From Stenotrophomonas sp. (GTDB lineage: Bacteria > Pseudomonadota > Gammaproteobacteria > Xanthomonadales > Xanthomonadaceae), in NCBI GenBank assembly GCA_049650985.1, contig JBASBF010000020.1, positions 46,711-110,710 of the forward strand: a stretch of DNA of 64,000 nucleotides, written 5' to 3'. The notes beneath the pieces are model-generated. The model made no database searches. It had not been told where the DNA came from and saw only the letters and a list, made by a program, of their open reading frames with translations. The translations under genes and the position numbers were made by a program. Shown here piece after piece: positions 1-64,000 of the stretch (position 1 is the stretch's first letter; every line of letters begins with the position of its first letter).

Positions 1-159
1 ATGCCGGGCTGCGTGCGGCGATCGAACGCGAGCTTGCAAAGCCGGCTCCGCACCACCATTGACGGCAATCGCGCGTACCTCGACATCACCGGCACGCATG
101 CGACAATGGCGCCCCTCGCGCCGATGGCGGCGTTTGTTCACTTCCAGAGAATGCAGCGA

Positions 160-1119
160 ATGAAGATGGGAAAGCGCGGCGCCACGGCGTCGCTTCTGAT
201 TCTGGCAATGGCAGCCACCGGTGTCGCCATCGCGCAACAACCTGCCGCCCCGGCAGCCACCAAGGAGAAGTCCGTTTTGACCTCGGAACGTGAAAAAGTC
301 GGTTACGCCATTGGCGTGGATGTCGCCAGTTCGTTCGAGCCGGTTGCCGCCGATGTCGATGTCGCCGCACTGCGCCGCGCCGTGGAAAACGCCTTCGCCG
401 GTGGCCAGCCGCTGCTGTCGCAGGAAGAAGCACAGCAGACCGACCAGGCGCTGCGCACGGCGATGATGGTGCGCGCCGGGCAGCAGGTGCCGGGCATGGC
501 GCCGGGCAGCCAGCCGCCGGCGGTGGACCGCGAGAAAGTCGGCCTGATGCTGGGCAGCTACGCCGTCGGCCCGTCGCTGACGCCGATCAAGGACGAGATC
601 GACCTGGATTCGACTTTTCAGGCCATCGCCACCATTTTCGCCAAGGGCACCCCGCTGATGGACCGCCAGCAGGCGCAGGCCACGCTGCAGGCATTCAGCA
701 CCGCCAAGCAGGCCGCCGCCTCGGGCAAGAACCGTGAGGAAGGCAATGCCTTCCTGGCAAAGAACAAGACCCAGCCGGGCGTGGTGACCACCGCCTCGGG
801 CCTGCAATACCAGGTGCTGCGCGCCGGCAGCGGCGAGCGCCCGCTGGCCAGCAGCCGCGTGCGCGTGAACTACGCCGGCAAGCTGCTCGACGGCACCGTG
901 TTCGACAGCAGCTACGAGCGCGGCCAGCCGGTCGATTTCGGCCTGGGCCAGGTCATCAAGGGCTGGACCGAAGGCGTGGCGCTGATGCCGGTCGGTTCCA
1001 AGTACCGCTTCTGGATTCCGTCCGAACTGGCCTACGGCAGCGAGGGCACTCCGGGCGGCCCGATCGGCCCCGACGCCACCTTGACCTTCGACGTCGAGCT
1101 GCTGAGCGTCCTGCCGTAA
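160..1119 (+). CDS. periplasmic FKBP-type peptidyl-prolyl cis-trans isomerase (Mip/FkpA-like)
   Basis: ORF 1..1119. The C-terminal FKBP domain shows GLQYQVLRAG, VNYAGKLLDGTVFDSSY, GWTEG and IPSELAYG. A signal-peptide-like KRGATASLLILAMAATGVAIA follows the Met at 160/166, so the start is placed at 160 rather than 1. Confidence 0.85.
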   Translation: MKMGKRGATASLLILAMAATGVAIAQQPAAPAATKEKSVLTSEREKVGYAIGVDVASSFEPVAADVDVAALRRAVENAFAGGQPLLSQEEAQQTDQALRTAMMVRAGQQVPGMAPGSQPPAVDREKVGLMLGSYAVGPSLTPIKDEIDLDSTFQAIATIFAKGTPLMDRQQAQATLQAFSTAKQAAASGKNREEGNAFLAKNKTQPGVVTTASGLQYQVLRAGSGERPLASSRVRVNYAGKLLDGTVFDSSYERGQPVDFGLGQVIKGWTEGVALMPVGSKYRFWIPSELAYGSEGTPGGPIGPDATLTFDVELLSVLP

Positions 1120-1140
1120 CCACCGGAGCCACCGTTTCCA

Positions 1141-2490
1141 ATGCGTGTTGCTATTTTCGGCACCGGCTACGTGGGTCTCGTTACCGGGACCTGCCTGGCC
1201 GAAGTGGGACATGACGTGGTCTGCGTCGATATCGACCAGGCCAAGGTCGATGGCCTGAACCGCGGCATCGTCCCGATCTACGAGCCGGGGCTGGAGCCGA
1301 TGGTGAAGGCCAACCATGCCGCATCGCGGCTGGCCTTCGGCACCGATGCGGCCGCTGCCATCGCGCATGGGCAGGTGGTGTTCATCGCCGTCGGCACACC
1401 GCCGGACGAGGATGGCAGCGCCGACCTGCAATACGTGCTGGCGGTGGCCCGCAACATCGGCCGCCACCTGCAACAGCCGACACTGGTGGTCAACAAATCG
1501 ACGGTGCCGGTGGGCACCTCCGACCGGGTGCGCGCGGCGATTGCCGACGAGCTGGCTGCGCGCGGTGTGGAGATCGGCTTCGATGTGGTCTCCAATCCCG
1601 AGTTCCTCAAGGAAGGCGATGCGGTGGCCGACTGCATGCGCCCGGACCGCATCATCATCGGTGCCACCGATCCCGGATCGGTGGCGATGATGCGCCGGCT
1701 GTACGCGCCGTTCAACCGCAACCACGACCGCGTGGTGGAAATGGACGTGCGCTCGGCCGAACTGACCAAGTACGCGGCCAACGCGATGCTGGCGACCAAG
1801 ATCAGCTTCATGAACGAAATCGCCAACATCGCCGAGCGCGTCGGTGCCGACATCGAGCAGGTACGCCAGGGCATCGGCTCGGACCCGCGCATCGGCCGGC
1901 ACTTCATCTACCCCGGTGTCGGCTACGGTGGCTCCTGCTTCCCCAAGGACGTGCGGGCGTTGGCGCGCACGGCGTTGCAGCATGGCCACACGCCGCGCTT
2001 GCTGGATGCGGTGGAGGCGGTCAACGACGCGCAGAAGGGCCACCTGTTCGAGCTGATCCAGCGCCACTATGGCCGGGGCGAAGACACCGGCGTGCGCGGC
2101 AAGACCTTCGCGGTGTGGGGGCTGGCCTTCAAGCCCAATACCGACGACATGCGCGAAGCCTCCAGCCTCCGCCTGCTGGCGCAATTGCGCGAGGCCGGGG
2201 CACGGGTGCGGGCCTACGACCCCGAGGCGATGCAGGAAGCACGCCGCATCTTCGGCGAGCGCGAGGGCCTGGTGTTCTGCGAATCGGCCCATGACGCACT
2301 GGAAGGTGCCGATGCGCTGGCGGTGGTCACCGAGTGGAAAGAGTTCCGCAGCCCGGATTTCGCCCGCATTGCGGCCGCGCTGGGCGACGCGGTGATATTC
2401 GACGGCCGCAACCTGTACCAGCCCGACGAGATCGAGGCGGCCGGGCTGGCCTATTACGGCATTGGCCGGGGGCGTTCACTGCATGTCTGA
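1141..2490 (+). CDS. ugd: UDP-glucose 6-dehydrogenase
   Basis: 449-aa ORF with an N-terminal Rossmann motif ([12 protein letters not shown]), a GGSCFPKD catalytic-Cys region, and UDP-glucose/GDP-mannose dehydrogenase family layout. Confidence 0.9.
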
Positions 2491-2725
2491 GTTGTTTCCG
2501 AACGAACGCGAGCAGGCGCTGGAAGCGCGTCTGGTCGAACTGGAAATGCGCGTCTCCTTCCAGGAGCATGCGCTGGCTGAATTGAGCGAGGCCCTGGCCG
2601 ACGCGCGCCTGCAAGGCAGCCGCAATGCCGATGTGCTGCGCGTATTGCTGGAAGACCTGGGCAAGGTGCGCAACGCACTGGATTCTTCCGATCCGGCGAG
2701 CGAGCCGCCGCCCCCGCATTATTGA
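2483..2725 (+). CDS. slyX: SlyX family protein
   Basis: Short coiled-coil ORF ([38 protein letters not shown]...). The ATG at 2483 overlaps the ugd stop. The TTG at 2462 given in the ORF track is less likely. Confidence 0.7.
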
Positions 2726-2824
2726 TCGGTGGCGGAGAACCGGGGTTGGCGGGCGCATGAGCTGGCCTGTTCCCGGATATCTCCACCACGGTTCGTCACG
2801 TCCTTTCATTACCGACACCGCACC

Positions 2825-3520
2825 ATGAGCGACACACTCCGCGACCAACTGCTCGGGCTGGGCTTCAAGTCCGCCCCCAAGCCGGAACGCAAACCCGACG
2901 CGCGCCGCGACAACCGCCCGCCGGGCAAGCATGGCCAGCAACCGGGCAACAAGCCGGGCAACAAGCCGGGCAATGGACCGGGCAATGGACCGGGCAATGG
3001 ACCGGGCAACAAAGCCGGCCATGCCGGCAAGCCGGAGCCGGGGCGCAAACCCGCGCATGGCGGACAGCAAGGGCCGCGCAAACCGCGCTCGCAGGAAGAC
3101 ATCGACCTGGCCAAGGCATATGCGATCCGTGCGCAGCGGGAAAGGGACGAACGCATCGAGAGTGAGCGGCAGAAGCAGGAAGAAGCACGCCTGCGCCGCG
3201 AGGCGAAGGCGAAGCTGGACGAATTGGTCAAGGACAAGGGGCTGAACGACCCCGCCGCCGACATCGCCCGCCACTTCCCGTATGGCGGCAAGATCAAGCG
3301 CATCTACGTCACCGCCGAGCAACTCAAGGCGCTCAATGCCGGGCAACTGGGTGTGTTGCAGCAGAACGGGCGTTACCTGCTGGTGAGCGCCGAGCTATTG
3401 GCCGAGGCGGAGCAGGTCTTCGCCCCGGCCGTGGCCTTGAAGGTCGATCCCGATGCGCCGGCCGGGGATGATCCCTACGCCGATCCGGTGTACCAGGTGC
3501 CCGACGACCTGGTCTGGTGA
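2825..3520 (+). CDS. DUF2058/YaiL-like protein with a low-complexity PGN/K-rich N-terminal half
   Basis: ORF 2729..3520, with the start moved to ATG 2825 (MSDTLRDQLLGLGF). The C-terminal part (DIDLAKAYAIRAQRERDE..., KRIYVTAEQLKALNAGQLGVLQQNGRYLLV) resembles the DUF2058 family. Confidence 0.6.
   Translation: MSDTLRDQLLGLGFKSAPKPERKPDARRDNRPPGKHGQQPGNKPGNKPGNGPGNGPGNGPGNKAGHAGKPEPGRKPAHGGQQGPRKPRSQEDIDLAKAYAIRAQRERDERIESERQKQEEARLRREAKAKLDELVKDKGLNDPAADIARHFPYGGKIKRIYVTAEQLKALNAGQLGVLQQNGRYLLVSAELLAEAEQVFAPAVALKVDPDAPAGDDPYADPVYQVPDDLVW
2942..3013 (+). repeat. six tandem 12-nt units (CCGGGCAAYRRR) encoding (PGNK)2(PGNG)3PGNK
   Basis: Read directly: ccgggcaacaag x2, ccgggcaatgga x3, ccgggcaacaaa x1, in frame inside the DUF2058-like CDS. 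Confidence 0.9.
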
Positions 3521-3528
3521 GGCAGGGC

Positions 3529-3636
3529 AAGGAGCGAGGAGTGAGATAAGGTAACGGCAGAAGCCGTCATCTCCGCGCAGGCGGAGATCGCTCTTGCCAC
3601 GGGTTTTTCTCACTCATCTTCACTCACTACCCGCTT
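3529..3636. repeat. MITE/REP-like palindromic element, GAGTGAGTGAAG-arm family (copy 1)
   Basis: Left arm is ggagcgaggagtgagataagg and the right arm is ctcactcatcttcactcactac. It shares a core with copy 2 (ggcagaagc...atctccgcGCAGgcggagatcgctcttgc). The right arm overlaps the last codons and stop of the MFS gene. Confidence 0.75.
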
Positions 3637-4794
3637 TTCAGGTACGAAGCAGAAGGCGATCGACGCACCGGCCAAGGCAAAACAGCCGCCGGCGATGAAA
3701 GCCACCTTGCCATTGCCGAAGTGCCACAACTGGCCGGCGACAAGTGCGCCGAGCACGCCGCCCAGCCCCGACGAAAAGCCGTAAAACAAACCCTGCCCGT
3801 GGCCGTTGAGGTTGCCGGGGAAGTAGCGCGCCAGCAATTGCATCGCCGAGGCGAAGAACGCGGCAAAGCCAAGGCAATGGGTAGCCTGCGCGACCAGCAT
3901 CACCGGAAGGTTTTCCGGCCACAGTGCGGTGGCCCACCAGCGCAACGCGGCGCTGGCCATCGAGACAATCAGCAGCCAACTGGCGTCCCAGCGTTTGAAG
4001 AAGCCGGCGATCAGGAAGAACACCGCCACCTCGAACACCACGCCCACCGTCCACATCAGGCCGAGCATCGCCGCGCCGTAGCCGTGGTGTTCCATGTAGA
4101 TGGAAAAGAACGTGTAGTACGGCCCGAACGAGAGTTGTTCGAGGAAGGCGGCGATGAAGAACGCCAGCACCGGCGGCCGCCGCACGATTGCCCAGAAGCC
4201 CTGCACGTGCGCAGCATGGGTGCCGACGTGGCGGCTGTAGCGGTTGAGGAAGGAGGCGCCGATCAACAGCACGAACAGCGGCAGCATCCACCACGGTAGC
4301 CCGGCGGCGCCGTGGCGCTCGATCAGCCAGCCGAACAGCATCACCACCGCGATGAAACCCAGCGAGCCCCAGACCCGGATCATGCCGTAGCGATGGCTGT
4401 CGCTGCCCAGGTGGGTGAGGGTGATCGACTCGAACTGCGGCATCACCGCGTTGTAGAAAAAGCAGAAGCCCACCATCACCGCGTACAGCGTCCATTGCGG
4501 CTGCGGCAGCAGGAAACCGGCGAAGCTGATGGCTGTCAACACGCAGCCGATGCGCAGCCAGCGTATCGGCTTGGGTGAAACCGCCGCCAGCGAGGTCCAG
4601 GTGCTGGGCGCGACCACGCGGGTGGCGTACCACAGGCTCATCATCACGCTGATTGCGGTCACGCCCATCCCACGCGATTGCAGGTACAGGCTCCAGTACG
4701 GAGTGAATGCACCCAGCGCGGCGTAGTAGAAGAAATAGAAGCTGGACAGCCGGGCGACCGGGACGGCGGGGGACGGCATGGAAGCGCGAGTCAT
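3610..4794 (-). CDS. MFS transporter (HcaT/PPP-like MFS_1_like group)
   Basis: 394-aa ORF that is strongly hydrophobic with about 12 TM segments. The N-terminal FYFFYYAALGAFTPYWSLYLQ is typical of this MFS subgroup. Confidence 0.8.
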   Translation of the reverse strand: MTRASMPSPAVPVARLSSFYFFYYAALGAFTPYWSLYLQSRGMGVTAISVMMSLWYATRVVAPSTWTSLAAVSPKPIRWLRIGCVLTAISFAGFLLPQPQWTLYAVMVGFCFFYNAVMPQFESITLTHLGSDSHRYGMIRVWGSLGFIAVVMLFGWLIERHGAAGLPWWMLPLFVLLIGASFLNRYSRHVGTHAAHVQGFWAIVRRPPVLAFFIAAFLEQLSFGPYYTFFSIYMEHHGYGAAMLGLMWTVGVVFEVAVFFLIAGFFKRWDASWLLIVSMASAALRWWATALWPENLPVMLVAQATHCLGFAAFFASAMQLLARYFPGNLNGHGQGLFYGFSSGLGGVLGALVAGQLWHFGNGKVAFIAGGCFALAGASIAFCFVPEKRVVSEDE

Positions 4795-4796
4795 GG

Positions 4797-4947
4797 GAGG
4801 AGCGAGGAGTGAGTGAAGAGGAGTCAGGAGTGAGACAAGGCAATGGCAGAAGCGTCATCATCTCCGCGCAGGCGGAGATCGCTCTTGCTCTCGAATTTTC
4901 TCATTACTCACTCTTCTTCACTCACTCCTCGCTTTTCACTCTCGGCT
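4797..4947. repeat. MITE/REP-like palindromic element, GAGTGAGTGAAG-arm family (copy 2, best exemplar)
   Basis: Terminal inverted arms at 4801-4824 (agcgaggagtgagtgaagaggagt) and 4910-4933 match 23/24 as reverse complements. A central hairpin is atctccgc-gcag-gcggagat (4860-4879). The element fills the MFS/metH intergenic space. Confidence 0.8.
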
Positions 4948-7628
<2,681 letters not shown>

Positions 7629-7632
<4 letters not shown>

Positions 7633-8762
7633 GTGTCTTGCTCCTGCGTCTGCGGCAATGCGCGCGGCGGTACTCCGGCCACCGCCTCGGCAATGGCCTT
7701 GATGTGCGCCGGGGTGGTGCCGCAGCAGCCGCCGACCAGATTCAGCAGGCCGGAAGTGGCGAATTCTTTCAACGTGGCGGCCATTTCCTCCGGCGTCTCG
7801 TCGTATTCGCCGAAGGCATTGGGCAGACCGGCGTTGGGATGGGCGCTGACGTAGCCGCTGGATATCCGCGCCAGTGTTTCCACGTGCGGGCGCATGTCAC
7901 TCGCGCCGAGTGCGCAGTTGAAGCCGATCGACAGTGGCTGGCCGTGCGCGACCGAGGTATGGAACGCTTCGGCGGTCTGCCCGGACAGGGTGCGGCCGGA
8001 AGCATCGGTGATGGTGCCGGAGATCATCACCGGCAGCCGCCCGCCGCGAGCGTCGAAGGCTTCCTCGATGGCGAACAGTGCGGCCTTGGCGTTGAGCGTG
8101 TCGAAGATGGTTTCCACCATCAGCGTGTCGGCGCCACCGTCGATCAGGCCGTCGATGGCTTCGCGGTAGGTGGCGAGCAATTCGTCGAAGCTGGTGTTGC
8201 GGAAGCCGGGGTCGTTGACGTCGGGGCTGATCGAGGCGGTGCGGCTGGTCGGGCCGAGCACGCCGATGACGAAGCGCGGCTTGCCCGGCGTCTGCGCTTC
8301 GATGGCGTCGCAGCATTGCCGCGCCACCTGCGCGCCGGCCTTGTTCAATTCGTAGACCAGGTGTTGGAGATGGTAGTCGGCCTGGCTGACCGAGGTGGCG
8401 TTGAAGGTGTTGGTTTCCACCAGGTCGGCACCAGCTTGCAGGTAGGCGGTGTGGATGCCGGCGATGATCTCCGGCTTGCTCAACAACAGCAGGTCGTTGT
8501 TGCCTTTCAGGTCGTGGCCGCAGCCGGGGTCATGCACATGGTTTTCTTGAGAAGTCCGGCCAGGGATGGCCGGGTTTTTCGCGAGGGACTCGCGTAAAGA
8601 ATCGAAACCATCGATGAAACGCTGGCCGCGGTAGTCGGCTTCCGCCAGCCCGTGACGCTGGATCATCGTGCCCATCGCACCGTCGATGACCAGGATGCGT
8701 TGCTCGAGGGCGCGCAGCAGCTTGGCGGCGCGTTCGGGGTGGAGCCAGGGGAGGGCTTGCAT
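7629..8762 (-). CDS. metH: homocysteine S-methyltransferase domain protein (N-terminal module of split MetH)
   Basis: ORF 7629..8837, with the start moved to Met26 ([35 protein letters not shown]). It has a zinc-site [11 protein letters not shown]. Its stop overlaps the start of the next gene (ATGA at 7629-7632). Confidence 0.85.
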
Positions 8763-8820
8763 GGGGGCGGGCCGTGACGTTGGGGCGGGGGTGCATGGAC
8801 AGCGGGATTGCGCGGGTGGA

Positions 8821-9750
8821 TCAGGGGCGATGCGCAATCAGAGAGATCACTTCGAAATGCGGCGGGCGTTTCTCGCGGGTGACGGTTTCCAGACTGGATA
8901 CTTCCAGCCCGGCCTTGTCGACGAATTTGCGCAGCTCCTTGCCGGTGAAGCCGAGGTTGACGTGGCCGTAGGCTTCCACTGCGGTCTTGTGCTCGTGGCG
9001 GGCGAGGCTGCACAACATCAGCCTGCCTTCCGGGCGCAGCACCCGCGCGCATTCGGCCACGGCCTTCGCCGGTTGGTTGGAGTAGGTCAGGGCGTGCATC
9101 AACACCACCAGGTCGAAGCTGCCATCGGCGAATGGCAGCTTGTGCATGTCGCCTTCAAGCACTTCGACGTTGGGCAATTTACGCAGGCGCTCACTGGCGG
9201 CGGCCACCACGCGGGCACTGGTGTCGATGCAGACGTAGCGCTGCGCATGCGGGGCCAGCAACTCGGCGAGGACACCGTCGCCGGAAGCGATGTCGAGCAC
9301 ATCGCCGGTTTCCAGCAGCGGCAGTGCGCTGCGCGCCATCGCCTCCCAGGTGCGGCCGGGCGAGTAGTGGCGCTCCATGTCACCGGCCACGCTGTCGGCC
9401 CAGTTCTGGTCGGCCGCACGCATCGCCAGCACCGATGGCACGCGCTCGGCGTCCTGGCGCAGCAGCGGGTCATCGCTGCCGTTGCTGAGCGCATGCCACA
9501 ATGCGCGCTGCGCTGGGTCCAGCGCGGCCTCGTCGAAACGGTAGTAGGCCGACACGCCGGCACGCCGGTCGCGCACCAGCCCGGCCTCCTTCAACCGCGC
9601 CAGGTGAGTGGACACGCGCGGCTGCGCCAGCGTGGTGATGGCCGACAACTCGGCCACGGTCAATTCCTCCTGCTCCAGCAGGGTCAGCAGACGCACGCGG
9701 GTGGCGTCCGCGAACACCTTCAGGCGGGTCGACCAGTCTTCCAGATCCAT
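8821..9750 (-). CDS. sahR: ArsR-type wHTH fused to a SAM-methyltransferase-fold domain (SahR-like regulator)
   Basis: The N-terminus ([42 protein letters not shown]) is an ArsR/SmtB wHTH. The C-terminal half has a class I MTase motif ([15 protein letters not shown]). The gene lies directly upstream of metH on the same strand. Confidence 0.7.
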
Positions 9751-9782
9751 GAATATCTACCTATCGCGATACAGAGATATTC
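9751..9782. promoter_or_regulatory. 32-bp imperfect palindrome abutting the sahR-like start codon (candidate operator)
   Basis: GAATATCTacCTATCG|CGATAcagAGATATTC. The outer 8-bp arms and the inner TATCGCGATA are perfect, and 13 of 16 positions are symmetric. Confidence 0.5.
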
Positions 9783-9810
9783 TGCTGCGCTGCGGCGGCA
9801 GGGTCAAGGA

Positions 9811-9920
9811 GCAGGAGTGAGTGAAGGGGGTGGGGAGTGAGAAAAAGCAGGGGGCGATCTCCACTTGCGTGGCTCTGCCATTGCCTTCTCTCACTCCCCA
9901 CCCTCTTCACTCACTCCTGC
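9811..9920. repeat. MITE/REP-like palindromic element, GAGTGAGTGAAG-arm family (copy 3, inverted orientation)
   Basis: The 32-nt arms at 9811-9842 and 9889-9920 match 31/32 as reverse complements. The core shares aggcaatggcaga and ggagatcgc with copies 1 and 2 in reverse orientation. Confidence 0.8.
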
Positions 9921-9966
9921 TTGCGATGGTTACAATCGCAACTTCAAATGCCCTGGGAGGGGTGCA

Positions 9967-11115
9967 GTGGATTTCAGTTTCAACGAAGAGCAATTGCTGT
10001 TGCAGGACGTGGCCCGCCGCATCGCCCAGGAGAAGATCGGCCCCAGTGCCGAACATCATGACGCCACCGGTGAGTACCCGTTGGAAAACATCCGCCTGCT
10101 TGGCGAAAACGGGCTGATGGGCATCGAGGTGCCGGCCGAGTACGGCGGTGCCGGCATGGACCCGGTGTCCAGCGTGCTGGCCATCATCGAGGTGTCCGCC
10201 GCCGACGCCGCGCACGCCACCATCATGTCGGTCAACAATTCGCTGTTCTGCAACGCCGTGCTCAGCCACGGCAGCGAGGAACAGAAGCAGTTGTACGTGC
10301 GCGCGATTGCCGAGGGCCGCGAGATTGGCGCGTTCGCGCTGACCGAATCGCAATCCGGCTCGGATGCCACCGCAATGCGCTGCCGCGCGCAGAAGCAAGC
10401 CGATGACTCGTACCTCATCAACGGCCAGAAGAGCTGGATCACCTCCGGCCCGGTGGCGCGTTACGTGGTGCTGTTCGCGGTGACCGACCCGACGCAGGGC
10501 GCGCGCGGCATCACTGCTTTCATGATCGACAGCACCCGTCCCGGTTTCGGCCGCGGCAAGGTCGAACCCAAGCTCGGCGTGCGCGCATCGGCTACCTGCG
10601 AAATCGAATTTCGCGATTACGTGGCGCGTCCCGAGGACGTGCTCGGCAGCGAAGGGCAGGGCTTCAGGATCGCGATGAGCCTGCTCGATTCCGGCCGCAT
10701 CGGTATCGCCTCGCAGGCGGTGGGCATTGCCCGCGCCGCTTACGAGGCCTCGGTGGCTTACGTGAAAGAGCGCAAGTCATTCGGTGCGCCGATCGGCAGT
10801 TTCCAGATGATCCAGGCCAAGGTTGCCGACATGAAGTGCAAGCTCGACGCGGCGCTGCTGCTGACCTTGCGCGCGGCGTGGACCAAGGCGCAGGGCAGGC
10901 GTTTCTCCACCGAAGCTGCAGTTGCCAAGCTGACCGCTTCGGAAGCGGCAATGTGGATCGCCCACCAGGCGGTGCAGATCCACGGCGGCATGGGTTATTC
11001 GAAGGAGATGCCGCTGGAGCGCTATTTCCGCGACGCCAAGATCACCGAAATCTACGAAGGCACCAGCGAGATCCAGCGAATGGTCATCGCCCGCAACGAG
11101 ACCGGTGTGCGCTGA
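9967..11115 (+). CDS. acyl-CoA dehydrogenase
   Basis: ORF 9865..11115. The start is moved to GTG 9967 (VDFSFNEEQLLLQD), which follows a gggagggg RBS and avoids the repeat element. It has ACAD motifs (LTESQSGSDA, YEGTSEIQRMVIAR). Confidence 0.85.
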   Translation: MDFSFNEEQLLLQDVARRIAQEKIGPSAEHHDATGEYPLENIRLLGENGLMGIEVPAEYGGAGMDPVSSVLAIIEVSAADAAHATIMSVNNSLFCNAVLSHGSEEQKQLYVRAIAEGREIGAFALTESQSGSDATAMRCRAQKQADDSYLINGQKSWITSGPVARYVVLFAVTDPTQGARGITAFMIDSTRPGFGRGKVEPKLGVRASATCEIEFRDYVARPEDVLGSEGQGFRIAMSLLDSGRIGIASQAVGIARAAYEASVAYVKERKSFGAPIGSFQMIQAKVADMKCKLDAALLLTLRAAWTKAQGRRFSTEAAVAKLTASEAAMWIAHQAVQIHGGMGYSKEMPLERYFRDAKITEIYEGTSEIQRMVIARNETGVR

Positions 11116-11158
11116 AGTCGCGCAAAGCCCCTTTCCCTCCGGGAGAAGGGCACAGGCA

Positions 11159-11187
11159 ACGAAGCCCCGGCATTGCCGGGGCTTCGT
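11159..11187. terminator. GC-rich hairpin between convergent acyl-CoA dehydrogenase and RND genes
   Basis: gaagccccggc-att-gccggggcttc with flanking aac/gtcgtt. It sits between two convergent stop codons. Confidence 0.55.
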
Positions 11188-11208
11188 CGTTTCAGGCGTG
11201 CATTGCGC

Positions 11209-14200
11209 TCAGCGGTCCTGCTGCACGCTGCGTACCTTGTGTTGCTCGATGTACTGCTTCGACTGCTCGTCCAGCTTGTCACCCAGCACGCGGCGCACGG
11301 TGACGAAGAACAGCGGGATCAGCAGTACGCCGATGACGGTGGCAAACAGCATGCCGCCGATGACGCCGGTGCCCAGCGAGTGGCGGGCATTGGCGCCGGC
11401 ACCGGTGGAGATGGCCATCGGCAGCACGCCGAGGATGAACGCGAACGAGGTCATCAGGATCGGGCGGAAGCGCAGGTGCGCGGCTTCGATGGCGGCCTCG
11501 CGCAGGGTCTTGCCGGCGGCGCGCTGCTCGACCGCGAATTCCACGATCAGGATCGCATTCTTGGCCGCCAGGCCGATCACCGTGACCATGCCGATCTTGA
11601 AGTACAGGTCGTTGGGCAGGCCGCGCAGCAGCGAGAACACCACCGCGCCGAGGATGCCGATCGGCACCACCAGCAGCACCGACACCGGGATCGACCAGCT
11701 CTCGTACAGCGCGGCAAGGCACAGGAACACCACCACGATCGACAACACCATCAGCAGTGTCGCGGCGTTGCCGGCGAGGATTTCCTGGTAGGACATGCCG
11801 CTCCAGTCGTAGCCGAAGCCGACCGGCAACTTGTCGTGCACCAGGTTTTCCATCGTCGTCATCGCCTGCCCGGAGCTGCCGCCCGGTGCCGGTGAGCCGA
11901 CGATGTTCACCGCCGAATAACCGTTGTAGCGGCTCAGTGCCGGCGGCGCGTAGATCCACTCGGACTTGACCACGGTGCTGAGCGGGATCATCGCCGGCTG
12001 GCCGTCGGCGTCCTTGCTCAGCGAGCTGGGCACGTAGTAGCTGCGCAACGATTCGGGGCCGGTACGGAAAGCGGCATCGGCCTGCATGTTCACCCGCTTG
12101 ATGCGGCCGCCGTAGAAGAAGTCGTTGACGTACACCGGCGCCAGCATCATCTGGATTGCGGTGTAGACGTCGTTGACCGACACCCCCATCGTCTGCGCCT
12201 GCACGCGGTCCACCTTCAACTGCAACTGCGGCGAATTTTCCAGCGTGTTCGGGCGCACGCCGACCAGCGAGGCATCATCGCCGGCGGCACCGAGCAGGGT
12301 GTTGCGCGCCTCCATCAACGCATCCTGGCCGGCGCCGGCGCGGTCCTGCAGCCACATGTCGAAGCCGCCGAACTGGCCCAGGCCTTGCACGGTGGGCAGG
12401 TTGACCAGGAACACCTGCGCGTCCTTGATGCCGCCGAAGGCCTTCATGTTCATCTTCTGGATGAATTCCGGCGCGGTTTCCTCGCGTTCGCCCCAGTCCT
12501 TGAGACGGATGAAGGCCATGCCGACGTTCTCGCCGGAGCCGACGAAACTGAAGCCGGTGACCTGCATCATGCCTTCGAACGAAGGGTCGTCCTGCATCAG
12601 CCCCAGCAACTGGTCGAACACTGCACCGGTACGGCTCTTGGTCGCCCCCGGCGGCAACTGCACGATGGCCAGCGCATAGCCCTGATCCTCTTCCGGCAGG
12701 AAGCTGCCCGGCAGGCGGGTGAACAACAGGCCGCACAGTGCAATCAGCAAGGCAAACACCATCAGCCAGCGCGGACTGTGCTTGAGGACGCTGCCAACGG
12801 TGCCGACATAGCTCTTTTCGAGCTTGCCGTAATACTTGTTGAAGGTGCGGTAGACCCAGTTCGGGGTGTCGTTGTGGGTCGGCTTGAGGAAGGCCGCGCA
12901 CAGCGCCGGGGTGAAGCTCAGTGCCAGCACTGCCGAGAAACCCATCGACATGGCGATGGTCAGCGCGAACTGCTTGTAGATTTCGCCGGAAGCACCGGGC
13001 TGCATCGCGCTGGGGATGAACACCGCCGCCAGCACCACGGTGATGGCAACCACCGCGCCGGTGATCTGGCCCATCGCCTTCTGCGTGGCCGGCTTCGGGT
13101 CGAGCTTTTCCTCGCTCATGATGCGTTCGACGTTCTCGATCACCACAATGGCGTCGTCGACCACGATGCCGATCGCCAGCACCATCGCGAACAGGGTGAG
13201 CTGGTTGATGGTGAAGCCGATCGCCAGCATGCCCATGAAGGTGCCCAGCAGCGCCACCGGGATCACCAGGGTGGGGATGATCGTCGCGCGGAAGTTCTGC
13301 AGGAAGATCAGCATCACCAGGAACACCAGCACGATGGCTTCGATCAGCGTGTGGATCACTTCCTTGATCGAGATGTTGACGAAGGTGGTGCTGTCGAACG
13401 GGGTGAACCAGCTCACGCCCTGCGGGAAGCTGCCGGCCAGGTCGTCCATCTTGGCGCGCACCGCGCCGGACACGTCCAGCGCGTTGGCGCCGGGCAGCAA
13501 CTGGATGGCGAAGGCGGCCACCGGCTTGCCGTTGTAGCGGGTATCGAAACCGTAATTGGAGGCACCGAAGGCGATGCGCGCCACGTCCTTCAGCCGCACC
13601 ACGCTGCCGTCGGCATTGGCCCGCAGGATGGTGTCCTCGAATTCCTCCGGCGTGCTGTAGCGGCCTTCGGCGGCGACGGTGGCGGTGAACGCCTGGCCGT
13701 TCGGGGCCGGGTCGCCGCCCACCGAACCCGCGGAAAACTGCAGGTTCTGGGTGCCGATGGCGTTGTACACGTCGGTGGCCGACAGGTGGTAACCCTGCAG
13801 CTTCTCCGGGTTGAGCCAGATGCGCATGGCGTATTCGGAGCCGAACTGCTGGGTGCTGCCGACGCCGGGCACGCGCGAAATCTGTTCCAGCACGCGCGAG
13901 CCGACGATGTCGTTGAGCGCGTCGCGGTCCACCGTGCCGTCATCCGAACGCACGCCCACGGCCATCAGGAAGCCGGCGTTGGCCTTGGCCACCACCACGC
14001 CCTGCTTGGTCACTTCCGAAGGCAGGCGCGGGGTTGCCAGCGCCACCTTGTTCTGCACCTGCACCTGGGCGATGTCGGCATCGGTGCCGCTGTCGAAGGT
14101 GAGGGTGATGCTCACCCGCCCGGTCGAGGACGAGGAGGAGTTGAAGTAGACCAGGTTGTCGATGCCGGTCAGTTGCTGCTCGATCACCTGGGTGACCGAT

Positions 14201-14376
14201 TTTTCGGCGGTGGCGGCGTTGGCGCCGGGGTAGTTGGCGGTGACCGTGACCTGCGGCGGCGCCACGCTGGGGTAGGACTCCACGCCCAGGTTGAGGATCG
14301 AGATCACGCCGCCAAGCGAAATCAGGATGGCCACCACCCACGCGAATACCGGGTGTTCGATGAAGAATTTGGGCAT
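11209..14376 (-). CDS. RND multidrug efflux permease (AcrB/MexB-like, HAE1)
   Basis: ORF 11209..14445, with the start moved to MPKFFIEHPVFAWVVAILISLGG. Size is about 1055 aa with typical AcrB-family N-terminal and TM motifs. Confidence 0.9.
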   Translation of the reverse strand: MPKFFIEHPVFAWVVAILISLGGVISILNLGVESYPSVAPPQVTVTANYPGANAATAEKSVTQVIEQQLTGIDNLVYFNSSSSSTGRVSITLTFDSGTDADIAQVQVQNKVALATPRLPSEVTKQGVVVAKANAGFLMAVGVRSDDGTVDRDALNDIVGSRVLEQISRVPGVGSTQQFGSEYAMRIWLNPEKLQGYHLSATDVYNAIGTQNLQFSAGSVGGDPAPNGQAFTATVAAEGRYSTPEEFEDTILRANADGSVVRLKDVARIAFGASNYGFDTRYNGKPVAAFAIQLLPGANALDVSGAVRAKMDDLAGSFPQGVSWFTPFDSTTFVNISIKEVIHTLIEAIVLVFLVMLIFLQNFRATIIPTLVIPVALLGTFMGMLAIGFTINQLTLFAMVLAIGIVVDDAIVVIENVERIMSEEKLDPKPATQKAMGQITGAVVAITVVLAAVFIPSAMQPGASGEIYKQFALTIAMSMGFSAVLALSFTPALCAAFLKPTHNDTPNWVYRTFNKYYGKLEKSYVGTVGSVLKHSPRWLMVFALLIALCGLLFTRLPGSFLPEEDQGYALAIVQLPPGATKSRTGAVFDQLLGLMQDDPSFEGMMQVTGFSFVGSGENVGMAFIRLKDWGEREETAPEFIQKMNMKAFGGIKDAQVFLVNLPTVQGLGQFGGFDMWLQDRAGAGQDALMEARNTLLGAAGDDASLVGVRPNTLENSPQLQLKVDRVQAQTMGVSVNDVYTAIQMMLAPVYVNDFFYGGRIKRVNMQADAAFRTGPESLRSYYVPSSLSKDADGQPAMIPLSTVVKSEWIYAPPALSRYNGYSAVNIVGSPAPGGSSGQAMTTMENLVHDKLPVGFGYDWSGMSYQEILAGNAATLLMVLSIVVVFLCLAALYESWSIPVSVLLVVPIGILGAVVFSLLRGLPNDLYFKIGMVTVIGLAAKNAILIVEFAVEQRAAGKTLREAAIEAAHLRFRPILMTSFAFILGVLPMAISTGAGANARHSLGTGVIGGMLFATVIGVLLIPLFFVTVRRVLGDKLDEQSKQYIEQHKVRSVQQDR

Positions 14377-14387
14377 GGGAGGCTCCG

Positions 14388-15560
14388 TCAGTCCTGCTGC
14401 GGCTGTGCCGGGGCGGCGGCGGGCTTGGCCGCGGCGGCTTGCCACGGCATCGGCTTGGCCGCTTCGCCCGGCTTGACCTTCTGCAGGCCCGAGGCGATTA
14501 CCTGGTCACCGGTTTCCAGCCCGGCCGAAACCAGCCAGTTGCCATCCTGCTGGCCATCCAGCAGCAGATTCCTGCGCACCACCTTGCCGTCCTTGCCGAC
14601 CACCAGTGCATAGCTGCCCTGTGCGTCGCGCTGCACCGCCTGCTGCGGTACCAGGAAGGCATTGTTGCGCTGGCCGAGGTTGGCCCTGAAGCTGACGAAC
14701 GAACCCGGCAGCAGGATGTGGTCCGGATTGGGCAGTTGCGCGCGCAGCGACACCGTGCCGGTGGCCGGGTCTACCGTGGTCGCCGAGAAGTCCAGCGTGC
14801 CCTCGTGAGCGTAGGCGCTGCCGTCGGGCAGGTTGACCCGCACCGTGGTCTTGCCATCGCCGGCCAGCGCCACCGCACCCTTGTCCTGCGCGGCGCGCAG
14901 CCCGCTCAGCTCGTCGGCGGTCATCGAGAAGTTGATGTACAGCGGATCGATCTGGTCGATGGTGGTCAACAGCGTGGCTTCATTCTGGCCGACCAACGCG
15001 CCCTCGGTCACCTGTTGTTTGCCGGCCAGGCCGGCGATCGGCGCGGTGACGTTGGCGTAGCCGAGGTTGATGCGGGCGCTGGTGACGGCCGCCTGTGCCT
15101 GCTGCACGGCGGCCGCACCGCTGCGCTCGGCAGCTTCGGCGTTGTCCAGGTCCGAGCGCGACACGTAATTCTGTGGTGCCAGCGTGCGGGCGCGTTCGGC
15201 CGTGGCCCTGGCATTGGTGTGGCTGGCGCGGGCCGAGGCCAGCGCGGCTTCGGCCGAGGCCAGCGATGCGCGCAGCGGCGCCGGGTCGATCTGGAACAGC
15301 GCCTGGCCTTCCTTGACGGTGCTGCCCTCTTCGTAGGTGCGCTTGAGCAGCACGCCGGAGACGCGGGCACGCACGTCGGCCGAGCGGAACGGCGACAACC
15401 GTCCGACCAGTTCGCGCTGCAACGGCAGCGTCTGCGGCTTGGCCTCGATGACGCCAACCTCCGGCGGAGGCGGTGCCTGCTGTTCCTGTTGGTTCTTGCA
15501 GGCGCCCAGGCCCAGGGTCAGGGCGCCTGCTAGGGCGAAGGTGCGCAGCGGAGAGGTCAT
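14388..15560 (-). CDS. RND efflux periplasmic adaptor (membrane fusion protein, lipoprotein)
   Basis: ORF 14388..15728, with the start moved to MTSPLRTFALAGALTLGLGAC (lipobox). It has MFP-family barrel-sandwich/hairpin regions and lies 11 nt upstream of the RND gene. Confidence 0.85.
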   Translation of the reverse strand: MTSPLRTFALAGALTLGLGACKNQQEQQAPPPPEVGVIEAKPQTLPLQRELVGRLSPFRSADVRARVSGVLLKRTYEEGSTVKEGQALFQIDPAPLRASLASAEAALASARASHTNARATAERARTLAPQNYVSRSDLDNAEAAERSGAAAVQQAQAAVTSARINLGYANVTAPIAGLAGKQQVTEGALVGQNEATLLTTIDQIDPLYINFSMTADELSGLRAAQDKGAVALAGDGKTTVRVNLPDGSAYAHEGTLDFSATTVDPATGTVSLRAQLPNPDHILLPGSFVSFRANLGQRNNAFLVPQQAVQRDAQGSYALVVGKDGKVVRRNLLLDGQQDGNWLVSAGLETGDQVIASGLQKVKPGEAAKPMPWQAAAAKPAAAPAQPQQD

Positions 15561-15582
15561 CGGGGAAGCTCCGGGAGTTTGT

Positions 15583-16221
15583 TCAGCGGGTGCCGGGGAT
15601 GCCGGCCGGCGGTGCCGGGAAGGCGCGCAGGAAGGCATCGATGGCGAATTCGGCCCAGCGGCGGCGCTGCTTGGAGTCGTCGCGGTGGGGGGCGTGGAAA
15701 CGTTGGCGTTCGAAATCCTGACCGGCAATCATGCTGATCAGCATCTCGGCGATGAAATGCGGATCGTCATGGATGATGCGCCCGCGTGCCATCTCGGTTC
15801 GCATCCATTCAGCCAATTGCTCGCGCAGGGCCTCGACCCCGCCCTCGTACAGCGAGCGGGCTTCTTCGCGAAACTCGGCGGCGCCGGTGGCGATCAGTTG
15901 CGCGGTCTGGCGGTGGCGGGGCTGGTTGCGATGTTCCAGATAACGCAAGGCGAAATCCAGCAGAACTTCGCGCTGTGGGCGTTCGTCGCCGCTGGCCAGC
16001 GGCGCAACCGCGGCCGAGACGCTCTGCCGCACGACCTGGCCAAGCAGTTCGCGCTTGCTGCCGTAACGGCTGTAGAGGGTCTGCTTGGAGCAACCCACGT
16101 GCGCGGCCACCGCGTCCATGCTCAGGTGCATGCCGTGTACCGCCAGCAGCTCGCGCACGGCATCGAACACGCGCAGGTCGCGCGCCTCGATGGGGGCGGA
16201 ATCGTGGGGGGCGGAGTGCAC
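15583..16221 (-). CDS. TetR/AcrR family transcriptional regulator
   Basis: 212-aa ORF with a TetR HTH (MDAVAAHVGCSKQTLYSRYGSKRELL). It is on the same strand as, and 22 nt upstream of, the MFP gene. Confidence 0.85.
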   Translation of the reverse strand: MHSAPHDSAPIEARDLRVFDAVRELLAVHGMHLSMDAVAAHVGCSKQTLYSRYGSKRELLGQVVRQSVSAAVAPLASGDERPQREVLLDFALRYLEHRNQPRHRQTAQLIATGAAEFREEARSLYEGGVEALREQLAEWMRTEMARGRIIHDDPHFIAEMLISMIAGQDFERQRFHAPHRDDSKQRRRWAEFAIDAFLRAFPAPPAGIPGTR

Positions 16222-16303
16222 GGATTGGACTATACCGTCCAGTTCAAAATATGTAAAGCAGCGCGAAAACGCATGTCCGGCGGTAATGCCGAGAGTTGTC
16301 CGG

Positions 16304-16360
16304 GAAATGTTTTGAAAAGTGAAATATTCAATGAAAACATGAAGTTGAATATGCTTTCAG
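16304..16360. promoter_or_regulatory. AT-rich block with nested dyad symmetries upstream of the NAD-glutamate dehydrogenase gene
   Basis: gaaatgttttgaaaagtgaaatattcaatgaaaacatgaagttgaatatgctttcag. One dyad pairs atgtttt (16307-13) with aaaacat (16334-40). A second pairs attcaa (16326-31) with ttgaat (16345-50). The block is strikingly AT-rich for this genome. Confidence 0.4.
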
Positions 16361-16457
16361 CGCCGTTTCAATGCCTGCATTGCGGCCTTGCAACAATGCT
16401 GTGGTTGTTGCGGGGGATACAATTTCGTTTCCCTTGGAGCATCACTGAAGCTCAATC

Positions 16458-19400
16458 ATGAAACCGCAAAAAAACGCTGCCAAATCCGCACGAACGAAAT
16501 CCCAAACGGTTGCAAAGCCGAGTGTTTCCGAAGCCGGTCTGTCACTGGAACCGGTTTTTGCAGCGTTGCGAACGCGATACCCGGCCGCCGGGCGGGCCGA
16601 GGCGGAAGCGTTTGCCGCGGCGTTCTACCGCCGCATGGAGAATGATGAATTCAGGATGCACCCGGCCGAAGACTGGGCGGTGCTGGCCGCCGGCATGCTG
16701 GAATTCGTGCGCATGCGCAAGCCCGGCAAGGCCAACGTCCGCGTGTTCAACCCCAGCTTGAAGAGCGATGGCTGGGAGTCCAGCCACACCGTGCTGCAAA
16801 TCGTCAACGACGACATGCCGTTCCTCGTGGACACCGTGTCGCTGGCGCTGGCCGAGCAGGGCATTGGCGTGCACGTGCTGGGCCACCCGGTGATCGACAT
16901 CACCCGCGACAAGGCCGGCAAGTTGCTGCGCGTGGGCGAGGGCACCCCGGAATCGGTGATGCTGCTGGAAATCGACCGCCAGCCGGCCGAGGCGCTGGTG
17001 GCGGTGAACAAGCGCATGACCGCCGCATTGGATGATGTGCGCGCCATCGTCAAGGACTGGGCGCCGATGTGCGACAAGGCGCTGGCACTGGCCGATGACC
17101 TGGGCCAGCGCACGCTGCCGGTGGGCAACGACATCCGCGAGGAAGCGCAGGAGTTCCTGCGCTGGGCCGCCGACAACCATTTCACCTTCTTCGGCTACCG
17201 CGAATACAAGGTCGAAAAGCAGGGCAAGGAAGAAGTGCTGGCAGCGCAGAACGGCACCGGCCTGGGCCTGATGCGCGGCAAGGACACCTCGGTGGCACGC
17301 CCGGTCAAGGGCCTGGCCGCCGAAGGCCTGAATGCCGCCAGCAGCCTCGATGACGCACTGATCCTGACCAAGACCAATGCCCGCTCGCGCATCCACCGCA
17401 GCGGCTACATGGATTACATCGGCGTGCTGGAATTCGACGCCAAGGGCAAGATCGTCGGCGAGAAGCGCTTCCTCGGCCTGTTCACCTCCAGCGCCTACAA
17501 CCGCCGCCCGTGGGAAATCCCGCTGGTGCGCCTGCGCTACGAGAACGTGATGAAGCGCTCGGGCCTGAGCCCGTCCAGCCACAGCGGCAAGGCGTTGCGT
17601 CACATCCTCGAATCGTTGCCGCGCGAGGAGCTGTTCCAGTCCAGCGAGGACGAGCTGTTCCGTACCGCAATCGGCGTGCTCGGCTTGCAGGAGCGTGTGC
17701 GCAGCCGCCTGTTCCTGCGCCGCGACAAGTTCAGCCGTTTCATTTCCGCGCTGGTGTACCTGCCGCGCGAACGTTTCAACACCGACGTGCGCCTGCGCAT
17801 CGAGAGCCTGCTCAAGGAAGCGCTGCAGGGCGAATACGTCGATTCCAGCGTGGTGCTGGGCGATTCGCCGCTGGCGCAGGTGCACCTGATCGTGCGCCCG
17901 AAGGTCGGGCAGAGCCTGGAGCTGGATACCGAGGGTCTGGAAAAGCGCCTGGCACACGTGCTGCGCAACTGGCAGGACGACCTGCGCGAAGCGCTGGTTT
18001 CAAGCTGTGGCGAGAGTGAAGGCCTGCGCATTGCCGCGCGCATCGGCAAGGCATTGCCGGCCGGCTACATCGAGGATTCCAGCGCCGAAATCGCTGCCGC
18101 CGACGTCGCCCAGCTCGATGCGTTGACCGGCCCGGACGACCTGCGCCTGAGCCTGCAGCCGATCCGCCGCGATGGCGTCGATGGCCTGCGCATGAAGCTC
18201 TACCGCCAGCTCAAGGACATTCCGCTGTCCGACGTGCTGCCGATGATGGAGAACATGGGCCTGCGCGTGATCTCCGAGCGCCCGTACCGGCTGATGGTGG
18301 ACGACGCACCGGTCTACGTGCAGGACTTCGAGATCGAATCGACCGTCGGCGCGATCGACGCGGCGGCCGCCAGCGCCGGTTTCAGCGACGCATTCGCCCA
18401 TGTCTGGCACGGCGAGGCCGAGAACGACGGCTTCAACCGCCTGGTGCTGGCCGCCGGGCTGGGCTGGCGCCAAGTGGCGATGCTGCGTGGCTATTGCAAG
18501 TACCTGCTGCAGATCGGCGTGCCGTTCTCGCAGGCCTACGTCGAAGGCACCTTCAACCGCTACCCGCTGCTGGCGCGGTTGATCGTGGAGCTGTTCGAAG
18601 CGCGCTTCGACCCGGCAGCGACCAGCGACAAGGCGACGCTGGATGCGCAGTTGGGCCAGTTCAAGGCGCTGGCCGGCGACAATGCAGCCACCGTCAAGCT
18701 GCTCGAAGCCGTGGTCAAGGCGCGCGCAAGCAAGCGCGATGCACGCATGGCGCTGGTGCACGAAACCCTGGTCAAACTGCTCGACGGCGTTTCCAGCCTG
18801 GACGAGGACCGCATCCTGCGCAGCTTCATCGGCGTGATCGAAGCCACCCTGCGCACCAGCTACTACATGCAGCGCAAGGACGGCGTGCGTGCCGACGGCG
18901 GCCCGGCCGACTACATCAGCTTCAAGTTGGATGCGGCCAAGGTGCCGGACGCGCCCAAGCCGCGCCCGTACCGCGAAATCTGGGTATGCGGCCCGCGCGT
19001 GGAAGGCACCCACCTGCGTTTCGGCGCGGTGGCCCGTGGCGGCCTGCGCTGGTCCGACCGCCGCGAGGATTTCCGCACCGAGGTGCTGGGCCTGGTCAAG
19101 GCGCAGATGGTGAAGAACACGGTGATCGTGCCGGTCGGCTCCAAGGGCGGTTTCTTCGCCAAGCAGTTGCCGGACCCGTCCGTTGATCGCGACGCATGGT
19201 TCGCCGAGGGCGTGGCCTGCTACAAGCGCTTCATCAACGGCTTGCTCGACATCACCGACAACATCGTCGGCAACAAGATCGTGCCGCCGCAGGGCGTGGT
19301 GCGCCACGACCTGGACGACCCGTACCTGGTGGTGGCCGCCGACAAGGGCACGGCCAGCTTCTCCGACATCGCCAACGGCATCGCCGCTGCGCACGGCTTC

Positions 19401-21437
19401 TGGCTGGATGACGCCTTCGCTTCCGGCGGTTCGGTCGGTTACAGCCACAAGGGCATGGGCATCACCGCGCGTGGCGCATGGGAGTCGGTCAAGCGCCACT
19501 TCCGTGCACTGGGCCGCAACTGCCAGACCCAGGACTTCACCGCGGTGGGTATCGGCGACATGTCCGGCGACGTGTTCGGCAACGGCATGCTGCTGTCCGA
19601 GCACACCCGCCTGGTGTGCGCGTTCGACCACCGCCACATCTTCCTCGACCCGAACCCGGAGGCTTCGACCTCGTTCAAGGAGCGTTTGCGCCTGTTCGCG
19701 GTGCCGCGTTCGAGCTGGGCCGATTACGACGCCAAGCTGATCAGCAAGGGCGGCGGCATCTACCCGCGTTCGCTGAAGTCGATCGAGATCACCCCGCAGG
19801 TACGCGAAGCACTGGGCATCGACGCCGGCATCAAGGCGATGACCCCGACCGAGCTGATGAATGCTGCGCTGAAGGCGCCGGTGGACCTGCTGTGGAACGG
19901 CGGCATCGGCACCTACGTCAAGGCCGCCAATGAAACCAATGCCGAAGTCGGCGATCGTGCCAACAGCGGCTTGCGCGTCAACGGCGGTGAGCTGCGCTGC
20001 AGGATCGTGGGCGAGGGCGGCAACCTGGGCATGACCCAGCTCGGCCGCATCGAGGCCGCGCAGGTTGGCGTGCTGCTCAACACCGACTTCATCGACAACT
20101 CGGCCGGCGTGGACACCTCCGACCACGAAGTCAACATCAAGATCCTGCTCAACGACGTGGTGCGGGCGAAGAAGTTGACCGTCGAGCAGCGCAACAAGCT
20201 GCTGGCGTCGATGACCGACGAGGTCGCCGGGCTGGTGCTGATGGACAACTACCGCCAGAACCAGGCGCTGAGCCTGATGGAGCGGATGAGCACAAAGCGC
20301 CTGGGCTCCAAGCAGCACTTCATCCGCACGCTGGAACAGCAGGGCCTGCTCGACCGCCAGATCGAGTTCCTGCCGTCCGATGCCGAGCTGTCCGCACGCA
20401 AGCTGCGTGGCTTGGGCCTGACCCGTCCGGAGCTTGCAATCCTGCTGTCCTACTCCAAGATCGTCGCCTTCCAGCAGTTGCTGGATTCGGACATCCCGGA
20501 AGACCCGTACCTGTCCAAGGAACTGCTGCGCTACTTCCCGCAACCGCTGCAGAAGAAGTACGCCGACGCGATGCCGGGCCACCGCCTGAAGCGCGAGATC
20601 ATCGCTTCGGCGGTGACCAACCAGACCATCAACCGCATGGGCGCCACCTTCCTGATGCGCATGCAGGAAGACACCGGCCGCAGCGTGGCCGAGGTCGCCA
20701 AGGCCTACACCATCAGCCGCGAGACGCTGGATGCGCGCGCACTGTGGTCGCAGGTCGACGCACTCGACGGCACCCTGCCCGAAGCAGTGCAGGTCGATGC
20801 GCTGGAAGTGATCTGGAAATTGCAGCGTTCATTCGTGCGCTGGCTGCTGAGCCGTCCGGGCGCGATGCCCGGCATCACTGCCGCGGTCGAGCGTTACCAG
20901 GGCCCGTTCAACGACATCCGCGTCGCCTCGGGCGTGCTGCCAGATTCGCAGCGCCCGGCCTACGAGGCCAGCGTCAAGCAGTGGAAGGAGAAGGGCCTGC
21001 CGGCGGCACTGGCGCAGCAGTTGTCCGAACTGCAGTTCCTGGAGCCGGCGTTCGACATCATCGAACTGGCGCGTACCCGCAAGCTCAAGCCGGTGGATGT
21101 TTCCAAGGTCCATTTCCGCCTGGGCGAAGCCCTACAGATGCCGTGGCTGTTCGAGCAGATCGACGCGCTGGAGGTCAACGGCCGCTGGCATGCAGTGGCA
21201 CGCGGCGTGCTGCGCGACGAGCTGGCCGCGCACCAGCGCACCCTCACCGGCCAGGTACTGTCGACGAAGGGCGGCAACGCCGAAGCCAAGGTTGCCGCAT
21301 GGCTGGGCCGCGATGACAGCAGCCTGCGCTTCACCTTGGCGATGCTGGCCGAGCTGGCCGAGCAGAAGACGCTGGACTACCCGACCGTCTCGGTCGCGGT
21401 ACAGCGCCTGGGGCAACTGGCGGCGCACGGCGCGTAA
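16458..21437 (+). CDS. gdhB: NAD-specific glutamate dehydrogenase (large, about 180 kDa class)
   Basis: 1659-aa ORF. Its size and conserved catalytic core (ARGGLRWSDRREDFRTEVLGLVKAQMVKNTVIVPVGSKGGF, ADKGTA) are characteristic of the giant NAD-GDH family. Confidence 0.9.
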   Translation: MKPQKNAAKSARTKSQTVAKPSVSEAGLSLEPVFAALRTRYPAAGRAEAEAFAAAFYRRMENDEFRMHPAEDWAVLAAGMLEFVRMRKPGKANVRVFNPSLKSDGWESSHTVLQIVNDDMPFLVDTVSLALAEQGIGVHVLGHPVIDITRDKAGKLLRVGEGTPESVMLLEIDRQPAEALVAVNKRMTAALDDVRAIVKDWAPMCDKALALADDLGQRTLPVGNDIREEAQEFLRWAADNHFTFFGYREYKVEKQGKEEVLAAQNGTGLGLMRGKDTSVARPVKGLAAEGLNAASSLDDALILTKTNARSRIHRSGYMDYIGVLEFDAKGKIVGEKRFLGLFTSSAYNRRPWEIPLVRLRYENVMKRSGLSPSSHSGKALRHILESLPREELFQSSEDELFRTAIGVLGLQERVRSRLFLRRDKFSRFISALVYLPRERFNTDVRLRIESLLKEALQGEYVDSSVVLGDSPLAQVHLIVRPKVGQSLELDTEGLEKRLAHVLRNWQDDLREALVSSCGESEGLRIAARIGKALPAGYIEDSSAEIAAADVAQLDALTGPDDLRLSLQPIRRDGVDGLRMKLYRQLKDIPLSDVLPMMENMGLRVISERPYRLMVDDAPVYVQDFEIESTVGAIDAAAASAGFSDAFAHVWHGEAENDGFNRLVLAAGLGWRQVAMLRGYCKYLLQIGVPFSQAYVEGTFNRYPLLARLIVELFEARFDPAATSDKATLDAQLGQFKALAGDNAATVKLLEAVVKARASKRDARMALVHETLVKLLDGVSSLDEDRILRSFIGVIEATLRTSYYMQRKDGVRADGGPADYISFKLDAAKVPDAPKPRPYREIWVCGPRVEGTHLRFGAVARGGLRWSDRREDFRTEVLGLVKAQMVKNTVIVPVGSKGGFFAKQLPDPSVDRDAWFAEGVACYKRFINGLLDITDNIVGNKIVPPQGVVRHDLDDPYLVVAADKGTASFSDIANGIAAAHGFWLDDAFASGGSVGYSHKGMGITARGAWESVKRHFRALGRNCQTQDFTAVGIGDMSGDVFGNGMLLSEHTRLVCAFDHRHIFLDPNPEASTSFKERLRLFAVPRSSWADYDAKLISKGGGIYPRSLKSIEITPQVREALGIDAGIKAMTPTELMNAALKAPVDLLWNGGIGTYVKAANETNAEVGDRANSGLRVNGGELRCRIVGEGGNLGMTQLGRIEAAQVGVLLNTDFIDNSAGVDTSDHEVNIKILLNDVVRAKKLTVEQRNKLLASMTDEVAGLVLMDNYRQNQALSLMERMSTKRLGSKQHFIRTLEQQGLLDRQIEFLPSDAELSARKLRGLGLTRPELAILLSYSKIVAFQQLLDSDIPEDPYLSKELLRYFPQPLQKKYADAMPGHRLKREIIASAVTNQTINRMGATFLMRMQEDTGRSVAEVAKAYTISRETLDARALWSQVDALDGTLPEAVQVDALEVIWKLQRSFVRWLLSRPGAMPGITAAVERYQGPFNDIRVASGVLPDSQRPAYEASVKQWKEKGLPAALAQQLSELQFLEPAFDIIELARTRKLKPVDVSKVHFRLGEALQMPWLFEQIDALEVNGRWHAVARGVLRDELAAHQRTLTGQVLSTKGGNAEAKVAAWLGRDDSSLRFTLAMLAELAEQKTLDYPTVSVAVQRLGQLAAHGA

Positions 21438-21490
21438 GGCGACCGTTGCCCTTCCTCCGCATGGAGGAGGGGCTGCGGGCAATCACTTCG

Positions 21491-21520
21491 ACGGCCCCGC
21501 CTTGGCGGGGCCGTTTCAGT
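21491..21520 (+). terminator. rho-independent terminator after gdhB
   Basis: acggccccgc-cttg-gcggggccgt followed by ttcagtt. A second 10-bp hairpin lies at 21449-21472. Confidence 0.6.
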
Positions 21521-21590
21521 TGGTATCGACGGACGGCATTGGCCATGCCACCCGGTTATGCTCTACCGGTAACGTCCACCGGATCCGTAG

Positions 21591-22364
21591 ATGAGCGATT
21601 CTCCCCGCATCGCCTTTCTTGCCAGCAATACCGAGGTCGCGCAGCAGGCTCGTGTACAGATGGCCGCGCGTTATGGCGACCACAAACCCGGCGATGCCGA
21701 CGTGCTGTGCCCGCTGGGTGGCGACGGCTTCATGCTGCAGACCCTGCATCGCCATGGCGACAAGGGCAAGCCGGTGTTCGGCATGAAACTGGGCACAGTC
21801 GGCTTCCTGATGAACCACTACCGCGATGACGACGACCTGCTCGAACGGCTGGCACTGGCCGAGCCGGCGCACCTGCGGCCGCTGGAAATGCTCGCGCTGA
21901 CCGAGTCGGGCACCAGCACCGGTTCACTGGCCTACAACGACGTATCGATGCTGCGGCAGACGCGGCAGGCCGCGCACATCGGTATCGACCTCAATGGCCA
22001 GCAGCGCGTGGAAGAGTTGATTTGCGACGGCGTGCTGGTGTCCACGCCGGCCGGCAGTACCGCCTACAACTATTCCGCGCGCGGGCCGATCCTGCCGCTG
22101 GGCTCGAACACCATCGCGCTGACGCCACTGGCGCCGTATCGGCCGCGCCGCTGGCGCGGGGCCATCCTCAAGGCCGACACCGAGGTGTGCTTTCGCGTGC
22201 TCGACCCTTACAAGCGCCCGGTCAGCGTCACCGCCGATTCGCACGAAACCCGCGACGTGGTGGAAGTGACCATCCGCGAATCGCGGCAGCGGCAGGTGAC
22301 GTTGCTGTTCGACCCGGAACACAACCTGGAAGAGCGCATCCTCAGCGAGCAGTTCGAGTTCTGA
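21591..22364 (+). CDS. nadK: NAD kinase
   Basis: 257-aa ORF with the GGDGFML motif ([12 protein letters not shown]) and NAD kinase family length and layout. Confidence 0.85.
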
Positions 22365-22368
22365 AGGC

Positions 22369-22482
22369 TGGGAATGGGGAATAGGGTGTCGAGAATGGCG
22401 AAAAGCAGCCTCCCGCAAACGTCGGGCTGTGCGTCAGTCGCTGTTGCTCTTACCATCCCCCAATCTCCATTCCCGATTCCCG
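22369..22482. repeat. palindromic intergenic element with GGGAATSGGGAAT arms
   Basis: The left arm gggaatggggaatag (22370-84) matches the reverse complement of ccattcccgattccc (22467-81) at 13/15. The core gaatggcgaaaagcag...gctgttgctcttacc loosely resembles the core of the GAGTGA-arm family. Confidence 0.65.
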
Positions 22483-22487
22483 AACCC

Positions 22488-23438
22488 ATGGGTGACAACA
22501 CTCCCCGGCTGCTCACCGTTGCGGTGACTTCGCGTGCCTTGTTCGATCTCGAAGAGGGCCATGCGCTGTTCGAGCAGGATGGCCTGGAGGCTTATGCTGC
22601 CTACCAGCGCGAACACGAGGACGATGTGCTCAAGCCCGGCGTGGCGTTCCCGGTGGTCCGCAAGCTGCTGGCGTTGAATCAGGATTCCAGCGTGGAGAAC
22701 CCGCGGGTGGAGGTGATCCTGCTCTCGCGCAACTCTGCCGATACCGGCCTGCGCATCTTCAACTCCATCCAGCACCACGGCCTGGGCATCATCCGCGCCA
22801 CCTTCACCGCGGGTGAACCGACCTGGCCCTATGCCAAGCCGTTCGGTACCGATTTGTTCCTGTCGGCCAACCCCGAATCGGTGCGGCGTGCGCTGGTGCA
22901 TGGCATTGCCGCGGCGACGATCCTGCCGCGCAGCGGCACTGACGTATCTGTTGTGCCGGCCGATACGGGGCGTCCGCCGGAACAATTGCGCATCGCCTTC
23001 GATGGCGATGCGGTGATTTTCGGCGACGAAAGCGAGCGCATCTCGCGCGAGCAGGGCGTGGAAGCATTCGGCCGCCATGAACGCGAGCGTGCGCACGAAC
23101 CGCTCAGTGGCGGGCCGTTCCGCAACTTCCTGTCGGCATTGCATGCCCTGCAGGCCGCGTTCCCGGCCGGCGAACAAGCGCCGATCCGCACCGCGCTGGT
23201 CACCGCGCGATCGGCACCGGCGCACGAGCGCGTGATCCGCACCCTGCGCGAGTGGGGTGTGCGTCTGGATGAAGCGCTGTTCCTGGGTGGCCGCCACAAG
23301 GGGCCATTCCTGGAAGCATTCGGCGCGGACATCTTCTTCGACGATTCCCAGCACAACATCGACAGTGCCCGCCAGCACCACAGTGTCGCCGCCGGCCATG
23401 TGCCGCACGGCATCGCCAACGCCGACCGGGTGGAATAG
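22488..23438 (+). CDS. 5'-nucleotidase family protein (cN-IA-like, PF06189-type)
   Basis: ORF 22374..23438, with the start moved to MGDNTPRLLTVAVTSRALFDLEEGHALFEQDGLEAYAAYQREHEDD, downstream of the repeat. The family call is made from memory of the conserved N-terminal pattern. Confidence 0.65.
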   Translation: MGDNTPRLLTVAVTSRALFDLEEGHALFEQDGLEAYAAYQREHEDDVLKPGVAFPVVRKLLALNQDSSVENPRVEVILLSRNSADTGLRIFNSIQHHGLGIIRATFTAGEPTWPYAKPFGTDLFLSANPESVRRALVHGIAAATILPRSGTDVSVVPADTGRPPEQLRIAFDGDAVIFGDESERISREQGVEAFGRHERERAHEPLSGGPFRNFLSALHALQAAFPAGEQAPIRTALVTARSAPAHERVIRTLREWGVRLDEALFLGGRHKGPFLEAFGADIFFDDSQHNIDSARQHHSVAAGHVPHGIANADRVE

Positions 23439-23650
23439 CGAGGCATCCGGCGGCAACGGCAGCCGGGTACGTGCGGAGTGCCGGCTTTCGCATTCGGCAG
23501 CACAACCGCACGTCAGCATCCGCTACGGCAGCATCGCCACTTCAAGGGGCAAATACCGCTGGGAAGACACCTTGATTGATCGCAGCGTGCAGCATGGCCG
23601 GCACATGGCGGCCACGCAGGAGCCAGATCAATACGGCTGTCGCGGCAACA

Positions 23651-23812
23651 TCACGAGGTGGATGCCGGCTGCTCGCTCGTGTCCGGGGTGTCGGGAGAAG
23701 GCGTGTCCGGGGTGTCGCGATCGGAGCGCTTCTTCGCCAGCTTTGCTTCTTTCTGCTTCTTCTTTGCCAGCTCGCGCTGACGCTTCTCGAACGAGTAATT
23801 GATCTTGGCCAA
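23651..23812 (-). CDS. candidate small basic protein (53 aa, TTG start only)
   Basis: Not in the ORF track (under 60 aa). Reads L/M-AKINYSFEKRQRELAKKKQKEAKLAKKRSDRDTPDTPSPDTPDTSEQPASTS with GC3-rich codons. It is in the same frame as the upstream 78-aa ORF, separated by one TGA plus 11 codons. Confidence 0.3.
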   Translation of the reverse strand: MAKINYSFEKRQRELAKKKQKEAKLAKKRSDRDTPDTPSPDTPDTSEQPASTS

Positions 23813-23845
23813 GTGGGCTGTTCCGTTTTTCGGGGAGAGAGTGAC

Positions 23846-24082
23846 TCAGTTCTTGCCGGACCGATCGCCGGCGGCCGGTGATTCCGTGGCAGGCTTCAGC
23901 GCAGCGTCCTTGCCGCGAAGCGGCGTGTTGCCCAGCACTTCGATCTTGCCGCCGGCCTTGTCGAAGGCTGCCATGTCGTGGGCGATGCGCTCACGGGTCA
24001 GGTGGCCTTGCTGGGCACCGGAGCTGAAGGTCGAGCTGGTCCTTCTGGGCGCGGTGGTGGCGGATTTGCGGATGATGGCCAT
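23846..24082 (-). CDS. small hypothetical protein (78 aa)
   Basis: The ATG is preceded by gaggaaaagaga (a good RBS), and codon usage is GC3-rich. I do not recognise a family. Confidence 0.55.
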   Translation of the reverse strand: MAIIRKSATTAPRRTSSTFSSGAQQGHLTRERIAHDMAAFDKAGGKIEVLGNTPLRGKDAALKPATESPAAGDRSGKN

Positions 24083-24600
24083 CTCTTTTCCTCATGTCGA
24101 TGCCAGCCTGATGACGTGCTTCCCCGGTGCCAGAATCGAGCACGGTGCAACTGCCGTGATGAACGACCTGCATGGATCGAGCAGTTCATTCCTCGCGCCA
24201 TGCCGCTCCATTCGAGGTGCGGGCCATGACCGGCAGTGCGGCAGGGGCTGCCACTGAAACGCGCATTGCCACCGAGCAATGGGGCATCGGCATTCGTGCG
24301 AATGCGCGCGTCATCACGACTGGGATATGCGGGCAGGGGACGCTCCCGGAGAGCGCTTGCCACATGAAAGGGAGCGGAGCGTGCAACCGCCTTGGCAACT
24401 GCACGGAGCGCATGAAACAGGCGTTGCCTGCGTGGGACATGCTAACACTTTGCGGATGATGGCGGATTCATGTACGGATTTGCATGCCAGCGTAGTGCCA
24501 TCGATGCGACGAATATCAGCCGCCCCCATTGGCTCGGTTATCCGCAGGAAAACATTGCGCCACGAGTCTTCCCGGTCATGGGCAAGGTGTTGCACGCCAT

Positions 24601-25287
24601 TCAGAACTCCAGGTCCAGCGCAGCGCAAAGGTAATCGACGAAGGGGCCGAGCGCGGCGAGGTCGCCGGCGATGGTCTGGCGCAGGCGTGGGCTGGTCATG
24701 CCGGCGTCGTCCACGCGGCGCAGCAGCACCCAGTTGCGGTGGCGCAGGTCGTCGATGAATTCGAAGTCGGCCGGGAAGCCGCGCGGTGGCCGTACCAGCA
24801 TTTCGCTGTCCTCGAAACGGTAGCGTTTGCGCAGCGCCGGTGCGTGCGCGGTGGCTTTCCAGGTACCGGGGTTGTCGAAGATGAACTGGCGCACGCGGCG
24901 CTGTATGTCCGGCTCCTGGTGCCACAGGCCGGCGCCGATGAAACTCGCGCCCGGTTGCAGGTGGACATAGAACGACGGCGCCGGAACCTGCTTGCGGCGC
25001 TCGTGGTACAGCCGCGCACCCTGCCACGGTTTGTAGGGCGCCTTGTCGCCGGAATAGCGGGTGTCGCGATAAATGCGGTACAGCGAGCCGCCGACGGTGC
25101 GCGGGTCGGCCAAATAGTGCGTGCTGACTTGTGCCAGATCCGGTTGCAGGTCGGCGATCAGGCGCAGGAACGGTTGCCGCACGTGTTGTTCGTATTCGTG
25201 CTTGTGTTCGGCGAACCACGGTTTGTTGTTGTGGCGGTCGAGGTTGCGCAGGAACTTGAAACTGGCGTCGCTGAAATAGGCGCTCAT
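24601..25287 (-). CDS. DUF2461 (TIGR02453) family protein
   Basis: ORF 24601..25806 trimmed to MSAYFSDASFKFLRNLDRHNNKPWFAEHKHEYEQHV (228 aa). Its start overlaps the sbcB stop (ATGA at 25284-25287). Confidence 0.75.
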   Translation of the reverse strand: MSAYFSDASFKFLRNLDRHNNKPWFAEHKHEYEQHVRQPFLRLIADLQPDLAQVSTHYLADPRTVGGSLYRIYRDTRYSGDKAPYKPWQGARLYHERRKQVPAPSFYVHLQPGASFIGAGLWHQEPDIQRRVRQFIFDNPGTWKATAHAPALRKRYRFEDSEMLVRPPRGFPADFEFIDDLRHRNWVLLRRVDDAGMTSPRLRQTIAGDLAALGPFVDYLCAALDLEF

Positions 25288-26723
25288 GGCGTTGGCTGTA
25301 TCTGTTGGCCCCATTGTTCCAGTGCATCGAGCAGGGCGAGCGGGGCGGGGTTGTCGTGGTGTTCTTCGCGCAGCGTCCGGATCTGCGCGAAATAGTCGGG
25401 CAGGCTCTGTTCGCCCAGGCCCGGTTGCAGCAGGCGACGGCGACGGTAGTCGTCCCAGCGGCTGCGTTCGTCGGCATCCAGCGTCTGCGGGTGGTTGCGT
25501 GCGCGGTAGCGGAACAGCAGTTCCGGCAGGCGTGGGTCGCGGAAGCGATTTTCCAGTTCCGCCAGTGCCTCCGGCGGACTGGTCCTGACCTTGGCGAGCA
25601 ACGGCTTGTCGCCGTCGACGAGAAAGCCGTCGTACAGCGCGCCGTCGGCATCGGCCGGGCCGCCGGGCGGGCGTTCGCGGGCGAACACGCGGCGCACCTT
25701 CTCGGCCAATTGCGGACCGAACGCACGCAACTGCGCGGCGCGGGCATCGACTGCCTCCCGGTCGATGCCCAGCCGCTGGAAATCGGCGGCACGCAGGTGG
25801 TTCCATGCCACCAGCGCCGGCACCTTGTTGAGGTGTACTTCCTTCAACGGTACCCGTTGCTGGCCTTCAGGCAGGTCGGCGGCGCGGGTGTACAGGCGCT
25901 GCGCGATTTCTTCCGGCGGCAGTTCCAGCAACGGCTGCGGATCGCTGTCCAGGTCGTACACGATCACCCGGTTGTTGATGTGCGGGTGCGTGGCCAGCGG
26001 CAGCACCGGTGCCGCGCACAGGCGGCTGGCGGGATAGCGCATGGAGATATGCAGCGCCGGCTGCATCGCCACGCCGTCGAGCAGGCCGGCGACGAAGCGC
26101 TTGTCGCGCAGTTTCAGTGCGTAGTCCCACATGCGCGGCTGCGTCTGACGGAATTTTCGCGCCATGCCGATGGTGGCGTACACGTCCGACAGCGCTTCAT
26201 GGGCATCGCCTTCGCGAACGCCATTGGCGTCGGCCAGGTGTTCCAGCTTGAACGAGGTGCCGCCGTCTTCACGCTGCGGCCAGACGATGCCTTCCGGGCG
26301 CAGCGCGTGCACCAGCCGCAGCATGTCCAGCAAATCCCAGCGCGAGTTGCCGCCGCGCCACTCGCGCTCGTAGGGGTCGAAGAAATTGCGGAACAGGCCG
26401 TGGCGCACGAACTCGTCGTCGAAGCGCAGGGTGTTGTAGCCCAGCGTGCAGGTCTGCGGGCGTGCCATCAGCTCGTTGATGCGGGCGAAGGCCTCGGCCT
26501 CGCTGATGCCTTCGGCCAATGCATGCTGCGGGGTGATGCCAGTGATCAGCGTGGCGACGGGCGAGGGCAGCAGGTCATCGGCCGGCTTGACGAAGAAGCT
26601 GACCGGCTCGTCGATCACCTGCAACTGCGCGTCGGTGCGCACTGCGGCGAACTGCGCTATGCGGGTGCGGCGTGGATCCTGGCCGAAGGTTTCCAGATCG
26701 TAGAAGAGGAAGCTTTCGCTCAT
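25284..26723 (-). CDS. sbcB: exodeoxyribonuclease I
   Basis: 479-aa ORF with an N-terminal DnaQ-like exonuclease motif (FLFYDLETFGQDP) and ExoI length and C-terminal domain. Confidence 0.9.
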   Translation of the reverse strand: MSESFLFYDLETFGQDPRRTRIAQFAAVRTDAQLQVIDEPVSFFVKPADDLLPSPVATLITGITPQHALAEGISEAEAFARINELMARPQTCTLGYNTLRFDDEFVRHGLFRNFFDPYEREWRGGNSRWDLLDMLRLVHALRPEGIVWPQREDGGTSFKLEHLADANGVREGDAHEALSDVYATIGMARKFRQTQPRMWDYALKLRDKRFVAGLLDGVAMQPALHISMRYPASRLCAAPVLPLATHPHINNRVIVYDLDSDPQPLLELPPEEIAQRLYTRAADLPEGQQRVPLKEVHLNKVPALVAWNHLRAADFQRLGIDREAVDARAAQLRAFGPQLAEKVRRVFARERPPGGPADADGALYDGFLVDGDKPLLAKVRTSPPEALAELENRFRDPRLPELLFRYRARNHPQTLDADERSRWDDYRRRRLLQPGLGEQSLPDYFAQIRTLREEHHDNPAPLALLDALEQWGQQIQPTP

Positions 26724-28162
26724 CAGTTCGCTCCTTCCAGCACCGGCAGTTGTTCATGGACGATCTTTTCCAGCGCGGCCCAGTCGATGCGTTCCAAGGT
26801 GGCGTGACCGGCGGTGGCATCGGCGAGGATGCGCTGCTGCTGCCGCGTACGTTGCAGCGCCACCGCATACGGCGTGTGCAGGAAGGTGACCATCGTGTAG
26901 TGCGGCACGAAGCGCGTCGGCCAGCGCCGTTGCAGTTCCTGCTCCAGTTCGCGCTGCAGCAGGAACGCGGGATCGGCGACGTGGTCGCGCATCTCCAGGT
27001 AGTTGTCCAGCGCCATCTGCTGGATTGCCGCGGCGTTTGGCTTGCGTTCGGCTTCGAACGCGGCGAAGGCCTGCGCGGTGTCGTCGTGTTGCTCCAGCAG
27101 CTTGGCCAGGGCGACGCAATCCTCGAAGGCGCAGTTCATGCCCTGGCCGTGGAACGGCACCATCGCGTGCGCGGCGTCGCCCAGCAGCACCGCCTTGCCG
27201 CCCAGGTGCCAGCGGTCCAGGTGCAAGGTGCCGAGCAGGCCGGGTGGATGCCGCTCCCAGTCGCGGCGCAGGTGCGGAATCAGCGGCAGCGCGTCGGCGA
27301 ACTCGCGCGCGAACAACGCCTCGGCTTCGGCACCGCTGCGCACCGTGGCGAAACCGGGGTCGCCTTCGTTGGGCAGGAACAGGGTGACGGTGAAGGTGCC
27401 TTCGTCATTGGGCAGGGCGATGCACATGTAATTGCCGCGCGGCCAGATATGCAGTGCATTGGCTTCGATGAGGAAATGGCCACCCGCGCCCGGCGGGATT
27501 TCCAGCTCCTTGTAGGAATGGCCGAGGAACTCGGTGCGCTCGCCCAGCGGCGACTTCCGGTTCATTGCCGCGCGCAGTGCCGAGCCTGCACCATCGGCGC
27601 CGACCAGCGGGGTGTCGAAATGGATGTCGTGCGGGCTGTCGTCGCGGTCGTCGATGAAACGTGCGTAGCCGGCGTCAAAGTCCACCGTGTGCAGGCGGCG
27701 ATGGAAATGGAAGCGGGCGCCGGCATCTTCGGCCAGTTGCAGCAGGGTGATGTTGAGATCCCTGCGGTGCACCGACCAGATCACCTCGCTGTCGTCACGG
27801 CCATAGCGCTGCAACTGCGGTGCATCGCCATCGCGCGGATGCACCATGCGCCCGCGCATCATCACCGTGCGCGCCATCACCGCCTCTTCCACGCCGGCCT
27901 GGCGCAGTGCGTTGCGGCCGCGCTCGGCCAGTGCGAGGTTGATCGAGCGGCCGCTTTCGTAGTCGGCGATGCGCGGATCGCCACGGCGTTCGTGAACGGT
28001 GACGCGCCAGCCGCGGCGCGAGAGCAGGATGGCGAGCAGGGAGCCGGCCAGGCCGGCGCCGATCAGGGTCAGGTGACGCGGGGGAGAAGCGGTCAAGTCG
28101 AGGGTTCCGTGGGGTTCAAAGGCCGGCCCAGGCTTCCACTTCGGTGACGAAGCGGAGGACAT
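26723..28162 (-). CDS. kmo: kynurenine 3-monooxygenase
   Basis: FAD motif LTLIGAGLAGSLLAILL plus RSINLALAERG and MMRGRMVH, as in bacterial KMO. The start is uncertain: ATG 28162 overlaps kynU by 47 nt, and TTG 28096 lies downstream of the kynU stop. Its stop overlaps the sbcB ATG by 1 nt. Confidence 0.85.
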   Translation of the reverse strand: MSSASSPKWKPGPAFEPHGTLDLTASPPRHLTLIGAGLAGSLLAILLSRRGWRVTVHERRGDPRIADYESGRSINLALAERGRNALRQAGVEEAVMARTVMMRGRMVHPRDGDAPQLQRYGRDDSEVIWSVHRRDLNITLLQLAEDAGARFHFHRRLHTVDFDAGYARFIDDRDDSPHDIHFDTPLVGADGAGSALRAAMNRKSPLGERTEFLGHSYKELEIPPGAGGHFLIEANALHIWPRGNYMCIALPNDEGTFTVTLFLPNEGDPGFATVRSGAEAEALFAREFADALPLIPHLRRDWERHPPGLLGTLHLDRWHLGGKAVLLGDAAHAMVPFHGQGMNCAFEDCVALAKLLEQHDDTAQAFAAFEAERKPNAAAIQQMALDNYLEMRDHVADPAFLLQRELEQELQRRWPTRFVPHYTMVTFLHTPYAVALQRTRQQQRILADATAGHATLERIDWAALEKIVHEQLPVLEGAN

Positions 28163-29390
28163 CGTGGTGGCGGTTGTACATGGGGGTCGGGGAAATGCGG
28201 ATCACGTCCGGCTCGCGCCAGTCACCGAGTACGCCCTTCGCTTGCAGGTATTCGAACAAGGCGCGGCCCTGTGCGCGGCCGCCGGCCACGCGCAGCGACA
28301 ACTGGCAGCCACGGCGTTCCGGTTCGGCAGGAGTGACGATCTGCAGCACGTTGTACAGGCGCGTCAGCACCAAGGCTTCCAGGTGGCCGGTGAGTTGCAG
28401 CGATTTGGCGCGCAGCGCCGGCATGCCGGCCTCGTCAAACAACGCCAGCGAGGCGCGCAGCGGCGCCAAGCCCAACACTGGCGGATTGCTCAACTGCCAG
28501 CCTTCGGCGCCGGCCTCGGGCACGAACTCCGGCGCCATCTGGAAGCGCGTGGCCTGTTCGTGGCCCCACCAGCCGGCGAAGCGCGGCAGCGAGGCGTCGC
28601 GGGCATGGCGCTCGTGCACGAAGCAGCCGGCCACCGCGCCGGGGCCGCCGTTGAGATATTTGTAGTGGCACCACACCGCGAAATCGGGGGCGGTGTCGTG
28701 CAGGGCCAACGGCACGTTGCCGACCGAATGGGCGAGGTCGAAACCGACGTTGGCACCCTGTGTGCGCGCCAGCCGGGTGATCGCGTCCAGGTCGAACACC
28801 TGCCCGCTGCGGTACTGCACGCCCGGCCACAACACCAGTGCCACGCGCTGGCCGTGTTCGGCGATGGCGCGTTCGATCGCGGCCATCGAGATGGTGCCGT
28901 TGACTTCGTCCGGCTGCACCTCGATCAAGTCGGTGGCCGGGTCGAAGCCGTGGAAACGGATCTGCGACTCGACCGCGTGGCGGTCGGTGGGGAAGGCGCC
29001 AGCTTCCATCAGGATCGCCGGACGCGCGGCCGTGGGGTGGTAGAAACTGACCATCATCAACTGCAGGTTCACGCTCAGCGTGTTCATCGCCACCACTTCC
29101 ACCGGCAGCGCGCCGACCACGCGCGCCAGCGAGTCGCGCACCAGCCGGTGGTAGTTCATCCAGTGCGTGGGGCCGGTGAAGTGACCCTCGACTGCGATCC
29201 GCGCCCACAGATCCAGCACCTCCTGCACCATCGCCTGCGCGCCGCGTGGCTGCAGGCCGAGCGAGTTGCCGACGAAGTAGGCCTGGTCGTCACCGTCGTG
29301 CTGCGGGATCAGGAACTGGTCGCGCAAGTGGCGCAGCGGATCGGCCGCATCGAGCGCGGCGGCGTGGGCCGGGGACAGGAGTTCGTTCAT
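28116..29390 (-). CDS. kynU: kynureninase
   Basis: ORF 28116..29828 trimmed to MNELLSPAHAAALDAADPLRHLRDQFLIP (424 aa). It has a PLP-dependent class V fold and the YFVGNSLGLQP motif. Confidence 0.9.
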   Translation of the reverse strand: MNELLSPAHAAALDAADPLRHLRDQFLIPQHDGDDQAYFVGNSLGLQPRGAQAMVQEVLDLWARIAVEGHFTGPTHWMNYHRLVRDSLARVVGALPVEVVAMNTLSVNLQLMMVSFYHPTAARPAILMEAGAFPTDRHAVESQIRFHGFDPATDLIEVQPDEVNGTISMAAIERAIAEHGQRVALVLWPGVQYRSGQVFDLDAITRLARTQGANVGFDLAHSVGNVPLALHDTAPDFAVWCHYKYLNGGPGAVAGCFVHERHARDASLPRFAGWWGHEQATRFQMAPEFVPEAGAEGWQLSNPPVLGLAPLRASLALFDEAGMPALRAKSLQLTGHLEALVLTRLYNVLQIVTPAEPERRGCQLSLRVAGGRAQGRALFEYLQAKGVLGDWREPDVIRISPTPMYNRHHDVLRFVTEVEAWAGL

Positions 29391-29473
29391 TGCGGCACGG
29401 CTGTTGAAAGTGAAACCGCAGTGTAGCGCCGGGGGCAGGGAACCCGGAGTGCGCAAGCGCTGGCGTTCTGCCG

Positions 29474-29989
29474 TTATCCGTTCCCGGCTTCGGGATGCAC
29501 CGCCCCGCACTCGGCACACGTGCGGTGTTGCAGCGACGAGTAAAAGCGTTCGAACAGCAGCGGCAAATCGGTCTCGATGTTGCCCAGGTGGAAGAATTCT
29601 TCGTACAGCTTGTGGTTGCACTGTTCGCAATGCCAGGCCACGCCATCGAGTTCGTGCGGCAGGCGCTTGCGCTCGACCACCAGGCCGATGCCGCCGGGTG
29701 GGCGGCGCGGCGAATGCGGCACCCGTGGCGGCAGCAGGAAAATTTCGCCGGCGCGAATCGGGATGTCGCGCACCACGCCGTCCTCCTGCACCTTGAGCAC
29801 CATCTCGCCTTCGAGCTGGTAGAACCACTCCGGGCCTTCGTCGTAGTGGAAGTCGGTGCGCGAATTGGGGCCGCCGACCACCATCACGATGAAGTCACCG
29901 TTGTCGATCATCCGGTTGCCCACCGGCGGCTTGAGCAGGTGGCGGTGTTGTTCAATCCAGCCCTGCAGATTGATCGGCGAGGCAAGCAT
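29474..29989 (-). CDS. 3-hydroxyanthranilate 3,4-dioxygenase
   Basis: ORF 29474..30235 trimmed to [25 protein letters not shown] (171 aa). It has a cupin core ([15 protein letters not shown]...PHSP) and a C-terminal CxxC...CxxC site ([13 protein letters not shown]). Confidence 0.85.
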
Positions 29990-30012
29990 GGTCGGCTCCG
30001 GCAGGACGGGGA

Positions 30013-30675
30013 TCAGTCGCGGCGGCCGTGGCGCGGCACGAAGGACAAGGCCTGCGCGTAGGCGGGCTGCAATTCTTCCTGGCTGCCGACGTCGATGCCC
30101 ATTTCGCGCACGCGGCCGTCCTTCAGGCTGTAGACCCAGCCATGCACCATCAGCTTTTGCCCGCGCGCCCAGGCGTCCTGGACGATGGTCGAGCGGCAGG
30201 CGTTGGCCACCTGCTCGATCACGTTCAGCTCGCACAGGCGGGCGTGGCGCAGCTCCGGGGCGTCGATGGCGTCGAGAATGGCCGAATGTTTCTGCGCGAC
30301 GTCACCCACGTGGCGCAACCAGTTGTCGGCCAGGCCGATGCGCACGTCGTTGAGGCTGGCGTGCACGCCACCGCAGCCGTAGTGGCCGACGATCAGGATG
30401 TGCTTGACCTTGAGCTGGTCGACCGCGTACTGGATGGCGCTCAGGCAGTTCAGATCGGTATGCACCACCACGTTGGCGACATTGCGGTGCACGAACACCT
30501 CGCCGGGTGCCATGCCGATGATCTGGTTGGCCGGCACCCGCGAATCCGAACAGCCGATCCACAGGTATTCGGGGTGCTGCTGCTGGGCCAATTGGTGGAA
30601 GAATTCGGGGTCTTCGCGCTCGAGCCGGTCGGCCCAGTCGCTGTTGTTCTGCAGCAGCATGCGGATGTCTTTCAT
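30013..30675 (-). CDS. can: beta-class carbonic anhydrase
   Basis: 220-aa ORF with zinc ligand motifs CSDSRV and GHYGCGG. Confidence 0.9.
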
Positions 30676-30751
30676 GGTCGCTTGTCCCTGTGGTGGGGTG
30701 GGGGATGGCGCGGCACACCCGGTCGCGTCTTCGTGGGAGAGAGCACCGGTT

Positions 30752-31378
30752 TCAGCCGGTGCTCCGGTGCCGGCGCATCCATTGCGCCAGTTCGTGGGAA
30801 GCAGGATCCGGCCGCTGTTCCAGCGCAGTGATCACGGCCTCCCGGTTGGCGTCGGGGTGGTTCTGGCTCAGTTTCAGCTTGACCTGGGCCTGCTCAACCC
30901 GGAAGCGGAAACCGACAATGCCGCGCAGTTGGCGACGCTGGTCGTCGCGCTCCGGCTCGAAGCGCCAGTGCTGGCCGACGCTGGCCTCGAAGCGGTCACT
31001 GAGCGCGGCGACCAGCGTCGCCAGTGCATCCTCGTCGTCGAACGGCTGCAAGTGGCCACGCAGCTCGGCGCTGGCGTAGTTCCAGGTCGGTACGCGTGCG
31101 GCTGCTTCCTTGTCCGGATACCAACTTGCGGACACGTAGCCATGCGGGCCATCGACCAGAACTTTCGCGATGCCGGCATGCCGGGCCTGCGGATTGGCCC
31201 GGGCCCAGTGCCCCTGCAGCTCGATGTGCTCGCCATCGCGCCGGTACAGCACCGGCAGGCGGGTCAGTTCCGGCAGGCCATCGGTGCCGGTGGTCAGCAG
31301 GGTGACGAACGGGTCGCGTGCCAGCAGGCGGTCCAGCCAGGCCAGGTCATGCTCGACGAAGGCGCGCGGGGTGAGCAT
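30752..31378 (-). CDS. paiB: FMN-binding negative transcriptional regulator (PaiB family)
   Basis: 208-aa ORF with PaiB-like pattern (GHWARANPQ, KLSQNHP). Confidence 0.75.
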   Translation of the reverse strand: MLTPRAFVEHDLAWLDRLLARDPFVTLLTTGTDGLPELTRLPVLYRRDGEHIELQGHWARANPQARHAGIAKVLVDGPHGYVSASWYPDKEAAARVPTWNYASAELRGHLQPFDDEDALATLVAALSDRFEASVGQHWRFEPERDDQRRQLRGIVGFRFRVEQAQVKLKLSQNHPDANREAVITALEQRPDPASHELAQWMRRHRSTG

Positions 31379-31384
31379 CGACCG

Positions 31385-31699
31385 TCAGGCGTGCCCGCCC
31401 AGCGACTGCACCATGCGCCCGCGCAATTCCGCGTCGTTGGTGGCGTGGGGTGGCTGCACTTCGTGCAGCGAGAAGCCGCGCATCAGTGCGTCCTCCTCGT
31501 CCAGGCCTGCGAAGGCGACGAACTCGGCATCGAACAATTGCGCGCGCGCCGTGTCCTCGCTGTCGTAGCTCAGGGTGTTGCCATCGCTGTCGAGTACCTC
31601 AGCCGTACCGGCCGGGCGCACGCGCAAACGGGCCCAGATCAGGGTGGTACCGAGGCTGGCCAGCCACCACTGGTCGGTGTGGGTATCGGAATCGTTCAT
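31385..31699 (-). CDS. hypothetical cytoplasmic protein (104 aa)
   Basis: ORF 31385..31981 trimmed to MNDSDTHTDQWWLASLGTT. Its ATG overlaps the stop of the upstream membrane-protein ORF (ATGA at 31696-31699). No family recognised. Confidence 0.5.
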   Translation of the reverse strand: MNDSDTHTDQWWLASLGTTLIWARLRVRPAGTAEVLDSDGNTLSYDSEDTARAQLFDAEFVAFAGLDEEDALMRGFSLHEVQPPHATNDAELRGRMVQSLGGHA

Positions 31700-32001
31700 T
31701 TGATTGCCTGCGAGAGAATCCACAGCAGCAGGGCCATGCCCAGCCCGCCGAGCATCACCAGCAGCGCGATGCGTGCCGGAGCGGCAAGACCGGTCAGCGA
31801 GCGGTCGGCGGCGGCCTTGAAACCACCGGTTACCAACCAGCGCAGGCTGCCGGGCTTGAGGAAGGCGCCTTCGCCGAATTCGTCGGCCAGCACCGGGTGG
31901 CGGTCGCGGACATGGATCAGCGTCAGTGGCCAGAAGATCATGAATGCGCTGAAGCCGGCGATGGCGACACCGATGAAGCACAAGGCGAAGAACAGCGTCA
32001 T
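31696..32001 (-). CDS. small membrane protein (101 aa, 2-3 TM)
   Basis: Hydrophobic N- and C-terminal segments (LFFALCFIGVAIAGFSAFMIFWPL; IALLVMLGGLGMALLLWIL). No family recognised. Confidence 0.5.
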   Translation of the reverse strand: MTLFFALCFIGVAIAGFSAFMIFWPLTLIHVRDRHPVLADEFGEGAFLKPGSLRWLVTGGFKAAADRSLTGLAAPARIALLVMLGGLGMALLLWILSQAIK

Positions 32002-32110
32002 GGCAGGGGTGAGTGAAGCGGAGTGGTGAGTGGGAAACAGCCAGGGCTGCTCACCGCTTCAGGGTTTGCCTTTCTCTCGCTTCTCACTTCTGGCTCCTCA
32101 CTTCTGCTCC
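32002..32110. repeat. MITE/REP-like element, GAGTGA-arm family variant (copy 4)
   Basis: ggtgagtgaagcggagtggtgagtggg ... tgcctttctctcgcttctcacttctggctcctcacttctgctcc. The right module is nearly identical to that of copy 5. It fills the whole intergenic gap up to the asnS stop. Confidence 0.65.
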
Positions 32111-33505
<1,395 letters not shown>

Positions 33506-33651
33506 GACTTGAACCCTCTGCTGACCGACTCGATCTGTGAGGCAGGATTCTAGCGGTTGCATGGCCGGGCAGGCGAGGTGTTTTCCGCCCGTTGGGCTTG
33601 TGACCGCCGGCATTTCCTATAATCGCCCCGCATCTCTTCAGTTGGAGTCGT

Positions 33652-33996
33652 TTGCTCATGGCCGTCCGCCTGACCCCCGTCGCCTTCACCCGTGTACAGC
33701 GTTTCATCGAACAGACGCCGGGTGCACTGGGCCTGCGTTTCGGCGTGGCCCGCACCGGTTGCTCCGGTTGGGGGCACGTCACCGACCTGGCGCGCGAACA
33801 GCGCGAGGGCGACACCGTGTTCGAGCAGGACGGCGTGCGCATCTACGTCGATGCCGGCAGCCTGCCGCTGGTGGATGGCACCGAAATCGACTTCGGCAAG
33901 CAGGGGCTGAGCGAGGCATTCACCTTCAGCAACCCGAACGCCTCGGCCGAGTGCGGGTGCGGCGAGAGCTTCACCACCGACGAAGCTCACCGCTGA
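33652..33996 (+). CDS. iron-sulfur cluster insertion/assembly protein (IscA/HesB/ErpA family)
   Basis: About 112-aa ORF with the HesB signature C...CGCGESF at the C-terminus. The start could be 33652 or 33658. Confidence 0.75.
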   Translation: MLMAVRLTPVAFTRVQRFIEQTPGALGLRFGVARTGCSGWGHVTDLAREQREGDTVFEQDGVRIYVDAGSLPLVDGTEIDFGKQGLSEAFTFSNPNASAECGCGESFTTDEAHR

Positions 33997-34164
33997 GCCC
34001 AAGGGCGCGCCCGGCGTTGCCGCAGCATGAGAACTTGCCTGAAACCAGTTTCAAGGGGATAATTGCCGGCTTCCTGCGCTCCGGCGCGGGAATCCTTGCC
34101 CCACCGCAATCCACGGCGGGGGGCTGTCCGGCCCGCACGGGCCACATCCGAAAGGTAGAAAAGC

Positions 34165-34599
34165 ATGAGTCGTCATTACGAAATCGTGTTCCTGGTCCAC
34201 CCCGACCAGAGCGAACAGGTCCCGGCCATGATCGAGCGCTACAAGGCGCTGGTCGAGAACGGCAACGGCACCATCCACCGTCTGGAAGACTGGGGCCGCC
34301 GCCAGTTGGCCTACCCGATCCAGAATCTGGTCAAGGCCCACTATGTTCTGATGAACATCGAAGCCGACCAGTCGGTGCTGAACGAGCTGACCGAAAGCTT
34401 CCGCTTCAACGACGCCGTGTTGCGCAACCTGGTCATGAAGCGTGACGAGGCCGACACCGAGCAGTCGCTGATCATGAAGAGCAAGGACGAGAAGGGCGAC
34501 AAGCCCGAGCGTGGCGAGCGCCGTCGTCGCGACGACGAAGAGGGTGCCACTTCCTCCACCAATGACGAAGCCGGCGAAGAAGCCGCTTCCGCCGAATAA
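34165..34599 (+). CDS. rpsF: 30S ribosomal protein S6
   Basis: [27 protein letters not shown]..., with an acidic C-terminal tail. Confidence 0.95.
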
Positions 34600-34610
34600 G
34601 GAGCACACCC

Positions 34611-34841
34611 ATGTCCAAGTTCTTCCGTCGCCGCAAGTTCTGCAAGTTCACCGCCGAAGGCGTGAAAGAGATCGACTACAAGGATCTCAACACCCTGCGC
34701 CAGTACCTGACCGAGAACGGCAAGATCGTGCCGAGCCGCGTCACCGGTACCAAGTCCAAGTACCAGCGCCAGTTGGCCACGGCGGTCAAGCGCGCCCGTT
34801 TCCTGGCGCTGATCCCGTACACGGACAACCACGACGTCTAA
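34611..34841 (+). CDS. rpsR: 30S ribosomal protein S18
   Basis: [46 protein letters not shown]. Confidence 0.95.
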
Positions 34842-34935
34842 GAAACAGAAGTGAGTGGCGGCGCATGCGCCGCAGCAGTGAGGAACGAGAGGTGCTTTCT
34901 CTCGCTTCTCACTTCTCTTCACTCACTCCTCGCCT
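34842..34935. repeat. MITE/REP-like element, GAGTGA-arm family variant (copy 5)
   Basis: agaagtgagtggcggcgcatgcgccgc ... tgctttctctcgcttctcacttctcttcactcactcctcgc. It lies between rpsR and rplI. Confidence 0.65.
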
Positions 34936-35003
34936 TCCCCGTCCATTCGGACAGCAAGCGTTGCGGGGCCGAGTGTCTCGCTAACGAATAACGGAGCACC
35001 ACC

Positions 35004-35453
35004 ATGAAACTGATTCTCCTGCAGAAAGTGACCAACCTCGGCAACCTGGGCGACCTGGTTGACGTCAAGCCGGGCTATGGCCGCAACTTCCTCGTGCCGC
35101 AGGGCAAGGCCGTGCCGGCCACCGAGGCCAACGTTGCTTCCTTCGAAGCCAAGCGCGCCGAGTACGAAGCCAAAGCCCAGGCGACCCACGGCGAGGCCGA
35201 AGCCCGCGCCGCCAAGTTTGCCGACGCCAGCGTCACCATCGGTGCCCACGCTTCGGCCGAAGGCAAGCTGTACGGTTCGGTCGGCCCGCGCGATATTGCC
35301 GAGGCCTTCACCGCCGCCGGCCTGCCGCTGGAAAAGAGCGAAGTCATCCTCGGCGAAGGCGCGTTCCGTGCCGTCGGCGAGTACGACGTCGTCATCAAGC
35401 TGCACGCCGACGTGGAAGCCACCGTCAAGGTCATCGTCGAAGCCGACGCCTGA
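35004..35453 (+). CDS. rplI: 50S ribosomal protein L9
   Basis: [37 protein letters not shown]. Confidence 0.95.
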
Positions 35454-35477
35454 TCATCGCGGAAACACGTTGCACCG

Positions 35478-35508
35478 GAACGGGCGCCGCAAGGCGCCCG
35501 TTCTTTTT
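35478..35508 (+). terminator. rho-independent terminator after rplI
   Basis: gaacgggcgcc-gcaa-ggcgcccgttc followed by ttttt. Confidence 0.8.
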
Positions 35509-35725
35509 CCGCTTCCGGTAAGCGGGTCGGGTTTACACCCCCAACGCACGGGATATGGAGGTGCCAATGTCGGGGATGTAACCGAGAATCTACGCCCTCA
35601 CCCCAACCCCTCGCCCCGCAGGAAGAGGGGCTTATACTCCCGGCGGGCTGTTTTTCCAAAGCTCTCACTCCCCGGAAAACCCACGGTGCCGCCCGACCGG
35701 CCCGGCACTGGAACCCTGCTGCCTC

Positions 35726-38700
35726 ATGCGCCTATCCACGATCAAACTTTCCGGTTTCAAGTCCTTCGTCGATCCCACGACCCTGCACCTGCCGACCAAC
35801 ATGACCGGCGTGGTCGGCCCCAACGGCTGCGGCAAGTCCAACATCATCGACGCGGTGCGCTGGGTGATGGGCGAGAGTTCGGCCAGCCGCCTGCGTGGCG
35901 ATTCGCTGACCGACGTGATCTTTTCCGGTTCGGCCGGGCGCAAACCGGTGTCGCAGGCCACGGTCGAGCTGATCTTCGACAACTCCGACCACACCATTGC
36001 CGGCGAGTACGCCTCGTTCAACGAAATCTCGGTCAAGCGCCTGGTCAGCCGCGACGGCAGCAGCAACTACTACCTCAACGGCACCAAGTGCCGGCGCCGC
36101 GACATCACCGACCTGTTCCTCGGCACCGGCCTCGGCCCGCGCAGCTACTCGATCATCGAGCAGGGCATGATCAGCCAGATCATCGAGGCCCGGCCCGAGG
36201 ACTTGCGGGTCTATCTGGAAGAAGCCGCCGGTATTTCCAAGTACAAGGAGCGGCGCAAGGAAACCGAGACCCGCATCCGCCATACCCGTGAGAACCTCGA
36301 CCGCCTCAATGACTTGCGCGAGGAAATCGGCAAGCAGCTCGAACACCTGCGCCGGCAGGCCAAGCAGGCCGAGCAGTACCAGACCCTGCAGGAAGAACGC
36401 CGGGTCAAGGACGCCGAGTGGAAGGCGCTGGAATACCGCAACCTGGATGGCCGTTTGGGCGGCCTGCGCGAAGCCCTGTCGCGCGAGGAAACCAAGCTCC
36501 AGCAACTGATCGCCGAGCAGCGCGATGCCGAGAGCCGCATCGAGACCGGCCGCCTGCGCCGCGAGGAGGCAGCCGAAACCCTGGCCCGCGCGCAGGCCGA
36601 CGTCTACCAGGTCGGCAGCACGTTGGCGCGGCTGGAACAGCAGATCCAGCACCAGCGCGAGATGGCGCAGCGCCTGCACAAGGCGCGCGACGAAACCCGG
36701 CAGGCGCTGGCCGAACTGGGCCAGCACATCGGCAGCGACGAGGCGCGGCTGGTGGTGCTGCGCGAGGCGGTGGCCGACGCCGAGCCGCAATTGGAGCAAT
36801 TGCAGGAAGAAAACGAATTCCGCCAGGAAGGCCTGCGCGAAGCCGAAACCGCGTTGCACGATTGGCAGCAGCGCTGGGAAACACATAACCGCAACGCTTC
36901 GGAGGCCACCCGCTCCGGTGAGGTGGAACGCACCCGCGTCGATTACCTCGACCGCCAGATACTGGAAGCCGACCGTCGCCGCGAAACGCTGACGACGGAA
37001 CGCGCCGGGCTGGATGTGGACGCGCTGGCCGAGGCATTCGAGCAATTGCAGTTGCAGCACGAGGCGCAGACCGCGGCGCTGGACGAACTCAACGAGCAGG
37101 TCGAGCAGCGCAAGGAAGCCGCCGCCGGCTTGCAGGAGCGGCAACGCGCCAGTCAGAGCGAACTGGCCGAAGTACGCAAGCAGGCGCAAGCCGCGCGCGG
37201 CCGGCTGTCGTCGCTGGAAACCTTGCAGCAGGCAGCGCTTGGCCAGGAGCAGGGCGCAGCGGTGGCATGGCTGAAGGCACGCGGGCTAGATTCGGCCGTG
37301 CGCGTGGGCGAGCGCATCAGCGTCGAAAGCGGCTGGGAAAACGCGGTGGAAAGCGCGCTCGGCCAGTTGATCGAGGGCGTGCTGGTTGATGCGCCGGAAA
37401 CTCTGGTCGATGCACTGGGCGAACTCGGCGAAGGCCGTATCGCGCTGGTGTCCGGCGCCGAGGGCGACGCCGATTTCGCGCCGACCTCGCTGGCTGCGCG
37501 GGTGCAGGGCCCGCTGGCCATCCGCCGCCTGCTGGCGCGCCTGCATGGTGCCGAGGATCTGCCCGCCGCGCGCGCACTACAACGTACGCTGGGCGAGAAC
37601 GATTCGGTCATCACCCGTGGCGGCGAGCGCCTTGGCGAAGGCTGGGTGCGGGTATCACGCTCGGGCGCGGCCAAGCAGGGCGCGCTGCTGCGCGAGCGCG
37701 AGATCGTCACCCTGCGCGAGCAGATCGAAAGCCTGCATGAGCGCGAAGGCGAACTGGAACGCCAGCTCGGCGGTTTCCGCGAACAACTGCTGGCCGCCGA
37801 ACAACAACGCGAGGAAGCACAGCGCACGCTGTACCTGGCCCATCGCGGCGTGTCGGAACTGGCCGGGCAGTTGCAAAGCCAGCGCGGCAAGCTGGAATCG
37901 GCACGCGCGCGCATCGACCGCATCGAAGGCGAGATGTCGCAGGTGCTGGAAACGCTGGACAACAGCCGCGAGCAAGCCGGCGAGGCGCGGGTGCGGCTGG
38001 AAGATGCCGTCTCCAGCATGGGCGACCTGGAAACCACCCGACAGGCATTGGAGGGCGAGCGCCGCCAGCTCACCGAGGCGCGCGACCTCGCCCGTGATGC
38101 CGCGCGCAACGTGCGCGACAGCATGCACGCGCTGGCGCTGACCCTGGAGTCGCAGCGCACCCAGCTCGCCTCACTGGCGCAATCGCTGGAGCGCATGAGC
38201 ACCCAGCGCGGGCAACTGGATTCACGGCTGGGCGAACTTCATACGCAACTCGACCAGGGCGACACCCCGGTGCACTCGCTGGAAGCCGAGCACCAGAACG
38301 CATTGGGCGAGCGCGTGCGCGTGGAGCGGGTACTGGGCGAAGCGCGCACGCAACTGGACGGCATCGACGCCGAGCTGCGCGGGCTGGAACAGACCCGCCA
38401 CCAGCGCGACGAACAGGCGCTGGCGCAGCGCGAGCGCATTTCCCAGCGCAAGCTCGACCAGCAGGCACTCGTCCTCAGCGCCGAACAGTTGCAGCAGGCG
38501 GTGGAGAAGGCCGGCTTCGTGCTGGAAGACGTGGTCAACACGCTGCCCGACGAGGCCCGCATCGGCGAGTGGGAACAGGCGGTGCAGCAGATCGACGCGC
38601 GCATGCGCCGGCTGGAGCCGGTCAACCTGGCCGCCATCCATGAATACGGCGAGGCCTCGCAGCGCTCGGAATACCTCGAATCGCAGCACGTGGACCTGAT

Positions 38701-39229
38701 CACCGCGCTGGAAACGCTGGAAGAAGCCATCCGCAAGATCGATCGCGAGACCCGCGGCCGCTTCAAGGACACCTTCGACCGCGTCAACGCCGGCGTGCAG
38801 GCGCTGTATCCGCGGCTGTTCGGCGGCGGCCACGCCTATCTGGAACTGACCGGCGAGGACCTGCTCGACACCGGCGTGACCATCATGGCGCGGCCGCCGG
38901 GCAAGCGCGTGTCCAGCATTTCGCTGCTGTCCGGCGGCGAGAAGGCGATGACCGCGGTGGCGCTGGTGTTCGCCATTTTCCAGCTCAACCCGGCGCCGTT
39001 CTGCCTGCTCGACGAGGTGGACGCACCGCTGGACGAGGCCAACGTCGGCCGCCTGGCCAACATGGTCAAGGAGATGAGCGAGAAGGTGCAGTTCCTGTTC
39101 GTCAGCCACAACAAGGCGACGATGGAGGCCGCCCACCAGCTCTCCGGCGTGACCATGCGCGAGCCGGGCGTCAGCCGCCTGGTCAGCGTGGACCTGGAAG
39201 AAGCCGCACGTTTGGCGGGCGCGGCGTGA
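35726..39229 (+). CDS. smc: chromosome segregation protein SMC
   Basis: 1167-aa ORF with Walker A GPNGCGKSN, long coiled coils, ABC signature LSGGEKA and Walker B CLLDEVDAPLD. Confidence 0.95.
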   Translation: MRLSTIKLSGFKSFVDPTTLHLPTNMTGVVGPNGCGKSNIIDAVRWVMGESSASRLRGDSLTDVIFSGSAGRKPVSQATVELIFDNSDHTIAGEYASFNEISVKRLVSRDGSSNYYLNGTKCRRRDITDLFLGTGLGPRSYSIIEQGMISQIIEARPEDLRVYLEEAAGISKYKERRKETETRIRHTRENLDRLNDLREEIGKQLEHLRRQAKQAEQYQTLQEERRVKDAEWKALEYRNLDGRLGGLREALSREETKLQQLIAEQRDAESRIETGRLRREEAAETLARAQADVYQVGSTLARLEQQIQHQREMAQRLHKARDETRQALAELGQHIGSDEARLVVLREAVADAEPQLEQLQEENEFRQEGLREAETALHDWQQRWETHNRNASEATRSGEVERTRVDYLDRQILEADRRRETLTTERAGLDVDALAEAFEQLQLQHEAQTAALDELNEQVEQRKEAAAGLQERQRASQSELAEVRKQAQAARGRLSSLETLQQAALGQEQGAAVAWLKARGLDSAVRVGERISVESGWENAVESALGQLIEGVLVDAPETLVDALGELGEGRIALVSGAEGDADFAPTSLAARVQGPLAIRRLLARLHGAEDLPAARALQRTLGENDSVITRGGERLGEGWVRVSRSGAAKQGALLREREIVTLREQIESLHEREGELERQLGGFREQLLAAEQQREEAQRTLYLAHRGVSELAGQLQSQRGKLESARARIDRIEGEMSQVLETLDNSREQAGEARVRLEDAVSSMGDLETTRQALEGERRQLTEARDLARDAARNVRDSMHALALTLESQRTQLASLAQSLERMSTQRGQLDSRLGELHTQLDQGDTPVHSLEAEHQNALGERVRVERVLGEARTQLDGIDAELRGLEQTRHQRDEQALAQRERISQRKLDQQALVLSAEQLQQAVEKAGFVLEDVVNTLPDEARIGEWEQAVQQIDARMRRLEPVNLAAIHEYGEASQRSEYLESQHVDLITALETLEEAIRKIDRETRGRFKDTFDRVNAGVQALYPRLFGGGHAYLELTGEDLLDTGVTIMARPPGKRVSSISLLSGGEKAMTAVALVFAIFQLNPAPFCLLDEVDAPLDEANVGRLANMVKEMSEKVQFLFVSHNKATMEAAHQLSGVTMREPGVSRLVSVDLEEAARLAGAA

Positions 39230-39277
39230 CGTGCCATTCTTTGCCGACCTGAACACGTTCACCGGAGACACCCCCGC

Positions 39278-40018
39278 ATGTCCGACATGGCTCTGTTGCG
39301 CATCGGCATCCTGGCTGCCGGGCTGCTGCTGATCGCAGCGATCTTCCTGTTCGGCCGGCCGAAGAAGCCGGCGCAGGGCAAGCGCCGCGAGCCTGTTGAA
39401 AGCGAGCGGACCCGCCGCGAACCGCTGTTCAACGGCGATGGTGGCGGCGCACCCGCCGAAGACGGAACCGATGCAGGTATTGCCGGAGACGTGACCCAGC
39501 CCGAATTGGGCCTGCCGGAAGTGGAGCCGTCCGAAGGCAGCGAGCTGGGCAAGCGCGCCAACCAGGATTTCGACAAGATCGTCTCGCTGTACGTGGCCGC
39601 GCGCAGTCAGCAGGTACTACGTGGCGAAGACATCGTGGTCGCCGCGGAGAAGACCGGGCTGGTGTTCGGCTACATGAACGTGTTCCACCGGCTGCTCGAA
39701 GGCCATCCCGAGCGCGGACCGGTGTTCAGCATGGCCAGCATCATGAAGCCGGGCAGCTTCGACATGGCCCACATCCGCGAGATGGAAACCCCGGCCATCG
39801 CCTTCTTCCTGACCCTGCCGGCGCCGCTGACCGCGCTCGACGCCTGGGAGAAGATGCTGCCCACCGTGCAGCGCATGGCCGAGCTGCTCGACGGCGTGGT
39901 GCTGGACGACAGCCGCAATGCGCTGGGCCGCCAGCGCATCGCCCATATCCGTGACGAACTGCGCGCCTATGACCGCCAGCACCAGGCGCCGCCGCTGAGC
40001 AAGCCGCCGCGCTGGTAG
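39278..40018 (+). CDS. zipA: cell division protein ZipA
   Basis: N-terminal TM segment (LRIGILAAGLLLIAAIFLF), a charged linker and a C-terminal ZipA FtsZ-binding domain. It sits in the conserved smc-zipA-ligA position. Confidence 0.85.
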   Translation: MSDMALLRIGILAAGLLLIAAIFLFGRPKKPAQGKRREPVESERTRREPLFNGDGGGAPAEDGTDAGIAGDVTQPELGLPEVEPSEGSELGKRANQDFDKIVSLYVAARSQQVLRGEDIVVAAEKTGLVFGYMNVFHRLLEGHPERGPVFSMASIMKPGSFDMAHIREMETPAIAFFLTLPAPLTALDAWEKMLPTVQRMAELLDGVVLDDSRNALGRQRIAHIRDELRAYDRQHQAPPLSKPPRW

Positions 40019-40053
40019 ATCCGTGGGGTGGGGCAATCCCGCCTTGGTGGCAG

Positions 40054-40209
40054 GTCGGGGCTACGGCCCCGACGGTTCGTTGCGGCAGATGTCATGCGTC
40101 GGGGGCATAGCCCCGACCTACGTTGGCGACGAGTCCTGTAGCAGCGCACCTTGGTGCGCGATGGGGCATTACCGGTAGAACCCCATCGTGCACCAAGGTG
40201 CGCTCCTAC
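40054..40209. repeat. cluster of GTAG-type REP hairpins (two singles plus an inverted pair)
   Basis: Singles are gtcggggc-tacg-gccccgac (40054-73) and gtcgggggcatagccccgac+ctac (40098-40121). The inverted pair is gtagcagcgcaccttggtgcgcgatgggg (40138-66) with ccccatcgtgcaccaaggtgcgctcctac (40181-40209). Confidence 0.8.
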
Positions 40210-40253
40210 GGCATGGATATGTTCCATGAGTGGATCACGCCGCACACGGTTAA

Positions 40254-43216
<2,963 letters not shown>

Positions 43217-43331
43217 AAAAACAGCAGGACATCTGTTTTTCACGGCGAAGCCGCCCGAAGGGTGGCGCACGGCTGGTTTTTGCTCCTGCAAAACCGGCAT
43301 TTCCGCCATCCATGACGGTCAGGTGCGCGCC

Positions 43332-44276
43332 ATGATCGAGGCCCTGCGCCAGCGCGCGCGGCTGAATGCGCTGATCCGCGACTTCTTCGCCCGCCGCGAC
43401 GTGCTGGAAGTGGAAACGCCGATCATGTCGGCCGCCGGCAACACCGAGCCGAACATCGACAGCTTCCAGACCCGTTTCAGCGGCCACGTCGATGCCGGCT
43501 CGCCAGTGCGCTGGCTGCGTACATCGCCCGAGTACCCGCTCAAACGCCTGCTCGCCGCCGGCGTCGGCGACTGCTACGAGCTGGGCCGGGTGTTCCGCAA
43601 CGGCGAGGCAGGCGGCCGCCACAACCCCGAGTTCACCATGCTGGAGTGGTACCGGGTCGGCTGGGACCACCATCGTCTGATCGGTGAAACCGTCGAGCTG
43701 GTGCGCGCGGCATTGGCGATGGCCGGGCGCGAGGCGTCAGTGCAGGTGCTGACCTACCGCGAACTGTTCATCGACAGCGTGGGCGTGGACCCGTTTGCCG
43801 CCGACGAAGCGCAACTGCGCGCGCCGTTGGCCGACGTCGGCATCGATCCAGCCGGCCTGACCCGCGACGATTGGCTGGACCTGCTGATGACCCACCGCAT
43901 CCAGCCGCACTTTCAGGGCGATCGCATCACCGTGATCCACGACTGGCCGGCCACGCAGGCGGCGCTGGCGAAGGTACGGCCGGGCGAACCGCCGCTGGCC
44001 GAGCGCTTCGAGCTGTACCTCGGCGCGGTGGAGCTGGCCAACGGCTACCACGAGCTGGACGATGCCGACGAACAGCGCCGGCGCTTCCAGCGCGACCTCG
44101 CCGTGCGCACTTCGCGCGGCGACGTGCTGCCGCCGCTGGACGAACCACTGCTGGCCGCATTGCCGGCATTGCCGCAGTGCGCCGGCGTGGCGCTGGGCGT
44201 GGACCGGTTGCTGATGGCGCTGGCCGGCACCGGCCGCATCGCCGACGTGCTGGCCTTCGACTTCGCCCGTGCCTGA
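43332..44276 (+). CDS. epmA: EF-P lysine aminoacylase EpmA (GenX/PoxA)
   Basis: ORF 43113..44276 trimmed to MIEALRQRARLNALIRDFFARRDVLEVETP. It has a truncated class II LysRS-like core (FRNGEAGGRHNPEFTMLEWY, ELANGYHEL, GVALGVDRL). The start could be slightly upstream (GTG 43323). Confidence 0.85.
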   Translation: MIEALRQRARLNALIRDFFARRDVLEVETPIMSAAGNTEPNIDSFQTRFSGHVDAGSPVRWLRTSPEYPLKRLLAAGVGDCYELGRVFRNGEAGGRHNPEFTMLEWYRVGWDHHRLIGETVELVRAALAMAGREASVQVLTYRELFIDSVGVDPFAADEAQLRAPLADVGIDPAGLTRDDWLDLLMTHRIQPHFQGDRITVIHDWPATQAALAKVRPGEPPLAERFELYLGAVELANGYHELDDADEQRRRFQRDLAVRTSRGDVLPPLDEPLLAALPALPQCAGVALGVDRLLMALAGTGRIADVLAFDFARA

Positions 44277-44392
44277 ACCGGCAGGCGGCCGCACCGGCTT
44301 GCCATGCCATCGGCATTGATGCTCTGATCGTTCCCGCAGGCGCGTCCATGCCGCCTGCGATGTTCGTCATGGTTGCCGGGGTGTGGCTTCGG

Positions 44393-45073
44393 ATGAAACG
44401 TGTTTGTGGCCTGCTGCTGTCGCTGGCGCCCGTGCTGACGTGGGCGCAACGCGAGACTCCCGACGCCGGGACGCAGGTGGTGCGCTGCGAATCCGACGGC
44501 GCCCTGGAACATTGCCCGATGGACGTCTCGCGCGGCGTGCAACTGGTCCGGCAGGTTTCCGAGGCGCCCTGCATCCGCGAAACCAACTGGGGCGCGGAGG
44601 ACGGCGGCGTCTGGGTCAGCCGCGGCTGCCGCGCGGAGTTCTCCGCTGCGGTGGTGTCCAGCGGGCGGCAGGTGCGGCGCGTCGTCCGCTGCGAGTCCAA
44701 GGGGCGCGTGGTCAATTGCCCGGTGCTGCTGCGCGGTGCGCCGGTGCGCCTGCTGCGCCAGCAATCGCTGCTGCCGTGCAGGGAAGGGCACACCTGGGGC
44801 TATGGCCGCAACGAGATCTGGGTGAGCCGTGGCTGCCAGGGGCAGTTCGAGGTCGGCGCCGAGGACGGCTCCGGCTTCGTGGACATCCCGCGCCAGGTCA
44901 CCTGCGGATCGAAGAGCGAAATGCGCCGGGAATGCGGGGTGACCATCGAACGCAGGGCCACCCTGGTCAAGCAATTGTCGAACGCCCCCTGCGAGGAAGG
45001 CCGCAGTTGGGGCTGGAGCCGCAACGGTATCTGGGTGGACAAGGGCTGCCGCGCCGAGTTTTCCGCCGACTGA
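44393..45073 (+). CDS. secreted DUF3011-repeat protein (three Cys-containing repeats)
   Basis: MKRVCGLLLSLAPVLTWAQ signal peptide, then three copies of the pattern RCES/CGS...C...V.L..Q.S..PC.E...WG.....WV..GC.A.F. Confidence 0.75.
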   Translation: MKRVCGLLLSLAPVLTWAQRETPDAGTQVVRCESDGALEHCPMDVSRGVQLVRQVSEAPCIRETNWGAEDGGVWVSRGCRAEFSAAVVSSGRQVRRVVRCESKGRVVNCPVLLRGAPVRLLRQQSLLPCREGHTWGYGRNEIWVSRGCQGQFEVGAEDGSGFVDIPRQVTCGSKSEMRRECGVTIERRATLVKQLSNAPCEEGRSWGWSRNGIWVDKGCRAEFSAD

Positions 45074-45145
45074 GGCAGTGCCGGTTGCCGCAGCAATATC
45101 GAGAGTGCGAGCTTGCCGGCGCGTCCTCCGCACTACAATGACGCG

Positions 45146-46207
45146 ATGAACGACATCGCCATCGATTACGCCCGCTACGACCACATCCGCCCGATCCGCT
45201 GGACCGGTGAGGCACTGGAACTGCTGGACCAGCGCAAGCTCCCGTTCGTCGTCGAGCACGTGGCCTGCCACGACAGCGATGCGGTAGCCGCGGCCATTCA
45301 TTCGCTGGCCGTGCGCGGTGCACCGGCCATCGGTATCGCCGCGGCCTGGGGCGTGGTGCTGGCCACGCGCGATGTCCAGGCCGCCGATGGTGCGCAGGCA
45401 TTGCAGGCGCTGGAACCGGCAATGGCGCGGCTCAACGCTGCCCGGCCGACCGCCGTCAACCTGGCCTGGGCACTGGCGCGTATGCGCCGCGTGCTGGCCG
45501 GGGCAGGACAGGACTGGAAGCAGGTACTGGCGCGGGAAGCGCAGGCCATCGCCGACGAAGACCTGGCCGCCAACCGCCACATGGGCGTGCTGGGGGCCGG
45601 CCTGATCGCGCCGGGCAGCGGCGTGCTGACCCATTGCAACACCGGCTCGCTGGCCACTGCGGGCTTCGGCACCGCGCTGGGCGTGATTCGCGCCGGCATG
45701 GCGCAGGGGCGCATCGCGCGCGTGTTCGCCGGTGAAACCCGGCCGTGGCTGCAAGGCGCGCGGCTGACCGTGTGGGAACTGCAACAAGACGGCATCGACG
45801 CCACCCTGGTCGCCGACTCCGCCGCCTCGCACCTGATGAAGACCGGCGCGGTGCAGTGGGTGATCGTCGGTGCCGACCGCATCTGCGCCAACGGCGATAC
45901 CGCCAACAAGATCGGCACCTACCAGTTGGCCATCGCCGCGCGCCATCACGGCGTCAAATTGATGGTGGTGGCGCCGTCCTCGACCGTGGACATGGGCACC
46001 GCACATGGCGATGAAATCGAGATCGAACAGCGCGACGCCGGCGAGTTGTTCGGCGTCGGCGGCGTGCGTACCGTGGCTGAGGGCATCGCCGCCTGGAACC
46101 CGGTGTTCGACGTGACCCCCGGTGAATTGATCGACGCCATCGTGACCGAGAAGGGCGTGATCCAGAACCCGGACCGGGACGCGATGCAGACCGCGTTCGG
46201 CGGCTGA
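45146..46207 (+). CDS. mtnA: S-methyl-5-thioribose-1-phosphate isomerase
   Basis: ORF 45113..46207 trimmed to [13 protein letters not shown]. Motifs are [17 protein letters not shown] and [18 protein letters not shown]. Confidence 0.9.
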
Positions 46208-46336
46208 AACCGGGTGGGGCGGGGCAGTGCCGCCAACATCGTTTTCCACCGCTACGCAGGCTACCGGGTGCGGCCGCTAAATCCTTGATTCATGCAGGCA
46301 AAACCCCTGAAAATACAGGCATCAAAGCCGCCGTTG

Positions 46337-46345
46337 TGATAGAAT
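46337..46345 (+). promoter_or_regulatory. candidate extended -10 promoter element upstream of gyrA
   Basis: TGaTAGAAT at 46337-46345, about 85 nt upstream of the gyrA ATG. There is no convincing -35. Confidence 0.3.
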
Positions 46346-46430
46346 CCGTCGCTTGAATCGAGCATCGGCGCAGTGCCCCTCCGGGGCTTCCGCGCGCCGG
46401 GCCGGACCGCTACCAGAAGACGGAATCCGA

Positions 46431-49151
<2,721 letters not shown>

Positions 49152-49173
49152 TCCACAGGCTTCGGGACGACAG

Positions 49174-49204
49174 AAAAAGCGCCGGCATTGCCGGCGCTTT
49201 TTTT
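49174..49204. terminator. bidirectional rho-independent terminator between gyrA and the recombinase gene
   Basis: aaaaa-gcgccggc-att-gccggcgc-ttttttt. An additional 9-bp hairpin at 49141-49165 encloses the gyrA stop codon. Confidence 0.85.
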
Positions 49205-49221
49205 CATCCGGTGGCTCAGGT

Positions 49222-50325
49222 TTACGGTTTGTCCTTCTCCTGCCCGGTTCCGGCCTTGCGCCTGGCCAGCAGGTTGGCGGCGGGGTTGTCGGTCACGCTG
49301 CCGGCCTGGAAATAGCCGACCACGCTGGCGACGGAACGGTGGTCCGTCATCGCCATCAAGGCGGGCAGGGCAACACCTTGGCGCGCCCCTTCGGTGACGA
49401 AGCCGGAACGCAGGCTGTGCCCGCCGAAATCCCCGTCCAGTCTGGCCAGCGCCGCGCGGCGCTGCACGATGTCGGCCACCGCCCGCGGCGAGATGCCCGG
49501 GCCGATGGTGTCGCCCCACAGGCGGCGGAAAACGGGGCCTTCCTGCAAACCACTGGCCTCCAGCCATGCGGTGAGCGCATCGGCGGCGACGCCGAGGATC
49601 GGCTTGTCCGGCGTGCCCGTGGCCTTCGGGCCGTCCTGCAATGTCTTGCCGTGTTCCAGACGGTAGAGATAGGCATCCGGGGCGATGCGGCGCAGGTCGG
49701 CCAGATCGGCCGCGGCGACTTCGCTGCGACGGCGTCCGCCGCTGGCGAAGGCGAAGTAGAGCAGGGCGCGGTCACGCAACCCTTCCAGCGTGTCGTCGCA
49801 GGTAGCGATCAGCGCTTCCAGCTCGTTGCCGGTGATAGCGGTCTTCTTGCGCGGGCGTTCGCCGCGCTTGTGGGCCGCGCGGCGGCCCTTGGACAACAGT
49901 TGCCGGACCTCGGGCGTTTCGCAGGGGTTGGGGAGCTTCTTGAGTTGATGGGCGGCCGACAATACGGCGATGCGGTGGATGATGGTGCTGAGCTTGAATG
50001 GTCCGGGACGTTGTTTCAGCCCGGCTGCCACCAGCTTTTCATCCAGCGTTTCCGGCAGTTCCCATGCCAGCCCGGTTTTTGCCTTGCGGGCCAGATGGTC
50101 GACGATGAACTGCACGACCGTGCTTGAATGCATCGGCAACTCGATCGTGCGGCCGTAGCGGCCTTGGTACCACGCGGTCCAGTAACGCAACGCGGTCTGG
50201 TAGCTGCGCGCGGTGTTGATCGAAGCCGCTTCGTCGAAGATTTCCCGTACGGCTTCGGCGGCACTGCTGGCCAGCTGTTCGGGTAGAAGCGCGGAAGGAA
50301 ACAGATCGAGAGCGGCGGATTTCAT
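49222..50325 (-). CDS. tyrosine-type site-specific recombinase/integrase
   Basis: 367-aa ORF with catalytic-motif candidates GGRRRSE (Arg I), GHSLRSG (HxxR) and HRSVASVVGY (His/Tyr). Confidence 0.8.
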   Translation of the reverse strand: MKSAALDLFPSALLPEQLASSAAEAVREIFDEAASINTARSYQTALRYWTAWYQGRYGRTIELPMHSSTVVQFIVDHLARKAKTGLAWELPETLDEKLVAAGLKQRPGPFKLSTIIHRIAVLSAAHQLKKLPNPCETPEVRQLLSKGRRAAHKRGERPRKKTAITGNELEALIATCDDTLEGLRDRALLYFAFASGGRRRSEVAAADLADLRRIAPDAYLYRLEHGKTLQDGPKATGTPDKPILGVAADALTAWLEASGLQEGPVFRRLWGDTIGPGISPRAVADIVQRRAALARLDGDFGGHSLRSGFVTEGARQGVALPALMAMTDHRSVASVVGYFQAGSVTDNPAANLLARRKAGTGQEKDKP

Positions 50326-50464
50326 GCGGATGACAAGATAGAGGTTCGGCAGGGAATCATTACGAACAAGGCCAGATTTGCGCTAAGCCATTGATATTAC
50401 GCAGGCACGTAGGTGGAGACTTAGTCGTCGCTGCTAAAAGTTGACGCCGCGCCTCACAAGGTTC

Positions 50465-50492
50465 TAGGTGGGTGCCTAGCGGCACCCACCTA
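50465..50492. terminator. perfect 12-bp-stem hairpin just downstream of the SulP stop codon
   Basis: taggtgggtgcc-tagc-ggcacccaccta. There is no clear U-tract on the minus (sulP) strand, so its function as a terminator is tentative. Confidence 0.4.
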
Positions 50493-50500
50493 TTTGCCGG

Positions 50501-51979
50501 TCAATGGCCAGACGATAGCGTGGCGCCCGGCGTTCGATGCTTGCCTAAGCGATCGACCAGCGTCTCACTCGCGTCGTTGAGACCATAGACCTCGACAATC
50601 GCGCCATGCTCACGCAGCTTCATTACCACCCGGTCCAGAGCGTCCACGGCGGTCAGATCCCAGAAGTGCGCATCTTTCAGATCGATGATGACGTCCTTGG
50701 GAACATCTAGATAGTTGAAGCTGCTCACGAACTGGCCAGCGGAGGCGAAGAACACCTGTCCCTTGACCACATAGACGCTTGACTCTGCGTCTACCTGGGT
50801 CATCTCGATGGTGAGCATTTTGCCAACCTTCCGGGTGAAGAACACTGCTGACAGGACGACGCCTGTCAGGACGCCCTTGGCCAGGTCGTGTGTAGCCACG
50901 GTGACTATCACGGTGCCAATCATCACCACTGACGAGCTCTTCGGATGGATGGCCAACTCACGCAGCGAGCGCCAGCTAAAGGTGCCGATGCTGACCATGA
51001 TCATCACCGCCACCAATGCTGCCATCGGAATCTGACTCACCAGGCCCGAGCCGTACACCACCAGCAAAAGCAGGACCACGCCGGCGACCAGGCAGGAAAG
51101 CCGGCCCCGGCCACCCGATGTGATATTGATCACCGACTGGCCGATCATGGCGCAGCCAGCCATGCCTCCGAAGAACCCGGTGACGGTGTTGGCTAACCCT
51201 TGGCCTGCACATTCGCGATTCTTCTGGCTCGGCGTCTCGGTCATGTCTTCCACGATCTGCGCCGTCATCAGCGACTCCAGCAGGCCTACCACCGCCAACG
51301 TCGCCGACACCGGCAGCAGAATCTGCAGCGTTTCCCAGGTCAGCGGCACGTTGGGGATCAGAAATACCGGAAGGCTGTCCGGCAGTTCGCCCATGTCGCC
51401 GACGGTGCGCACCTCAAACCCGAAGTACATGGAGGCAGCTGTCAAGACGACGATGGCCACCAAGGGCGAAGGAATCGCCTTGGTCAGCAGCGGCAATAGA
51501 TAGATGATTGCCAAACCCACAGCACAGATCGCGTAGACCGGCCAAGGCATTCCGATCAGCTCGGGTAGCTGTGCAAGGAAGATCAAGATAGCCAGTGCGT
51601 TGACAAAGCCGGTGACCACCGAGCGTGATACAAAGCGCATCAGCGAGCCCAGTCGCATAGCACCGGCAATCATTTGCAGCACGCCTGCCAAGATCGTCGC
51701 CGCGAACAAGTACTGGATGCCATGATCCTTGACCAGGGTGACCATCAACAAGGCCATGGCGCCGGTCGCGGCCGAGATCATGCCAGGGCGACCACCGGCG
51801 ATGGCGGTGATGACTGCGATGCAGAACGAGGCATACAAGCCCACTTTGGGGTCGACGCCGGCGATGATGGAAAACGCGATGGCCTCGGGAATCAGGGCCA
51901 GTGCAACGACGATGCCGGACAGTAAGTCGCCACGGATATTGCCGAGCCATTGCTGGCGCAGGGGATAGATTGCAGACAT
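50501..51979 (-). CDS. SulP family inorganic anion transporter with C-terminal STAS domain
   Basis: ORF 50501..52066 trimmed to [42 protein letters not shown]. It has a multi-TM core and a STAS-like C-terminus ([23 protein letters not shown]). Confidence 0.85.
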
Positions 51980-52246
51980 AGAAAATGATCTCCGCGCACG
52001 GCAGTGCGCGCCAAACGAAGGAAACAGGCACCCTTTCCAGACGTTACTGTCTGGATCGCTCTTCAATCAGGCGTCAGGGTGGAGTCATCGCTGGTGGATC
52101 ATCAGGTTAGAGAATCGATATTGTAAGTCTAGAGCGAAGTGTTGGCGAGCGGAGCAGAGCATAGGAAGGTGTGCGTCTCGCTCATATTTGCTACCGCTAG
52201 CGCCAGGCACGGCATATGATCCCAAGGTGTTACGCCGAGTGAACTG

Positions 52247-52666
52247 TCAGACCACGCGCCTTCCCTCCTGATCGATCACCACCTCACCATCTTCCTTGGT
52301 AAACGGCCTGTCCACCGCTGGAAGGATGTCGAGTACGACTTCTGATGGCCGGCAAAGACGGATACCCGCCTCCGTTTGCACGAATGGGCGATTGATCAGT
52401 ATCGGGTGCGCTAGCATGGCATCGAGCAAGGCATCGTCGCTGAGTGCGGCATCGCCCAGCCCCAGCTCGTCATGCGGCGTGCCCTTCTGCCGGATCGCAT
52501 CACGCACCTTCAAGCCAGCTCCGGAAATCAGCTCGATAAGACGCACTCGGCTAGGCGGGTTGGTCAGGTAATCAATCACCTCGGGCTCAATCCCGGCGTG
52601 TCGAATCAAGGCGAGAGTGTTCCGCGAGGTGCCGCACTTCGGATTGTGGTAAATGACAGCGTTCAT
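52247..52666 (-). CDS. arsC: arsenate reductase, glutaredoxin-coupled ArsC type
   Basis: [34 protein letters not shown] matches the R773-type ArsC catalytic Cys motif (CGTSRN). Confidence 0.85.
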
Positions 52667-53403
52667 GCGCTTTCCTCTTGGTTCAACGCGGCTTCCAGCA
52701 CGCCTGCGGCGGCTGCCAGCGCCGCCGCTTCAACAGCGCCCTTGCGCTCGCTGTAGCGATCCACCAGGTAGTCGCTGCGCCCGCGCACCAGCAGAGTGAA
52801 CTTGACCAGTTCCTCCATCACGTCCACCACCCGATCGTAGTACGCCGATGGCTTCATACGCCCGTCGTCATCGAACTCCTGCCAGGCTTTGGCGACCGAC
52901 GATTGGTTGGGGATCGTCACCATCCGCATCCAGCGGCCGAGCACGCGCAGCGTGTTGACCACGTTGAAGGACTGCGAGCCGCCGCAGACCTGCATCACTG
53001 CCAGCGTGCGGCCTTGGGTGGGTCGAACGCTGCCTTCTTCCAGCGGCAGCCAGTCGATCTGGTTCTTGAATACAGCGGTAAGGGTGCCGTGGCGTTCGGG
53101 GCTGACCCACACGTGGCCTTCGGACCACAGTGAGGCCTGGCGCAGCTCCTGAACCTTGGGGTGGGTAGCTGGCACCGAGTCCAGCATCGGCAGCTCATGC
53201 GGGTCGAACAAGCGGGTTTCCGCTCCGAGCTGTTCCAGTAGCCGCTGCGCCTCCAGCGCCAGCTTGCGGCTGAACGACTGCGGGCGCAGCGACCCGTACA
53301 AGATCAGGATGCGCGGGCGATGCTGCTGCTCGCCCGGATCACTGAGCTTGGCGGCCGTAGGAATGTCCAAGGCGCCCGGAACCACGTTGGGAATCTGCTG
53401 CAT
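52663..53403 (-). CDS. arsH: arsenical resistance protein ArsH (NADPH-dependent FMN reductase)
   Basis: ORF 52663..53655 trimmed to [15 protein letters not shown] (246 aa). It has [19 protein letters not shown] and the ArsH family pattern. Its stop overlaps the arsC ATG (ATGA). Confidence 0.85.
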
Positions 53404-53443
53404 GGGGGTTGTCCTGCCAATTCGATTCGAATATTCTAGAATC
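53404..53443. promoter_or_regulatory. 40-bp divergent arsH / arsR control region with AT-rich near-palindrome
   Basis: gggggttgtcctgccAATTCGATTCGAATATTCTAGAATc. The palindromic core GAATATTC is at 53429-53436. Confidence 0.45.
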
Positions 53444-53758
53444 ATGGAACATAAAAACGCAACCCACGCTCTTGCTGCCCTGGGCCATGCCACCCGCCTG
53501 TCGATCTTCCGCCTGCTGGTGCAGGCCGGCAGCGGCGGCAAGCTGGCCGGCGACATCGCCCAAGCGCTCGCCTTGCCTGGCGCCACACTTTCCTTCCATC
53601 TGAAGGAACTGCTGGCTGCCGGCCTGATCAGCGCCGAGCAACGTGGCCGGACCATCTGCTACCGGGCCGAGTTTGTGGCGATGAACGAGCTGCTGGCCTA
53701 CCTCACCGAAAACTGCTGTGCCGACGAACAGTCCTGCGAACGCCCCGCTGGCTGCTGA
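53444..53758 (+). CDS. arsR: ArsR/SmtB family regulator with C-terminal CC-x5-C motif
   Basis: ORF 53156..53758 trimmed to [26 protein letters not shown]. It has a wHTH ([23 protein letters not shown]) and a C-terminal [16 protein letters not shown]. There is no CVC motif in the DNA-binding helix. Confidence 0.85.
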
Positions 53759-53784
53759 CCAACCCTACCTTAGAGATCGCTCAA

Positions 53785-54276
53785 ATGACCCGTCGCGTCT
53801 TGTTCTTGTGTACCGGTAATTCCGCTCGGAGCGTGTTGGCCGAATCGACCCTGAAAAAATGGGGCGAAGGCCGCTACGAGTCCTTCAGCGCGGGCAGCCA
53901 ACCAGCCGGTCGTGTCAACCCGTTCGCGATCGCCCAGCTGCAGCGCGAGGGCTTCCCGGTGGACGGCCTGCGCAGCAAGTCGTGGGACGAGTTCGCCGAA
54001 GCTGATGCCGCCCCGATGGATCTGATCGTCACCGTCTGCGACAGCGCGGCGGCCGAGGCTTGCCCGGTGGTGTTTGGCGACTTTGTGCGGGTGCATTGGG
54101 GCCTGTTCGATCCGGCCGGTGTTGAAGGCTCGGACGAACAGAAGGCCGAAGCCTTCGATCGCGCGCATCAGATCATCAAGGCGCGCCTGAAGGCTTTCCT
54201 CGACATCCCCGACAACGCATGGGACGACCGCGACGCGCTCAAGGCCCAGCTCGAGCCGATCGCGCAGATCAACTGA
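53785..54276 (+). CDS. arsC: arsenate reductase, LMW-PTP (thioredoxin-coupled) ArsC type
   Basis: The CX5R P-loop ([11 protein letters not shown]) and LMW phosphatase fold are followed by acr3 and trxB. Confidence 0.85.
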
Positions 54277-54296
54277 CCGTCTTTCCGGAAAATGCC

Positions 54297-55355
54297 ATGA
54301 CCACTGATACCTCCCGCCTGTCCTTCCTGGACCGGTACCTCACGCTCTGGATCTTCGCCGCCATGGCGCTGGGCGTCGGCCTGGGGGCGTTGTTCGAGGG
54401 CGCGCCCAGCGCGTTGAACAGCCTCTCCATAGGGTCGACCAACATCCCGATCGCAATCGGCCTGATCCTGATGATGTATCCGCCGCTGGCCAAGGTGAAG
54501 TACGAAGAACTGCCGCGGGTTTTCGCTGACAAGCGCGTGTTGATGCTCTCGCTGCTGCAGAACTGGATCATCGGCCCGTTCCTGATGTTCGGCCTGGCCG
54601 TGCTGTTCCTGCGCGACTACCCCGAATACATGACCGGCCTGATCCTGATCGGGCTGGCCCGCTGCATCGCGATGGTGCTGGTGTGGAACCAACTCGCCCG
54701 TGGCGACGCCCAGTATGTTGCTGGACTGGTGGCATTCAACTCGATCTTCCAGATCGCGCTGTTCAGCCTCTACGCGTGGTTCTTCCTGTCTTGGTTGCCG
54801 CCGGTGTTCGGTCTGCAGGGCAGCGTCATCGATGTTAGTTTCTGGACCATCGCCGAGGCTGTTCTGATCTACCTTGGCATCCCGTTCCTGGCCGGTTTCC
54901 TCACCAGTCGATGGCTGAAGGCGCGTAAGGGTGTGCGCTGGTATGAAGAGAAATTCCTGCCTGCAATCAGTCCGATAACCCTTGCCGCATTGCTGTTTAC
55001 TATCGTGGCGATGTTCAGTCTGAAGGGCGGCGACGTGCTGCGAATTCCGATGGACGCAGTACGCATCGCGATTCCGCTGACGCTGTACTTCATCATCCAG
55101 TTCGTCATCAGCTTCTTCATGGGCAAGCTGATCGCCAAAGACTACCCCCGCACCACCGCGATCGCGTTCACTGCAGCAGGCAACAACTTCGAACTGGCGA
55201 TCGCCGTGGCCATCGCGGCTTTCGGCCTGGCCTCGCCGGTCGCATTCGCCGCTGTCATCGGCCCACTCGTGGAAGTGCCGGTGCTGATCCTGCTGGTCCA
55301 CGTCGCCTTGCGGCTGGGCAAACGCTACTTTCCTGCCGATGCACGGAGCCGCTGA
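54297..55355 (+). CDS. acr3: ACR3 family arsenite efflux transporter
   Basis: ORF 54219..55355 trimmed to [30 protein letters not shown]. It is a 10-TM ACR3-type protein. Confidence 0.9.
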
Positions 55356-56342
<987 letters not shown>

Positions 56343-56366
56343 GTGCTGCAGCGCGAGGAAGTCCAG

Positions 56367-57437
56367 ATGGACAGCATCGATGTGGTGGTAATTGGAGGCG
56401 GTCAGGCCGGGCTGGCGGCCGGTTACTTCCTGCGTCGCAGCGGGCTGTCCTATGTGATTCTTGATGCCGAAACGTCTCCTGGCGGGGCGTGGCAGCATGC
56501 GTGGGAATCCTTGCATCTGTTCTCGCCGGCGGGCTGGAGCTCGATTCCCGGTTGGCCGATGCCTGCCACTCGGGAACCGTACCCGTCGCAGGCGGAAGTA
56601 CTGGACTACCTCGCGTGCTACGAGCACAAATATGCGCTGCCGGTCATCCGTCCCGTGCAGGTGGAACGCATCAGCCGTTCGGGGAAACGGCTGCTGGTGG
56701 AAGCAGATGACGGCCGACAGTGGCACACACGCGCAGTGATTAGCGCCACAGGTACCTGGCGGCGTCCCTACACGCCCGGCTATGAAGGTTTGGACGCATT
56801 CGGCGGTGTGCAGCTGCACTCGGCCCACTACAGCCATCCCGAACCCTTCGCCGGAACGCGCGTGGCCATCATCGGTGGCGGCAACTCAGGCGCACAGATT
56901 CTGGCCGAGGTATCCAAGGTGGCCGAGACCACCTGGATCACCCAGCGGGAGCCAGCCTTTCTCGCCGACGATGTGGACGGGCGCGTTCTATTCGCACGCG
57001 CAACCGAGAAGTGGAGGGCTCAGCAGGAAGGACGCGAGCCGGATGTTCCAGAGGGTGGTTTTGGCGACATCGTCATGGTGCCGCCGGTGGTGGACGCACG
57101 GCGCCGCGGTGTACTGGTTTCCATGACGCCACCCGTCCGTTTCACCGCCACCGGCATGCAGTGGGCAGATGGCAGCGAACGCAACTTCGACGCGGTGATC
57201 TGGTGCACCGGCTTCCGGCCGGCCTTGTCGCACCTGGAAGGACTGGGTCTGGTCAACGCCCAAGGTCGGATCGACGTGGATGACACCAAGGTTCGTTCGA
57301 TCGCAGAGCCATCGGTCTGGCTGCTGGGCTATGGCGACTGGAATGGTGCCGCGTCAGCCACGCTGATCGGCGTGACCCGTTATGCGCGGGAGGTAGTGAG
57401 ACAAGTTACAGCCTGTTGCGCAGCTGCGTGTGGCTAG
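56367..57437 (+). CDS. arsO: ArsO-like flavin-dependent monooxygenase
   Basis: ORF 56343..57437. The start is placed at ATG 56367, after a gaggaag RBS. It has two dinucleotide-binding motifs ([12 protein letters not shown]; [12 protein letters not shown]) in an ars-cluster context. Confidence 0.7.
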
Positions 57438-57476
57438 TCGGCAAAGAACATCCGCTGGGGTGCCAGTATCCCAACA

Positions 57477-57505
57477 AAGTCCCGCTCTGGCGGGACTTTT
57501 GCTTT
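57477..57505 (+). terminator. rho-independent terminator after arsO
   Basis: aagtcccgc-tctg-gcgggactt followed by ttgcttt. Confidence 0.65.
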
Positions 57506-57538
57506 GGAGGCCTCTTGAATCGTCATCTGAATAGCCAC

Positions 57539-57556
57539 CTGTCATCAGGTTGTCAT
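57539..57556 (+). promoter_or_regulatory. candidate Pho box (PhoB binding site)
   Basis: CTGTCAT-cagg-TTGTCAT. Two 7-bp direct repeats with a 4-bp spacer match the CTGTCAT-N4-CTGTCAY architecture. The site is 70 nt upstream of the arsR2 ATG. Confidence 0.55.
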
Positions 57557-57581
57557 ACAGAAGGGGGAGCATCTCAATCTG

Positions 57582-57608
57582 TCGACATATCTCGACATAT
57601 CGACATAT
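57582..57608 (+). promoter_or_regulatory. triple direct repeat (T)CGACATAT x3 (candidate operator / -10 overlap)
   Basis: TCGACATAT-c-TCGACATAT-CGACATAT. It lies between the Pho box and the RBS (gggaga) of arsR2. Confidence 0.45.
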
Positions 57609-57625
57609 GCAACGGGAGAATCTCC

Positions 57626-58060
57626 ATGGCCCAACCCCAACGTGTTCTGGACTTCGATTACTTCGAGCGACGCTCCTTGAGCGCGTCGATGTCCATCGAC
57701 CACGCATTGGATGCCCTTTCGGCACTCAGCAATGGGGCGCGCCTGGTGATTTTCCGCACGCTGGTGAACCACGAGCCGGAAGGCCTCACGGCCGGAGTCC
57801 TGACCGACATGATGGGGATGCGCCACAACACGCTTTCCAACCACTTAGCAGTGCTTAGTCGCGGCGGGTTGATCTGCGGAACCCGCGAAGGGCGGTTCGT
57901 GCGCTACCGCGCCTGCCTGGACGGAATGCATGGGCTGTTGGGATTCCTGCTCGACGACTGCTGCGGCGGACGGTCTGAGCTGTGCCTTCAGCCGCACCCG
58001 ACCGATCCTGCCTGCGACTGTGTGGCGGAGGTGCCGGCTCCGCCCAGACTTTTCAAATAG
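57626..58060 (+). CDS. arsR: ArsR/SmtB family regulator with C-terminal Cys cluster (second copy)
   Basis: ORF 57416..58060 trimmed to MAQPQRVLDFDYFERR. It has a wHTH (LTAGVLTDMMGMRHNTLSNHLAVL) and a C-terminal DDCCGGRSELC...CDC. Confidence 0.75.
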   Translation: MAQPQRVLDFDYFERRSLSASMSIDHALDALSALSNGARLVIFRTLVNHEPEGLTAGVLTDMMGMRHNTLSNHLAVLSRGGLICGTREGRFVRYRACLDGMHGLLGFLLDDCCGGRSELCLQPHPTDPACDCVAEVPAPPRLFK

Positions 58061-58138
58061 TCCTGCCCCATCCAGCTGGGGAGCTCGGTGGGCAAATACC
58101 AATAGCACCCAAGAACATCCGAACATAGGAGATTCTCA

Positions 58139-59191
58139 ATGTATCTGCGTCTCACCCTTCTTGCGGCAGCCACGCTCTCCATCGTCGCGTGCTCGCCCTC
58201 CAATACGCCGGCCGCTTCGGAGCAGAACGGCAATTCCGCGGCGGGCAAAACAGCCGAGATCAGCGGCATGGTGAGCACGGACGGTTCGTCGACCGTGTTT
58301 CCCGTCACCGAAGCGATGGCCGAAGAGTTCCAGAAAGAAAATGCCGGCATCAACGTAACGGTCGGCATGTCAGGAACCGGTGGCGGCTTCAAGAAGTTCT
58401 GTCGCGGTGAAACCGACATCTCCAATGCGTCGCGCCCGATCAAGGGTGAGGAGAAGGAAGCCTGCAAGGCCGCTGGCGTGGAGTACATCGAGCTTCCAGT
58501 CGCGATAGACGCTTTGACAGTCGTGGTCAACCCACAGAACACCTGGGCCAATGACCTCACCGTCGACGAACTGAAGGCCATGTGGGTGCCTGAAGCACAG
58601 GGCAAGATCACCAACTGGAACCAGATTCGTCCGAGCTTCCCGGACAAGCCGCTGGTCCTCTACGGTGCAGGTACCGATTCGGGAACCTACGACTATTTCA
58701 CCGCCGCCATCGTTGGCAAGGAGCACTCCAGTCGCGGCGATTACACGGCCTCCGAGGACGACAACGTGCTGGTGCAGGGAGTCTCGGGTGATGCCAATGC
58801 ACTGGGGTTCTTCGGTTTGGCCTATTACGAAGAAAACGCCGACAAGCTCAAGGCAGTAGGCATCAAGACCAACGCCGCCGCCCAGGCGGTCGCGCCCAGC
58901 GTCGAAACCGCGCGCTCCGGCCAGTATCAGCCTCTGTCGCGCCCGATCTTCATCTACGTAAGCAAGAAGGCCGCCGAAACCAAGCCCGAAGTCGCGCGCT
59001 TTGTCGAGTTCTATCTGGACTCCAAGCACTCCGAAGGATTGGTGCAGGAGGTGGGCTATGTACCGCTGCCGGAGAACGCATTGGCCGCAATGCGCGAGCG
59101 CTTTGCAAAGCGGGAGATTGGCACCGGCTTCACTGGCTCGAAGATTGGCGTTTCCATCGACGAGCTGCTGAAAGAGAAGCTGGTTTACTGA
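58139..59191 (+). CDS. pstS: phosphate ABC transporter substrate-binding lipoprotein PstS family
   Basis: Lipobox LSIVAC, plus [17 protein letters not shown] and GTGGGFKKF motifs of the PBP-like-2 PstS group. An aggaga RBS precedes the start. Confidence 0.85.
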
Positions 59192-59241
59192 CAATCATGG
59201 TCGGCGCGCACAGCGATGTGCGCGCTGGCTGAGGCCGTCTG

Positions 59242-60186
59242 ATGAAAAGTAGTGGTTCCTTCCTCGATGTGGGTCCTGTCCCGCTTCAGCCAAGCGACGC
59301 ATTTCTGCGCCGCCGCCATGCCATCGACACAGGCATTCGCCTGGTACTGTTCGTCGCAGCGGCGCTATCAGTTCTGGTCACCTTCGGCATCCTCTACGTC
59401 CTACTCAGTGAGAGCTTGAAGTTCTTCACTCAGGTGTCCATCGTGGACTTCCTGACCGATACGCAGTGGACGCCCGTCTTCGAAGAGAAGCACTTCGGGA
59501 TCATGACACTACTGTCGGGTACGCTGATGACCACGGCCATTGCCTTGGTTGTTGCCGTGCCTGCCGGCACGATTCTCGCGTTGTATCTCAGCGAGTTCGC
59601 CAAGCCCAGACTCCGCGAAGTGGTAAAGCCGTTCCTCGAGCTCATTGCAGGCGTACCAACGGTCGCTTTTGGGTACTTCGCTCTGCTGTTCTTGACGCCC
59701 ATCTTTCAATCCTTCATCCCGGGTCTGGCACGCTTCAACCTGCTCGTGTCTGGGGTGGTCATCGGCATCATGATCTTGCCCTACATCGTATCCATGAGCG
59801 AAGACGCTATGCGCGCCGTGCCTGATTCGCTGCGTGAGGGGGCATACGCACTCGGATTCACCCGCCTTCAGACCGGATTGAAGGTGGTGACGCCAGCTGC
59901 GCTCTCGGGCGTCACCGCCGCTTACCTGCTCGGAATGTCGCGCGCGGTCGGCGAGACTATGGTAGTGGCTATCGCTGCCGGCCAGCAGGCCAGGATAGCG
60001 ACCAATCCGCTCGAGGGTGCAGCAACTATCACCTCATACATCGTGCAGTTGAGCATGGGCGATCTTCCACATGAGTCGATTGCCTATCAGACCATCTTCG
60101 CCGCCGGACTGACGCTTTTCGCACTTACGTTCAGTTTCAACCTCTTCGCCTTCTGGCTCCGCAAGCGCTACCGGGAGGCCTACTGA
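59242..60186 (+). CDS. pstC: phosphate ABC transporter permease PstC
   Basis: 314-aa, 6-TM permease with an EAA-like loop (MSEDAMRAVPDSLREGAYALG). It is the first permease of the set. Confidence 0.85.
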   Translation: MKSSGSFLDVGPVPLQPSDAFLRRRHAIDTGIRLVLFVAAALSVLVTFGILYVLLSESLKFFTQVSIVDFLTDTQWTPVFEEKHFGIMTLLSGTLMTTAIALVVAVPAGTILALYLSEFAKPRLREVVKPFLELIAGVPTVAFGYFALLFLTPIFQSFIPGLARFNLLVSGVVIGIMILPYIVSMSEDAMRAVPDSLREGAYALGFTRLQTGLKVVTPAALSGVTAAYLLGMSRAVGETMVVAIAAGQQARIATNPLEGAATITSYIVQLSMGDLPHESIAYQTIFAAGLTLFALTFSFNLFAFWLRKRYREAY

Positions 60187-61115
60187 TGCGCGACCACATC
60201 GAGCCCATGGGCCTTGACGATGCTGCAATTACACGGCGCGCACGAGTTTCAGACTTGTGCTTCACCGTGCTCGGGCTGCTGGTACTGTTCCTGACCCTGA
60301 CCATTCTGATGGCGCTTGTAGCCGACTTCGTAGTCGACGGCGCGGCCAGACTCACTCCAGACTTTTTCACCAACTTCCCCTCTCGCCGACCTGAGTCGGC
60401 CGGTATTCTCTCGGCTTGGATCGGTACTTGCCTTGTCATGCTGGTGACCGGGGTCCTTGCCGTGCCGGTGGGGGTCGCCGCAGGCGTCTATCTTGAGGAA
60501 TACGCCCCGAAGCACTGGGTCACCGACTTTATTGAGGTCAATGTCACCAACCTTGCTGGCGTTCCTTCGATCATTTTCGGACTGCTGGCACTGGGCCTCT
60601 TCGTCCAAATGTTCGGGCTCGGCCAAACGATCCTGGTCGCGGGCATGACGCTTGCTCTGCTGATCCTGCCCATCATCATTGTCGCGACCCGCGAGTCACT
60701 GCGCGCCATTCCTCAAGACATCCGCGAGGCTGCTTTCGGGCTGGGGGCAGATCAGTGGCAGACCGTCAGCATCTTTCTACTTCCCGCCGCGCGTCCGGGA
60801 ATCCTGACTGGCGCCATCGTGGGCATGTCGCGGGCCATTGGCGAAACCGCGCCGATCATCACCATCGGCGCACTGACCTTCATTGCCTTCCTGCCGCCAT
60901 CACCAATCCAGGCATCTGCTCCCTTCATCAGTTTTGAATGGCTCAGCTCCCCCTTCACCGTGATGCCCATCCAGATGTTCAACTGGGTGTCGCGACCGCA
61001 GGCTGGCTTTCACGTGAATGCAGCTGCCGCCGGGCTGGTGCTGCTGGGTATGACCCTGCTGATGAACGGCTTTGCAATCTGGCTGCGTTACCGCCTTCGC
61101 CGCCGCCTGCGGTGA
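60186..61115 (+). CDS. pstA: phosphate ABC transporter permease PstA
   Basis: 309-aa permease with [22 protein letters not shown]. Its start overlaps the pstC stop. Confidence 0.85.
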
Positions 61116-61129
61116 TCCACGGAGACAAC

Positions 61130-61957
61130 ATGAATCACTCGACCATCTCAATTCCGGTTCCCGTGGCCGAACGCACCTCAACCCCCGCGCACGATGCGAC
61201 GGTGCGTGCTGAGGTTCGTGGGCTTGACTTCCATTACGACAAGTTCCACGCGCTGAAGGACATCAACCTGTCGATCGGCAGCAATCAGGTCACTGCGCTG
61301 ATCGGCCCCTCGGGCTGCGGCAAAAGTACGCTACTGCGCTGCTTCAACCGGATGCATGACCTGTATCCGAACAACCGGTACTCCGGCGCGATCACCCTCA
61401 TGCCGGAGAACCTGAATATCGTAGGGCCGGATGTGGACCCGATGCGCGTGAGGCTGCGCATTGGCATGGTTTTTCAGAAGCCAAATCCGTTCCCGAAATC
61501 GATCTTTGACAACGTGGCCTCAGGGATCATGATTCGCGGTGTGCGCAACAAATCAGTTGTCACTGAGCATGTCGAACGCGCATTGCGCGGAGCGGCCCTC
61601 TGGGATGAGGTGAAGGACAGGCTGGGTAAGTCAGCATTCGAGTTGTCCGGCGGTCAGCAGCAGCGTCTGTGCATAGCCAGGGCGCTGGCGCCCAACCCCG
61701 AGATCATTCTCTTTGATGAACCCACATCTGCACTCGATCCCATTGCAACTGCGCGGATTGAAGAGCTGATCGACGAGTTGCGTGCGCAGTACACCATCGT
61801 CATTGTTACCCACAACATGCAGCAGGCTGCGCGGATCTCGGACAGGACGGCATTCATGCACATGGGACAGCTCATTGAGAGTGGCCCTACGGCGGAGTTT
61901 TTTACTAATCCGAAAGAGCAGAAGACCCACGAGTACATCACCGGCCGTTTCGGCTGA
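61130..61957 (+). CDS. pstB: phosphate ABC transporter ATP-binding protein PstB
   Basis: ORF 60938..61957 trimmed to [11 protein letters not shown]. It has Walker [10 protein letters not shown], signature LSGGQQQR and Walker [12 protein letters not shown]. Confidence 0.9.
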
Positions 61958-61969
61958 GGAGCAAAGGTC

Positions 61970-62695
61970 ATGACCGACCATATTGTCCAGTCTTTCGATG
62001 TCGAGCTGCGGGGGCTTACTTCACACATCCTTGAGCTCGGCATCCTTGCCGAACAGCAGCTTACGGATGCCGTCTGGTCGCTACGGCGTGGCAACGAGCA
62101 AATGGCCAAGGAAGTGGCAGAGCGTGAGGAGCGACTGAACCGGCTTGCGGCGCAGATTGATAGCGACGCTGTGAGCATGATCGCGCGTAGACAGCCGCTA
62201 GCGATCGACCTTCGCCATGTGATGGCAGCAATCCGAATTAGTTCAAACCTGGAGCGCGTGGGCGATCTTGCTTACAACATTGCCAAACGCTCGATGGCAA
62301 TGAGCGAGGCTCCGATACCAGCAGAGCTTGCGGAGCCTATGCAGCGTATGGCCGAGCTCACGCTATTGCAGCTGAAATCAGCGCGGGAGTCCTTTGCCAC
62401 GATGGACATTCATTCGGCTTACCGCGTTTGGGAGGAAGATGCAGTAATTGACGCGATGCACACGATCTTGTTCAAGGATATCGTGCAGTGCATGGCCGAC
62501 GACCGCGCCTCCGCATTTGACTTGGCTCACCTGCTGTTCGTAGTGAAGAACATCGAGCGGGTTGGTGACCACGCAACCAACATAGCCGAGGACGTCGTAT
62601 ACATGGTCAGCGGGGCGTTACCTATCGGCAAGCGCCCGAAGATGGATGAGAGCACCCTGCCTAGGGCGGGAAGTGACAACCTAGGCAACAGCTAA
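61970..62695 (+). CDS. phoU: phosphate signaling complex protein PhoU
   Basis: 241-aa ORF with two PhoU repeats (NLERVGDLAYNIA; NIERVGDHATNIA). Confidence 0.9.
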   Translation: MTDHIVQSFDVELRGLTSHILELGILAEQQLTDAVWSLRRGNEQMAKEVAEREERLNRLAAQIDSDAVSMIARRQPLAIDLRHVMAAIRISSNLERVGDLAYNIAKRSMAMSEAPIPAELAEPMQRMAELTLLQLKSARESFATMDIHSAYRVWEEDAVIDAMHTILFKDIVQCMADDRASAFDLAHLLFVVKNIERVGDHATNIAEDVVYMVSGALPIGKRPKMDESTLPRAGSDNLGNS

Positions 62696-62899
62696 TAAAC
62701 CCACTATCCCCGCATAGTGGCCGCTGCGCCCAATGGCGACGAGGTCGGAGGGGCGTTTTGTAACGACGGGACTACTTCCTTTCAGGGTATAGAGGCTCTG
62801 CGTGCTTTGATGCTTTGGGCGGATTGGGTATGCTTGCGCCATGAGCCACATCTGCCAGCTCGACCACCGAATACCGGCGTGATCGCATTGATCGATCAC

Positions 62900-63002
62900 G
62901 CCCCTGTTGCTCATGTTGGTCAGAGCGCCGGCCTTATACTCCGGTGAGAGCACGCGCCAGATAAGCGCGTACACGTCGGTTCGATTCCGACCGGGGGCAC
63001 CA
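62900..63002 (+). tRNA. atypical 103-nt tRNA-like gene (Ile-like scaffold, UAU anticodon loop plus a second anticodon-type arm)
   Basis: The acceptor pairs GCCCCTG (62900-06) with CGGGGGC (62992-98), followed by A73 and CCA. U8 is present. The D arm is GCTC-ATGTTGGTCA-GAGC with A14, G18G19 and A21. Arm 1 is CCGGC-CTTATAC-TCCGG (one C/T mismatch, anticodon TAT at 62935-37). Arm 2 is ACGCGC-CAGATAA-GCGCGT (62952-70). The T arm is GTCGG-TTCGATT-CCGAC. The length and double arm are non-canonical. Confidence 0.55.
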
Positions 63003-63005
63003 CCG

Positions 63006-63632
63006 TCAACGGCAGAAGAACGCTTCTACTTGCGCGCCATGGCAGCGCTTGTACTTGCTGCCGCTGCCACACAGGCACGGCGTATGCTCGCGCAGTCCCG
63101 CACCGAGTGATTGGCCCAAAAAATCCCTAGCGTGCAGAAGGGGCTGGATTTCATGGGCGGGAACGCTCACCTCTCCATATTGGGATGCTCGCTCGCCGCG
63201 GTTCATCACCCGGACTATCGCTTCAGACATCTGGATGAAGTGCTTGATCAGCAGGTCATCGCGTAACGGCATGCGGACGTTGTCGATGGCCAGGCCCTCG
63301 TAGCGTCTGCGCGGATCCGGCACAAAGAGAATGCGTGTCTCACCTTCAGGCTTTGGCGTGATGTCGACCATTTCACCCTCGGGGCTGACCCACACGGCAT
63401 GGAATTCTGCCTCCACCAGCACGTGCGACCATTCCCACAGCTGCCAACCGCACCGCATCTGGCCGCCGTCCCGCGTGATCTTCGCTTGCACGTTGGGAAA
63501 GCACTCATGCACGATCGCATCGGCTTCCGGCTGCACAGGCAGATAGACGGGCTCTGCGCCGCGCACGACGGAATCGGTCAGGCGCCGCACGGCGCGGGTG
63601 ATCTCCGGGGGTGTGGTGGTTACTACGCTCAT
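63006..63632 (-). CDS. SEC-C metal-binding motif protein of unknown function
   Basis: 208-aa ORF with C-terminal CLCGSGSKYKRCHG (SEC-C motif). Its stop codon is 3 nt from the tRNA-like CCA end, in convergent orientation. Confidence 0.6.
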   Translation of the reverse strand: MSVVTTTPPEITRAVRRLTDSVVRGAEPVYLPVQPEADAIVHECFPNVQAKITRDGGQMRCGWQLWEWSHVLVEAEFHAVWVSPEGEMVDITPKPEGETRILFVPDPRRRYEGLAIDNVRMPLRDDLLIKHFIQMSEAIVRVMNRGERASQYGEVSVPAHEIQPLLHARDFLGQSLGAGLREHTPCLCGSGSKYKRCHGAQVEAFFCR

Positions 63633-63676
63633 GCCAAAGCTCCTTGCGATCGTTGTGCCTAGTGTCTTTATCTAGG

Positions 63677-63994
63677 CTATGGCGACGGCGTCTCTTCCGA
63701 TGAGATCCGCTTGGAGCCTTTACCGCTGTTACTTGCCGGCTGCAGCTGGGCCAAAAGTGGCTCCAAGGTGCCCAGGCGCACTGTGGCGCGCAGCGTCTCC
63801 GCCTCGGCGTGCTCGCGTCGTTCGCGCTCCTGGGCCAACGCGGTCCGGGCTTGCACAAGCTCTTGTCGAAGGGCGTCCAAACTCTGCGTATCTTGACCCC
63901 AGCGCACCTGCAACGCTTGGTGTTCGGCCGCAGTCAGGCGCAGCGTATCGAGCTCGCCCTGTTGCGTCTGGATGGTCTGGCGCAGCTGCGCCAC
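63677..63994 (-). CDS. coiled-coil protein, probably 5'-truncated by the window edge
   Basis: Heptad-rich, Q/E/R/L-rich sequence (QLRQTIQTQQGELDTLRLTAAEHQALQ...ERERREHAEAE). The frame stays open to position 64000, so the listed GTG start may be internal. Any KfrA-like resemblance is speculative. Confidence 0.4.
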   Translation of the reverse strand: MAQLRQTIQTQQGELDTLRLTAAEHQALQVRWGQDTQSLDALRQELVQARTALAQERERREHAEAETLRATVRLGTLEPLLAQLQPASNSGKGSKRISSEETPSP

Positions 63995-64000
63995 CTCCTT

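Follow-up and report, generated by a model that had tools for sequence, protein, structure and literature searches.

A two-armed UAU tRNA gene in a Stenotrophomonas mobile region, most likely decoding AUA and matured under the control of its own mini-ORF leader

The window, a 64,000-nt stretch of a Stenotrophomonas sp. contig, carries near its 3′ end a tRNA gene with two tandem anticodon-type hairpins between the D and T arms, preceded on the same strand by a mini-ORF, a short hairpin and a putative promoter (Table 1). A first-pass annotation had described the gene as a tRNA with two such arms, and both parts of this description hold. The Rfam tRNA covariance model (RF00005) matches the native sequence at 62900-62999 (+) with 47.2 bits against a gathering score of 29, untruncated over model positions 1-71, and no other Rfam family matched the window. 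The RNAfold minimum-energy structure of 62900-63002 is a five-arm cloverleaf (-42.4 kcal/mol, z = -2.1), and the two-arm plan recurs with covariation across phyla, as detailed below. In the RF00005 alignment, arm 1 takes the place of the anticodon arm, with its C31/U39 mismatch flagged, and a 27-nt insertion falls in the variable region, which is 30 nt long and contains a 6-bp hairpin; short-form relatives reach 59 bits against the same model. As had been predicted, either of two 25-nt deletions leaves a normal layout: with 62928-62952 removed in silico, ARAGORN calls a clean 78-nt tRNA of type Ile(gat), and with 62945-62969 removed a clean 78-nt Ile(tat). On the native sequence, the program makes a mis-call, Ile(gat) at 62930-63002. 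The encoded CCA, A73 and the 7-bp hairpin GTGATCG-CATTGAT-CGATCAC are likewise present where the annotation had put them. Its appeal to a tRNA-Ile-like body (C4:G69, U12:A23, A73) fares less well: U12:A23 and A73 are there, but position 4:69 varies freely across the family alignment, and the body is weak evidence of Ile identity. G29:C41 stands in place of C29:G41. Arm 2 is longest in the window form, whose D loop is also unusually long.

Table 1. Features of the tRNA locus, in window coordinates
Feature	Position	Strand	Basis or remark
Weak sigma-70-like promoter (putative)	62807-62834	+	sequence reading
-35-like TTGATG	62807-62812	+	followed by 16-nt spacer
-10-like TATGCT	62829-62834	+	ends 6 nt before ATG
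Mini-ORF ATG AGC CAC ATC TGC CAG CTC GAC CAC CGA ATA CCG GCG TGA = MSHICQLDHRIPA*	62841-62882	+	
Anti-tRNA leader segment	62851-62878	+	predicted to pair with tRNA 62900-62924 (acceptor 5′ strand, D arm)
Sensor codon pair CGA-AUA (candidate)	62868-62873	+	the tRNA that follows has the anticodon for this AUA (62871-62873)
7-bp hairpin GTGATCG/CGATCAC	62879-62899	+	abuts tRNA +1; 5′ arm holds ORF stop codon 62880-62882
tRNA, 103 nt, encoded CCA	62900-63002	+	Rfam RF00005, five-arm minimum-energy fold, family covariation
Acceptor stem	62900-62906 / 62992-62998	+	
D arm	62909-62926	+	
Arm 1, decoding anticodon arm CCGGC-CUUAUAC-UCCGG	62928-62944	+	RF00005 alignment; ARAGORN on deletion form
Arm-1 loop CUUAUAC	62933-62939	+	
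Arm-1 anticodon UAU	62935-62937	+	with U33, A37, C31/U39 mismatch
Arm 2, anticodon-like ACGCGC-CAGAUAA-GCGCGU	62952-62970	+	followed by 4-nt tail ACAC
Arm-2 GAU	62960-62962	+	
T arm	62975-62991	+	
A73	62999	+	
Encoded CCA	63000-63002	+	

The gene had been placed at an island boundary, a position that the surroundings do not bear out: the low-GC mobile region continues past the tRNA into SEC-C, KfrA_N and OLD-TOPRIM/UvrD genes, and the integrase (49222-50325) adjoins gyrA at the other island end, far from the tRNA. The same tRNA occurs on 47 Xanthomonas plasmids, the closest copies with the adjoining SEC-C gene; X. euvesicatoria 85-10 has copies on pXCV183 (31579-31676) and pXCV19 (4307-4406). 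The window gene is cargo inside a plasmid/ICE-derived module. We rejected an att site, as the 3′ end of the tRNA does not recur as a direct repeat at the island's other end, and a linkage to SEC-C, this neighbor being common only to the closest plasmid copies. Diverged copies lie in unrelated contexts (DotA/TraY, MobQ, a Y-family polymerase, avrBs3), and the flanking ORFs of 15 diverse loci hold no shared protein partner, bar rtcB in some. The ATA codons reported in neighboring island genes at 58505, 59995 and 62315 are in frame, in pstS, pstC and phoU, and the comparison of island and core that had been suggested shows ATA to be 2.7-fold more frequent in 49.2-64 kb than in the core (2.49 vs 0.91 per 1000 codons; 11 vs 13 codons, Fisher p = 0.015).

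Relatives of the gene show that the double-arm form is conserved across genomes, plasmids and phages. We found the architecture in ~94 distinct genes across many bacterial phyla, together with 81 metagenome and 38 phage sequences; counted as loci, the family comprises 106 genome, 119 metagenome and 88 viral occurrences. The hosts of the genome loci include Xanthomonadales, Nevskiales, Cellvibrionales, Alpha- and Zetaproteobacteria, Acidithiobacillus, Nitrospirota, Planctomycetota, Verrucomicrobiota and others, and the phage copies include phages of Stenotrophomonas and Acinetobacter; no copy was found in the E. coli genomes searched. Near-identical intact copies are present in Stenotrophomonas, Xanthomonas, Pseudoxanthomonas, Aerolutibacter and Lysobacter genomes and in one Thiobacillus MAG, and the window sequence itself is identical in 10 independent assemblies. 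In the family alignment, 95.2% of cells are paired and 17 of the 25 pairs change on both sides, giving a covariation score of 0.511 vs 0.132 in shuffles (reached by 0/500) and 0.08-0.13 when the structure is slid along the alignment. Every helix that varies (acceptor, anticodon, arm 2 and T) shows compensatory changes, only the D stem being invariant, and these changes support both the 7-bp acceptor and the 5-bp T stem. The two-arm structure is thus conserved with covariation across phyla, far beyond chance. Two arms are the ancestral state of the family, and the window gene is an intact member of this widespread bacterial, plasmid and phage family of UAU-anticodon tRNAs with two hairpins between the D and T arms. 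This kind of tRNA is apparently undescribed, no paper on the two-arm family or its leader having been found in the literature searched, and its members fall into a systematic annotation gap, with ARAGORN missing or mis-calling 25 of 83.

Searches with two independent patterns show that UAU in arm 1 and GAU in the arm-2 loop each predict the other. When the pattern left arm 1 out, UAU was found in arm 1 of 76/76 parsable sequences; when it left arm 2 out, GAU was found in the arm-2 loop of 83/94 genome and 38/45 viral sequences, counting only 7-nt loops with GAU at their center and a closing stem of 3 bp or more. This invariance, together with the conserved AUA of the upstream leader, upholds the earlier assignment of UAU, which reads AUA, as the operative anticodon. 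Arm 2 is also predicted independently by RNAalifold, and each of its three core pairs shows compensatory changes. Its 7-nt loop has the consensus C-N-G-A-U-H-A and shares 6/7 positions with the loop of the anticodon arm in the major tRNA-Ile(GAU), but lacks U33; because loop position 6 varies (A/U/C) and the preceding G is invariant, the conserved triplet is GAU and not AUH. In most members, the arm-2 stem has only 3-4 bp and the tail that follows is 4-7 nt, reading GCAGGUY in most of them. Removal of arm 2 leaves a normal tRNA layout in 83/83 family members, and removal of arm 1 in 63/83. The 31:39 mismatch was considered as a family trait and rejected, as many members have G31-C39 or G31-U39.

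Arm 1 has the full set of features (Y32, U33, UAU, A37) of an anticodon arm used for decoding and would read AUA on the ribosome, and we consider it very probable that the locus is a functional AUA-reading tRNA of the two-arm family. Arm 2 might be a recognition handle, probably for IleRS, given that ordinary bacterial IleRS charges a UAU-anticodon tRNA poorly. The identity set of this enzyme includes the anticodon and t6A37 (PMC9976931), and the preference of E. coli-type IleRS (Trp905) for LAU over UAU is ~100-fold greater than that of Mycoplasma mobile IleRS (PMC3575796). This is the least certain step of our model, a tentative suggestion that may well prove wrong, and several observations speak against it: the tip of a variable arm lies far from the site where IleRS normally reads the anticodon; arm 2 of the window stacks 6-8 layers and not 5, and therefore could be no simple replacement of an anticodon arm; and the variation at loop position 6 is unlike A37 of true tRNA-Ile. 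The idea that arm 2 mimics an AUA codon and pairs with the anticodon was ranked below the IleRS handle and kept as a lesser candidate, given that the conserved triplet of its loop is GAU.

Upstream of the tRNA, an ORF leading from ATG to an in-frame ATA is present in 66 of 85 cellular and plasmid members, vs 8.5 +/- 2.7 in dinucleotide shuffles, and in 60 of the 85 the ATA is preceded by CGA (52), CTC (5) or CGC (3), where 0.6 would be expected by chance. The ATGs lying 12-48 nt upstream of the ATA split 68 / 2 / 10 over frames 0 / +1 / +2 and are most frequent at 30 nt, the spacing is fixed at 9-12 codons, and the leader peptides end (F/H/L)-R-I-(P/S/C). An SD-like motif precedes the leader ATG in 1/66 members, and 29/66 have a TANNNT hexamer 5-8 nt in front of it. 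The putative promoter of the window agrees with the consensus at 8/12 positions and was not called by our scan, whose cut-off is 9. Given the short distance from its -10-like element to the ATG (Table 1), the mRNA would be leaderless, and this probably holds for the mini-ORF mRNA in general, if transcription starts and the leader is translated as the sequence suggests. In Xanthomonas, 14% of mRNAs are leaderless and no SD consensus is seen, in a dRNA-seq study that discarded tRNA reads (PMC3300014). The leader motif TTCGAATAYCC is similar to a T loop and might be a relic in place of selected codons; we rejected an origin from a tRNA 3′ half, as no T stem flanks the motif and the frame bias of the ATGs favors translation. 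Only 4/44 phage copies and 21/78 metagenome copies have the leader, which implies that the tRNA can also work from a locus lacking the mini-ORF.

The leader is predicted to pair with the tRNA. In the minimum-energy fold of 62841-63002, 19 leader:tRNA pairs form, among them those that join 62876-62878 to 62900-62902 and the AUA codon to 62905-62907, and the hairpin that abuts the tRNA is the tip capping this predicted helix and not a separate feature; other lineages have a hairpin of different sequence in the same place. Folded alone, the tRNA keeps its acceptor stem in 59/61 family members, whereas free transcripts with the leader lose it in 60/61, against 53% on average of the folds with a shuffled leader (intact in 47%), so that shuffled leaders also break the acceptor about half the time, in a program (RNAfold) that ignores tRNA tertiary contacts and modifications. 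Leader:tRNA pairs average 12.0 vs 4.2 with shuffled leaders, and the acceptor is disrupted in 15/15 leader clusters vs 7.3 expected. Masking a ribosome footprint at the AUA (A-15 to A+12) restores the acceptor stem in 45/61 members and fails to restore the cloverleaf in 16/61, mostly alphaproteobacterial members with a longer leader. In the window, the locked and the cloverleaf folds are isoenergetic (-58.7 kcal/mol), and a ribosome placed in silico anywhere from codon 5 to the stop frees the acceptor; AUA specificity would thus rest on dwell time only.

Based on these data, we propose the following model for the cellular and plasmid copies. The tRNA would be transcribed together with its own 10-14-codon ORF, which lacks a Shine-Dalgarno sequence, probably lies at the transcript 5′ end and contains the putatively slow codon pair CGA-AUA. 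With no ribosome on the leader, the leader would pair with the first ~25 nt of the tRNA, and a precursor deprived of its acceptor stem would stay unfolded and uncleaved by RNase P. A ribosome dwelling on the AUA would hide the anti-tRNA segment as synthesis of the remaining tRNA proceeds, allowing the cloverleaf to fold and the tRNA to mature; when AUA is decoded fast, the ribosome would terminate three codons later and the leader would lock the tRNA again. The cell would thereby be supplied on demand, and in a self-limiting way, with a tRNA that is of use for foreign genes containing AUA and risky in excess because its U34 can misread AUG; UAU indeed reads AUG on E. coli ribosomes (PMC3575796). 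The predicted folds favor leader gating of the tRNA with moderate confidence, stalling and processing control being the presumed steps, and we hold the joint claim, a functional AUA-reading two-arm tRNA with leader-gated expression, about as firmly. The locus is most likely an AUA-decoding tRNA whose maturation would be gated by AUA-dependent ribosome stalling.

The explanation that competes best, although we consider it improbable, is that a plain supplementary tRNA-Ile(UAU), with a purely structural long variable arm and an untranslated ORF, gives the mobile element more AUA decoding, the CGAATA motif being a promoter element, a processing element or a T-loop relic. It would agree with the plain tRNA-Ile-TAT label that GenBank annotators give such genes, with the leaderless phage copies in tRNA arrays, with the normal-length UAU tRNAs common in phages (at least 120 loci), with the 2.7-fold ATA enrichment of the island and with the likeness of the leader motif to GGTTCGAATCC. 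A neutral variable arm, however, would not hold G-A-U invariant across phyla while its stem covaries, and neither a promoter element nor a relic, which moreover lacks a flanking T stem, would be expected to give the observed ATG frames (68 / 2 / 10), the fixed codon spacing and the near-absence of SD motifs, nor does it account for the destruction of the acceptor stem in silico by 60/61 leaders.

More doubtful still is a main role outside translation, either as an attachment site or relic, or as a decoy or replacement against host anticodon nucleases, arm 2 then being a bait that mimics the tRNA-Ile(GAU) anticodon loop. The enrichment of the family on plasmids, ICE-like islands and phages, 3′-only gene fragments on 15 Xanthomonas plasmids (H53-H67, L013), the defense-type genes nearby in the source chromosome (OLD-TOPRIM and UvrD) and the presence of rtcB, an RNA repair ligase gene, within a few kb at 11 loci would all suit such a role. 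Against it, no integrase is adjacent and the tRNA 3′ end is not repeated at the other island end, arm 1 keeps its decoding features in full, the CCA is encoded, and the conserved leader AUA points to decoding capacity as the sensed variable; furthermore, we know of no anticodon nuclease specific for tRNA-Ile.

A recoding or mistranslating role, in which the extra arm would make the tRNA a substrate of class-II type for LeuRS or SerRS and AUA would be read as Leu or Ser, seems to us very unlikely. Parallels are found in the nematode nev-tRNA-Ile(UAU), which has a variable arm and is leucylated (PMC3333845, PMC4300185), and in the bacterial allo-tRNAs, among whose predominant anticodons is UAU (PMC5389517), and the discriminator A73 is that of tRNA-Leu. 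Nevertheless, the 4-bp D arm is of class-I type, the short arm-2 stem of most members is followed by a tail that ends AGGUY like a class-I variable loop, unlike Leu, Ser and Tyr tRNAs, the acceptor/T branch is 7/5 and not 8/4 or 9/3, and recognition by LeuRS or SerRS leaves the invariant Ile anticodon GAU unexplained. Finally, the alternative raised by the first-pass annotation, a normal tRNA that decayed after a lineage-specific 25-nt insertion or duplication, is barely credible, even if a close relative (L014, 91% identical) is clearly decaying, with D stem and T loop mutated and no Rfam match, and the window form has its long arm 2 and D loop, for it is already contradicted by the two-arm plan being the ancestral, conserved family state with compensatory changes in arm 2, by every helix being intact at 47 bits, by the identical sequence in 10 assemblies and by near-identical intact copies across several genera.

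Among sense codons, AUA alone is read in nearly all bacteria only via an essential lysidine modification (TilS). If our preferred reading, an AUA-decoding tRNA gated by its leader, is correct, ribosome-mediated attenuation would gain tRNA folding and maturation as a new output. A fuller version, speculative and in our estimate rather unlikely, is a "two-headed" tRNA, which would present its GAU arm (without U33) to IleRS for charging and its UAU arm to the ribosome for AUA, coupled to a cis-regulator of a new class: a probably leaderless mini-ORF with the tRNA's own codon would, through ribosome stalling, gate how the tRNA folds and is matured by RNase P, and the gene would measure the demand for itself. 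Should this hold, mobile elements and phages could supply AUA decoding in any host, with no need of TilS or of a change in the host IleRS, and a fifth functional arm would be added to the tRNA repertoire. Charging of UAU tRNAs and avoidance of AUG misreading have been studied in a handful of species only; here both problems would be solved within the RNA, recognition by an anticodon-loop mimic and dosage by a self-sensing leader, across a large and phylogenetically diverse family that spans plant-pathogen plasmids, Stenotrophomonas islands and phages. Such a tRNA would also be of interest for codon reassignment and heterologous expression, as an AUA-decoding module that is portable and independent of the host.

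Among known systems, the tRNAIle2(UAU) of Mycoplasma mobile, and likewise those of Bifidobacterium, Neorickettsia and Lactobacillus, share UAU and A37 with the two-arm family as well as AUA reading independent of TilS and lysidine. The hosts of the two-arm family presumably keep tilS, as Xanthomonas and Stenotrophomonas do. The window gene has the anticodon features of the M. mobile type (UAU, U33 and A37 in the loop CUUAUAC), and both types face the same problems of U34 recognition by IleRS and of AUG misreading (PMC3575796). The M. mobile-type tRNAs, however, are ordinary class-I molecules with a four-arm cloverleaf and a variable loop of 4-5 nt, as opposed to 30 nt here, and the problems are solved there by an altered IleRS (Trp to Arg/Lys) and an altered ribosome, whereas the two-arm family has an extra GAU-loop arm in the tRNA and a putative sensing leader.

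Nematode nev-tRNA(UAU) and allo-tRNA(UAU) have, like the family, the anticodon UAU and an additional arm that separates the anticodon arm from the T arm (PMC3333845, PMC5389517). The nev-tRNAs are eukaryotic, class-II-shaped and leucylated, unlike the two-arm family with its class-I D arm and AGGUY tail, and the allo-tRNAs have 12-bp acceptor/T branches (8/4 or 9/3) and serine identity. Class-II tRNAs (Leu/Ser/Tyr) have 0-2 nt between the variable arm and the T stem, compared with 4-7 nt in the family, and the window gene differs from them in its UAU anticodon, 4-bp D stem and ACAC tail. Intron-containing tRNAs (group I, >200 nt; archaeal bulge-helix-bulge) do not match either: the extra segment of the family is a simple hairpin of 17-25 nt that lies outside the anticodon loop. 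Archaeal LeuRS, a class Ia enzyme closely related to IleRS, reads the tip bases of the variable arm with a mobile C-terminal domain, reportedly as seen in the Pyrococcus horikoshii LeuRS-tRNALeu structure of Fukunaga and Yokoyama (2005), and is a precedent for arm 2 as an identity element, although the arm-2 bases here copy an anticodon loop; to our knowledge, there is no evidence of any IleRS reading a variable-arm tip.

For the leader, the closest parallels are the attenuators of amino-acid operons such as trpL, hisL, ilvL and pheL, which likewise have a very short ORF carrying the sensed codons and in which the position of the ribosome picks between mutually exclusive RNA folds, as is predicted here. 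Unlike these attenuators, the locus has no intrinsic terminator that we could find on the + strand in 62650-63150, and the hairpin upstream of the tRNA runs directly into it with no U tract. Moreover, the proposed regulator has a single sensor codon on a probably leaderless mRNA, and its product is a tRNA and not a biosynthetic mRNA. The alternative fold would sequester the acceptor strand of this tRNA, making folding and RNase P processing the output, and what is sensed would be the capacity to decode a codon, rather than the amino-acid supply to which trpL-type attenuators respond.

The two-armed tRNA is recognized by the Rfam tRNA model RF00005 at 62900-62999 on the plus strand, with 47.2 bits (gathering score 29). 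The anticodon arm in this match is CCGGC-CUUAUAC-UCCGG, with anticodon UAU and C/U at 31:39, and the 27 nt left over as a variable-region insertion fold into a second hairpin, ACGCGC-CAGAUAA-GCGCGU (RNAfold). The five-arm cloverleaf is the minimum-energy structure of 62900-63002, and CCA is encoded. These results bear out the first-pass annotation, which had proposed a tRNA-like gene with two anticodon-type arms. ARAGORN mis-called the native sequence, and each of the two 25-nt deletions suggested in that annotation gave a clean 78-nt tRNA, Ile(gat) or Ile(tat); its 7-bp hairpin at 62879-62899 and its three in-frame ATA codons are likewise present. The window locus passed the tRNA membership tests. 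It did not pass those for an intron-bearing tRNA, a class-II Leu/Ser/Tyr tRNA or a class-I tRNA-Ile(UAU), nor those for an allo-tRNA, the acceptor/T branch being 7/5 and not 8/4.

By 2013, tRNA-Ile(UAU) genes had been listed for only some nine species of bacteria (PMC3575796). We scanned one genome per species for a D arm, a UAU loop and a T loop with 16-45 nt between, leaving the second arm unspecified, and obtained 106 loci representing 94 distinct sequences. The hosts include Xanthomonadales, Nevskiales, Microbulbifer, Marinobacter, Cellvibrio, many Alphaproteobacteria, Zetaproteobacteria, Acidithiobacillus, Nitrospirota, Planctomycetota/Phycisphaerae, Verrucomicrobiota, Poribacteria and a Firmicutes group; no copy was found in the E. 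coli genomes searched. In 83/94 sequences a stem of 3 bp or more closes a 7-nt loop with GAU at its centre, the loop consensus being C/U, N (mostly A), G, A, U, H, A. Of the 11 exceptions, ten are Firmicutes-type sequences that have a different loop, such as CUGACAA, and the other is L088, a locus with a GAU loop on a closing helix of less than 3 bp. The converse metagenome scan, anchored on arm 2 and the T loop only, returned 81 distinct sequences, with UAU in arm 1 in all 76 that could be parsed. On viral contigs the anticodon-anchored pattern found 45 distinct sequences, 38 with the GAU arm, and many viral copies lie within phage tRNA arrays. The cultured Stenotrophomonas phage DLP_6 and Acinetobacter phage qsb1 carry the gene, annotated there, as family genes are in databases, merely as tRNA-Ile-TAT.

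Base pairs of the five-helix structure were counted in an alignment of 47 diverse members. Paired cells amounted to 95.2%, both sides had changed at 17/25 pairs, and the covariation score was 0.511, compared with 0.132 in shuffles (0/500 as high) and 0.08-0.13 for slid partners. Arm 2 shows compensatory variants at each of three core pairs and was predicted independently by RNAalifold. Arm 1 comes directly after position 26, and after arm 2 stands AGGUY or ACGAU, which corresponds to a variable loop of class-I type with 5 nt; both placements are those of an anticodon arm. ARAGORN called Ile(tat) in 83/83 members upon deletion of arm 2 and Ile(gat) in 63/83 upon deletion of arm 1. Given this placement and these calls, the initial description of two tandem anticodon-type arms therefore holds for the whole family.

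Between the two arms, some lineages carry an additional small hairpin, their third, with a GNRA loop (GCAA or GAAA) or a UUCG-type loop, giving six-arm tRNAs of 104-112 nt (Nevskiales loci L023, L065, L054, L064 and L086; Phycisphaerae loci L016, L042, L052, L114 and L119; also L043, L081, L104, L026, L093 and L098). Firmicutes-type UAU tRNAs, from Lachnospiraceae, Ruminococcus, Eubacterium and other Clostridia/Bacillota (L041, L047, L055, L057, L060, L063, L083, L097, L101, L113, L028) and from viruses (L282, L288, L291, L293, L294, L326), also have a variable region of 17-20 nt, with loop CUGACAA, CUAACAA, CUAGCAA or GCGAAAGC and not NGAUHA; they usually lack an encoded CCA and a leader, and often directly follow another tRNA. 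At 11 loci the two-armed tRNA has a gene for an RtcB-type RNA ligase no more than a few kb away (L095 1067-2275, L118 2504-3712, L189, L134, L137, L153, L158, L159, L192, L202, L209; 54-100% identity to the L095 protein), and in L095 and L118, from Rhodospirillales and Micavibrio MAGs, the rtcB stop codon precedes the leader ATG by 4-5 nt. One Kiloniellaceae contig (L091) bears two leader-plus-tRNA units, at 4835-4917 and 6358-6442, 1.5 kb apart and slightly different in arm 1 and linker.

When the upstream regions were aligned, CGAATA proved to be conserved some 25-30 nt 5′ of the tRNA, with an ATG roughly another 30 nt upstream; in codons, this gives a putative mini-ORF that reads C-terminally (F/H/L)-R-I-(P/S/C). 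An ORF from ATG to an in-frame ATA occurs in 66/85 members of the genome set, compared with 8.5 ± 2.7 in dinucleotide shuffles, and the codon before ATA is CGA, CTC or CGC in 60 members (0.6 expected). ATGs located 12-48 nt upstream of ATA fall in frames 0, +1 and +2 in 68, 2 and 10 cases, with a peak at 30 nt. An SD-like motif accompanies 1/66 leader ORFs, and a TANNNT hexamer lies 5-8 nt upstream of the ATG in 29/66. Taken together, these statistics are consistent with a leaderless, translated mini-ORF. In Xanthomonas, leaderless mRNAs are numerous and an SD consensus is absent (PMC3300014). The candidate promoter in the window, TTGATG-N16-TATGCT-N6-ATG, matches only 8/12 consensus positions and was not called by the scan tool. 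The leader is mostly absent from phage copies (present in 4/44) and occurs in 21/78 metagenome copies. Since the leader motif TTYCGAATAYCC (window 62865-62876 and family leaders) is one inserted base from the T-loop sequence GGTTCGAATCC, there are hints that the anti-tRNA leader may derive from a duplicated tRNA 3′ half.

We folded the whole transcript, from ATG to CCA, for 61 members. The acceptor stem was completely lost in 60/61 of these predictions and kept in 59/61 tRNAs folded alone; with shuffled leaders it stayed intact in 47% of folds. It returned in 45/61 members when the footprint of a ribosome at the AUA (A-15 to A+12) was masked. When leaders were clustered at 60% identity, the acceptor was disrupted in 15/15 clusters (7.3 expected), and pairs between leader and tRNA 5′ end averaged 12.0, compared with 4.2 for shuffled leaders. 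Across lineages, the segment right after AUA covaries with the tRNA 5′ end: acceptors of the GGGG type face YCCCC, and those of the GCCC type face GGC or GGGU. For the window, leader 62851-62878 is predicted to pair with tRNA 62900-62924; the first three tRNA nucleotides take part as GGC:GCC, U6-G7-U8 pair with the AUA codon, and the 62879-62899 hairpin caps this helix. The predicted energy is the same, -58.7 kcal/mol, for this locked fold and for the cloverleaf.

Based on these predictions, we propose a leader-gated mechanism, which we consider reasonably probable. The transcript would be locked by default, the leader helix forming before the 3′ acceptor strand is transcribed; a ribosome stalled on CGA-AUA would cover the anti-tRNA strand until the cloverleaf forms and RNase P cuts, and quick AUA decoding would lead to termination three codons later and re-locking, resulting in negative feedback on AUA-decoding capacity. 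Such gating would make biological sense because the UAU anticodon reads AUG besides AUA on E. coli ribosomes (PMC3575796) and few codons here are ATA (0.9 per 1000 for the core and 2.5 per 1000 for the island). Because every ribosome position, codon 5 through the stop codon, releases the window acceptor in silico, AUA specificity would come from dwell time and co-transcriptional timing.

The arm-2 loop copies C32, G34, A35, U36, (A37) and A38 of tRNA-Ile(GAU), without reproducing U33. Because of this mimicry, and because UAU is poorly charged by Trp905-type IleRS (PMC3575796) and the major Ile identity elements include the anticodon and position 37 (PMC9976931), the simplest reading is that arm 2 serves as a surrogate IleRS handle, which we regard as possible rather than probable. 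Two points are no more than suggestive: GAU is lacking in Firmicutes-type members, and the IleRSs of B. subtilis and lactobacillus are reported to have Arg at the position reading the wobble base (PMC3575796). One possible geometry is an alternative conformer with arm 2 stacked on the D stem. Archaeal LeuRS reads the tip of the tRNA variable arm, and arm 2 could, by analogy, be read in that fashion.

Features at and around the two-armed tRNA (window coordinates)
Feature	Position	Strand	Remarks
gyrA	46353-49151		borders the lower-GC block
Tyrosine recombinase	49222-50325	-	first gene of the lower-GC block, beside gyrA
SulP transporter	within 49222-62695		island cargo
ars cluster	within 49222-62695		island cargo, arsenic resistance: ArsH-like flavoprotein, ArsR, ACR3, thioredoxin reductase, flavin monooxygenase
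pstSCAB-phoU, second set	58139-62695		followed by the two-armed tRNA
Leader mini-ORF (predicted)	62841-62882	+	ATG...CGA ATA CCG GCG TGA = MSHICQLDHRIPA*
Two-armed tRNA	62900-63002	+	
SEC-C-motif protein	63006-63632	-	after the tRNA; SEC-C zinc motif C-terminal

Past gyrA, GC falls in the island block (61.0% versus 66.0%). The SEC-C protein is the same in ten assemblies, including chromosome CP014274.1, and there the block runs on into KfrA_N and an OLD-TOPRIM/UvrD pair. The tRNA, initially placed at the island boundary, is thus interior, as cargo inside a mobile region; a repeat of its 3′ end was looked for at the opposite island end and not found. On CP014274.1 (L001 1975-4630, just past the window end), the OLD-family TOPRIM/AAA ATPase gene (526 aa) overlaps that of the UvrD-like helicase (365 aa), a Gabija-like defence gene pair that adjoins the KfrA_N protein and is separated from the tRNA by about 1.4 kb. 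A 39-nt repeat (72% identity; 52204-52242 and 63072-63110) lies at or just beyond the 3′ ends of minus-strand island ORFs 52247-52666 and 63006-63632, and gyrA contains a perfect 21-nt tandem duplication at 47084-47125 (CACCGCCGGCATCATCAACGG twice), giving an in-frame protein repeat.

BLAST placed the two-armed tRNA on 47 Xanthomonas plasmids, in four forms: the long form as in the window (97-99% identity); a full-length but mutated, decaying copy on CFBP498_p224 (L014; 91%, no Rfam match); a short form on pXCV183 and pXCV19 (74-76%, 59 bits), which ARAGORN calls Ile(tat); and 3′-only fragments on 15 plasmids. Relative to the window, the short form has compensatory changes in the acceptor, anticodon and T stems and retains the string GCGCCAGAUAAGCG despite them. 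The fragments (hits H53-H67 and L013) comprise the 3′ ~80 nt from the anticodon stem onward, at 85% identity, and what lies 5′ of them is unrelated; the pB07007 fragment (L013 4001-4080) lies about 400 bp upstream of an avrBs3 TAL-effector gene.

Searches of the openly accessible full-text literature turned up no description of UAU tRNAs from bacteria that bear a GAU-loop arm, and none of a tRNA gated by a leader ORF. As proposed, the locus would share its logic with leader-peptide attenuators, but it has no terminator and its output would be a different one.
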